NCBI RefSeq assembly: GCF_018977255.1
Contig: NW_024704743.1
Span: 23,872,001 to 23,936,000 of the forward strand
Reading direction: 5' to 3'
Length of the DNA: 64,000 nucleotides
Source: Callorhinchus milii
Lineage: Eukaryota
How positions within the stretch are numbered: position 1 is the first letter of the stretch; each line of letters starts with the position of its first letter. Shown one piece after another: positions 1 to 64,000 of the stretch. A program made the translations under genes and the position numbers. The notes beneath the pieces were generated by a model, which searched no databases, was not told the origin of the DNA, and was given only the letters and a program-made list of their open reading frames with translations.

Positions 1-866
1 CGCAACTTGACACCTTTACAAGATGCTTTGGCACAATGGTTTGGCTCAAAGCCGTTGATAATTGCATGCATTTGACACCTGATTCATGAGATACCGTAAC
101 CCAGGGCAGTGTGAACAATTGTACCTCCCTGAATACGGAGAAATAAACTTGAGATCTTCCTGGTCCTTTCTGACCGAGCAAATCACTGAATAAACTCACT
201 GAAGCATTGGGGAGTCCTCATATTCTAACATTTGACCTCAATGTTAAATATAGTCCCTTTTGTATTGTACGCAGATTCCCAAAACTTATAGCCAAATGCA
301 GAAAAGGATCTTTGGAATGGAGCGTAATTAGTATTAGGAACACGGTATACGTTGCCTTGCTATCGCTTTCTGGAACTGCAAGGTCTTTGCTTCTGATTTA
401 ATACTGTATTTCATTTGGGTACGTTGGCCAGCTGTATTGCTTGCTAAACTTCCTGTGCAGAACAGGAAGAAGCACGTACATCAATTTTATTGACATAAAT
501 AACCAAACAGTTGAGTTGACATTTAATCTTCTGGAGCAAGTCATTCTCTGTTGCGACTTTACAGAGTGAAACTCTTTCTCTCCATTTGTTATTTGTTGCA
601 AGTTTCTAAAGTGTTTCTTGCTGTAACTTTCACAAGTATTTTGAATCCTATAAATCTTTATGCTGCTTTACTGCACTGATATATTTTTCATTGTGGGTTT
701 TCATTGCTTGACCTTTCAAGGTTTCTGGTAACTGCACAAATTTTCCCCCAAAGGAGCACAGTTTTTGATTTTAGATTAGGTGAAGGGAAGTATGATATAA
801 GTACAGCATTTGCCTACAAATATGCAATCATTATAATGTACATTCAAGTCCTGGTGTGAGAGGCAC

Positions 867-1182
867 TAATAATAATAATCATCCTTGTATTTGATATAGC
901 GTTTTACACGACTTCTAGACGTCTCAAAGCGCTTCACAGAATATACTGTAAAGTGAACTGACTGTATATTTGTGGGTGAAACACGGCAGCAAATTGTGCA
1001 CAGCAGTGTCCCACAAACAGTCGTGGATTGAAGTGACCAATTTATTATTTTTTTTTCTTGAGGAATTATTTTCAGGTGTGTGGAGCAAGGAAAGTTACCC
1101 AAGGTTTCACCCTGCCGGGATTCAAACCCAGGTCTTTCACTTGCAAGGCAAATGCTCTAATAGATGCGCTACAGGACTCCAC
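867..1182 (-). mobile_element. tRNA-Ala-derived DeuSINE-type SINE (young family, short form)
   Basis: tRNA-like head, Deu-like core TGTTTGTGGGACACTGCTGTGCACAATT and L2-type tail ending in (ATT)n. Flanked by the direct repeat CACTA. Confidence 0.85.
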
Positions 1183-1672
1183 TATATCAAATCCAAGGAT
1201 CATTATTAGTATTTAAGTACACAGTGATTGTTGTAGGACAAAGGTGAGCATTTCTGAGCCCCAGTGATCATATTTTCTTCTCAAAATACAGGCATTTGAA
1301 TGAATGAAGGTAGATGGCAGAGCTAAATTATGAAGTAGCTACATTTGTATAACATTGTCTCAAATGTAGAGAAAAGCATGATGCCCAGCTCAGAAAAAAT
1401 TATATCCCACGTGGAGAGGTATGTTACCTCTTAGGGTCTTAAACCTCATTCTCTAGAATTTGCCAAAACCTGTGCTCCCGTCCCCAACTCCCTTTATGAC
1501 CAATGCAGGACACTAAGGTTCCATGCACTGTGCCACAATATTGGTTTATATCTCAAAGGGACAGGTTTACAGCTCTATTCCATGGTTATTTGACGCAGGA
1601 ATAACCTTCAGTTGAGATTTCAAATATCCAAATGGAGGTTGAGATTTTTGGGCCCAAGTACAGATATGCAAA

Positions 1673-2390
1673 TGTGTCAGCCTGGCTCGGTTGGTAGCAC
1701 TTTTGCTTCTGAGTCAGAAGGTTGTGGATTCAAGCCCCATGTTAGGACTTTGCGCTCATACGGTCAAGGCTGACACTCCAGTGGAGTCCTGTAGCTCAGT
1801 GGTTAGAGCACTCGCTTTGCAAGCGAGAGACCTGAGTTCAATTCCAGGCAGAGGGCGAAACCTTGGGCAAGTTTCCTTACTCCACACGCCTAATAATAAT
1901 CCCTCCAAAACCAAAAACAATAATAAAATTGGCATTTTCAATCTACGACTGTTTGTGGGACATTGCTGTGCGCAATTGGCTGCCGCGTTCGCCCACAAAT
2001 TTACAGTCAATTCACTTTACAGTGTGTTCTGTGAAGCGCTTTGGGACGTCCTTCCGACGTGAAAAGCGCTATATCAAATGCAAGGATTATTATTATTATT
2101 ATTTGATGAGACTTTAACTCTGTCTGCCTTTAAAATGAACGTTAAAGATCCCACGGCACTATTCAAAAAGAAAATGGAGTATATCCTAGTGATCCCACCA
2201 CAATCCTCCAGGTAAAATAGGTCATTCACTTCATGGCTGTTTGTGGAACATTTCTGTGTGTAAATTGTCTGCTGCTTTCATCTACAAAAAATGCAGGCAC
2301 CACACTTTACAGTAAATGCTGTGTAGTGCTTTAAGATGTTTTGGTAAAGTGATATGTTTGGTACTATATCAAATACAAGGATTATTATTA
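1673..2390 (+). mobile_element. Older SacSINE1-like DeuSINE interrupted by a younger SINE
   Basis: Head GTGTCAGCCTGGCTCGGTTGGTAGCAC...GGCTGACACTCCAGTG at 1673-1783; the body resumes at ~2105 (GATGAGAC...AAAGATCCCACGGCACTATT). Colinear with the intact copy at 52883. Confidence 0.75.
1781..2103 (+). mobile_element. tRNA-Ala-derived SINE, full length (young family, short form)
   Basis: A box TAGCTCAGTGG, anticodon arm CTCGC-TTTGCAA-GCGAG (TGC), B box GTTCAATTCC, Deu-like core and tail GCGCTATATCAAATGCAAGG(ATT)n. Confidence 0.9.
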
Positions 2391-2988
2391 TAGATGCTAA
2401 GTATCCATTTCTCATACATATATTTATACTTGCATGGTATTCAGGGATCGCATGTTACATCATTTGTATTGTGCAGTCTGACACATTAGTATATAATAAG
2501 TCTGATATGTCTGGTAATATTTTGTTCAATTTGGTATTGGTGCTGCCTGATCCATTCCATGGTAATATCCACCAAGTGGACTTCTGCTTAGCCATTTTCT
2601 CAGTTACAGAGCAACAGTCAGAGTGATCTGACTTAATATCATAAAGACAAGTCATTAACCCAGCAGAGCTTCAGCTTCAATCATGTGTGTTAATTCACCT
2701 CCCTCACAGCGTTGATTCAGCAACTCCTACAGGTTAGTTCTTGATAATGCTCGTCGCAGTTTCAACAAAACACATTTTGGAAGGTGGAAATAAACAAGAC
2801 GATGTTAAAGATAATTCAGCATACCTCATGGTATGGCATTCAACGTTGCTCACTCACTTCTTAAAGAGACATTGTCTTCAGGAAAAAGTGTTGGGGAATC
2901 TTTTAGAATTGGATTCTGAACACAACGACGTTGTCTGCGTCAAAATAGATTGCACAGTCCTTTGTGTACATCCTCCACTGTGATGTGA

Positions 2989-3345
2989 ATGGCTCGGTTT
3001 GTAGCACTCTCACCCCTTGATTCAGAAGGTTATAGGTTGAAGCCCCACATCAGGATTGTGAGTTCACTGTCTGAAACTCCAGTGCAGTTGCTCGGAGAAC
3101 AATACATTGTTGAAGATGCAATCCTTCAGATATTGTTCCTGTTTAAAGGTCCCACAGCACGATTTGATATGAGAAGGGAATTTCTCCCGGTATCCTGGCC
3201 AACAATCCCCTAGGTAAAATTGGTCATTCACTTCATGATTGTGGGACATTGCTGTGTGCAAAATAGCTGTTGTGTTTATCCACAATATACAGTCATTGCA
3301 TTTGACAACCAATCATCTGTGAAGCTCCTTGAGATTTTTGGATGT
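2989..3345 (+). mobile_element. SacSINE1-like DeuSINE, degenerate
   Basis: TGGCTCGGTTTGTAGCACTCTCACC...TCAGAAGGTT head and TGTGGGACATTGCTGTGTGCAAAATAGCTG core, similar to the copy at 52883. Confidence 0.7.
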
Positions 3346-3349
3346 GAGT

Positions 3350-4405
3350 GTGATAACAACAACTTGCATTTATATAGCGCGCTCCACCCAGGGTAGTGTC
3401 TCAGAGCCCTTAACAGTGGTAGAGCCTGATTCCGAACCGGGGGAGAGGGAGGTGGCCGTAAGCACGGTCGAAAAGGAAGGTTTTCAGCCGGGACTTGTAA
3501 AAGGGAGAGAGAGTGCAAGGCAGAGGGATTGAAGGAGAGTGTTCCAGAGTTTCGGGGCATGGTGGCCAAATGCGCAACCTCCAATGGTGGAGCAGAGGGT
3601 GTGAGGGACAAGCAGAAAGCTGGTGCCAATTGAGCAGAGGCACCAGGTGTGGATTGGGGAGGAGATCAGAGAGGTAGGGAGGTGCCGGGCAGTGAAGGGA
3701 TTTGAAAATGAGTTTTCTTGAAGTTGATCCGTTCGGTGATGGGGAGCCAGTGGAGCCTGGCCAGAACTGGTGAGATGGGGATACGGAGTTTGGTTCGGGT
3801 AAGTATGCGGGGGCAGCGTTCTTGATGAGCTGAAATTTTTGTGGAGGTGGGAAGACCGGCGAGGAGCTCATTTGAGTTGTCCAGGAGGGAGGTGACAAAT
3901 GCATGCACGAGGGTTTCGGCTGCATTTGGGGTAAAGTACGGTCAGAGGCGGGCAATGCGGTGGAGGTGGAGAAAGGCAGTCCTGGTCAGGGATCAGATGT
4001 GGGGAAGGAAGGACAGCTGGGGGTTGAACCAGATGCCTAGATTGTGCACTGGTTCGGAGAGAGCTCAGGGAGTTTGAGGAGTTCAGATCTGCAGGATTGA
4101 AAATGTTGACAGGAACCAAGGAGTATGGCTTCTGTCTTGTCCACATTCAGCTGCAGGAAGTTTGCACTCATTCAGACTCTGATGTCTGCTAGACAAGCTG
4201 ATACAACATTGTCGGACCTGGAGTCGCAGCTGCAGGAGGCGAAGTAGATTTGTGTGTCTTCCGCATACATGTCGAAGTTTACCCCATGTCTGTGGATGTC
4301 ATTGCCAATAGGAAGCATGTAGATGAAGTAAAGAAGGGGGCCAAGGATGGAGCTCTGGGGTACCCCAAAGGTGACCGGCGGGGGTGGGAGGAGAAACCAT
4401 TTGCA
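3350..4405 (-). mobile_element. L2-clade LINE 3' fragment (frameshifted RT C-terminal region plus tail)
   Basis: Broken frames give LLDNSNELLAGLP, ARLHWLPI and PPYLSDLL, plus an SVLGP-like RT region near 4340-4370. The tail ends GCGCTATATAAATGCAAGTTGTTGTT. Confidence 0.85.
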
Positions 4406-4409
4406 TCCT

Positions 4410-4600
4410 CTCCCGCACCAGGCTTAGTGATCCTATCACCCCCACCCTCGCCCGGCTCCCTTGGCCCCCCCATCCCTCAGAAAATAGAATTCAAAATCCT
4501 CATCTGTACTTTCAAGGCCCTCCACGGCCTTGCCCCCTCCTACATCTCTGACCTGTTGATCCCCTATCGACCTGTCTACTGCCTCTGTACTTCTCCTTAG
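4410..4600 (+). mobile_element. L2 LINE fragment, opposite orientation
   Basis: Encodes PIPQKIEFKILICTFKALHGLAPSYISDLLIPYRP, similar to the L2 ORF at 59437-60213. Confidence 0.8.
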
Positions 4601-6190
4601 CTATTTATTGGATTTTCTTCTCTCCCCCCCCCCCCCCCACCCCCAACTTTTCAATGTTCATTTCTGTCTTCATGGGTTGTGTCCTTGGCAGTACATGGCA
4701 CCCTGTAGTTGAAAAGGCAGGAGCTGGACAGAGATGCCCAGTGCCACAACAGTTCTTGGTGTCACACTGAACCAGCCAAAGAGACTGTGGCTGCCAGTTC
4801 CTGTTCCTCTCAGTGAAACAACCTCAGCTCCTCACAGCTCTGAAATCCCAACTACTCAGCAAGGAAGTGGCCCAAATCCTCCAACAAAGGCAGTTGAGTG
4901 TGACGAGCAGTCACAAACCTTGAGAGAAATAGGAAGCAGGTGATTGATTTTGCAAGCCTTTGTCTCCGAAAGCTCACTGGGTTAAGATAGGATAAACAAT
5001 AAACATTTGTGGTTAAAAGTCATGACTTGTAAAATAAAACTGCAACCATCAAATGTACTCTTGACTGTTCCCTGGTCAACTTAGGTCCAATGATGTAAGC
5101 CTGGGAGATAGAAAAGGGGAGGGGATCAATCAATATGTATTGATGATTCGGGAGAAGAAAAAAAGTGATAAGCAGTGAAGTGGATCTGACCATTTTTATA
5201 TGATGAAGACTTTGCATATAATTATCTTTTTAAGTGGATTCTGAGATCCTAGACTGGTTTTCGCAAGTGAATGGAATCATTATTTCTAGCCCTCAACTTT
5301 TAAGTGTTTCTGCTTTTTTTTAAAAAAAGCCTTCCAGCATTTAAATTTTAGAGGGAGTAGGGAGTGGGAATGGTGGGTGGGATAAGAGAGAATCACCACT
5401 GTGATGATTTTCAATGAAGGCAGCTTTCACAGCCTTCAATATAAGCTACCACAAGGATGGAGCTTTGCATAGTAATTGCTTTACTGCAGGGCAAGAGTTA
5501 CCACAGTGCAAAATGAATTCTCCCCACTGATTGCAATAATCTTTCCTAATTAGTTTTTCTGCTTTTACACTTTTTAAAAAAAACATGAACAAAAAGGAAA
5601 AATGAGAGTCCTACAACATTGCTTTGCTTGTTGATTGGTGCTAGCAAGTCAGGATCCAGAATAATGCCCCCTTTCCGTGTCGGTGAGATCCATAAGAGAG
5701 GAAGTATGATTTGCCCCTAGGTATGTTCACGTGCCCCATGTGAAGATGCTATATAAATGCAAGTTGTTGTTGTATGTGCTCACACATAGCTGTTCATTGT
5801 TTGACCAATGATGAATCCATCTCTACAATATACATTTTCCCTATAAAATATACAGTCACTACATTTAATAGAATATCCTGTGAAGCTCTTTGGGACATCT
5901 CAATGATGTAATGAGGTGCTACATTAAATGTAAGGATTTTTATGTCAATTTATTTCAGAAAGTCTTTCCTTACTTTTTAACCCATGCCATTCCCTGACCT
6001 GAGATCACATCCCATGATCTTAATCAGGGTATGGTATGGGTTAAAAACCATCCCAAAAAAAGTTTCACTCATAAAATGTACAGTCAGTTCACTTTACAGT
6101 ATATTTTGTGAAGCACTTTGAGGCGTCTCAAAGACGTGATAAGGCGCTATAACAAATGCAAGTATTATTGTTATCTACTCTGCAAGCCTA

Positions 6191-6418
6191 GGTGGGGATT
6201 TATCCTGGGCTTAGACTAAAACGTTTGTTTTAGGATTGTAAAGGGTGAACATTTTGAGAAGTTCTTAAATTTGGTCTTCATCTTAAAATACAGAAAATGC
6301 AGAATGCAGAAAACCAGTTTCAAAATTCAGGCTGAATTTAAGAATTGTCCAAAACTTGCATATACTGAAATGCTTAGCAATAGGCCTTACGTCTAAACCC
6401 GGACGGAATTCCTCCCCC
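6191..6418. mobile_element. MITE-like element with imperfect terminal inverted repeats
   Basis: Left end GGTGGGGATTTATCCTGGGCTTAGAC; right end reverse-complements to GGGGGAGGAATTCCGTCCGGGTTTAGAC. The internal AAATTCAGGCTGAATTTAAGA motif recurs near 46610-46680 and 57700. Confidence 0.5.
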
Positions 6419-7696
6419 TGCTCTCTAACTGATGGGCTGTGTTTACAAACTCCCCAGGGTAACTTGGCCCTTAACTTGAACTGACTCCCTCCCTGTGGGG
6501 GATGGGGGGGGGGTAATGGTTAACCTTCCATCAACAGCAACACTTGGCTTCCCATCAGAAAAGGAGAGCTTGTGGGGTAAAATGATTGGCACTTTGTAAA
6601 ATGCTCTGTGTGTTTACAAGATCCTAAATTCGGGTTAGAACCTTATTAGCTGGAGTTTTCTGCAATAGACCAGCAGCATTCTTGATGGAAATGCTGCCAT
6701 GAACAAGTAACAGTCCTTGATGTCATTGAGAAATCTGGAGTAACTGAACCCGACAGTGTGAAGGAGGTGAATTAAGACATCTGTCAGAACTGCAGCACCC
6801 ATGTTAATATAGTTCGGTCTGTAATGTAGTTCTTCCATGAACAAGTAAATATTAGTGCTGCCATGAACAATATTAGCACTAATATTAATCAATCATTAAT
6901 GTTTTTAATAATAATTACATTAACAGTGATCCTTGTGTTTAATATACCACCTAGAGCATTGAAACATCTCAACGTACCCAACAGAGAATTAATGGCAAGT
7001 GTCGTAACTGTGTATTTTAAGGCTGAATATAACGTCATCTGCACGCACCATTCCTAAAGTCCGAGAGTGGAGAACAGAAAAACATCTTGGCTGAGGGTTG
7101 AAAAGATTTTCCATGCCTTTGGTAATATTACAGAGCACTCTTTGCAGACTAACAGTTCAAAGTGTAGTTGTAAATGGTCAAAATGACTGGAGCCTGTGTT
7201 AAGATCTCTGAATGATAGAGGAATCTTGATTCTGATGGGATTTAGAGCTCTTGTTAAAGCAGCATGGGGCAGTTCTCATCCAGTTAGAATCTCGAGCAAC
7301 CACTCTGCCCCGGGGACTCCTCACCACAAGAAGATGCTGCTTTAGAGCTCCTTCTTTTTAGAGTGTTGAGAAAATCCTGCTCTTTGGTACCTGCCCTTTG
7401 AAGTCCAAATTAAGCCATCAAATAAAGAAGCAGCAGGTACTCTACTAGATATTGGAGGGACAGCTCCTCTTCCAAGTTACTTGCAACCAAAGTTGTAAAG
7501 AGAATCTCTTGCCAATGTCTGTTTATGAAAATTTATCTTTATTCTGCTTGTTTATAAGAAATAATAAACAGAAGGTGGAATAATAATAGATAATAATAAT
7601 CCTTGCATTTGATATGGCGCCTTATCACATCATCAAGACATTCAAAGTGCTTCACAGAATATACTGCAAAGTGAATTGACTGTATACAACAACAAG

Positions 7697-8004
7697 ATAA
7701 TAATAATAATCCTTGCATTTTGATATAGCGCTTTTCACGTCGGGAGGACATCCCAGAATATACTGTAAAGTGAATTGACTGTACATTTGTGGGCGAATGC
7801 GGCAGCCAATTGCGCACAGCAATGTCCCACAACCAATCGTAGATTGAAAATGACCAATTTATTATTGTTTTTGGTTTTTTGGATGGATTATTATTAGGCG
7901 TGTGGAGTAAGGAAACTTGCCTAAGATTTCGCCCTGCCTGGAATTGAACTCAGGTCTCTCGCTTGCAAAGCGAGTGGTCTAACCACTGAGCTACAGGACT
8001 CCAC
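7697..8004 (-). mobile_element. tRNA-Ala-derived SINE (young, short form) within a cluster of SINE/L2 tails spanning 7580-8282
   Basis: Near-identical to the copies at 1781 and 14452 apart from a small deletion in the tail. A long-form partial copy is adjacent at ~8050-8282. Confidence 0.88.
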
Positions 8005-9479
8005 GTCTGTATTGCACCTTTCACGTCGGGAGGACGTCCCAAGGTCCAAGATATATTTTGTGGGCGAAACGCAGCAGCCAATAATGCACAGCAGTGTCCC
8101 ACAAACAGTCATGGATTGAGTGATCAAATTATTATTTTTTAAAAATTAAAATGATTATTACCTCCAGAAAAGCAATCTGCCAATCGACTAACAACTGGGT
8201 TCCTACTTTCTGTTAGCTGAACAGAGGCATATGGAATAAGGAAATTTGCCTAAGGTTTCACCCTGTTGTTGAATTCGACAGTTTGGGTGTTTTAGTTGGT
8301 AAACTTTGGCAGCATTTAAAAGAGGTTATTTTGCCTTTTGTGTTGAAACATAGTAGTGAAAAATTGGAAAAGCGATGTGCTCATACAGATCATCCCCTGG
8401 AGTTGTCCAAATCAGTAACTGGGAGACCCTCCCTCTCCGGTTCCCTTCCCTTCACCCTCTCTTTTAAAAGAATCTATAGATTTGCTTCCACAACAGTTTG
8501 TTGCTGTTAAGTGCCCTTGGAGGTAAGCATTCCCGACTGTTAAGCATTCCAAGATGAGGCATGAGGGGTGCTATTTAAATGCAAACTGTTCTTGTAGCTG
8601 ACATTCAACCATCACCCCACCCTCTGTAACCAACAGTTTCTAACCCCTTTATTTTCTTTTTGTGCTTATCTTAAACTTGTGACCTTTGATTACTGGCACA
8701 GAGACCAGGGGAAATCTATTGATATTTATCCTACCTTAATAGTTCATGAGACCTCCATCAGCGATTTGATAAATGATGAGGAAAAATTTTGTCAAAGGTT
8801 ATTGTGAATAATCAGGGGAATGGGATTAGAGTAGTTGAGTGAGAGAGATAGCACCGGCACAGGCATGATGGGCTTAATGGCCTCGTTCTGTGCTGTAAAC
8901 CTCTATGATTCAGGAATTGAAGTAGTTTGCTGCCCTATTGGAAGGACAAGGGGGAGATCAAGGTTTAATAATTCAGCCATGAAGTACAAGAGGAATGCTG
9001 ATTGTGTTCACTGAGGCATGTAATCTAAAGGAAATTGTACGTTGTAGAATGGAATCATTAGCAATAGAGTGGATAGAGGTTGGATGATGAGTGTGGGAGG
9101 TCACTGCTATGGAGAAGGGACAGAGTAGAAAAGAGAAAGAGAGCCCTAGGGAACTCCTGGGTTGATGGGAAACAAGACAGAGGATGAACCATCGTCCACT
9201 GCACAGATAAAGCAATTTGAGAGGAAACTAGATAGCCTTGAACAAGAGTTCTTCAAATTGATCATAGATAATTGGAAATGTGAAACTAGCTTCAGCTACA
9301 GGTGACGTAGTTGTTCTTGCTACTTGGTTAGGTTATTTCCACGTCCCTTCCCCTCGATTGAAAGGTTTGTCTCAGTCCACAGACACCAACAGCCTCCTCC
9401 AATTTTTCTGCAGTTTTTCAAGCAACATAATAAGGCATCAGTTGGGTACTCACTAACTGACACTCAAAACTGTGCCGAG

Positions 9480-9800
9480 GTTGTACTGTTTTGTCAGAAG
9501 TGCGGTCCTTCCGATGAGATGTTAAAACCGAGGGTCTGTCTGCCTGCCAGGTGGATATTAAAGATCCAATGGCACTATTCAAAAAGACAAGGGAGTTTCT
9601 CCCATTGACCTGGCATACCTGATAATTTCACCCCAAATAAAATTGGTCACTCACTTCATGTCTGTTTGATAAACATTGCTTTATGCAAATTGGCTGCCAT
9701 GTTTGCCTACAAATAAAGTGACTACATCTTACAATAAATCCTGCGAACCATTTCAATGACGTGATAAAGAGCTACATCAAATCCAAGGATTATTTATTCT
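9480..9800 (+). mobile_element. SacSINE1-like DeuSINE, 3' part
   Basis: GATGAGATGTTAAAACCGAGG...CAGGTGGATATTAAAGATCCAATGGCACTATT, Deu core and tail. Confidence 0.7.
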
Positions 9801-12800
9801 TATTATTCAATCATGGGGGATGTCACAGCTGAGACTGAACCGATCCTTATCTGATAACCACATGTGCGCTTTCAAGCAGGGGACTCTAGATAGTGATCTG
9901 GAGCAGGCAGCCTGAATTCCATTACCCTGCTTCTTTCATTTAAATTGACAAGCTCAGTGCAGGCTCAAGATTAAACCATTCCATCCTGGGCAATGCAATT
10001 TTTCACTGAACCATTGAGACCTCCACAGTCCCTTATGTTGCCAGCTGACAAAAGAGTCAGATATATCTTGTGTATTATGTAGGCATCACCCCGTGTCCAC
10101 CCTAGCCAAATGATTTCAGAATGGAGGTGATGTGCCTCTGTTAATACGGTACTATATAAGTGTAAATGGTATTGGATGACATTGGCTTGCGTCCTGAAGC
10201 AAGCCTCCAAAAATAGCTGGAACACAAATTATAGTGACTCAACCTCTGGATGTAAATAAAAACAATACTATTGGGAACTGAATAGCTGTTTTACCACAGC
10301 CCATTTCACTTCTATAGAACCAAAGAACTAGCACAGAGGAAGGCCATTCGGCCTTTTCCTTCGGCCTTTTCCCCCATACCCCTGCAGTTGACTCCTTTTT
10401 AGGTATTTATCTAGTTCTCTCTACGACTGGTTTGAATCTAGCACAAATTGATCTCTGTCTCTCTCTCTCTCTATATATATACATATATATAAAAAAAAGT
10501 TTTCAGAGGCCATTTTCTACTGACTGCAAATCCACAGGATAAACTATCATAAATCAGTGTGTATTGGTCCTAAATCACTACCTCAATCTCTCAACAGAGG
10601 ACATATAGATATCTGTGGTGGAAAGTGGAGATATTTCACGGTGGTGTTTAGCTGAGCTGGAGCCAAATGCACGTTTGCTGAAAAGCACAAGGAGATACAC
10701 TCTGCAGCTGGCTACATTATATCTGATCTCAGAATGCTTGAAGTTCACTTTGGATAACCAGATGTGTTCAAGTGTTTCACTTTCAAGAAAAAGTACGAAA
10801 CATTTCAGCCATCCAACAAATAATAGTCCTTGCATTTGATACAGCACAACATCAACAAATTACATTAGTATAGAGCCTTTTCACATCGCGAGGACATCCC
10901 AAGTCACTGGATAGTCAGGGATTTGGCCCTGAGCTGGGGGTTGGGATCAGGAGGGGTGGAGAGCAGGGAGGGTAGAGACACATTGAAATGTCTCAAAGTG
11001 CTTTACGGAGAGTAGTAGAGGACACTGGGGATTGAACCCAACGCCTAGGTTGGGCACAGATTCAGTGAGTGTGAAGGATAGCCTGGGGAGATTAAGTTGG
11101 TCAAAACCACCAGTGAATAGACATACATTGAAATACTGTAGCAAAATACTATTGTCTAATTGCAGATTGTATAGGAAAGGAATCATATTTAATCTACACC
11201 TATATTCCAATGACAATATCAGAAAACTTTTATTTTCAACAATTTCCCCCAAATAAAATCAGTCATAGCTGTGTTTGGGATGTTATGGGCATCCACAACA
11301 TCCCAAACACCTCAAGTAATACAACGCAGGCTGCATTCGTTGAGTGGATTATTTTATCCATTAGTTTATCTCATTGAACACAAAATAGAGAGTTTGTGCC
11401 TGAATCCTTGGCTATGATCTGGATGAGCAATTCCTAATGTGCCATCCTCGTTCAAATTAGATGAGAAGCTTTCAATGAATGTAAATGGTGAATGATACCA
11501 GTGCAGCATGAACTGCCCTGTACTGCCATCGAAGCCCCTGTGATGGGTAGTGAGAGCCCATCACTGTAAACAGAAGGAAAAGGGACTTCTGTATTACAAG
11601 GTGACAGACAATCCTTTACAACCTGTCACAGTCACGCAGTATGATACCTTCCAACCCAAAACAAGCTTGACAGCTCTGCTCAGCAGACAATGGCAGGTAG
11701 GTTTGTATAGCTTACATATGTCCAAGATATAAGGGTTAGACAGGGGGTGTCCCCAAGATTACCTTTGTATCTCACAGGAGGACGGTTTTCCTTCCTCAGA
11801 GGGTAATTAACGATTGGAACAGGTTGTCAGGCAGGGTGGTTGAGGCCCGTACGCTAGATGCACTTAAAAACATCTGTGATGAGAGAGGTGGGGGGCTGGG
11901 GGGGTGAGAAAAGGTTGGGTTGGTATTCTCTATTCTTTCTGAGCCGAGCTTATGATTCGCTGGCGTCAATGTGAGAGTGTACCAGAGCGGCAGAGGTTAT
12001 CAAGAAGATATCAGGCTCCCAACTTTGTGTACAGCTGGTATAAACTGAGGCAAGGTTACGCCATGTACTTCAGTCACAGCAGCAATGTGGGCAAAACGGG
12101 GACATTAAATTGTAAGCTCTTAGTTCCATTGAAGACATCTACAGTGGGTCTATGGTTGTATTGTTAGTACTTGTGTTCTGAGTGGTTATTCCACCATGTT
12201 GAACCTTTGTTCGTCCCCGAGCTCAGCTCCTGCACTTTACTGGGACAGCAACAATCACACCTTAATTCTCTCATTATTCTGTACACAATAAATAAAAACC
12301 TGATGTTAATAACTTTGTGGGTTGTGGCTGAACAAGAAATCTTAAATGTTAATAAACTCATTGTGCTTCCTCTTACCACTTTGTGCAGAACGGCTTATTA
12401 GACTAACAGCAGGTGGCAGGTTAAATAGAATTTAATCTAACCATGAGCTTTGTAATGCTCATCACAGGTTGAAGAATGCTGTGAAATCTTAATTTCGTGC
12501 ACCTTCCAAACACTATGTGTGTCTAGATCGCTGCTGGTACTTCACCAAAGGCTCTGAGTGTATTACTGGTCAGAGTGGGCTTACTGAGCAACTCTACCCT
12601 ACCATTGGGGGCTGAACTTTCCAATTCTACACCCCCAAGCCTCAGAACTCAATCCCTCCATCTCAACTCCTCCCTATCAGTCTTCGGGTCCTGCTTAAAT
12701 CCTACCTCTATGACAGCCCTTATGGTCAACTCTCCTCTCCCCATTACCCCCTCTGCCCTCCTTCCCGACCACTGCAGAGCACTCCGAGATGTCAATCCAC

Positions 12801-14451
12801 ATGAAGGGCGCTACCTAAATGCAAATTGTTGTTTGTTGTTATTGATTTCCAACTTATTTTGTTCTTTAAAGGGAGATGGGTGCGAAATGGAAACCCTCAA
12901 GTAGTTACAGCCTCTTTATAATGCAGAGCAGATTTAGTGCGAAGCCTCTGCAAAGCTTGAGTAGCCTGCTGCTGAGGAGTTTACACTGCAGGACGGATTC
13001 TGCTGCACTGTAGCCAGACGGAGGCAGAGAAGAAGTCATGAGATCGAGAGCACTGTCTGAGGTGCCACTCGTGCAGCCTCTCACTAACAACTCTTCACAC
13101 TGTAAGGTTCTATGTGTGAGCTCAGAATCAAAGAGATTGTTCAGGAGATGAAAATGATGACTTTCATTTACTCAGTGTGGACTTTCACCACCGGGGATGG
13201 CCCATTCAGACAGTGATGGCTGTGGAGGCAATGGGTTGTTTTTTGGTCAGGCAGATGTCTGACACATGCAGATAGGCAATAACAAATCATGCTTTTAAGA
13301 CTGGAAAATACTTCCTAAAGTGAGTCACAGGTCCTCTAGAGGGAGCTGCTAGCAGACCTCGCAGTGTGAAGAGTCTGCACTTGCTGTGCCCTCTATCCCA
13401 AAACTTGTCTCTGCCTCTGTTTGTTTAACCATAAATTACACCCTTGAAAAAGATGTCTTCTCTGCCCAAGCATAATGAGCCTTGAGGCTTTTGTACCTTA
13501 AAAACTATTGAAACGAATATCATCGTCACTGGCAAATTGTTAAGACAAGCTGAATGCCGTTCAGAACATATAGAGAGAAAAGTGAAGGGGATTCAGACTG
13601 ATAGTCCCCTCTGCTTTTACTCCCCTTCTGCTTTTAGCACCACTTCTGATGATAGTGGCTGTAGACAGACTTTACTTTGCAACAGTGCAAAAGCAATCTG
13701 GAACTTTACTATATGAATGTCCATTAATGTGTGGTTGATGTGCATTTCATTGGTCTCCTCCGCATCCTCACCCCGAGTTACCTTAGCACCACAATAACCA
13801 GAATATGTGTAAGCAGAGACTTAGCTAGTGCTTTCCGAATCATCGCTTCCCTCATCTCTGTGCCAGCCATGACCCTCTTCATTTCATGCGGTGTTCGATG
13901 AACTCATGGAGATTGAATGGATGGAACCTAGTGTCCCATAAGCAAGAACCCAAGTTGTAAATTCTGTATTTTTTCAGGAAATTATTTAAAACGGTGTGTT
14001 TTGCTAGCGGCTAATTTTGCCACAGGGAATTGTGTTCATCTAGTGACCCATTTCTTTCAATTACAACTGGTTGTCACAATTAATAAAAGATAAACCCCCT
14101 GGTTTGTGTTGGACTCTTTGTGCGTTTCAGAAATATTGGGATTGCTTTTATAAATTATTAAATTTGTAAAATTGTTGCTTTTAATTTTATTAAACATCAT
14201 TTTAATGTAATTGGGGACAGGCATGGCCGTGGGTTGAAATATTAATATGGTGAGCCAGAGGTTGATGGCTTGTGGGTGATCTCCTGCTTCAGCCTGGTGG
14301 GGGAGGGAAAGGGGGGGGGGTCAGGCGGAAAGTGTAGGTGGAGGCCAGAGGTTGCCTGCAAAGATGGAGCGATAACCGGAGAGCAAGCATTCCCTGGGGC
14401 CTTTTCCCTTTCCTGTGTGGCTGGCTGAATAATGTCACCAGCACAAGTCTG

Positions 14452-14763
14452 AATAATAATAATAATAATCCTTGCATTTGATATAGCGCTTTTCACGTCG
14501 GGAGGACGTCCCAAAGCGCTTCACAGAACACACTGCAAAGTGAATTGTCTGTATATTTGTGGACGAACGCGGCAGCCAATTGCGCACAGCAATGTCCCAC
14601 AAACAGTCGTAGATTGAAAATGACCAATTTATTATTGTTTTTGGTTTTGGAGGGATTATTATTAGGCGTGTGGAGTAAGGAAACTTGCCCAAGGTTTCGC
14701 CCTGCCCGGAATTGAACTCAGGTCTCTCGCTTGCAAAGCGAGTGCTCTTACCACTGAGCTACA
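14452..14763 (-). mobile_element. tRNA-Ala-derived SINE (young, short form)
   Basis: Near-identical reverse complement of 1781-2103, lacking the first few bases. Confidence 0.9.
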
Positions 14764-14765
14764 AG

Positions 14766-15085
14766 GTGGCGTCCTATAGTTTAGTGGTTAGAGCACTACA
14801 CTAGAGCCAGGTAGGGCGAAACCTTAGGAAAGTTTCCTTATTCCACAGGCCTCTGTTTATCTAACAGTAAGTGGGAACCCAATTGTTAGTCGATTGGTAG
14901 ATTGCTTTCTGAGGGTAATGATTTCTTTAAAAACATTGACTGTTTGTGGGACACTGGTAATTGGCTGCCACTTTTCGCACACAAAATATACAGTCAATTC
15001 CCTTTAGAGTATATTCTGTGAAACGCTTTAAGACATCTCAATGACGTGATAAGGCGCTACATCAAATGCAAGGATTATTATCATT
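14766..15085 (+). mobile_element. tRNA-Ala-derived SINE (long form, diverged), head-to-head with the previous copy
   Basis: GTGGCGTCCTATAGTTTAGTGGTTAGAGCAC head, extra internal segment CTCTGTTTATCTAACAGTAAGTGGGAACCC..., and tail. Confidence 0.85.
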
Positions 15086-16039
15086 ACTTAAAGCTGTTGC
15101 AGTGGCAATTTACTTAATCCCCAAATGTTCTGTGTCTATTGCTATTCACAGAAATGTACAAGATTGGAAGATATACTAGGGTGGAAAAGGCAAATGTTTC
15201 ATAATGTATCTGATATTATATATGTTCAGAATAGATTTCTCATCAAATATGTTAAGAAAATCGTACAATTTGAGTCACTCCATGACTGTTTGTGGGACCT
15301 TGCTGTGAGCAAACTGGTTGCCGTGTTTCACTCAAAAAATACAGTCAATCCACATTACAGTGTATCCTCTGAAGTGCTTTGAAACGTCTTGACAACATGA
15401 TAAGGCGCTGTATCAAATGTATGGATTATTATCATTATTGTCAATTTTTTTTCATCTGATTGACTGACTGATTGTTTCAACACAGTGGTTGTACCTGAAG
15501 CCAGCTTCAGTGCTGGCATGTTATTTTCACCCTAAAGCTGTTATGAAATATATCACTCTTTTCGCCCAATGACCATTCCATTGCAGACAGAGATCTCGCC
15601 ACATAAGCCTGGCATCACTTTCCTCAGAGTGCTACAGGTCCTTCAGATTTCCAGCGTAGTTTTATCTTATTATGTCACTGCACTTTGCCAGTCAGTTCCC
15701 CACATCACCTCAAGCAGCTTTTCTGTTTTAAAGATTATTTTGCACAATGATAGATTCAGATATAAATCCTTCTCAATTCCCAATAAACTGGCAAAGAATG
15801 TGCTCCCTGTGTCTTTCATCCTTCCTGCCACCCTTGGCATTGAGCTCCAGTAGAGATCTGGAAGCTTTTTTCATACTCATTAACTTCATAGTGAATGTTG
15901 GCTCCACCCTTTATTGATGTGGTGCATGTTTCAGGCTCGGCGACGTGTCAATACTGGACCTTAAAGAAGTAAAGAGATAAGATGTGCATATTTCCCAAGT
16001 CAGGGAGCTTGCCTGCCTTTGATATGGAAGCCCATTCCC

Positions 16040-16325
16040 TTTAAGCTAATGGGGAGCAGGGACGCCCTCTGTACAGTTGTCCCAATTGTATCTGGAGGAT
16101 TGTTGGTTAGGATATTGGAAGAAATGTCTCTTCGAATGGTATTGTATGCTCTTTAATGTCCTCCTGAACAGGCAAAAAAAACCTTGGTTTAATGTTGCAT
16201 CTGAAGGGCGGCACCTCCCAAACACTGCATTGCAGTGTCAGTCTTGACTATAAGTTCAAAGTCTTGACTGGGGCTTAAACTCACAACCTTCTGACTCAGA
16301 AGCGAGAATGCCACTAACTGAGCCA
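16040..16325 (-). mobile_element. SacSINE1-like DeuSINE, 5' part
   Basis: Reverse complement of TGGCTCAGTTAGTGGCATTCTCGCTTCTGAGTCAGAAGGTTGTGAG, followed by the body. Confidence 0.7.
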
Positions 16326-17599
16326 CATTTAATTTAGGACATGCAGTTTAGCAGGACAGGGCTCTTACATTCTAGCAACAGCCAGCCTTCCATTACATCT
16401 GTACTATTTGCTCCATGGATATAGCCCTAGTAAAAGCAGCATAACAACTCCACTTTGTCTTATTTTAATGATAGTCAAATGAATTTCATGTCTTGTCATA
16501 TAAATCAGTGAAATCAAATTGAATATTGACCTGTTGTACATGTCAATGTGAACTGAAATTGCTTTCATTTTCTTTGGTTTTAATTATCCTCTCTCTTGGG
16601 CCAATTTGAGATTTGGCTCGGGCAGAGTCCAATTACCTCACAGCATCATGGTCTGTAAGCTGCTATCGGTTAGTCTGATGATCATTCCTGTAGTAACTTG
16701 TTCCTCCAATACTGAATTACCCCCGTTTCAAATAGTATGTGAGAAATACAGTGTTGCTTGGTTAAACAGTGAAACTGTAGATTGAGAAGTTCTCATCTAT
16801 GATGATCTTGCGGACTATCATTACAAGCAGGTATCCTTTCTATGAAAAGGTCTATCTGGGCTGAATCATCTTCTGTCTGTAATGACCTTGGTGATGTCTC
16901 AGGCAGGTGGTCAGTCTTGCATTTGGTATTCCTGTGCAGAATGACCACTTGGCTACAATGACAGTCCCACAGGTGATGATAAAGGAAAAGTAATGGCTTT
17001 TCATTTGCATTTGCCGCAGCTCTGTACTGGTTGCAAAATTCGCAATCTCAAAACCTGAAAGGGTCTAGGAATCAGCTTCAAATCTGGAAAGCCAGAATGG
17101 GGAATAACATTTTACAGATGCCTCTCTAGCAGGGCTGTGTGGAGGACCTGATTTGGAATCCATCTGACAACAGAGCCTTTGTTGTTCAAACCGAATGAAT
17201 GCATAGGACAGACTGCCAGATGCTCTTCCACCCAAACTGAGGCTTGGAGCATCAACGGTTTTGTAAAATGCACAATTTAATTAAAACGTGCACATTGTGC
17301 TGACAAATCCAGTCCATCATTGTGTATCTGCATTATGTATTTTGACAACTAAAAATCACTCTTGTTGCTAAATGTTCAATTACACATCAGATTTGATTGA
17401 AGAAAAACTTTCATCCAATTTGGCCTCATCCTTTTTCAATACAAACCCTACCATTACAGCAGTAAGCTGTTTATAATGTGTCTAATATTCTTGTCTCTTC
17501 CCTCCTTCCTGATAAACCCATTCAAGCTGTTGGTTATCTTCTTACTTTCCCTTCACAACCTTGAACCTGTGACCTCTTGTTCTGCTGTCTTAGAGTATC

Positions 17600-18375
17600 T
17601 GAAAATATTGTTCTCTCCTCTTATATATTGTCTCCATGTGTGACTGGAACTCTCTCTGGCATCATTGTTTTTCTTAATCTCTCTGTCATCTTTGACACTG
17701 TCGACCACTCTGTCCTTCTCCACTATCTTCTCTCTGCTCATCCTCACAAATCTGTTCTATCCTGGTTTCACTCTTTCCTATCTCAGCATCTTTACTTAAT
17801 CTGTTCCAATGGCTTTCCTTTCGCCCCGCGCAGTTGTATGCAACGGTCTTTATTCTTTGGATGCTCTTTATCACCATCTATATGCTCCCACCTGGTGATA
17901 TCCTTTGCAGGCATGAGATCTATTTTGACATGTACATCAATGACACTCAACTCTATCTCTCTGCCCCGAATCCAGGACCATTGCTGTTCTGACCGATTGC
18001 CTGTCAAATGCAGACATAAAATTGGGTCATTCAATCCACGACTCTTTGTGGGACACTGCTGTGCACAATTTGTTGCCATGTTTTTGCCCACAAAATACAC
18101 AGCCGATCCACTTTACAATATATTCTGTGAAGTATTTTGAGACATCTCAAAGACTTGATAAGGCGCAATATAGAATGCAAAGGATTATTAATATCACATC
18201 CTGGATGTGTTCTAAATTTCTTCAATGTCAACAAGTTCCAAAGTTCTCCTGCTTGGTTCCCATCAATCGCATCACCCTGCATAGAGGCTAACTCCATCTC
18301 ACAGAGTCTATGTGTCTTGTCTGATCCCAAACTGCTCTTCAAACCTTATACTGAAGTAAAGGCTGCCTTTCCAAG
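17600..18375 (+). mobile_element. Degenerate L2 reverse-transcriptase fragment with a SINE 3' half inserted at ~18020-18190
   Basis: FDTVDHSVLL and VLSWFHSFLS are RT motifs; a SINE core and tail interrupt them. Confidence 0.7.
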
Positions 18376-21129
18376 AGGCAGTGAGTTAGGTACTTGACCT
18401 CTGTCAGGGTTTGGAACGCTCAAGTCAGTTACAGGCTGCAGAAGAACAAATAAGAACTTGTACTTTCAGATAGGATAATTGAGGCGCAGTTCAAAGATGA
18501 TGGGAGTCATCAAACAGAGGTGTTTGAGGATGTTAACCAATTTTACAGATAGAGATATGTTTTAAAGGGTTTTAAAGGCATGAGGGAGGGTGCAAGATGA
18601 AGGGATTTGGGGGAGAGAATATAAGGGAGCAGCAGGCTGAGCCACCATTAGTGGGACAGAGGGAATGAGCAGTAGACCAGAGTCAAGGTGCTGTATCGAT
18701 CGTCACCACTGAAAAAAAAACACTGCCGTAAAATGTTGGGTGTGTCATAAAAAATTTATATATTTATCGCTAATGATAGTTAAATTATATATCGTGTTGA
18801 GTTGATAATTTGTTCAATAGTTATCACTCAGCAATAATTACATTGAATCCGTTATGAAATCTTGTGTATTTACCCCATTCTTTCAAAGACATGTTCAAAG
18901 TATTCTTTTATCTTTTCAAATTTTTTATGAAGAACGAAAATGAATCATATTCACAGAGATAAGGGTATTGTAATAAAGGGACCTCTCCTGAAGGCTTATT
19001 GTCCAATATCCTTTAAGTGGCACAGCCACCCATTTATTTACTTGTTAATCTCCCATCAATATCAGAAGTGATGGACAGTGTAATTTGACGGTAAATGAAT
19101 TTGTCCCAAGGCCATTCCTGGGTCTTTGGGAGGAAAGGAAAAAAAATCATCTTTCACAGACAATCTGTGAGCTGCAATTTCTGATTGGTGGACATCTGGG
19201 AGATGAGCACTGTCTGGCTGGGCTTCAGTCTAAATAAATAAGATTGCTGCAAGCTAATAAAACAGCAGTAGAACTGATGTGTGCAATTATAACACATGGG
19301 CCAAATCTTTTTGGAAGATTAATTTGGCCAATTTTCAAAAGGAATGTAATAATTGGCTATTGCATGGGATCTTGTGTGTTTGTTAAATCATTTGAAAAAT
19401 GGTACCCTTTGTTGCAAACACCATCATGCTAGTCATCTGCATAACACACAGATTCATGTATACATATACATGTGTGTACTACAGCATAATGCACCCTCAC
19501 GTTTACATGAAAAACATGGTAAACTTTAATATACGCATAGCTTGTTTCCAAAGTTTAAAAAGGATTATTGTTTCAGTGGCTTTGCCTATAAGTAGCAGAA
19601 ATCTACTCATATGCACTGATATATTGTTCTATACTTCCATTTGAGGAAAGAGATCTCAATAAGTTGAGATGCGATGGGTCAAGCTTGAGACTTCCTCTTG
19701 CCAGAATAGTTCCTGGGCTAGCTTTACTACAGAACAAGTCTGCTCCGGGATAGAATCTGGACCAGCTTCACTGAAGAGCATGTCTACCGCCTTTTCAGAA
19801 CCACATTTAAGCATCACTTTTGAAATTGAATCTAATCTCCAAGAATTGCTACTCTCTCACCAAATGATCAGAGCTCCTCCCTTTGTAACCTGCAGATTGC
19901 AGTAATAGAGTGCAAATAACGGATGCTTGTCATTGTTTCAGATTCTAAAAGGGCTTTTTACTGCAATGCTTCTGCTGTTCATGTTTGGCTATTATTCCCT
20001 GAGCTACAGCAGTGGTGTTTAGTGAAGTGTTTCTATAACCCTCACAGTGACAGCAGCTCCAGGGAAATCTGTGTCCATTTAGCTCAATACCCACTAACGT
20101 GGAACAGGAGCAGATACTGTACAACACAACATTACCATGTGAGATTACTTTCAGGGAAATAAATAAAGCAAGAGTATAACTAAATATTCTCAGCACCTGC
20201 ATGTCACCTTGTTGCCCCCAAGTAACATGAATAAATAGAGCTGCACTCCCTGCTTTTATGAATCTATCAAAAGTGTTATCATAACTTGTATAGGAATAAT
20301 AGTCGCAGTCAGACCTCATATAAATGGCTGAAGTACACTATCTCAGGAGCATTAATGGAAGCAGTTCTGGTACTGAGTGGAACACTGTAAATCTTTAATC
20401 CTCCCCTCCCAAACTATCATCATGTTCATGCACACACATACTACATCCTGGAATTGAACAAATATTACGTTTTCTGGTTTTGCAAGCTGTCATGTTTACT
20501 AGCTGTAAGATTGGAGGGAGTTAAATATATTTTGCTCAAAGATCTTCAGAACTGTGGCTAACCTGACACAGGATTCATATGATAGCAGCATGGAGCACAT
20601 GCAGTCTGGACTGTGCAGCTGTTCAGAAAACAAACAGAATTGGGCTTTTCTTAATAATCAGAAATCATATGCTCTTGTGGACCTGGGAGATGTGCGGCTC
20701 CCTGTTGTGGTGCTAATTCACACTGCCGTTGACAGCTGGATGGAGAGGTCTTACCCAGTTGGACTGCAGATCTTTACATCTGTGTCTGCTGTTCAACAGT
20801 GGTTCCATTATATGTCATGTGTAAACACAGATGTACCAAAACCTGGGTATAACTGCACATGTACAGAAGGAATTTCCTTAATTATGCAACTAATAACCAA
20901 TCAGTTATTATTGATACGGTTCATAAATAATTTTTNACATTATCTAGAAGAGCATCTTTCTGATATAAATCGCTGAGATAACCTCTGGGCCTTCACCTGT
21001 ATGACTGATTTTTAGGTGGAGAAAGCCACCGCGTGAATTGAGTTGCCACACAGGTCAATTGGCTTGGGAGATGGTGCATGAAGGAGCAGTTTTGACATTG
21101 TAAATAAAAACAAATTGCCATTGATTGAC

Positions 21130-21450
21130 CAGTTAGTTAAAAGAGGACATAAATTGAGGAATAATAACAGAGGAAGAAAAATAATAGGAAAGTTTAGGAA
21201 AAATACTTTTTTTCACATAAAAGGGGGTTGCCGGGATTTGAAATGTCACACATCGCTGTTGAAGGCAGGTTTATAAGCAGCATTTAAACATATTTAAAAG
21301 TGGATTGGTAAAAGCATAAAAAATAATATGAAAAGGGAAAGAATAGGGAAATGATCTAACAGTAGATAACTCCAGCGGGCTACAGTCAGCGGCACAGTCA
21401 CAATTGACCACATGGTTTCCTTTCCTATCGCTTCGACCATTATATGATGA
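21130..21450 (+). mobile_element. CR1-like LINE 3' end, degenerate (related tails at ~8790, 10315, 11720, 23160, 27290, 37140, 43910, 47990, 58988, 62760)
   Basis: AGAGGACATAAATTGAGG...TTTTTCACATAAAAGGGGGTTG pattern. The clearest tail is GATGGGCCGAATGGCCTCCTTCTGTGCTGTATAATTCTATGATTCTAT at ~48093-48140. Confidence 0.6.
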
Positions 21451-23506
21451 TCAGTTGTAATAAATAGATTGTGGCCATTATATGTATAATCGTTGGTTTG
21501 CCAGTTATCAAAACATCATTAACTTGTGTTTGTTTAGCTTCCCAGTGTGGAATTTACAAAATTGAATTAGCTTTTGCTGTAGTAATCTGTCATTTCCTAT
21601 AAGGGCATAGCAATGTAATGGATTCTCTATAAAACATTAAACATGCTCAACAACTCTTGGTTGAGCAGCAAGAAAATTGTTTTGTGATACTAGTGGTGCA
21701 CTGTTCAGTAAAATTAAAGGGTAATAATGGTGAGATTGCTTTTTGATAAAGGGTTATACAGTTGAAACAAGGCCCTTGTCTATAAATCCCTTCATGGCCT
21801 AGCATCTCCCCATCTCTTCAATCTTTTCATGCCCCATTCTTCTGCTCACCCCTCCACTCAGCTAATTCAGGCTCTGCACCCTCCACCCCCTTCAGCCACT
21901 ACACCGCTGGAAATCCCTCCCTTTACCCTTTTGTCTCGTCCTCTCTCCATCTGCCTTTAAATCCTGCCTACAAACCTACCTCGTTGACCTCACCTATGGT
22001 TCCCTTCCCCTCCTCCCTTGCTTGGCATCAGACTCTGTCTTTATGAAGCTCTTCGAGACATTATCATGTGTGAAGGATGCTATCTAAATGCAAGATGTTG
22101 TCATTATTGTTGTAGTAATTCAGACACTCTGTGAGTGGATTCCATGTCCTGTCATAAAAGTCTGCCGAGTTTTAGCACAATAATGAATCCCGTGTCCTGT
22201 CACTAAGCTGTAGTGTGTTTGCACAATACAAACAAATCCTATGTCCTGGCACTGTAGTGTGAGGACATGGGGTTTATACTGTGCTGTTGCAGTCTGTCAG
22301 TACAGTATCAAAACACTGGACCATTTCATTGGACCACCAGCAATTCCTTTCTAATGTATTTGAAACAGTGTTAATGGGTTTGGTTTTGGATGGATGAATC
22401 TGAGAAAAGAGATATTTGTGTCTGCAGCAAAATGTCACGATTCACAGCTTTTAAAAATCACCCTGTGAAAAAGTCCCTTCACAGTTCAATTTCCACCAAA
22501 CTTGAATCCATATACTATGCACAGAGTCTCCTCATGTTTCTTTCCTCTTCTCTCACCCCCCCAACACTTCCTCTTTAATATATAGACAGTAAATTCATAG
22601 TGCTGCCTACCTGCCCCGGGTCTCAAAGCACTGACAGGATTGCGAGCTGCTAAGTCAGGTGCAGCTGGAGACAGATGCAATGTAATTGCTTGCCTCACCT
22701 TATCCTGACAAATATGCCTAAATGAAAGCCTTAGGAGAATGGTCCCGGATGTATGTCTTTCCTATTTCCCTGTATTTCCAGCCTTACCTTGTGGCCTGTC
22801 TGATTGATATGAGTGGCAGATCTGACAGCTCCTGAGTGCAGTTTCACCCTGTGGGCACACATAATAATAATAATCCTTGCATTTGATATTGCGCCTTTCA
22901 CTTCTGGAGGACATCTCAAAGCACTTCACAGGACATACTGTACAGTGCAGTAACAGCATTTTGTAGGCAAGTGCATCAGCCACAAGCAGATGAAACAACA
23001 CTCCAAACCCTCATTCATTAAAACCAATGATTTTCTAGTACAGCATTCAGAACAATATTTGAGGATTCAACAAGAAAACAACAATAAATGTACACTCATA
23101 GAACATCTTTCACGTCAGGAGGAAGGCCCAAGTCAGGTCCTCCCGACTTGCCAGTAGAACATAAGGACACAGGTTTAGAGTTGCAAAGAGCAATGTCAGG
23201 ACTGGCACCAGGAATTTTTTCTTTACCTCGAAGGTAATTTATGACTGGAACAGGTTGGCAAGAAAGGTGGTTGAGGGCAGGACACTGGACTCATTTAAAA
23301 AAGCAGCTTGATGCAGTGATGCAGGATGGTAGGGTGGGCATTCTGAAGGGAAGAGATCAGGTGGGCCAAAAGGCTTTCTTTATCCAAACCAGTGTTGTGA
23401 TCTTGTGAGATCCTTAGTGCAGCCACCTGTTCCCATTGAACAATCAGAGATTTTGCATATGGTTTTATAATTCCATATTTGTGTGTAAAAATAAAGATAA
23501 TCTATA

Positions 23507-23845
23507 TGGAGTCCTGTAGCTCAGTGGTTAGAGCACTCGCCTTGCAAGCGAGAGGACCTGGGCTTGATTCCCAGGCAGCGTGAAACACTGGGCATGTTTC
23601 CTAACTCCACAAGCCTCTGTTTACCTGGCAGGAAGTTGGAACCGGTTGTTAGTCGATTGGTGGATGACTTTTCTGGGGGTAATAATCCCTTAAAAATAAT
23701 AAAAATAATAATTTGGTCACTCAATCCACTACTGTTTGTGGGACACTGCTGTGCACAATTGGCTGCCGCGTTTTGCCCACAAAATATACAGTCAAATATA
23801 CAGTCAATTCACATCATAAGGCGCTATATCAAATGCAAAGATTAA
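23507..23845 (+). mobile_element. tRNA-Ala-derived SINE, long form
   Basis: Intact head TGGAGTCCTGTAGCTCAGTGGTTAGAGCACTCGCCTTGCAAGCGAG, a ~64-nt extra segment at 23616-23679, and core plus tail. Confidence 0.88.
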
Positions 23846-24527
23846 TTTTATTAATATCTAACTTAATAATATCTAATAGAAATCAGGAATGGTGTTTGGA
23901 AATACAAATGTGCAATACAAAGATTTGGGGTCAGTGCACCTTGTGGTGTGAGACTAAGCCATACAAATCCTCGTCTGTGCTCAGCTACTGATCTCAATTG
24001 GGACAAGGAGTAAGGATGTTATAAATAGCCTCCGTGACCCCTAGGCTAAGGAGGGAAGTTATCAAACTCAAGTTCTTGTTTGCATCCAGTTGGAAAAATG
24101 TACCACTGACAGGCGTTAATGTAATTCCTCTCTTGTTGTGTAAAATCCCCTTTCGAACCACCTCACTTATTTATGTATGTGCTGTGAAGCTTGAAGATAA
24201 TACCAAACTGACCTGGCAGCCTACAGACAGTGTTATCATATTTTGGTGACATTTCATGAATAAGTTTATAACGTGTATCATAACACTGGAAATAACCATT
24301 GAATGTGACCCTTATCGAAGCAACGAAACATAAAGCTTTGGCTTGTGCATGGTGAGGCAGGTGCTATCCATATTCTAGGGTTCAGAGTTTCTGTCAGAAA
24401 CCAAGCCAGTGTTGAGGGGAGCATTTATTAGAGAATACGATGTATTTTCCATGTCAGACAGCGAGGTATTGATATTTCTGCTTAACAAATGTGTGCTTTT
24501 GTTTGGATAATTGCGCAGTCAGTTTAA

Positions 24528-24749
<222 letters not shown>

Positions 24750-26259
24750 TGAAAACGTCCCATCCTTGAGAATAATAAGTTGCCATGGTGCAACCTGCCG
24801 GTGCTCTGCAGTGCCTAGTAATTATTTATCCATTAGGTGATTATCCTAATGATTTTCCTTTCCAAGTGATGGGACAAAACCTACTTATAATGTGCATCAA
24901 CAAGATAGTTACAGTCAGTATTTAATCCACACTTCAGCAATTTAACAGTCATTCCGTAAAGTAATTATTCAGAATGAATCGAGGTGTCATTTACTAATCA
25001 CACTTATCTAATGGTGTTCATTCACAGTTCTCCATAGGTTGAGGAGATAGATATACTGGGGGAGGGGAGAAGGACAGAGCAAACAGTGCAAATGCAATAT
25101 CTTCCAGTGAATAGATTGCATTCTTGGGTAACAGCAGAGTTGGATGTTGCTGTTTTGTTTTGTCTTACCGCAAGCATTTCAGAAATAAGATTTTGCTGCC
25201 TCTCAGGGGATAATTGCTATAAATTGGCTGCAAGCGAGCCCTGTTTCATTATCAGTTATCACGACGCTGTCAACTCTGAGGGGCTGCCTCTTCCCTTCCA
25301 GTGCTATAGCAAGCAGGAAGGATTAATTGGTGCACATTGAATTGTCACACATCTCTCGGACATATTCTGAATCCTTATATCTCTTTAGCGCCTCGTGAAG
25401 ATTTCCATCAGAGGAGGGGAAAATGATTAGATTATCTGATGTGCCAGAAATTACATCAATATTAATCTGAGGAATTCTGCAGAGCATGAAGTACCTATTT
25501 AAATCGATGGGATGTTTTGCTCGGATAAATGTCTTTTAAAGAAGCAGCATCTCTTCTTCCAGGAGCTGTGTTATGAGCTGAAGTTGAGCCATGAGCTCAA
25601 GCTCATACTCCTTGCAAACCAGTCCAAATGAATGGGAGGAAATCTATTTGTCAGCTAAAAATCATTAATCAGAATATATTGGAAGTCAAATAACTTATCG
25701 ACCATACAAAATTTGTACTTTTTTTATACTTTTGAGGAATTTTATGGAGAAAAGGCACTTTATAATTCTTAATTGTTGCTGGGTGCAGTTTTTCAAGTTC
25801 GCTTTTTTTTTTGAAAATATAGGAGGTTTATCTTAAGATTCAGAGCTGTGCTGAAAAATCACATTCCCAGAAGACATACTCAAATTATGATCTGGAGACA
25901 GCTAGGAGTACAGCTCAGGTAGCAGTTTCAAAAAGGGTTGTTTAAGCCCTTGAGAAGTGCAATGAGGTTGATCCCTGGGGTCAGAGAGATGTTCTATGAT
26001 GAATGATAGACAAGCTTGAGCACTTTAGCCTCAATAAGAGACATCTACGGTATAGAGGCATTGCATGTAAGGTAAATTATTATAATAACAATAACATTAA
26101 TTCACCCACAAAATATACAGTCAATCCACTTCACAGTAATATTCCGTGAAGAGCTTTGAGACGGTTCGATGACGTGATAAGGCACTATATCAAATGCAAG
26201 GATTAGTATGAATTATGTTAATAATATTGTTAATAATAATAACAATAATAATCCTTATA

Positions 26260-27175
26260 TCGTGGAAGCCTGTTAAGATTGGGGATGAGCGTTTTGTCCG
26301 GTTTAAGAGGCGCCTGAGGTTAACCAAAATATCTTTCAGCCCAACAGAGGAGAGTCACCAACATCGTATAATAATATGTAATAATAATAATAATCCTTGC
26401 AGTTGATATAGCGCTTTTCACGTCTTCTCGACGTCTCAAAGCGCTTCACAGAATAGACTGTAAAGTGAATTGACCGGATATTTATGGGCGAAACACGGCG
26501 GCCAATTGCTCACAGCAGTTTCCCACAAACAGTCGTGGATTGAAAACGACCAATTTACTATTGTTTTGTTTTGGAGGGATTACGTTGTTTCCCTTGAAGC
26601 AAGGTTAATTAACCAAACAGGACGCCAAGTATTTTAATTTAGGAATGAAAATACTGTACTCTCACAGAATACAGTAAAATATATTTACTTTGTTTGGATG
26701 CAAAATACCTCCCCCCCCCCCCCCCCCCCCCACCCAAGACCAATTAGCTATGGGGCTGAGATGACTGACAGCTTTGTTTGGGCTCCACCCATTCACAAGT
26801 GGCTCAGCTGTCAATCAATCACAATTTCCCTCCCTTGTTCTTCCCTGTTCCTCCACCCCCCCTCACTGATTGACAGCCCAACTTCAGCCGCTTGTGAATG
26901 GCTGGAGTCCGCTGTCAATCAATCTTAGACTCTGCCCATCTCCATCCGGGAACCCCACTCGTGGCTGAATGGAGCCGTTCGACATACAGAAGGCTCGAGT
27001 GAGGACCTTCAGTAGTCATCAGCGCAGCACTTTGCCCGGTTTAACCAGATTTTTTGTCCAATTCAATCGCCATATTTAAAACAGGTAAGAATATGACTGA
27101 ATTAGGGCCGGCCATTTTGTTCGATTTGCCCAGGGTTCGGGGTTAACCAGATTCCGGCAAAAGTGGATTCCACTG
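26260..27175. mobile_element. Non-autonomous Tc1/mariner-pogo (Tigger-like) DNA transposon with TA target duplication, interrupted by a SINE at 26380-26582
   Basis: Right end ...GGATTCCACTG|TA and left end TA|TCGTGGAAGCC, with subterminal GGTTAACC/CCGGTTTAA motifs at both ends. Removing the element restores a continuous SINE/L2 tail. Confidence 0.65.
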
Positions 27176-29189
27176 TATTTAATATAGTGCTTTTCATGCT
27201 GGGAGGACATGAAACAGGATATACCTTAAATTTTGTAGGCAAGAGAAAGTAAACCCAGAACAATTCTGTACTTACCAATGTGCCAAGACAGAGGATAAGA
27301 GTCCATGTTCAGATTTGTGAAGGGTAGGTTTGGGACAAGGAAGTACATTTTACACAGAGGATGATCAACAGCTGGAATACGTCAGCAGGAAGTGTGTTTA
27401 AGCCTGGGACATTGGATCAATTTAAGAAAGTTTGATACTATTATTGGGAAGATGGGAGGGTTGACATATAATGGTGATGTACAACCTTATATTGGATATG
27501 TATGATTTGCAGAATAGTAAAAATTCATCCTTTAACAGATTGTGAGAAATCTTTTGCTACAACAACCAAGATTACATACAAATGATCTGTTAAAGGAAGA
27601 ATTTTTTGCCTATTGTGGTGCTGCAACATCGGTGACATGTTACACTCTTCCACATTCAAAGGCTATGTATCTCCAGATCAGTTGAGTGAAGTGCAGTTAC
27701 TGCTACTTCTGTGGTTTCAAAAACCAAACATTATAGCCAGAACAGCACCTGGAAACTGCTGTAGTATGTGAGCCCAGCAGGTGGAAACAAACAGGTAATG
27801 TTTGGCTCACTATCATAACTTTTTACACTCAATACAAACAGCAAAGCAACAGAAGGTTTTGAGCCAGAAGTATAGCTGAAGAAGACTGTTTACCCATAAT
27901 TACATTCCGTCATGGCCATATTTCACATATTATTATTATGTGCTGTATCCAGGGATATATTTCTATACTGTCCTTAAGTGCCAATTAGTGGTAATGATTC
28001 AGATATCCACTAAACTGCCATTTAATAGTTTCCTCTGACTCTATCATGAATTGCAGTGGACTGAGGGTACTTTTTTACGCATGCTCTTTAATGTACAATG
28101 CTCTCACCATTACGCTCTATGAAATGCACATAAGGACACCTTTGTGTAGTTCCAGACAGAGTGGTTTTAAGTATCCTAAGGAGCCTGATAATTAGATGCA
28201 CAATTTGAACTTTGCCTGCCTCAATCTGCTGAATATATGGCTACGCAAAAATGTTGGGAGAGGGATTAAATAATTGATATTCCTTTCTTGAGTTTGAGAT
28301 TCTCCACCAGCTTTTTGCTTCTGTACTGTGGTGAGCAATTTGTTTCTCATGTGTACACCTGCACCTAATCCAATGTAGGCCATCATACCCACTCTTGAAA
28401 CGTTAATCTATTTTCCTCTTTCATTGTTATTACAAGGCAGCAGTCTAATCTGGGGGTGATGGGGTTAGGGATATATATAGAACGATAAAATGCTAGATAC
28501 CTACATGTGAGTACAAGGCGATAACTTGTTCAAGGGGTCACGTGACTTCATAAGCCAGAGAGTGATGTAAAAGCACCATCTGAGCTTTGACATGACATTG
28601 ACATTTTACAATGAGTGTTGTGGAATTCCGAGTGTATAAACAGCCACAGTACTCATGAACTAGCATCAGCACTGAAAGATTGACTATTCTGATCTCAACT
28701 CAAAGCTTGCCGAGTGATGATCAGCATACGATTACAGGAGGGGAAAGTCAGTTTATATTACGTTCAAGCACCCAGCTGAAATTGTGCCCTGTAGTATACA
28801 AATTGGTAGGAGAACTCTTGCAAGGCACAGTTCAGATTCTGACTGACAATGTAGTAAGTCTGACGCCAGAGAGTCTGTCCTTCATATCACCAGCCATTGC
28901 CAGATTTGGGAGAAGGGTAGTTTCTGAAGTCCAGGTAGTTCTTGGTTTGATTCTACAGAAGGCATATTATGTTGAGAGCACCACACACCATGTCAGGGTG
29001 TGAGATCACATCATGCCTCACACCAAGATCTTCCAATATTACAAGTGCTGAGAGAAGCTTTCAAGCCAAACTATGATACTCACCCACCCACAAGGAGGGA
29101 GGGAAATTAAAAGAATGTCAAGATACTGTGAGACAACAGAGACTGACCAAGATCTAGTAGCAAATTTTGCTGGTGTATTGTTGGCAAAG

Positions 29190-29345
29190 ACACTGGTAGA
29201 AATCCCTTTCTCTTTTTGGTGATGATTCAGGGATCCTCAACGTCCACTTGGACAGGCAAACTGGACATTGGTTAAATGTCTCATCGAAGTACACCACCTC
29301 AGACAATGCTGTGCACCCCCAGTATTGCATCAGTGTGTCAGCCAA
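29190..29345 (-). mobile_element. SacSINE1-like DeuSINE fragment
   Basis: Reverse complement of GGCTGACACACTGATGCAATACTGGGG...GATGAGACATTTAACC...GTGGACGTTGAGGATCCC. Confidence 0.65.
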
Positions 29346-29494
29346 AACTATCAGCTCGAAAGTTTCGATGAGGGGCTAAAGTTTCTGCACATTGAACAGC
29401 AAAGGTTTTTTCAAAGGTTAAAAGAAAGAAGCATCTTTAAAATTGGTCAAAAATTATTTTTTTTAAAAAATGCAAATTTCAATAAACTCTATTC

Positions 29495-29500
29495 TTTATT
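29495..29500 (-). terminator. Candidate polyadenylation signal (AATAAA) of the MROH1-like gene
   Basis: Plus-strand TTTATT at 29495-29500 lies ~290 nt downstream of the stop. On the - strand it is followed by T-rich sequence and an A8 run (29464-29457). Confidence 0.5.
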
Positions 29501-29791
29501 CAAAAATTAATTTTCGAATAAGCGGTATTGCAGCTTGTTCTTGGTCGTAACTAAGAGTAGAGTTGTCCTTTTACAGAAGAAATAGGTTTAGAATGGTGGA
29601 TAAAATGCATGCATCATCCCATTGACGTATTACTGTTGTCTGTTAAATAGCTCTGGCTGTTTTCATGGTCAAGGTTTCTTCATGTTAGGAGCAGCTATCT
29701 TGAATTTCAGATTTCCACTGCTTTGGGAACTCTTTTGTATACACAACACAAACAAATCCTACCTGAGAGGAGTGAGTCTCTTCTGACGAGT

Positions 29792-32700
29792 CTAATACTC
29801 ATAGAGGAGCATTATTGCTTTGGCTGCTTTAATTCTAACACTTGGGATGGGATCTAACAGTAATGTAATAATCTCATTACAAATCTGGTCAGCGGGGCCT
29901 GACCTCGGAAAATCTGGTGGTGCGTGTTTCATGAGAAACCCAATGAAGGTGACTGCGTTCTCTCTGATCTCCGGCTGTGCACTGCTGAAGAAGGGGACAC
30001 AACCCGTTATGTAGAATGTGATCTTCTCGGTCAAGTCTCTGCTTAGGTGGTTTGAGACGTTGCACAGAAATTCCTCGTACTCCAAAGTGGTCTCAATCAA
30101 GAGCTCTTCAAATATTTCGCAGATGCAGATTGACTCCATTATGGGACCCACCGTGGACAACACTGATTTACAGATCGCTATCACCTCACTACTCCTGTCA
30201 TTGAGGTGGAGCAGCAAGCTGATCAAGCTTGAATAGATCTGCTCCATAAACACAGGCTTCAGTTGTTTATCGCCAAATCTGATTAGGCTCCCGAGCACCA
30301 TGAAGGCTGCAGCTCTCACTCGTTCGTTGTCCTTTTCAAAAAGGGGCTGAATTGCAAGCGCCACTTCCAGGAGGATGGGATTGGAGTTCTCCTTCTCCAT
30401 CTTAGCCAGGACTTTGGAGATGCCCGACATGGCTTCGAGTACGATGAGATTGTTGGGCTCGTACTTCTCATCCAACACGGAGATCATAGCAGACAGCAAC
30501 TTGGTGGAATACTTTTCGATCTTGTTTGAACCTCCAATTGCAGCATTTCCCAGGCCCCTGACGGAGAGCCACCGGACTGCAGCCGAGGTATCAATCAAGC
30601 ACCTCAGCAGGCTACCCACCAGAGTGTCTGTGAGTTGCAGTTCTGAGACCACAGAGTGGTTTAAAAGCTCCCCAAAGAAGGCAGCCACAGTGATTCTCTG
30701 GCTCTCGTGGATGTTCACAAGGACAGGTGCAAGCTGCTCAGCAATGTTGATCAAGTGAGGGACAGCACAGTTGCTCATCACCCTCGCCAGCATTGACACG
30801 CCCTCATGATGTCGCTTTGGATTCTTAATCAAATCCCAGACTCCAGTGTCATTCATGAGCTTCATCTCATTCTCATTCTTTCCATGTGTCAGGATAGCCT
30901 GAAGTATTTCCACGCAGCAATTGCTAGCTTCCACATTTCTAGCTAGTTGAGGCAGAAAGGAGGTGGTTTTCCTGTCCTTTGGATTGTTGAGAAAATCTTT
31001 GGACAATTGGACTCTGACGCTGGCGCTGAGGTGAATGAGGAGAGTACTGAAGAGCTGAGGGTACAGCTTGCTCACCACCATTTCAGACTCAGGGTCAGCC
31101 AGCATCTCACGCAGGGCGCTGATAACATGTAAAGGCTGCTGAGCTGCTGCGCTTGTTACATTGCTGGTGAGAAGGGACTCTTTGCTGTCGTCGTATAGTA
31201 ACTTTAAGTTGTCTAGTAAGTACTTGATGGCAGTTGCAGCCAGTGCTTTGTCTCTGAGCAGTGATTTCCATATGTCGCTAACATACTTATCAAACGGCAG
31301 AGGGTACGTGAGGAGACAGGGCAAGACCATAGGCACGTTTTGGGAAGCCAGAATGGAGATGCAGTGAGTTACTGAGCGAGCCACTGGTTCCTGAGTGATG
31401 TACTGAGACTGGGCGTGCAGGACGCGGATTATCTCGGGAACCTCTTCCAGGCTCGCTCCGCGCCTTCGAATGAGGATGTTCATGACAATGGCGGAGGCGC
31501 AGGAACAGTTGGGATGCTCTTCAGTGAGTCCCTTAAAAACCGTGAAAAGAAGGTCTTTCATCTGATCCTGAGGCATCCGCTTGGATAAGATCTTGCCAAT
31601 GTCAGCGCATGTGCGGAAGAGAAGTAGACTGTTAAGGTGATCTAAGCCACTTTTAATGGTTTTCAGATGCTCCACTATGATATCTCTGTGATCCACTGCA
31701 AAACCTTCACAGCGCAGCTGTATGTAGAGTAGTGTGTACAGACTGTCGATAGCTGCCTGCCTCACAATGGGCAATGGATCAGTGCACCGGGGGATCATCT
31801 CTCCTACAATGACCCCGAGATTATGAAATGTAACGATATTGTTGACGTGAAGCTTTTCCAGGTAGAACATCAGCAGGTCTGAAGTGATCTCCATTGCTTT
31901 CTCTCGTTCATGGTCCTTGTCCGACTTGATCCAAATATTCACATGTTTGAATACAGACTGAAACCCGTTGGGGGACAAATCTAGGAGGAGGATTTGCTTC
32001 AGAAGATCCTGGAGCGAGGTCATCGTCTCATTGTAGAGCATCGCTCTGTTTTCCCCATCCACATTGGTGTCTTCTTTCAAAGATTCTGTCTCCGGTTGAG
32101 GCAAAGCGATCACACTTTTCAGGCAGATTTTAATCAATTCAGATGTATCCTCTTCTTTGAGCAGAGGCTCCAGTTTAGAAAGGAAGATGCAGGCGTTCAT
32201 TGCTGACTTTCGAATGGAAGTCTTCAGTACCTCGGTGGGCTCAGCCTTAATGAGTTCCTGCATATAGACCAATAGTTCTCCTCTTCTGGTGAATTTGAAG
32301 GTGGGACATTGTCGATTGGAATAGATAGCTCTGGCTATCAGGGTCACGGTCTTTATCAGGCTCAGCTTCACCGTCAAATCCTTGATTTCAACCTTAATTC
32401 CTAAAATTTTTATATTGAAGTTGTTTAGCACGTTCTGCAGAATGTCCGTCTCGATTCGGGACAGAATGAGATCCTCGGGAGAATGTAATATCACATACCC
32501 GTAACACAGTATCAGAGTGCTTTTAACCTTTATCATTTCAATGTCGGACTGGTCTTTCAGAATATGGAAGAAACTTGCAGTCTTCTTAAAGATATTTAAC
32601 TTTCCGTAATCTTTCAGTTTGTTCAGTGTAGTGTCCAGGTGGGTTGTGGCACAGTAACCAAATCCCGCTGCCACCCCCTCCCTCTCTAAAGGTTCACTAT

Positions 32701-34732
32701 GTTGAACGCTTTGCATCATCTCCTGAAGGTTCTTCTTCACCACATCTCTATTTTGGGTGTGCTGTAGCACCACACCCAGGCACTTGAACAGAAATCCCTT
32801 CTCCTGTGGGTAATGGTGATAGCTGTTAACATGCTTGATCATTTCTTCACTAAGCTGGTAAATCCATGCATCATCGGCAATCACCTCCAAAGTTCTGGAC
32901 AGGACCAGTAAGAGTTTATCTTCCCACTGCTGCTGGTCCATCAACACCTCAGAATTCTCCATCAGGAAATCCACCAATGCTGGCAGCTCCTTTTCCCATA
33001 CCTTTATCACTGCTTGGTGGATGTTGGCACCCATAATCTGCAGCAAGGTCAGTGCAGGCGCACCTCTGCCTTTTCCCTGGTATGGAGAAGAGGCCACAAT
33101 CAGCAGGCGTGTCAACAGTGCATGAGGCTTAGGAAGTGTTGGGTGCTTTACGTAACAAAGAAAAAAATCCTGCGCCTCGTTTTTCTGTTTCTTTGTGCCA
33201 AGGTGTACCAAGCACCTGCACACTGTTGCCAAGGCATTGGTGTAGCGCATGGTGACCACAAACTCCAGCAGGAACGGCCAGAGAACGTTCTCCATCCTCT
33301 CTGTGGTGGTGATGATGTTCATAATGACCTCGCACAGCCTTTTTATATCTTTATCGCTGATATCAGCTGACTGTGGGATGCACACATTGGGGACAGTTTC
33401 CACAACGGGAAGAGCACACTGTCGGATGATGAACTCCACCATTGCCTTTCCCCCCTCCAGCTCTAGGTAGCGCCGGTTGGCCATGCTGTATATCACTTGG
33501 GCCACCATTCTTTTCACCCTGTTGTTGTTATCCAGCAGGGGGAGTTTCATGCCTTCCAAAATGCGAGGTTTCTTAGACTCCAGGCTCGAAGGCACAGCGG
33601 TGATCAGGTGTTTCAGCGCAATGAGCGTCCCTATTCGGATCTGTTCATTGTTGGCTTCCAGCTGCAGCAGAAGGAATTCAGTAATTTGGTCAGAAAAGGA
33701 CGGAGTCAGGACTTTGAAGCAGCAGAGGACTTCGTTGTGATTCTTGCTGGTAAAGTGGTTTGCACTGTCCACGGGGATGCAGATCTGATTGTGTAGACTG
33801 AGGAGCAAGCTCTCCAGTTGGAGTTCCAGCACCTCACTGCCCCTCTCCATGGCAGCGTGCAGTATCCCACATAAGCCCTGAGTGATACAGAAATCACTCG
33901 AGTTCTTCTTGTACATGGACAGAACCGTGGGGATCAGGTTGGACAGCTCATTCTCTAGCTTGTCGTAAGGCATCAGGTGGCTTAACTGACCTATAGTCTC
34001 TACCACTGCTGTGCCCACCTTGGATTCTTTGATCGGAAGCCACACAGAGAAAAGTATATCGTAAGCAGTGGAAATCTCAGTGAAGAATAAATTCTTCCTC
34101 ACTGTAGGATCTGGGGCCTCATCTATGTCTGATAGGTATGCAAGGATGCTCTCACTAAAAAGACCCAGTGCTAAACAGAACACCCACTTCATCTTCTCTT
34201 GGGTTACCATCGGAAGCATTGTAAGCATAGTGTGCAAGATTGGCTTTAACATTGGTACTATGTGATGCACATTTGCTGTGCACAGATTTGCCAATGTTAG
34301 AACCACATAGAAATGTGGAACACAGCCCTGATGAAACATCGAGAGCATCTCATCTAAAACCTCATTGGTAAATCTGCAGCCCAGGGTAACCAGCAGGTTA
34401 CTTGCAGCTTCCTGATGTTCGGGAAGTACATCCTTGCATTTGGTCATCTCTGTCGAAGCCAAGTAGATGAGCTTTTTAGCCACGGGTCGGTTCAAGTACG
34501 CAATTGTGTCCCTCACTATCAATTTCAAACTCTTCAATAAAACTGCCCGATGCACTGCCAATAACTTTTTATGCTTAAGGAGGTATTCCCGACAGAACAG
34601 TAGGACCGCCTCTGGATGAGAACATCCCAGTTCATGCAAGGACTGACACATTTTGTTGCTAACAATATCACCCTCATCGAAAGTGACGTCCATTAACATG
34701 ACCAACAAATCTTCCACGTTGACGCTCGCCAT
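29792..34732 (-). CDS. MROH1: Intronless maestro heat-like repeat protein, MROH1-like (HEATR7A family), 1646 aa; probable retrogene nested antisense in a CTNND2 intron
   Basis: Uninterrupted 4941-nt ORF. The first in-frame ATG is at 34732 in context aaaATGG; the track's start at 34753 is a GTG. Stop is TAG at 29794-29792. Motifs colinear with recalled MROH1 include LASTEMTK, APDPTVRK, LPLLDNNNRVKR, YLELEGGKAMVEFIIRQCALP, VLWPFLLEFV, EKGFLFKCLG and QRITVAAFFGELL. Length is close to human MROH1 (~1640 aa). The symbol denotes the family; this is probably a paralog, not the ortholog. Confidence 0.9.
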   Translation of the reverse strand: MASVNVEDLLVMLMDVTFDEGDIVSNKMCQSLHELGCSHPEAVLLFCREYLLKHKKLLAVHRAVLLKSLKLIVRDTIAYLNRPVAKKLIYLASTEMTKCKDVLPEHQEAASNLLVTLGCRFTNEVLDEMLSMFHQGCVPHFYVVLTLANLCTANVHHIVPMLKPILHTMLTMLPMVTQEKMKWVFCLALGLFSESILAYLSDIDEAPDPTVRKNLFFTEISTAYDILFSVWLPIKESKVGTAVVETIGQLSHLMPYDKLENELSNLIPTVLSMYKKNSSDFCITQGLCGILHAAMERGSEVLELQLESLLLSLHNQICIPVDSANHFTSKNHNEVLCCFKVLTPSFSDQITEFLLLQLEANNEQIRIGTLIALKHLITAVPSSLESKKPRILEGMKLPLLDNNNRVKRMVAQVIYSMANRRYLELEGGKAMVEFIIRQCALPVVETVPNVCIPQSADISDKDIKRLCEVIMNIITTTERMENVLWPFLLEFVVTMRYTNALATVCRCLVHLGTKKQKNEAQDFFLCYVKHPTLPKPHALLTRLLIVASSPYQGKGRGAPALTLLQIMGANIHQAVIKVWEKELPALVDFLMENSEVLMDQQQWEDKLLLVLSRTLEVIADDAWIYQLSEEMIKHVNSYHHYPQEKGFLFKCLGVVLQHTQNRDVVKKNLQEMMQSVQHSEPLEREGVAAGFGYCATTHLDTTLNKLKDYGKLNIFKKTASFFHILKDQSDIEMIKVKSTLILCYGYVILHSPEDLILSRIETDILQNVLNNFNIKILGIKVEIKDLTVKLSLIKTVTLIARAIYSNRQCPTFKFTRRGELLVYMQELIKAEPTEVLKTSIRKSAMNACIFLSKLEPLLKEEDTSELIKICLKSVIALPQPETESLKEDTNVDGENRAMLYNETMTSLQDLLKQILLLDLSPNGFQSVFKHVNIWIKSDKDHEREKAMEITSDLLMFYLEKLHVNNIVTFHNLGVIVGEMIPRCTDPLPIVRQAAIDSLYTLLYIQLRCEGFAVDHRDIIVEHLKTIKSGLDHLNSLLLFRTCADIGKILSKRMPQDQMKDLLFTVFKGLTEEHPNCSCASAIVMNILIRRRGASLEEVPEIIRVLHAQSQYITQEPVARSVTHCISILASQNVPMVLPCLLTYPLPFDKYVSDIWKSLLRDKALAATAIKYLLDNLKLLYDDSKESLLTSNVTSAAAQQPLHVISALREMLADPESEMVVSKLYPQLFSTLLIHLSASVRVQLSKDFLNNPKDRKTTSFLPQLARNVEASNCCVEILQAILTHGKNENEMKLMNDTGVWDLIKNPKRHHEGVSMLARVMSNCAVPHLINIAEQLAPVLVNIHESQRITVAAFFGELLNHSVVSELQLTDTLVGSLLRCLIDTSAAVRWLSVRGLGNAAIGGSNKIEKYSTKLLSAMISVLDEKYEPNNLIVLEAMSGISKVLAKMEKENSNPILLEVALAIQPLFEKDNERVRAAAFMVLGSLIRFGDKQLKPVFMEQIYSSLISLLLHLNDRSSEVIAICKSVLSTVGPIMESICICEIFEELLIETTLEYEEFLCNVSNHLSRDLTEKITFYITGCVPFFSSAQPEIRENAVTFIGFLMKHAPPDFPRSGPADQICNEIITLLLDPIPSVRIKAAKAIMLLYEY

Positions 34733-35999
34733 TTTATGTTCACCGCTTAGCACATCCTGGAGTCCAAGGCTTGCAATTTCCTCAAAACAGTGGTTTATTT
34801 TTATGCATATTAGTCCCTGAACTCCTCTGTTTCATTGCAAACAAATAATAGCAGTTTATTATTTCGCCCAAAGTAGTGCATTTTAATGAAGGGAGGGAGA
34901 AGTATGGCTTTTTTTCAAACTCTTAATTCTTGACTTCTTTGATTCACTGTCACAACAGCCTAGAAGATTGCCCTGAGCATAATTCGATGGCTGTTCTGTT
35001 GAACTTCTATTTACTCAGCTCATGAAATCTACTTTGAAAAGATCCTATTTTGTTTCTGGTCTAGAGTATCTCTCCTTCGGATAAATACATACCCATTGTA
35101 GCCTTACCAAACAGTTTATGAATTGGAAGACAGCTTGCCTTTACCGATTAGGAATTACGTCTTCCTTTCTCTGTGACCTTAACAAAGATCATTTCTCATT
35201 TAGGATTAATAGCAGTTGAAGCGACACAGAATTTTCTTTGTTGCACAGATACTTCTCCTCACAGTTTCACTTGACCAATCTGCCTATTGATATTATTCCA
35301 CTTCCTTTGCTTTCTTACCAACAAGTGATGGCTGATTACATCCTCAAGAGCAGCAGTGCACTCTTCTTAAACCCATGTGCCAGATTTTTTTTTAATGGTA
35401 ATCCCAATTGATTTGATTTACAATCTCAAGAAATTAGAATATCAGGAAACTAGAACCTTCAAAATTCTGTGGTTACATTGTTCAAATCCTTAACTTGTTT
35501 TGAATTCCTTACTTGCTCAAATCAGCCCAAAGCAACTCCTTTTCGCTCTATTAAGTCAGTCTTCTCAAGGCACAGACTTTCCCCACGTATTAGGTTTAAA
35601 ATAACTATTCAGAGCACAGAAATCTAAAACTCACCAACTTTTGATCTTTCTATTGATGCTATTTGCTGTACCTCAGTTTCTCACAAACGAGTAAGAAAAT
35701 TATTTCTCCAAATCTACTGTTTTGAAAACGCATCAATCTTTTTCTTCAGTGTAATTCCCACTATTTTGATTTGCCTTTTCAACGGACGTCCATTCTTTGA
35801 ACCTAAGAATTATCTGTTGACTTATTGGTCTTTGATGAGTTCCTTATTTATCCAGTTCAACCTAAATAAATTTCTGCTTTACACAAATCCCTTTTTGCAC
35901 TTGTGTGGAGTGATCTTCCTTCTGACAAACACGCTTCCAATGGCATAGAGCTCTCCAGGCCAGTGCAAACTTGTTCTCAGACCTTTAGGGTTTGAGCTA

Positions 36000-36390
36000 G
36001 GTTACCTTCCCACTTTTCGAGTGATTTTCTCTCTCGTTCTAATCCCGGATTCTTTCTCCTTTGCACTTCGTACGGCTTCTTATTCAGATTCTCAGTCCTT
36101 TAACCGCTCTTCCGAATCTACAATTGACTTGTTATGAATTGCTATATCCCCTCACGTTTACATACGCTGTTTCTCTGTCTTCGCCTCCAAAGCAACTAAC
36201 TTTCCTCTCTAACTCGGGACCAACAACCACACAAAGGCTTTGTGTCATCATGGGTGTCATTATGAGGCCATGTGACAAGCAGTCACATGACTCCCCCCCC
36301 ACCCCACCCCCACCCACCCACCCCCACCCCCCACCCACCCACTCCCATCCCAGCCGCCCACCTCAGGTGGTGACCCACCATCATGAATGA
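36000..36390 (-). promoter_or_regulatory. Candidate promoter / non-coding first exon of the MROH1-like gene
   Basis: About 11 CpGs in 36001-36230 against a CpG-poor background, an inverted CATGTGAC pair (36269-36289), CACCC/GC-box-like runs (36292-36362) and a donor-like AAG|GTAAC on the - strand at ~36005. Inference only. Confidence 0.35.
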
Positions 36391-36825
36391 TGTATTTTGG
36401 AGTCCATTTATATAACTTTTCATCTAGTTTGCAGACATTTGCAAATATTAATTATGCAGCGTTATTGTAGTGTTTGACATAAAATGGAAAACGGATCATG
36501 AGTGGATCATTTGAAGAGAGAGAATATAAAAGGAAATAGGGAAACTGTAGATTAGAATAGGCTAGCACCGGTGTATGCACTGGCACCTTAGAATTACAGA
36601 GAACTTTGCAACACGGAAACAGGCCATTCGGCCAAAATAATCCATGCTAGTGTATTTATTCTACACAGGCCCCCACTACTTCTAATCCGTTCTCGTATAC
36701 ACCTCTGTTTCCTTCTCTATCATGAAAGACTGCAAAGCTTTGCATTGAATGTTAGATGCTTTCAGTAAATATACATGTAAGCATACATGTAAAGTACATT
36801 TATCTGTATTGTGTGAGTGTATTCC

Positions 36826-37074
36826 TAGCAGTAAGTAGGAACCCAGTTAGTCAATTGGCAGATCGCGTCTCGGGTTAATAATTCCTCCAAAAAAAAATAA
36901 TAATAAATTGATCACTCAATCCATGACTGTTTGTGGGAAACTGCTGTGATCAATTGGCTGCCGCGTTTTGCCCACAAAATGTGGTCAATTCACTTCACAG
37001 TATATTGTGTGAAGCGCTTTGAGATGTCTCGAAGACGTGATAAGGCGCTATATCAAATGTAAGGATTATTATTA
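36826..37074 (+). mobile_element. tRNA-Ala SINE long form, 5'-truncated
   Basis: Begins within the long-form segment (CTAGCAGTAAGTAGGAACCC); core and tail are intact. Confidence 0.8.
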
Positions 37075-38289
37075 TGTAAGGTGTTTCCTACTCAAATTCA
37101 AGTACATGTGGCTAAACCTGTGGCTATTAAGCAATTGCTATTTAACAACACTGTCCTTAGGGGGAAATCTCAAGGGGGTTAAGATCTGGCTTGTGATTTG
37201 TAGAGTTAAGAGGGACGTAACCTTTTTTTTCCACGTAGAGGGTTATTAGAATAGGGTTAGGGTGGCTTTTGAACCTAAGGCCATAACAACATTTAAAAGG
37301 GAAACAAACAGAGAAAAATGGCATGACGAGTTCAGGAAAAGAACAAGGAATTGGAATTAGTACAGTCAGTTCAAGTAGAGGACCTCATACCAATCCAACA
37401 TAAACACACTGGGTTGAATCGTCTCCTTCCATGCTGTAATTTATAGAAATTCAAGGAAAGGTTCACCACAGTTTCTCTTTACACCTTGAGGATAATCACA
37501 TTAACTTCTATTTTAATAACTAAGTATCATTGGATTAATGTTGATGCAACGTCGAGTGACATTGGGCTGATAGTGAAGATGTGATGTTATCAGAATTTGC
37601 CCAGTAAGAGAATGACAGACTATCTGCAGGGTTTGAGAGGGCTCTGTTTGTTCAGTAGTGGGTGTGTTCAGCAGTTCTGCAACTCTTGGTTGATTTATGA
37701 GCAACATTTAGAGTTCAAATTGAGAGCATGGATCCGCAAGCCAATTTATGGCTTGTAAATGGAGCTGGAAAAATGGTATGTGATGAGCGTTTGCCACATG
37801 GGCTGTGCAAGCCAGCATGCACTGTAGAGGGAACCCATGTTGTGGTGAGTGTAAATCATTTATATTCCATCTATGAAGCCTATCGTAACTCAATTGCCAC
37901 TTCACCACTTGTAAGGTCAGCCTCACTTATAGAGCATAAATCACGTCCTGCAGCTGACCACAGCATAAGAAGAAATTTCCATTTTTCTCATGACTTATTA
38001 TGTCTTAACGTACTGCTAAGTGTAGTGACTGTTTTGGTAGGCAAACGTGACACTATCAGGAGGTACTCAATAAGTTAATAATAAATAATCCTTGCATTTA
38101 TCACTTATCTCAAAGTGCTCACAGAATTTGCTGTGAAATGGAGTGACTGTTTTTGTAGGAAAATGTAGCAGGATAATTGTGCACAGCAATGTGCCACAAG
38201 CAGCAATGAAACAAGTTTTTTTTATTTTGGGGGATTGTTTATTTTGGTGGACACCAGAAGAAACTCCCTTGTCTTCTCAGTGCCACAGG

Positions 38290-38560
38290 GTTTACGTCCC
38301 CCGAGTCCTCCGCTGTACCTTCAACAGCCGTGCCTTCAGCCACTATGCCCCGAGGCTCTGAAACTCCCTTCCTCATTCCCTTCACCTCGCCCCCTCTCTT
38401 CCTATTTTCAGATCTCAGCTGAAGACCTTTCTCTTCGATCGCACCTTTGGTCACCTTCCTCCCCCGCCCCCTAGCTCAGCCCCGGGATCCATTACTGTGA
38501 AGCGCTCTGAGACGCCGTCCGGTGTGGAGGGCGCCATAAAAATTCACGTTGTTGTTGTTG
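38290..38560 (+). mobile_element. L2 LINE 3' end
   Basis: SRAFSHYAPRL frame, then TGTGAAGCGCTCTGAGACG...GGCGCCATAAAAATTCACGTTGTTGTTG tail. Confidence 0.75.
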
Positions 38561-39971
38561 TCTTTAATGTCCACCTAAAAAGACAAACGGGACCTCAATT
38601 TAACGTCTAATCTGAAGGACGTAATGTGTGTCAGTGGGTTTGGGAAAGTGGTTTTGTTTGATGGTGTGTGTATCCCATGATAGGTATGCATCTTTGTAAC
38701 AAAAAAGGTAGCTTTTGGTAAACTCAGAAATATTATCACTAACAGAACAAGTACCCGGTGCTCCAGGGCTGCCTTATGCAACTGCTGACACTTTGTGCTT
38801 CAAGGTGACAGATGTCTGTCTGGGAATGAAGGTCATTCCATTCCAGAATCAGTATGAAGCACATCCAGGTGCTTATAAAGCTTGGTTGTATCCAATACTA
38901 GTAATAATAATCCTTGCATTTGATATAGCACCTTATCACGTCATTGAGACATCTCATACGCTTTACAGAATATAATGTAAAGTTAGTGACTATGTATTTT
39001 GTGCGCGAAACGTGGCAGCCAGTTGCACACAGATCTATTATCTAGAATAAAGCTCTAGATTCCCAACACAGAGTCTTCCTGATGCCAACCACATGACCTT
39101 GAAGGGCTAGAGAGGAGTCTCTAGATACTCTCTCAGAGGCATAGATGAAACGTCAAGAGTGCCGATCACTGCAGACTGGACACATGTTTGCCCATAAAGT
39201 TGCATTGGAATAAACGTAACATTTCAATCCATCCTCTTAACCAGGAAGCTCCACACAGAGGATATATTAAGACGGGGAAGGGGGTATTAGCAGACAGTAA
39301 CAGACTATTTGAAAAATAAGGAGGACTGGCTGGTACTCACAAGAATACTCCTTCACCTCTGGATCCATTCAAATCCATCACAGAAAGATTGGATGAAAGT
39401 CTTCTCTCCGGTGGCAGCAAAGGTTGAATGTGAAATGAGTCTGAACCCAGTTCTCAGCAGTGCAAGTCTGTCTATAACTCAACATTAATTGGCATTAAAT
39501 TGACAGTCAAGAGAGGCCATAAATGCAGCTAGTGTGGAAATGGATGTGTCACTCTTGTGCAGTTGGTAGAGGAAGAGCCTCTGCTGAAACTGGAATGAGG
39601 GCACGTTGCCCAAACTTTTTCCACTGCAACAAGCATTTTTACCTAAGGCATTAATTTGTCTACATTGCCCACAAAAGACACAGTGACTCCACTTTACAAT
39701 ACATCCCATGAAGCGCTTAGAGACATTCACTCTCCATACTAAATATAAGGATTATTATTATTAAAAATGTGCAGTCACAACACTGAACAGTAATTACCAT
39801 GAAGTACTTTGATATCAAATGCAGCAATTATTTAGTATTAGATTTAAAAGTAACATTTCCATTCTGCCCGCCCCCCACCACCACAGTCTTTTAATAATAA
39901 TCCTTAATTCTACCATCTATAATCCTTGTTACTATGATACTATGAAGATGGTCCATAATAATATGACCTTA

Positions 39972-40413
39972 TAATAATGATCCTTACATTTTACATAACG
40001 CCTTTCACATCAGGAGGACATCTCAAAGCGCTTCAGAAGATTTGCTGTAAAATGTAGTTACATGTGTATTTAGTAGGCAAATATGGAAGCCAATCTGAGC
40101 ACAGTGATATCCCACAAACATCCAAGAAGTGAGGAACTAATTTTATTTGGAGGATTGTTGGCTGGAACTTCAGGGGAAACTCTCATCTCTTTTTGAATAG
40201 CGCCATGAGATTTTTAACATCCACCTATACAGGCAGACGGGAGCTCGGTTTAATGTCTAATCCAAAAGGAAAGCACCTCCAACAATGCATCTCATCTCCA
40301 GCACTGTATTGGAGGGTCAGCCAATACAGTGAGTTGAAAGAACCAACATGGGCTTGAACTTACAACCTCCAAATTCGGAGGCAAAATTGTTGCCAACTGA
40401 GCCAGACTGACGC
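39972..40413 (-). mobile_element. SacSINE1-like DeuSINE, near full length
   Basis: Colinear reverse complement of the 52883 copy from head (GCGTCAGTCTGGCTCAGTTGG) to tail. Confidence 0.75.
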
Positions 40414-40932
40414 ATTTTAGAATGAAGCTGAAGTGAATTTATTTTCTAAAAAAAGCTTTATATGAGCAAGAGAATGGGGAGAGAAGTCAAGAAAAACATA
40501 AGGAAAACAAAAAGGGAGGTGAAAAGCGGGAACAAAAGATGTACCTCCGTTCTGTAGGGAGTGTGGAGCTGCAGGTTTGGTGACGGGAGAAACATTGTAT
40601 AACATATCCAAACTGCCTCCTGTAGGTCCGAAGTCCCGATCTACATTCCATTTTTCACAGCTGAAAACTGGATGCTCTTACTTCCCAACCTGAGAGGAGC
40701 TTCCAGGGCTTTCTCTTTATTTACAAACATTGTTGATGGTGGTTTGACCTCCGTGGCTGGAGCAGACCATGGTTTCCACATTGTTTAATGGGAGGTGACA
40801 GAACAGCACTCCCAGCGGGACGCAGTCTGCCGCTCTTGGTATTCTCTTTGTAAATGTATGTCACTGAACAAAAGGCAGAGCCAAAGCATCTTCATTACCT
40901 GCACGCATGCCTCTCACTCCCCACAGACAGAT

Positions 40933-41321
40933 AATGATATAATAATCCTTGCATTTGATAAAGTGCCTTATCACGTCTTCGAAACATCTGAAAGCGCTTC
41001 AGAGAATATACTGTAAAGTGAGTTGACTGTATGTTTTGTGAGCAAAATGTGGCGGTCAATTGCCCACAGCACTGTCCCACAAACAGTAGGGGATTAAATG
41101 GCCAAATGCTTTTTTTTTAATTTTGTTTATTTTGAAGGAACTATTACCCCTGGAAAAGCGATCTGCCAATCGACTAACAACCAGGTTCCTACTTACTGCT
41201 AGGTAAACAGAGGCGTGTGGAATAAGGAAAATTGCCTAATGTTTCACCCTGCCCGGGAATCGAACCCAGGTCCTCTAGCTTGCGAGGCGAGCGCTCAAAC
41301 CTCTAAGCTGCAGACCTCCAC
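40933..41321 (-). mobile_element. tRNA-Ala SINE, long form, full length
   Basis: Head, long-form segment, Deu core and tail are all present on the - strand. Confidence 0.85.
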
Positions 41322-44300
41322 TTTACATGCAGAACACTTTATCATGCATTCACAGGAAAATTGCCTTCACAATTGTGTCCAGAAAGAGTTACCATTTGTG
41401 AAATTATAATTGTGATTTCCTAAGCAGACTGTATACAACACTGACAAATGCACATTGCTGTGATGTGAGGCTGCTGCTCTGAGGCAACCTATTAATTAGC
41501 CGACAGATCATCACCGGAATATTAAAAGACTTGATTAGCCCAACTTTGTACAGCCAGAAAGCTGCTTTATTTAACTGTCCCTGCAATGTGGGACTTAAAG
41601 AATGGAATTATTAAAGTAATCACCATGACAACAAAATCCTATCTTTCAGGATGACAGCTGTGAGCAGCACAACATGTATCTTAGGCTGAATAGTGTAGAG
41701 ATGTGACAATGGAAGAATGTTCTGAAATTTTGCCGGAATAACTTTGGGGAGGGCTTACGTCTCTGGAGTCGGGGAAGGGAATCGATTTCTGATTTGCAGA
41801 AATAGGTTGCCCCAGAACCTGTGACAGCCCCGAATGAGGAAGATCACATCTAAGCAAAGAGATAAATGTTGTAGTCAACAGTTTCTGTTAATTTGATGTG
41901 ATTTTCATAAGTCAGCCATAACAGTGTAGGGGTATAGCAATGGTGTAACTGACATTAATTCATCGCCAGGATATGGGTTCAGATTGAAAAGGTTCCAGGA
42001 AGTTCAATTAAACACCTTCAGTCTCTTTAGTGCCGGATTCTTAAATGATGCTCAAAGGATGGCAATGGTGCCCCATAAACACAAGCAGAGCTCTTCACTT
42101 ACACTTAGCTCAGGCCCGAGCAGCTTGGAGCAAGTAGTATTACTGAGGTCTGCCAACTCCAAATTGCTATGCAGGCATTGGGTTGGTGCGTGAAACACAA
42201 CGTTGGCTGATCAGGAATACTTAATGATATTGCAGTTTGAAACAAAGATTCCTCACAGATCAGAACAATGTCAGATGTCGTGCATAATAAAAATGATGCT
42301 CCTCTGACAGAAAAACGCAGCAAAATATTGTTTGAAGTCTACTTTCACAGAATTGATTGACAGGTACCCTAAGTGGGACAACCAGTAATTGCTTCCCTTA
42401 AGCCTCCTTGTCTGCCTGGAAATTTCTGTAAGGCGACATGGAAATTAACCTGGCCTTTTTACTGCTGTCTTGAAGAAATTGGCTTCCAGTGACCACAGAA
42501 AAGATAACAGAATAATCAATGGAAACCAGGCCACGTGTTCTGGGCCCTCGAGGTATGAGGACTTCAGAAAGAATAAAACATGGGGAGATTAGTCTATTGT
42601 TGAAGAAATGAATGCAGTTAACATTCATTAGAATTGGAGAGAATAGATCTGAAGGAAATGGAACTGCCTTAAGGTATCTTATTTGCTTCAAGGAAGTTTT
42701 AATTTTTAAAATCCCCCTTCAAATTTTGGCCGTCTTCTCCCAAAGGTACAGCTTTGTGCTGCGGTGCAGTATATTGGGTGAGAGACACCACTTAGTTCCT
42801 CTCCCATTCTTCTTTTTGAGCCATTAAGCTTCTGGGGCAAGATTGGAGGATTTCCACACTAGCTTGATCCTTGTCTCATTCAACATCTACATGCGCAAAT
42901 TTCAGAAAGGGTTACTGGATATCGGTCAGATGTGATTTCACATCCCCCAGAGCTGCTCTGTTCCTATTGATTATCACAAAGGAACCCTAACCCATTTTGA
43001 GATTAGATCCCACTGTCTCTCTTTCTCTTTGAGTTTCTCTAACCTTCTCTAGCTCTGTCTATTCTAATTCTTTTTCTATCTTAAAACTGCACTCCAGTTG
43101 TGCGCAAGTTATGCACAAGATTATTAAGAGCTTAATTCAGCTGCCCATAGTGAGCAAATCAGTTAACTTGGCTGCCCCAACAGAGGGGTTGGGATTCCAT
43201 TGCAATAGACAATAGAAACAGGGTGAGGGATCTCTAGTCTCTGCTGAGGACCTGCCACAGCCTGTGGTACTGAAATCCATAGTGCCACTACTACTGCTGT
43301 CCTACTTTACCGGAAAGACCTCCAGACCTCTTTATTAAAAGAAAAGGCTTGGCTGGCTGCCATAATTTTCAGCCCACAGATACCTTTTTTTACCTTAACA
43401 ATGTTCACTATTTTTGTGTGGGGATGGGGAGGGAAGAGTATGGCAAAGTATTACGACTTCATTATTCAATTCAAATGGCATAATTATCACCTGTGATATT
43501 CTCACATTGGCAAAGATTACAGGCCAAGCCAGTCAATTATTATTGAATAGGCTTGGCCTGAACCTCCCCCAACCCTTCCCCATCCCACCATGAGACTGGC
43601 CCTATAGTTTTGCTCAAAGCATCTTGCTACCCCCAGTGTTATCAATCCAATGTTTTATTCGAGTACCACTTCACAAATTTCCAGTAGTATCAAATAGGGA
43701 TTACACTGGTTGATCTCTGGATTGTAAATGCTTCAATAATAATAATTCTTTCATTTAATATAGTGCCTTATCACTTCATCAAGACATCTGAAATCGTCAT
43801 AGGATATACTGTGAAGTGTAGTGACTGTGTATTTTGTCGGCAAACGAGGCAGCCATTTTGCAATGTCCAGAAAGCAGCCATGGAGTGAATGGGGTTAAAA
43901 AGGGAGAGGAAAGATGGTAGAGGTTAGGACTGGATAAGACTCATTGAACTGGGTTGAACTCATCAAGAAACATGTTGATACTGTAATGGGAAGACAATAA
44001 GGTGGGTATTCTGGAACGATGAGATCAAATGGGTTGAAAGGCATTCTTCATGCCGAACTTCTGTTATGAGCCTGATCTTATGAAATTTTACAATTAGCGA
44101 TGTGAATCAGTTTCCTCTTGAGACTGGGGAGCATGGATAGATACAAGGTGTCCACTCTACTCCAGTAAGTTCCTGAGTAAGACACTGCAACGAGAGGAAA
44201 TAATATGCCATGATATCTGCAGTATCTGCAATGATAGCGTATTAAGTAGATCAGTGAGCTTTATTTCTCCTTGAAGGCATAAGTCTCCCTCAACAAGATT

Positions 44301-44336
44301 GCTTGTCTTCCAACCAACTTATTTTGACCAGAATAA

Positions 44337-44600
<264 letters not shown>

Positions 44601-44852
44601 TAGTCTTGGCTCTTCTGTACTCTACACCTGAGAAGCTGGCAGAAATGCTGCTCTTAACAGGGGCCATTAGTGGGACTTCATTTTCATTGAAAGAAAAATA
44701 TTCTGACATTTAGAATGAACTGGTATCAAGTACAATACAATTTACACTTTATATAGCTCCTTTCACATCGGGAGGACCTCTCAAAGCACTGGACAGTGCC
44801 GAATGGGCATCTAGAGTTTGGGAATACAGGAACAACAGCAACAAATTACATT

Positions 44853-45161
44853 TGGAGTCCTGTAGTTCAGTGGTTAGAGGACTCGCCTTGCAAGCAGACA
44901 CCTGGGTTCAATTCCAGGCAGTGTGAAACTTTGGGCAAGTTTCCTTACTCCACACGTCTAATAATAATCCCTCCAAAACAAAACAATAATAAATTGGTCA
45001 TTTTCAATCAATGGCTTTGTGGGACACTGATGTGTGCAATTGGCTGCCACGTTTTGCCCACAAATATACAGTCAATTCACTTTACAGCATATTCTGTTAA
45101 GCGCTTTGAGACGTCTAGAAGATGTGAAAAGCGCTGTATCAAATGCAAGGTATATTATTAT
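44853..45161 (+). mobile_element. tRNA-Ala SINE, short form, ~250 nt downstream of a CTNND2 exon
   Basis: Full head to tail, flanked by the direct repeat ATTTG (44850-44854 and 45160-45164). Confidence 0.88.
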
Positions 45162-46212
45162 TTGTAAAGCGCCTTTCATGTCCTAGATACATGAGGCTGA
45201 GGCCTTTTACCCACTACACCATCGTTACAGTGCCTTGTTACAGTAGTTCTAACTGATATTACTGCCACATTGCGAAGCTTACACATTGTTATCAGCCCAT
45301 TGTTATCATCATCAGCTCAGGAACAAAATCTCCTGGGCTTGCTCACTCCTCATTTCCTATGTATCATTATCCAGTCGTATCTTCTGTATGCAGGCGCAAT
45401 GGGAGACCAACTCTGCAATAGATCCAGAGTCAACAAAATTGGTTACAATACACTCCCTAGTTGCCTTAAGAGATGGCCATTACACCAAAGACAAAGTGGT
45501 AGTGTAAAAGTGGCACAGAACTAGAGGGAGGGAAATCGATAGTCTACCAGAGTCATTCCCTTCACCAGGAATGAAGCAAACTTGTTGGCAGTAAGATTCA
45601 CTAGCAATATGCTGAAAAGTCAGGCAGTATAATTCTGCCTTCCACCATCAGTGTAGGTTTCACAATGAAATCCTCAGTGAATAACACCCAGCTAGATCCT
45701 AGCAGGTGGTGCCTTTGTGTATTTGTCGGGGTCTACCGCAAAGTGCCACAGTTATAATATAATTAGACGGCTGCCAAATCTACTTGAAAGGTGCTGCTTG
45801 CAACTGTGATAAGCATTCATTGACAAGGAATCCTGCAGAGTAGCAGCCCTAATAATATGCCATTGCTCGTCACAACATGTTTGCTCATCTCTTTGTTTAC
45901 TGTCAAAACATGTAGCTTTAGGGGCAGTTTGTGTGCTTATGATAAACATGATCACTTCAAACAGCTAGAAGATGTGTAGCTGTTCAGATAAATGCAGCAA
46001 GTTTCCCACAGACCATCAGAACATAAGATTTGCTGAACAAAAGAAGTCCCAAGATCCATCCAGTTTAGCTTCCAACATCCTGCCAGTCACATGCACATGG
46101 CAAGTCCCACATTACATATTGTATCCCAAAATCTTATTTCCTAAAAGAAATCTATCTAACTTGCTTTTAAGTGGATTTGGCAGCTGTCCAATTATACTTA
46201 CCCATAAATTAT

Positions 46213-46519
46213 TATAACAATAATAATCCATGCATTTGATATAGCGCTTTTCACGTCTTCTAGATGTCTCAAAGCGCTTCACAGAATATGCTGTAAAGTG
46301 AATTGACTGTATATTTGTGGGTGAAACATGCAGCCAATTGCGCACAGCAGTCATTGATTGAAAATGACCAATTTATTATTGTTTTGTTTTTTGGAGGGAT
46401 TATTATTAGGCTCTGTGTGGAGTAAGGAAACTTGCCCAAGGTTTCGCCCTTTGCCTGGAATTGAACTCAGGTCTCTCGCTTGCAAAGCGAATGCTCTAAC
46501 CACTGAGCTACAGGACTCC
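46213..46519 (-). mobile_element. tRNA-Ala SINE, short form
   Basis: Head nearly identical to the copies at 1781 and 14452. Confidence 0.88.
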
Positions 46520-48960
46520 GATATCAGATATAGTGGAGAGAAATTCCAAGTGGGTCTCGATTTATCCCATTTATGTAGCATTTTAGAGAACTCAGAATTT
46601 GGTGAATTATTGAATTCAGTCTTAATTTTGATTTTTTTTAAACTTACAGACACTTGATTGAAAATTAAGGCTGAATTTACCAAATAGTGGGCACTCTGAA
46701 ATGCTGCATAAATGGAGTAAATCCAGATCCAGGTGGCATTTTCCCTTACACATGGGCTGCTGGCAACTGAGGAACAATACTGCAGTGTGTCACTGCCTTC
46801 AGGAGAAAATTGGACCAAGAAAGGGATTGCAATGTTCTTGTTCTTTATTCTGTTTTATTGCTTAAAGGCTGTCCATTTGCCTCATCTTCTCATTAAGTTG
46901 TGAGGTGAGCCCATGGAACTGGGTAATGCCGGAAAGGTTTAAGCCTTCAGTCATACCTCTGAACTGACACAATGTTTCTCCCAGTCAACAACCACAATTT
47001 ATATTTATAAAACGGCTTTCATATCATGAAGATGTCTTAAAGCGCTTCAAAGAGCTGACTGGGAGCCCAAGCTGGAGGTGGAGCCGAGAAATGGTGATGG
47101 AGATAGGTGGCCAAAAGTGCAGTCAAAAAAAAAGGTCCAAGGCAGGTTTTAAACGTGGGGAGGAAGGAAACAAGAAAGTGGAGGGACTCCTGGAAGGAGC
47201 TCCAGAGAGCAGAACAAAATGGCAGCAAGCTTACCCATTGATGCTGGGGCAGATAGATCTCGTGAAATTCAGGCACCTTCTTGCTTGTATACTCATCCCT
47301 AATTCCTTTTTTTCCATTCAGTAGCTGGACCCCTTTATTTCCTCTGTTTTACTCCAATTTGCATGGAGCACTGAACTCAATATACAGGCGGTAGTGTATA
47401 TATATGTGCCTGACTATATATCTTCAAATAAGGCTGGAGATGGTTCATGCTTTGGTGTGTGGTCTTCGAGCATATATTTGTTTTGTGAAGAAAGAGATGT
47501 ATACACAGTTTTAGCTGGTTAGAGTCTAAGGCAAAATAAAACAATCAAATATTAAATCTTGAGACGAGTCCAGTAACATTCAATGTTGAGACCATTTCAG
47601 TCACGCTCAGTATTGAGACAATGCAGCATATGGTGGCAGATACAGTAATGAAGGTTCATCACAGCAGCAAGAAAGCAAAAGTGAGCCCTAGAAAATCATA
47701 CACATTTCTTATCTACAAAGGTTTAAGTAACAAATGCAATTCAACCACTATCTCAATCATTGGAAACGTGGAGGAGGTGGACTTTCTAATCTAGCACAAT
47801 GTCATGATGATGAATCCAAGTCAATTAATTGGCATTTATACCTGGGTTAGTTGTTATATTCATTAGTGCTTATCTATGTTTATAGAATATCTTCTCCCAG
47901 ATTGCCCTACAATGTGGATCTGAAAGGTGTCAACAGATTGAGTGATGCAGTGGCTTAAGTGAAGATTAGAAAGTTGGGATGAATATTTCATTAGATAATT
48001 ATTTAGGGAGGACAACTTTGAAGGGCTATGGGGAGAGTGCAAGGGACTGGGGTTGAATTGGATAGCTCTTTTCAAAGAGCCGGCACAGACACGATGGGCC
48101 GAATGGCCTCCTTCTGTGCTGTATAATTCTATGATTCTATTATTCTGTGAATGTCTGCTCCCTCTGCTTGCTGTGAAGGTCCTATACGAAGTGAGTTTGT
48201 ATTGTTCAAACTCATTTTTAGTGGGTGTGAAACCATGGGATAAAGTGGGCCAACATTTCCAAACTACAACAACAAAAAGATTACATTTGTATAGCGCCTT
48301 CACATCGGGAGGACGTCCCAAGGCACTGGACAGTGTACAGCATTTCAGACCCAAGCTGGGGTTAGGGAGGGGAGGGGAAGGGGGGTGACCGATGGCATGG
48401 TCAAAGAGGAGGGTCTTGAGGCGAGACTTGAAAGAGACTATGGAGGTTTTTTTTTAAATAAATGACAGATGAGATGTCAAACCGAGGTCCCATCTGTCTG
48501 TTCAGGTGGATTTTAAAGATTCCAGTTTGAAAATAGAAGGGAGTTTCTTCTTGTCCTGGCCAACAATCCTTCAAATATCATTTGCAAGACTAATAGAACA
48601 TTGGAGTTTAATTTGCACAAGACGTATCACTGACAATACTTTGCAATAAGCATAATGTTCTTGCACAAGGCACAGAGTCTGCAGTAAGTGACATCAACTG
48701 CACTTCCTGCGATTAGTGTGCTTGCTCACAATGCACAGGAACTTTTGGCAGCATTGACCTGGAAATCCTGAAGGTAGCCATCTTTTCGGGTTCTGAGCTG
48801 ATGATCCCAGGTTACTGTACTATAATGGGTTGTACAGGTTGTAAGTTTCAGTCTGCCTCAGTTGGTAGCCCCTGAATCAGAAAATTGTGGGTTCAAGTCT
48901 TAATTTGGGACTTTGAAGTTAAGAATTGTTTTGCCTTATCACATATCTCATGTTTTCCCT

Positions 48961-49280
48961 CATGGTTCCGACAGTGCTGGCTGCTCTCTGGTACCTCACT
49001 CCTATAGCCATTCTTTTTGTGTGGCTAGATAGTAGGTGCCAATAGAGTATTGACTGGGGGAGCAGGGGGAACTGTGTTCGCCCAATAACCACAAGTATCC
49101 TTTTTCCACCAGGGGTTGCTAAATAATGCTTGGGAGTGGATGATGTCTGCCCTTACCACCATCCACCAGTTGAGGCTAATTGTAATGCCCTGCCCCTTTG
49201 CCAGCTAAGATCGTGTACTAGGCACAGACAAGGGATTAAATCAGTGACCTGCTGGGTCTTTGTGGTTCAGCTTCACTCAG
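48961..49280 (-). mobile_element. LF-SINE-like ancient SINE, near full length (other fragments at ~120, 9800, 16780, 23935, 42830, 51480, 52250)
   Basis: Reverse complement reads GCTGAACCACAAAGACCCAGCAGGTC...TGTCTGTGC...ACAATTAGCCTCA...ACCCCTGGTGGAAA...AAGAATGGC...GAGGTACCAGAGAGCAGCCAGCAC...GGAACC, colinear with the recalled LF-SINE consensus. Confidence 0.6.
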
Positions 49281-52200
49281 AACAGTAGCTTGAAAGGAAT
49301 TGCTTTTTAAATGAAGAGCTCATTGGAAAGATGCCCAAACACTGTCATATCACACTTTGCTTGTTTGAATTGTAACATGGCAAATAACCCAACACAATAA
49401 TTCTGGCTCTTCCATCATGTTTGTAAATTTTGAAACAATTGTGTTGTCAGAAAGTAGCTTTGTGTCGTCACAGGTAGGTGACCTTTCGTTTCAAGTCCAA
49501 TTACTCCAATGGTTGAGTTCCCCTTTGAAACTTGCAGCTTAACTGGTTTAATGGGTAATTGAAGTCAGACTTCAGCGCTTTATTAGAAGTGGCAGCCGGT
49601 TGTCACTGTAGGGTCATCTCATGGGATTGGACTTGAAGTTTCAGTAAATTTAAATCAAAACTAAAGCTACAAGAGAAAGAGAGAGATGAAATGGATAGCC
49701 ATTGTAAAGCAGAGAGAATCTGCAGTCTCATTTGCATAAGATACTTCATTTCATTGTCTTTTACGGGGACAAAATGATGTGGATTGGTTTGGCATATTCA
49801 TTTTATAAAACAGAATTGATAGCAGGTATTGGGCGGTAATTTGAGTTGCATTAAAAAAGACTAGATTTAAACCCTGCAGCAAATTAATGTGCAGTAAGGT
49901 TTGCAAAAGACTGCCCACCTGATTTGTTTTTCCAATCAAATCATCACAGCAAAATAAAAACAGCAAGTTGGTATGGTGTGTTGGCATTGTATGTTGGCAT
50001 TGCACTGTGCTGTAAAGTGGTTGGATAGTGGCCCCAGCCCACACACATACACGCAGCCAGTGCCGAATCTCTGCAGGAACAAAGTGAGAGTTCTGCAGAG
50101 GCAGGCAGTTAGCGTCCCCAGGGCTGCTCTGATGTTTAATGAACAGCCCTGGCAGAGGCCTGGGACCAGATCTGCCTATAATTGGAGCCAAATGCATGAA
50201 CCTGCCAGCAGAAGATGTCACATTGGAGGATGAGTTCACTCTGCATGGCCAATTCTTAATATCCCATCAGTGACAAGATACATTAAGAAAAATGACATGC
50301 TAATGTCCATTGGCCTTAACACGACTGCCCATTGACGGCCATTTTCTCCAGCTAGAATACCAGCAGGCAGTGGGGAGTGATGTCAATGCTCAGCTCAGCG
50401 ACCCCCTAAAGACACATCAAATTAAGGAACATTTTGCACCGTTCACAGCTAGAGTCTAGCCCCAGCGAGAGCAGCTGGAAACACACAGCAGGTTAGAAAT
50501 GTCACCGCCCTGCCTGAGGACCCAAGCTTTCCAACAAGGGAGGAGAGGGGGGATTTATCGAACTCACCAAGTTTCAAGTTTCAACCCTTTTATCCATTCT
50601 TTTTTCACCTGTGAGAATGGAAAAAGGTGGAAACTTGAAACTTAGTATAGTTTTCACCCTCATTTCGTGCCCCTCCATTTTCCAGAAAGTCAGAAAATGG
50701 CCACGATGGGATCCTTTGCAGCATTCAATGGTGAATGCAATATAGAGTGTAACGCTAAGCCGTAGAGTACAGCAAAAAAATAATAATAATTTGGTCACTC
50801 AATCCACGATTGGTTGTGGGACACTGCTGTGTACAATTAGCTGTCGCGTTTCACCCACAAAATGTACAATCAATTCACTTTATCGTATATTCTTTGAAGC
50901 GCTTTGAAACATCTCAAAGACGTGATAAGATGCTATATCAAAAAGGATTATTATTATTACATATAGTACAGTAGTCAGGCCAGAGCTGAGCAGAACCAGG
51001 TCTGAGAGACCAGCCTGAGGAAAATAGGCTGAGAGAATACATTTGAAGGTGCAGACCCCGATAAAGGAATTTTTGTCCCATAAAGAGTTTGTTTTCACAT
51101 GCCAATAAATAGCTGGTCTTAGCAATTCGACGTCTAAAGAATAATTAAGGGTGTTTCAGTCGGATACTCCAATTGTGTTTCTGAGCAGGTCTAATTACCG
51201 GGCACTGTAAGTAATGAGCAAATTGGTCGGAAGACAGTGTGATGGAGTAGCCTGTAAATCACAGATGACAATGGCCTGTGATAATTAATCTTGGACTGCC
51301 CTCAAATTCGAGGCTTGCTGATTCTCACATCATAGTTGGGCATAAGCAATGGATGGCTACGAACAGTTATCGTTGAATAAAGATCACAGCATTACTGGCT
51401 CTGAGTGAAACATTGAAACAAGGAAAGACCATCAAGCTCATTCCTCGCACATATTGTGGAAAATCTACCTTAGATTTAGTCTTGCTGCTATCAGCAGACT
51501 CTCTACCTGATTGTAATCTCCCTAACCCAGGGCATTAGACTAATTGAAGACACTCTGGCTGAGATTATAACTTCCAGAATCCCTGGGGAGTCAAACCTGG
51601 GGCCCTCCTAGTCTGAATGGTTCAGCTGCTCACTAGATAAACCTACTGAGGCAGCGGAGAGACCTTCTGAAAAAAATTCAGATTAACGTACTTATAGAAG
51701 CTATAAAAATGTAAATAAATCTAAGCGATGCCAAAACCTGCAATTGCAATCTGCAAATAGACCTAAGAATGTAATGAATGACCATGGAAGGATTCACATT
51801 TTAATCCTCAGACCATATCAGCCTCCGAAATAACTAGGAAGTATTAAAATTTCATAGTGAACGATTACTTATGCATAAGCCTTTCACAGTGGTCCCCAGG
51901 GTAGTAATTATATTTCTGGTCTCTGAAATCTGTAAATTGAAGAGGAAATGTTCCAAGAGTGAACGGTTAATTCTGAGGAAATGGCTAAACGTTTGGTTGG
52001 GATATGCTGGCATTAGAGACTTGTTCCACTTACGCTGGTTGCACAAAAGTATTCTTTTTAATACAAATTTCTACTTCAGTTTTCTCCTTTCCTCTCCTGA
52101 TGGGTCTAACATCTACACAGGTGCAACAGTTCTGCACTTGCTGATTTGCCTCCAGAACCTTATCCGCTCCTTCAAGTGCAACATTGAGTTGTATCCAACC

Positions 52201-52882
52201 TTAAAGTGATCACAGCCGAGCCTCATCCAGAGCACATCCAATATCCACACGTGCATTTTATACCGTTGGTGGTGGACGGGGTGGTTGAATATGATCTGGG
52301 CTGGCATTACCCCTCTCTAGCCCATCTACTGAGTTGAATTATAGCATGCACCACCAACCTGGCTGAAGTCACCAGGACTGAACCTGGCACCTTCACAGCT
52401 CATTCTCTTTAGATAACAGCTGAGCCACAGGAGAGCAACCCAGTTTAACCAAACATCGTAGGGCTACCGTAGATTAACACGTGGCCTTTGTGATCTGAAA
52501 ATGAATTCAATCCAACAACAACAACAACTTGCATTTATATAGCTCTCCTCACTCAGGGTAGTGTCCACACTCAGGGTAGTGTCCCAGAGCATTTGACCGT
52601 GATGGAGCACGAGCTGAGCTAGGGGGAGGGGGAGGTGACTGTAGGCACGGTTGAATAGGAAAATCTTCAGACTAAGCGAGACGAATGGGATGAAAGACTC
52701 TTCTGCCTTTCTATCCCTGTTGTCTGTAAGGATCAATTGTGAAATGACTAGACAGTCCATCTGCTTTGTGGGTATTATCCACAGCAAAAACCTACAATCG
52801 TTTGCTTGAATTACTGTCAGTATTGTGCTGTGGATTCTATAGGAGCTTGGTTAAAACTAGCCAAAGTCTCTCAGTCTGGGTT

Positions 52883-53262
52883 GGGTGTCAGCCTGGCTCA
52901 CCTTGGTAGCATTGTCACTTCTGAATCAAAAGGTTGTGGGTTCAAGCCCCACATCGGGGCTGTGAGCTCATATAGTTCTGCCTGACACTCCCAGTGCAGT
53001 GTTGGAGATGTGCTGCATTGTCGGAAGTGCCATTCTTCAGATGAGGTCTCACCTGCCTGTTCAGGTGGATGCTAATGATCCTGACGTACTATTGAAAAGA
53101 GAAAGAAGTTTCTCCTGATGTCCTGGCCCACAATATCCCAGATAAATGTTGATCAAACACTTCATGGTTCTTTGTGGGACATTGCTCCGCACAAATTGGC
53201 CGCTGTGTTCACCTAGAAATATACAGTGAATACACTTTACAGTGAGTTTTGTGAAGCATTTT
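52883..53262 (+). mobile_element. SacSINE1-like DeuSINE, near full length
   Basis: GGGTGTCAGCCTGGCTCA head, GGTTCAAGCCCC B box, CAGGTGGATG...GATCC body, and Deu core TGTGGGACATTGCTCCGCACAAATTGGC. Confidence 0.8.
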
Positions 53263-53353
53263 GATGGGTCAATAGATAAAGTGACAACTGCCAGAATTAA
53301 TGGTCTATAAATTCAACCCCCGGACGTGTTTTTCTGTCCTTTAAACGATAACG

Positions 53354-53614
53354 TGTTTGGCAATGAAAAGTCTGAATTGAGTCAACCCTCTGTGAAGGTC
53401 TCGGCAGTCTGATTCATGAGTCTGGCAAACTGCAGTACTCCAGGGCACCACTGATGACAGATCAGATAGCCTTGTTCATTGTCAGCACTTGGACAGGCAA
53501 GCCAGTCACTGGGGGCAGAAATTCTTCCCGCTCAGCTCTTGTTATCCTTGCAAGCCAAAGCCCTAACGGGTAGGGTGGTCCTAGCTGGACAAGCAGCGGG
53601 AAAGCTTGCCAGAC
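53354..53614. repeat. Unclassified interspersed repeat, copy 1
   Basis: Colinear with 61193-61450; both end with ...GGGTAGGGTG(G/A)TCCTAGCTGGACAAGCAGC(G/A)GGAAAGCTTGCCAGAC. Confidence 0.8.
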
Positions 53615-54744
53615 CATGCTATTAATGCCAAGCTATGTGGTTTTAGCTGGTTAGACTCCAGCAATATCTCAACCACACAGTGGGGTACCCAAACTTTAGC
53701 TCTTGCCAAAGCTGTGCCTAATTCTGTCCAGAATTACGTAAGCAGGTAATGTCTCTCTGGTGGAGAGAATGATTAATTCTTTCCAGAAATGGGAATATCT
53801 ATGTGTAGGTAGCTTGCATGCAATTCTGAGTCTGGTTTGAATTAGTCTGGTTTGAATTGGAATTGATCAGCCATGATCAAATAGAATGGCAGAACAGGCA
53901 CAAGGGGCTGAATGGCCTGCATACTCTTAATCACATGTGTCCTATCAAGAGCAATCATAAAATGAGGGGGTGCCATGCACTCCAAAAGCCAAAAATTCCA
54001 CCGAGTCTTAACCCATAAGACCGTTTCGTCTTAAAATTTAGGATCGCATACAGTTGTGAACAATTATCCAACAGGATGATTGCCACTTTTATCTGTCAGG
54101 AGCATTGAATCAATGAAGAGACAAACTGAGTGTGACTGAGAATATCAAACACACTGAAAACTTCTTAAAATGAAATGTTTAAGAAAACAATCCAGTCATT
54201 CACATGGGTCCTGATATTGTAGCAATCCTTTTCTAATCCAATTCTCAAAGGCAATAGTATGATTAACATGCTGCCCTTTCATCTCTGGGACTTGGATTGG
54301 AATATAATCCTTAATAATCCTTGCATTTGCTATAACACCTGATCATGTCAAAACATCTCAAAGCATTTCATAGGATTTACTGTAAAGTATAGTGACTATC
54401 TGATCAAAGTCTCTCAGGGTATTTGAACACCTAACCTTCAGGAACCTAACAGGAAATTTAGTTAAGTTGATTTCTGGGAAATTGCCATATGTAGGTGGCA
54501 TATATTTGTGAAATTGAGTCTGGTTTGGATACCAAAACATCAACTTGCATTTGAATTTTTTTTAAAATTGGTCACTCAATCCACGACTCTTTGTGGGACA
54601 CTGCTGTGCGCAATTGGCTGCCGCGTCTTGCCCACAAAATATACACTTTACAATATATTCGGTGAAGTGTGTTGAGACTTCTCAAAGACGTGATAAGGTG
54701 CTATATCAAATGCAAGGATTATTGTTGTTATTATTAAACAGCGT

Positions 54745-55710
54745 TGTTCACACAGGATAGCATCTTGGAATGCTGCATAGTAATGAGGTTGGATGCCAAC
54801 AAGCAGCCAGGTTGACTTGAGGATGTCACAGAGGTAGGGTGGGGCAAGACCATAGAGGGGAGGAGGAGCATCTTGAACTCGATTCTCTGGGGGATGGGAA
54901 GCCATCGGAGTCGTGCGATGATTGGGGTAATTGGCTAGTGGAGCCCAATGAGGGAGAGGACATGAGCTGTAGAGATCTGGATGGTCTACAACTAGTGGAG
55001 GGAAGAGTTGGGAAGCCCAGCAAGCAGAGTTGGGGTGGTCAAGCTTGGACATGATAAAAGCATGGATAAGAGACTTGGCGGTCCTAAAGGGAGAAGTAGT
55101 GGAGGAGACTGGAAATGTAGAGGAGGTGGGTGTTTAAAGGACATTTGAGAATCGAACAAGACTCAGGGGTTCTGGCTCCATGAGGTGTCGAGTGCATCCA
55201 TGTAGTGTGATGCTGTCAGCACGTGAGATGAGAAGGTGCTGATGGGAACTAAGCAGGAGAATCTCTGTCTTGTCAACATTAAAGTGGAGAAAGTTAGCTC
55301 TCATCCAGGACTTGATGTCTGATAGGCAATTGGTTAGAACAGCAGTGGTCCTAGAATTGAGAGTGGAGGCAGAAAGATGGAATCATGTGTCATCCACATA
55401 CAGATGGAGTTAACCCATATGCCTGAGGTTGACATCGCTCAGTGGAAACAGGTAGATGTTAAAGAGGAGAGGACCGAGGATGGATCCCTGAGAAACACTG
55501 CACGGGATGATGCGGGTATAGGAAGAGAAACTGTTGCCAGATATAAAGTGGAGACGTTGAGATAGATAAGAGCGAAACCAAGGCAAGGACAGAACCATGA
55601 AGGCAGAGCTGAAGGAAAAGGCAGTGGAGAAGAATAAAATGGCCAACAATGTTGAAGGCAGCAGAGAGGTCATGAAGGATGAGGAGGTAGAGAGAGCCCT
55701 GGTCCAGAGA
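54745..55710 (-). mobile_element. Degenerate L2 reverse-transcriptase fragment
   Basis: PWFRSYLSQR, VSQGSILGPLLFNIYL, LYGLAPPYLCDIL. Confidence 0.8.
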
Positions 55711-56643
55711 TACAATACAAAATTACATTTGTATAGCATCTTTCAGTCAGGAAGACGTCCCAAAGCGCTGGAGATGGAAAGACTGTTACCGATGAGAGCA
55801 AATTCACAATGGCAGTGTGTCCCACTGTTGTAGCACATTTGACAGGAATTGACCAATCTTGAATCTATCATTCCAATGAGTTACAATACCTTTTTTCTGA
55901 TAGCTTGATTCAGAAAGGAACATCGATGGACTTTCATACTTTGGAAGTACAAGTGTCACAATTTAAGTTGAACCATCATTCTCCTTCTCCTGCTGTTCCT
56001 CTAGTCTTCCGCTCTATACACAGCAGCAATATTCTCATCCATTTCTTCAGATTTGAAAACAAAATCTCATTTGAATTACATAGAGGAATGCTCTATGTAA
56101 AGCCATAAAACCGCATCAGCCTTGTTTGTGGGTGGATTAAATCTACTCCAAGAACTAAAGGGATGAAAAATGTGACATTCACGATCAAATTATGACCAGC
56201 AATAATGACAATTATGTGAGATCCAAACCTATCTTTTTAATTATCAACAGATCTTTGGGTGCTATCCCCCTTCTGACCTTCCCGAACCCCAGATTTGGCT
56301 TCAGAGCTAACCACAGTTAGTGGTTGTTGAGTAGCACCATCATTGTTTTGTCCACCCACAATCAGGGCCATTAAATCATGCTGCATCTCTTTGAACGCTG
56401 AATTTTTCAACTCACTCTCTTGTAGATTTTTAAGTTAATTGGGTGATGTTTTTGGCATTACATATATCATTCCTACGTTAAATTCAGACCCAACCCCAAT
56501 ATTTTTTTAAAATCACTTCGAACGTTAAATCCCACGCTAAGAACTACCTCATTGATGTGTCTGTGGTCCCTTCTCCCTTGCCTAACCTCACCACTATGAA
56601 ACACTCTGAGATGTTATCCTATATAAACGGCACTAGATAAATG

Positions 56644-57009
56644 GAGTGGAGTCCACACGCTCGTGGAGTCCTGTAGCGTATTGATTGGAACGCTCGCTTC
56701 GCAAGTGAGAGGACCCAGGCAGGGCGAAACCTTAGGCAAGTTTCCTCATTCTACACGCTCCTGTTTAAGTAGCAGTAAGTAGGAACTCGGTTGTTAGTCA
56801 ATAAGCAGATCGCTTTCCGGGGATAATAATCCCTTCAAAAAATAATAATGATAACAATTTGGTCACTCAATCCAAGACTGTTTGCAGGACACTGCTGTGA
56901 GCAATTGGATTCTGCACTTCACCCACAAAATATATTCTGTGAAATGCTTTGAAATGACTCAACAACATGGTAAAGTGCAATATCAAATGCAAGGATTATT
57001 ATTATTAAT
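56644..57009 (+). mobile_element. tRNA-Ala SINE long form with a duplicated 5' end and an 8-bp target duplication
   Basis: GATAAATG at 56636-56643 and 57010-57017; GTGGAGTCC occurs twice at the 5' end. Confidence 0.8.
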
Positions 57010-57639
57010 GATAAATGCAACTTGTTGATGAGACAAGGTGATCGCTAAGTCAAAGCTGCAACCACCCTGGTGTATCCAGAGTTGGATGTGGAATGGAATC
57101 ATCAGGGATTTCCTGCTAGCCCTGGGACCCAAAGGTTCAGATCCTCTTTGAAAGCGATGAATCAGAGGCTCTGATTCTCTCATTGCATTCAGGCCACAGA
57201 ACACAGTACAAGATAATAGCTGGACTTATCTCTAGTCTCCAAAGACAATTTTCACAAAATTATGCAATACAAAAATGTCTCGGCACATGGAAATGCTTGT
57301 CGTCATTGTTCAGAATCGAGGTGAAGGGCAGAAGATAAGTCGAGAAGTTTTGGTTAGGAGACACTAAGATTGTAACAAGGACACAGGGACACCACATGAT
57401 GTCTCATTGCAGTCTCTGTGTTATTCGCCTGATCCCAGGACTGTATTTCTACGGATTCTGATAATGGAACAATTTTTATATATGTATAGTATATAAAATT
57501 CACAAAATCATTTCTATTCATTAATAGGGCTTAAATAAAAAAGTATCTTTACACATTTCTGGTATGCAGAAACTGTATGCGCGCTCCAATCTCTAATTGA
57601 ATCTCTTTTATTAAAACCTATTGAGGCATTGAATCACCA

Positions 57640-57902
57640 GGAGCCCAGAATTTCTTCATTGTCTTAAAATTTAAAGTTGTGTGGAATTTTGGGAAAACAA
57701 TCTTAAATTCAGTCTCGAATTCACAGGTTGTTTTTTCTGCCACAGTCTCTGACTTGTGGAAAATCTGTTTCTAAAGGAAGGTAAAGGCTGGTTTCCAAAA
57801 TTCCGCACAATCTTAAATTTTACATCAATGGTCTTAAAGATAATCTTTGCATTTGCATTTAAGTTGCACTTAAGGTTAAGAATGTGATGAATTTGGGGCC
57901 CC
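57640..57902. mobile_element. MITE-like element
   Basis: Ends GGAGCCCAGAATTTCTTCA and TGATGAATTTGGGGCCCC; internal inverted pair TTGTGTGGAATTTTGGGAAAAC / GTTTCCAAAATTCCGCACAA. Confidence 0.5.
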
Positions 57903-58364
57903 ATGTGAAAGAGATGCTGACACAGTAGCCTGTAGGAAGATGAAAACTGTGAATTTCTTTTACTTCAGCGATGTGTCTCTAGCATGTGTGTCCATCCTCT
58001 GGCCTAATCATAGGACCCGCTGTGGTACACAATATATGTCTACGTTGAATTTATACTACATCCTTCAGACAAATGCTCAGCTGCCCTGTCACAAGGCTGA
58101 GATACTCAATTGTGCACAATTGGCTGCCGTGTTTCACCCACAAAATATACAGTCAAGACGTCTCGAACACGTGATAAGGCACTATATCAAATGCAAGGAT
58201 TATTATTATTATGCCACTGCAACTAACACAACAGAGTCCCGTTTTCATTCCCAGGACGTATGTACAGGAACCTATTTAGGGTGCGAAGCGGAATCATTTC
58301 CTTGAAGTGTTTCATTGCTGCCTTTAACTTTTTTTTTAATGTCTATTCTTCTCTTTCTTTAAAG

Positions 58365-58548
58365 GAGTGCTGTGGAACTTGTCATCATGTGATGCACTGA
58401 AGATGCCCATTATCCAGGATGCACTTGTGGTGCTGACCAATGCTATAATCATTCCACATTCCGGCTGGGACATCTCCCCACACCAGGAAGACCGCAAAAT
58501 TCAGCTCCATTCGTCCATGGTGCTGCGCAATGCCACCGGCTGTCTGAG
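58365..58548 (+). CDS. CTNND2: Catenin delta-2 internal coding exon (armadillo repeats), 184 nt
   Basis: Polypyrimidine tract with aaAG ending at 58364; donor GTCAGT at 58549. G|GA completes the Gly codon, then [60 protein letters not shown](R). Phase matches the previous exon. Confidence 0.96.
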
Positions 58549-59401
58549 GTCAGTCTGCTTGGTACCTTTCTGATGTTTGTAAAGCTAACGCCTACCCTTA
58601 TCTAATCGATGGATCCTATATGCCCGAGGTCAATTGGTGCTGGGTGAGCAGTTTCTATCACCTAGTGTCAGTGAGATAACGCTTTTACTGAATACGCATT
58701 TTGTTCAGCAGACAACATGTATTTTGGTGCTTTGTAATGTGTACCATTTCACCGAGGAGTTGATGCACATTTTCGGGTAATGAAACGGCCACGCACATTT
58801 GTGCATTTCCGTGAGAATTTAGGAATTGCCATTATTTTCAGTGGAAATTGTCTGTCTCGTTCCACTGAGCTGTGCGGAAAAGGTGATGTAAGATGCAAAG
58901 AGCAGAAAAATAGTGGGGTAAAGTTTGAGATGTTTTGTAACTTATTCCTTATGGGCTAACTAACAAATTGTAAACTTTGCCTCAGTAAATCATAGAATTG
59001 TACAGCACAGAAGGAGGCTATTTGGCCCATTGTGTCTGTGCCGGCTCTTTGAAAAGTGCTACCGAATTCAAATTCCCCCCTCTCTCCCCATTGCTCTACA
59101 AACTTGTCCTCTCCAAATAATTATCTAAATGAAAAGGTAGATTTGTACTGATGCGAAAAGCTACTGACAACACCTCCAGGTGGTGGTTTCAGAGGTAGAA
59201 CACTATTTAATCTATTCATTAGAAACACAATTTGTGTAAATCACACCAGGATCACTCCGTTCTCCCCAGATCTCATCAACCTGGGCTTCAGGTGGACATT
59301 AAAGTTTCCATGACACTATCCAAAACCATGAGAGATTTTATCTTTTACATTATTGCTGTTTGTAGCAATTTGATGGGTGCAAAATAGCTGCTAGATTTGC
59401 C

Positions 59402-60235
59402 AACAACAACAAAAAATTACATTCATAGAGCGCCATTCACGTCGGGAGGACGTCCCAAAGTGCTAAACAGTCAGATGTCGGGGCCTGAGCATGGGGGAGG
59501 GGCGGTTTAGGGCTGAGGGAAGGTAGAGAGGTTGGAGGGCGACCAAAGGCACGATCGAAGAGAAGGGTCTTGAGACCAGCAAGGGAGGAAGTGAGGCGAA
59601 GGGATGGTGCGATGGAGTTCCAAAATATGGGGGCAGAGAGGCTGAAAGCTCGGCCGCCGATGGTAGGGCAGGTCGGGCGGGAGACATGGAGCAGATCGGA
59701 GCCCGCTGAATGGAGTAAGCAGGCAGGTTGGTAGGGAGTCAGCAGGTCAGAGAGGTAGGAGGGGGCAAGGCCATGGATGGCCTTAAAAGTGAGGATGAGG
59801 ATCTTAACCTCGATCCTCTGGGGGATGGGGAGCCAGTGGAGTCGGGCGAGAGTGGGAGTGATGGGGTCATGGAGCCTGGTGTGCGAGAGTACACGAGCTG
59901 CAGAGTTTGGGATGTTCTGCAGCTTGTGAAGGGAAGAGTTGGGAAGGCCGATGAGGAGTGAGTTTCTGTAATCGAGCCTTAAGGTGACAAATCCGTGGGT
60001 GAGGGCTTCGGCAGCCTGAGGGGTGAGGCAGTGGCAGAGTCTGTCAATGTTGCGGAGGTGGTGGTAGGCAGTGCCGGTCATGGCGTGGATGTGGGGGAGA
60101 AAGGACAATTCAGGGTCAAACAAGATACTCAGGTTCCTGACTGGCTTAGTGAGGTTGAGTGTGGAGGCTGATGCTGCCAGCGCCCGAGGTGTGGAGGCGC
60201 TGGCGCGAGCCAATCAAGAAGGCCTCGGTCTTGCA
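59402..60235 (-). mobile_element. L2 LINE 3' fragment with a largely open ORF2 C-terminal frame
   Basis: The 258-aa frame contains VRNLSILFDPELSF, RLDYRNSLLIGLP, ARLHWLPIPQRIEVKIL and GGRAFSLSAP. The tail matches the SINE tail and ends in (GTT)n. Confidence 0.9.
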
Positions 60236-61192
60236 AAAGCAGTCATTACAGTTGGGAAGGAAATACTTAGGGCATTTGATGTTTCGACATATAAAGTGCG
60301 ATAAAAATGTAAGTTCTTCTTATTTCTGGTGTATTGAAGACTGTTTATCATTGTTAAAATGTTGATCATACAACATGAAGAAACGCAGCATCTGAGTAAA
60401 CATTGTTCTCATGCCTCAATGAGGAGCGGGAAACTGCCAGGATTGAGGCAGCTTCACTCCTAATCGATCACAGGTGTACTTTGTGGGCGTGTAGCTCACA
60501 AAAAGCACAGTCACTCCACCTTACACTATATCCTGTGAAGCGCTTTGAGACATCTGATGACGTGAAAAGACGCTACATCAAATGCAAAGATTATTATTAA
60601 GGTGGTACAGCCATGTCTTTGGTGAGAAGAATCTCTGGGAGTAAAAGTCAACCAATGCCTCCCACCTCTCCCCACACTCTTTCAACCCTGCCTCTCCGGC
60701 CGCTCCCTCCATTCCACCAACTCTGGCCTGCTCACGTCCCTGTCCAGAAAGGCCCCACCCTCAGCGAGCGACCCTTCAGACACATTTCCCTGACGCTCTG
60801 GGAATTCCTCCACTATGCCCTCTCCCTCCCTTCTTTCACATCCTACCCAAACACCTATCTCTTTGACTCTGCTTTCAGGCAACTCCCTCCCTGTGCGCTC
60901 GCCCTTCCTATCTCCTTCCAGGATCCATCTCTCTAGCCTTTGTAAAGAGCTTTGAGATGTTCTCACAACATGAAAGGTGCTCTACAAGTGCAAAGTTGTG
61001 ATATTATCTGAACTGAGCTGACCACAAGATCACAGGCCAGAGTTGGCCGGGGACGCAGGGTTGAAAGAGATCTCAGAGAGACAGGGTGGTGCAAAACCAA
61101 GGAAGGGTTTGACAGTGAGATTGAGGCTCTTAGATATGTTTTATCCTCCTGGTGGGCGGGATCCTTGGAGCTGAACTGGTTCCAAGGTGAAC

Positions 61193-61450
61193 TGTTTGGC
61201 AATGGACTGTTGGAATCAAGCCAGCCCTCTGTGGTGGTCTTGAGTTCCTGAGCCAAGCAAGTCTGCAGTATTCCAGGGCACCGTTGATGACAGCACAGCC
61301 AGCCTGGCTCATCGGCAAGACCTGGCAAGAGGGCAGACCAGTCACTTGGGGCAGGGAATCCTTCCACTCAACTCCTGTTAACCCTGTAAGACAAAGCCCT
61401 CACGGGTAGGGTGATCCTAGCTGGACAAGCAGCAGGAAAGCTTGCCAGAC
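61193..61450. repeat. Unclassified interspersed repeat, copy 2
   Basis: Colinear with 53354-53614, in the same orientation. Confidence 0.8.
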
Positions 61451-63169
61451 AATTTCTCTCACCACTCCCTTTTCACTTTGGGTGATAATCCTCTGTTTGC
61501 GAATTCCTCAGTGTTATCTCTGGAAATAACGAAGTGCTGCAAGCCATTCTCTTGCCTTTCATCTGAACCTTATAGAGCGTATTACAAATACAATTTGACT
61601 GCTTCAGCATTTGGGAGATGGGGGGGGAATCGGAGGCGATTGCAAATGAACACTTAACTAGGTTTCTACCCGGGAGGTCACAGGTTTCAGCAGTTCAGTC
61701 TGAATTACACAAGCACATTTGGAAAAGGGCATTGCTGTAGCCAGGCCTGTCAGCTCCTACTATGAATAGTCCTCTATTGTAAAGAGAATTTCCCATCTCT
61801 CCCAGCCCATGAGAACAGATTTGGCTACTTTTGTCTCACCTCCAGAAACTATAAATGAAACAAAACATGGTTACACCCATTCAGTGGATACCAATTACAC
61901 CGTGCTGAACGTTTATTATTATCCCCTATTTATCATTCTGTCAGCTTTTAGAAGGTTTCCAGCTGCACCATTTACTGTGGTTACCATAGATACCATGTAT
62001 TTCATTTCTGCAGAAACCCACTACAAATCCCTGTGTAATCCAATTACTCTGCTCATAACCATGCAGAGGTGAGAACACGTATATGTAGGTTTATACCTCT
62101 AATGCACAGCCTTCTGCCGTGTGTGCACATATATAGACTGGATTTGCCCAGCCTATCTGTTAAAGGTTGCAAAGCCCGCTCCACCTTTTTTAAATTCAGT
62201 TTGGGCGTCACAATGCGATCTGCACCGTTCAGCCTGTGCTGGTTGCAACCATTTCATTTTGTACTACATGAGAAGTAATTTTCTGACTAGCCAGTGCTTT
62301 TTCTTAACGCCAGTTGCTTAGTGCCAATTTGATCTGAAGTTGTACCTGGTAGTTTATCAGTTGGGAGCAGGATACTTTTAATCCCTTTTCCACAGCTAAG
62401 CCTTAACATCGCCACTTTCTTTAAAAGCTACTTTAGAGTCTAATAGAAGAGTTTTTCCCAGTGTCCCAGCCAACAATTCCCCAAATAAAACTGGTCATTC
62501 ACTTCATGGTTATATGTGGAACTTTGCTGTGTGCAAAGTTGGCTGCCCCATTTGCCAACAAAAACACACAGCCACTACACTTTATGGTATGCCTATTAAG
62601 TGTTTTGAGATAACCTCTTGACGTGACGTATAGTTTTGCTATGTGGAGATTATTATTATTGTTATTATAGACAAATGTTCACTGGCTGGATTTGTTGTGT
62701 TAATTCTGTTTGAGAAAGTCGTAGGTAGTGATGTGTGGGTGATCAGCCAGGTTTGGATTGTCATTCAGTTTACCAGAGAGGGTGGTTGAGGCCAGGACAC
62801 TGAATTCTTTTGAGAAACAGCTTGATGCTGTAATTGGGAAGATGTTAGAGTATTCTGAAAGGACGAGATCAAATTGTTTTCTTTGTGTGAACCTTTCTTG
62901 TAGTGTGGAGCAAAAGAAAAGTATTTCATGTCCTCAGATGATGGTTACAAAACATTCTCTTCTTAAGCGATCATCCTTTACCTTTCACCCTCACCATCCA
63001 CCTGAGCAGGGGATATCTTTGTGATTAATTGGCTACAGAACACTTCACTCTGAAATCGTGGCATCATTAACAGCAGTTCCTGGCACAAATTGGGATGTGT
63101 GTAGTGATCACAACACATCTGCTTTTAGCTTCAGAATTTAAACATCTCCCCATTTGTATGCTTTAAAAA

Positions 63170-63530
63170 AAATCTCAGAATCAGAAGCTTGTGAGTTCAA
63201 ACCCCTTGTCAGGACTTCGAGCTCACAGGCTGGCTGACACTCCGACGTGGAGGGTGTGCTGCGTTGGAGGTACCTTTCTTCAGAACAGACATTACACCTT
63301 CTGCTTATTCAGGTGCATATTAAAGGATTCCATGGAATTATTTGGTATCATGGCCAAAAATTGCCCGGGTTTTAAAAAAATGGTCATTTACCTCATGGCT
63401 GTTTCTAGGACATTGCTGTGCTAAATCGGTTATCATGTTCACATACAAAAATGCAGGTTCTACACTTTATACAAACTTTTAGATATTTTGGTGGTAAGGC
63501 TGTATATCAAATGCAACATTTATTATTATC
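63170..63530 (+). mobile_element. SacSINE1-like DeuSINE, degenerate
   Basis: TCAGAAGCTTGTGAGTTCAAACCCC...GGCTGACACTCC...AGGATTCCATGG...GACATTGCTGTGCTAAAT, followed by the tail. Confidence 0.7.
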
Positions 63531-64000
63531 TGGACTTTCAGACTCAACAGTCCACTGAAGATGTTAGTTTTTAATGTATTTTGAGATACAAATCGCTGTA
63601 ATTTTAATTCCAATCTTCTGGACATCGGTCGTCTAATTAATCTGTGTTTTCTGCCCCGATATTTTAAATGAGTGAGTGGGGAATAAAGAGCATGTTTTAT
63701 AAAAACCTGAAAGGAGGAGGAAATTCAGGAATGGTTAGCTTCAAGGGAAGTAACAGCTTGATTGCAGGTGGTGAAGCCAGCTGATGTGAATAACAGGCAG
63801 TGCTGGGATTTAAGCAGAGACCACAGTGTTTGCTGTGGGATTTTACAGCTTTATCTGCGCGTATTCATTAAAATGTTAGTTTACCTCGCTCCTCACAAGA
63901 TGCATCCGATCTCATCATTCTGGGCTTTTCTTTTATCCGTGTTTACAAAGACTGTGACTGATGTCTAAAGTCTGTCTAGAGTTCAGGGATTTCTTGTGGA

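Follow-up and report, generated by a model that had tools for sequence, protein, structure and literature searches.

The minus strand of the 64-kb stretch of DNA analysed here (the window) carries at positions 29792..34732 an intronless MROH1-like coding sequence for a 1,646 aa HEAT solenoid, which our trees assign to lineage A of a retrogene family in cartilaginous fishes. On the evidence of those trees, one retroposition more than ~420 million years ago seeded at least four lineages of such genes, with six or seven in elasmobranchs. A working retrogene is the best explanation of the whole and probably the right one, and it is almost certain that the window gene represents lineage A in this chimaera and that purifying selection has maintained its open frame. 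Nested antisense retrogenes are ordinary per se, and the novelty lies in the retrogene family more than in the nesting within CTNND2.

The open frame and its host intron

An ORF scan of the window found a single long open frame on the minus strand at 29792-34732, 1,646 residues plus stop without interruption, the runner-up frame reaching only 258 aa. The stop-to-stop span is 29792-34831 and the first ATG, at 34732, lies in a strong context (AAAATGG). The length fits the MROH1 family range of about 1,640-1,650 aa, and Pfam detected HEAT_Maestro_2 (E 5e-218), HEAT_Maestro (E 1e-71), HEAT_MROH2B_1st and HEAT_MROH2B_C, a set of four domains that canonical shark MROH1 has too, in the same order. 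An AlphaFold model of residues 1-1200 is helical almost throughout (mean pLDDT 87, pTM 0.69), its closest solved folds are CAND1, karyopherins and other HEAT/ARM solenoids at 10-13% identity, and a sequence search found no solved MROH structure. From this model we are confident that residues 1-1200 are predicted still to fold as an MROH1 HEAT solenoid.

The frame lies antisense and entirely within a single intron of an intact CTNND2. Three plus-strand host exons, all with AG/GT ends and 96-98% identical to Callorhinchus milii catenin delta-2, are present in the window: one preceding the host intron (24560..24692) and one following it (44385..44598), both encoding Arm repeats, and the next exon at 58365..58548. 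The host intron itself (24693..44384, plus strand) is 19,692 bases long with GT-AG ends, and the other parts of CTNND2 are arranged in order along that contig, at about 23.58-24.02 Mb. At G000:C2:106762846-106762956, 83 Mb from CTNND2, a copy of a single exon of this gene stands by itself, with 89% identity over 36 residues and its donor site kept; the surrounding 10 kb contain no further CTNND2 exon. Elsewhere in the window there is a lone N at position 20936, an abundant SINE-like repeat among many repeats of 100-250 bases, as well as decayed frames at 59437-60213, 54648-55133 and 3410-3985, which resemble LINE-2 reverse-transcriptase tails; the longest of these gave no Pfam match.

The locus, frame and flanks together, is common to two related organisms, B and C, at about 8% divergence in the frame and 12% in the flanks, values from which we infer that both are other chimaeras. 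In organism C one contig of 8,401 bases spans the frame and both flanks, and in organism B pieces extend from the frame into either flank. Among elasmobranch lineage-A proteins, 0/24 (16 species) were on the CTNND2-bearing scaffold, with scaffolds compared by length alone; as a positive control, the parental MROH1 was on the CTNND2 scaffold in four of the five elasmobranchs having both, and in sterlet. Lineage A has thus relocated at least once, and CTNND2 is probably no more than the place where this copy landed. Sharks may nevertheless have an unannotated nested copy, since the protein collection searched lacks even the window protein, though the copy on contig C11 of the same genome is annotated. 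Nesting as a family trait was rejected, because the C11 copy follows a RhoGEF-SH3 gene of the same orientation at a distance of 3 kb and the elasmobranch clade-mates gave the 0/24 above. The sequence-only reading of this DNA had described a retrogene inside CTNND2: the retrogene stands, but not as a lone gene, being one of four copies, and its position is seen in this genome and, as far as frame and flanks show, in organisms B and C, but in none of the annotated elasmobranch clade-mates.

Parent gene, sister copies and family tree

The multi-exon parent that the same reading proposed to seek was found on contig C70 of the same genome, an MROH1 gene with 42 coding exons and 41 GT-AG introns totalling 26.6 kb. 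Its product (1,649 residues) and the window protein (1,646) align end to end over 1,637 residues at 53% identity, and all 41 parental introns, including the first at codon 8, are missing from the window frame (38 of the junctions lie where the alignment has no gaps, three near small indels). The earlier interpretation as an uninterrupted 4.9-kb ORF antisense in a CTNND2 intron, with no hidden intron, and as a whole-mRNA retrocopy was therefore borne out. The parent as assembled here is interrupted by an in-frame stop at codon 94 (G000:C70:245667-245669) and by one extra A in a short A-run (240081-240084); as it keeps 283/290 of the residues that never vary among 16 other vertebrate MROH1 proteins, these lesions are likely an assembly error or very recent damage. 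The 42-exon structure and the intron comparison come from a corrected parent model, and a preliminary model with three false exons underlay the trees and dN/dS, residues 82-100 being masked in the trees only.

Searches with two protein and two Pfam queries gave a lower bound of five MROH loci in the genome, one multi-exon and four intronless; no MROH2/MROH7-like locus was found by Pfam PF23210 and PF21047 genome searches (likewise lower bounds), which returned only the parent and the four copies. Besides the window gene, the genome search located a complete copy (G000:C1592:3458-8416), a copy in two pieces with a one-base shift and a divergent C-terminal tail (G000:C11:12615743-12620670), and a copy ending at a contig edge (G000:C1529:3-1967). 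The shift in the C11 copy falls in an A-run near 12618050, which the UniRef model reads across and the RefSeq model skips, and this copy lies about 2.5 kb from a GC-rich stretch. The C1592 and C1529 copies are on GC-rich unplaced contigs of 10-12 kb. Their shark counterparts, lineages B and C, are neighbours, so these two contigs may be adjacent on one small chromosome.

The copies have no flanks in common beyond a short leader and no parental flanking sequence alongside. At the window copy there is no recognisable poly(A) tail or target-site duplication, nor would one be expected at such an age. The 5' leader (34733..34792, minus strand) shows weak, ATG-anchored similarity to that of the C11 copy, with a score that 0/1,000 shuffles reached, as one among 12 comparisons; a similarity to the parent leader (p 0.025, again one of 12) is not relied on. 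A candidate splice acceptor, a CAG behind a T-rich tract, can be read from the letters at 34827..34829 (minus strand), 94 bases before the ATG, and a putative 3' UTR at 29458..29791 (minus strand), with AATAAA at 29495-29500, has only two gap letters against organism C. An A-rich stretch upstream was rejected as a coding extension, having no frame and matching none of four longer elasmobranch N-termini. Carriage by a mobile element or virus was also discarded: four pattern matches to viral contigs yielded none confirmed, and there were no terminal repeats and, the short leader apart, no shared flanks.

Among the best 120 of 513 homologues of the window protein, the top 28 named or placed rows are all elasmobranch, 49-59% identical, and most carry the plain name MROH1 from automatic annotation. 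Searched by tblastn against the five loci, elasmobranch relatives fell into parent-like, window-like and C1592-like sets. In a tree of 29 rows (LG+C20 PMSF, quick search), the four intronless copies are united with their elasmobranch partners in a single clade with 100 SH-aLRT support, which is nested among the vertebrate MROH1 rows as sister to cartilaginous-fish MROH1 (99 SH-aLRT), apart from bony-vertebrate and lamprey rows; a 100-row FastTree and a 29-row JTT tree have an equal topology. The window gene groups with eight elasmobranch lineage-A rows (sub-lineages A1, A2 and A3) at a support of 100, the C11 copy with skate, sawshark and whale shark proteins, and the C1592 copy with lineage B, whilst the C1529 copy joins a basking shark protein near lineage C on long branches and is less sure. 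All named members of the clade are cartilaginous fishes, and none of the bony-vertebrate rows falls within it, in trees where bony-vertebrate matches were only sampled and named MROH2A/2B rows were not included. AU tests reject a clade of the genome's own four copies (p 1e-32) and a pairing of the window gene with its own parent (p 6e-60), using LG+G4 quick trees and alternatives chosen after the first tree had been inspected; by this measure a chimaera-only origin and recent copying of the own parent are both rejected. According to the cited passage, chimaeras and elasmobranchs split 421 million years ago (PMC3692497), which together with the tree places the retroposition, along with three or more later duplications, before that date. 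The old retrogene of the earlier reading thus gained a clade shared with sharks and rays.

An intronless structure is shown for the four own copies and for two catshark copies, the latter (1,654 and 1,650 aa) lying on contigs of just 6,205 and 5,608 bases, which leave no room for the parental introns; the elasmobranch lineage-A genes are presumably intronless as well. In white shark the accessions of lineages B and C are consecutive and lie on a single scaffold, and in zebra shark the two again occur on one scaffold, which suggests that one local duplication lies behind these neighbours. Four elasmobranch models (P0022, P0242, P0002 and P0072) are longer at the N-terminus by 100-240 residues, for which the sequence upstream of the chimaera copies offers no match and which are probably gene-model artefacts; those of the Heterodontus models resemble retroelement pieces.

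Selection on the frame and change at the N-terminus

For organisms B and C, constraint is given as gap and substitution counts from alignment tables. Organism C has no gaps in 4,941 coding bases, whereas its four flank pieces, 3,111 bases together, contain 153, a rate that would predict about 240 gaps in the frame; the two gap letters in its frame-spanning piece map, by table offsets, to 29594-29606 in the 3' flank. Substitutions amount to 7.9% in the frame vs 12.3% in the flanks, and the five pieces of organism B that are listed wholly inside the frame (2,730 bases) are likewise free of gaps. When random substitution was simulated, the frame stayed open in one of 300 trials at 4% and in none of 300 at 6%. 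Against paralogues, dN/dS is about 0.13-0.18 for the window gene (parent about 0.15), at a dS near saturation; among close relatives it is bounded at about 0.12-0.6 according to the synonymous rate assumed, and constraint there may be modest. The coding differences listed against relatives are few, five of which four are synonymous, and some may come from paralogue contigs. The functional constraint claimed by the sequence-only reading is upheld by the indel-free frame in organism C and by the dN/dS against paralogues.

Taking as invariants the positions unchanged across 16 vertebrate MROH1 proteins, the window protein keeps 65/89 (73%) in residues 1-300 (33833..34732, minus strand) vs 80/86 (93%) in the conserved middle core, residues 451-1050 (31583..33382, minus strand; p 0.0005). 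Its own parent retains 84/85 (99%) at the N-terminus vs 95% in 451-1050, and in eight distant MROH1 representatives the two regions are about equally conserved (58-90% vs 67-83%). All nine retro rows tested show the deficit, with 49-74% in residues 1-300 vs 79-93% in 451-1050, each at p 0.02 or lower. R337 was kept in 16/16 vertebrate and 8/8 distant MROH1 rows and lost in 9/10 retro rows. Positions 1051-1350 are relaxed also, the window protein keeping 25/36 invariants. The retro rows share ancestry and are not independent, so the N-terminal deficit counts as a single pattern of the whole family and not as nine separate events. In lineage A (four rows) the N-terminal losses are mostly polar, the window protein keeping 20/33 polar vs 35/42 hydrophobic invariants; no such bias was seen in three other retro rows tested (p 0.16-0.8). 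With part of its N-terminal invariants lost, the window protein is no canonical MROH1 orthologue, and its sequence marks it as an MROH1 paralogue. As to the meaning of this pattern, we think it rather likely that the changed surface-type residues of positions 1-300 alter what recruits the protein to membranes, the N-terminus of MROH1 then presumably serving as a recruitment surface.

Possible traces of expression came from two runs of one study guessed to be RNA, where short contigs cover parts of the frame and of the flanking intron, and fit an own transcript, host pre-mRNA or DNA alike. Three skips in these runs were rejected as introns, as they are not GT-AG on the gene's strand and best match the parent sequence. 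One contig in each run bridges short patches that best match the spliced sequence of the parent.

Origin, possible role and known systems

The loss of all 41 coding introns and the monophyly of the intronless copies point to a single retroposition, and very probably one spliced MROH1 mRNA was reverse-transcribed and inserted in stem cartilaginous fishes. Further duplication of the retrocopy would have followed, at least once nearby and several times onto other chromosomes, with at least four lineages by our tree before chimaeras split from sharks and rays. The window gene would be the chimaera member of lineage A, preserved by purifying selection, its product having kept the MROH1 solenoid and middle core whilst the N-terminal change would mis-target or re-target this scaffold. 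Heritable retroposition requires germline transcripts. From this need, and by analogy with mouse Mroh1, MROH2B and the sparrow MROH copies (see below), we tentatively propose that the protein may be a version of the MROH1 membrane-fission scaffold that is specialised by tissue, probably with a testis or germline bias, and that works on lysosome-related organelles. Possible, and more doubtful, is a wider picture in which six or seven full-length MROH1 retrogene lineages derive from one 5-kb founder >420 million years ago and spread by germline re-retroposition, with the fission core kept and the N-terminal recruitment surface rewired, forming a germline fission toolkit that arose separately from the amniote MROH2B/Maestro sperm genes and converges with them.

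Other accounts can be given of how the frame arose. A young processed pseudogene or an assembly artefact could be suspected from the absence of the exact protein from a collection of 15 billion proteins and the lack of any listed match above 59% identity; the 53% identity to the parent, the shark orthologues, the shared locus on one contig in organism C and the depletion of indels leave this scarcely credible. Wholesale intron loss in a DNA duplicate, by gene conversion with cDNA, would give an intronless frame by another route than insertion of a retrocopy. A duplicate on the same chromosome is conceivable, given the scaffold that the parent shares with CTNND2 in most of the elasmobranchs compared and in sterlet, and neither tail nor target-site duplication survives, yet every intron is gone down to the one at codon 8, none of the four own copies (0/4) keeps any, and parental flanking sequence is absent beside them, which makes this route very improbable.

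The remaining accounts share the origin by retroposition, or leave it untouched, and differ in what the copies are for. Under one of them the copies are redundant or dosage back-ups that do the ordinary MROH1 job, perhaps replacing a decaying parent in this chimaera, as their full length, domain order and retained middle core, together with the stop and one-base shift of the parent in this assembly, might suggest. The parent, however, retains nearly all of its invariants and has full-length elasmobranch orthologues, the guessed-RNA contigs (one per run, in both runs) bridge patches closest to its spliced sequence, and retention over 400 million years with a shared N-terminal change would be unexpected of pure redundancy, so we consider back-up copies improbable. 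Under another, the lineages diversified through endolysosomal conflict, in defence against intracellular microbes, with N-terminal surfaces meeting or escaping foreign proteins. The six or seven lineages are only 51-62% identical to one another where compared, lineage-A changes concentrate in N-terminal polar residues, dN/dS among the chimaera-like relatives possibly reaches 0.6, and some lineages diverge faster than the parent: shark-vs-ray identity is 57.8% in lineage C (67.5% in A1 and 64% in A2) against 74.8% in the parent, and in lineage D the figures are 51% vs about 69%. In four same-species comparisons, however, conservation of the A1, A2 and B orthologues is close to that of the parent (85.4 vs 84.1, 73.7 vs 75.2, 94.3 vs 92.7 and 70.3 vs 72.4%), and there is mostly a single copy per lineage per species, with no rapid birth and death; we regard conflict as unlikely and retain the working retrogene as our preferred reading.

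The cited passages describe MROH1/HPO-27 as acting in lysosomal fission, linked to WASH, with a Drosophila orthologue that binds Rab7 (PMC5450189, PMC13587356); MROH1 has been recognised as a lysosome fission factor only recently, and these passages map no binding parts. The retro family offers a natural set of variants with the core kept and the N-terminus changed, and points to residues worth testing; were the proposed re-targeting true, the changed residues of the retro lineages would map the membrane-targeting site of MROH1. No paper on a cartilaginous-fish MROH1 retrogene family was found in the literature searched, where subscription journals are largely missing. MROH is unmentioned in the main text of a 2026 survey of vertebrate retrocopies, in the supplements of two genome papers and in the cartilaginous-fish papers that a literature search listed.

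Compared with canonical MROH1/HEATR7A (HPO-27, Dictyostelium Mroh1 and the gene on C70), the window copy is alike in its length of about 1,645 aa, four domains, helical solenoid and middle core, but lacks coding introns, belongs to a multi-copy set at other loci, is 53% identical to its own parent and has lost N-terminal invariants such as W106, R240 and R337. Its closest relatives are the elasmobranch 'MROH1' proteins of the same clade, including XP_067850867.1, XP_067829319.1 and XP_041061728.1 (49-59% identical), which differ in forming three sub-lineages on scaffolds other than that of CTNND2, and to which databases give the name of the parent. That name covers up to five distinct genes per shark or ray, and confounds work on orthology and expression. 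The amniote testis paralogues (MROH2B, Maestro and the sparrow expansion) are similar as extra MROH copies with a male germline link: in the cited passages, mouse Mroh1 mRNA is highest in testis (PMC13587356), MROH2B is induced in spermatocytes (bioRxiv 2024.11.26.625329) and the expanded sparrow copies come from families whose expression is biased towards testis (bioRxiv 2023.02.19.529176). As far as these passages describe them, the sparrow copies are segmental duplications, whereas the cartilaginous-fish copies would derive independently from MROH1 by the RNA route. In the same retrocopy survey (bioRxiv 2026.06.26.734816), the passages cited give median retrocopy lengths of 375-674 bases in vertebrates, count 95.7% of cartilaginous-fish retrocopies as species-specific and describe testis retrogenes such as PGK2 and PDHA2, which resemble the window copy as intact processed copies under purifying selection. 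Unlike genes of the PGK2/PDHA2 type, the window gene is far longer (4.9 kb) and older, an unusually long and old retrogene that would have founded a whole dispersed family.
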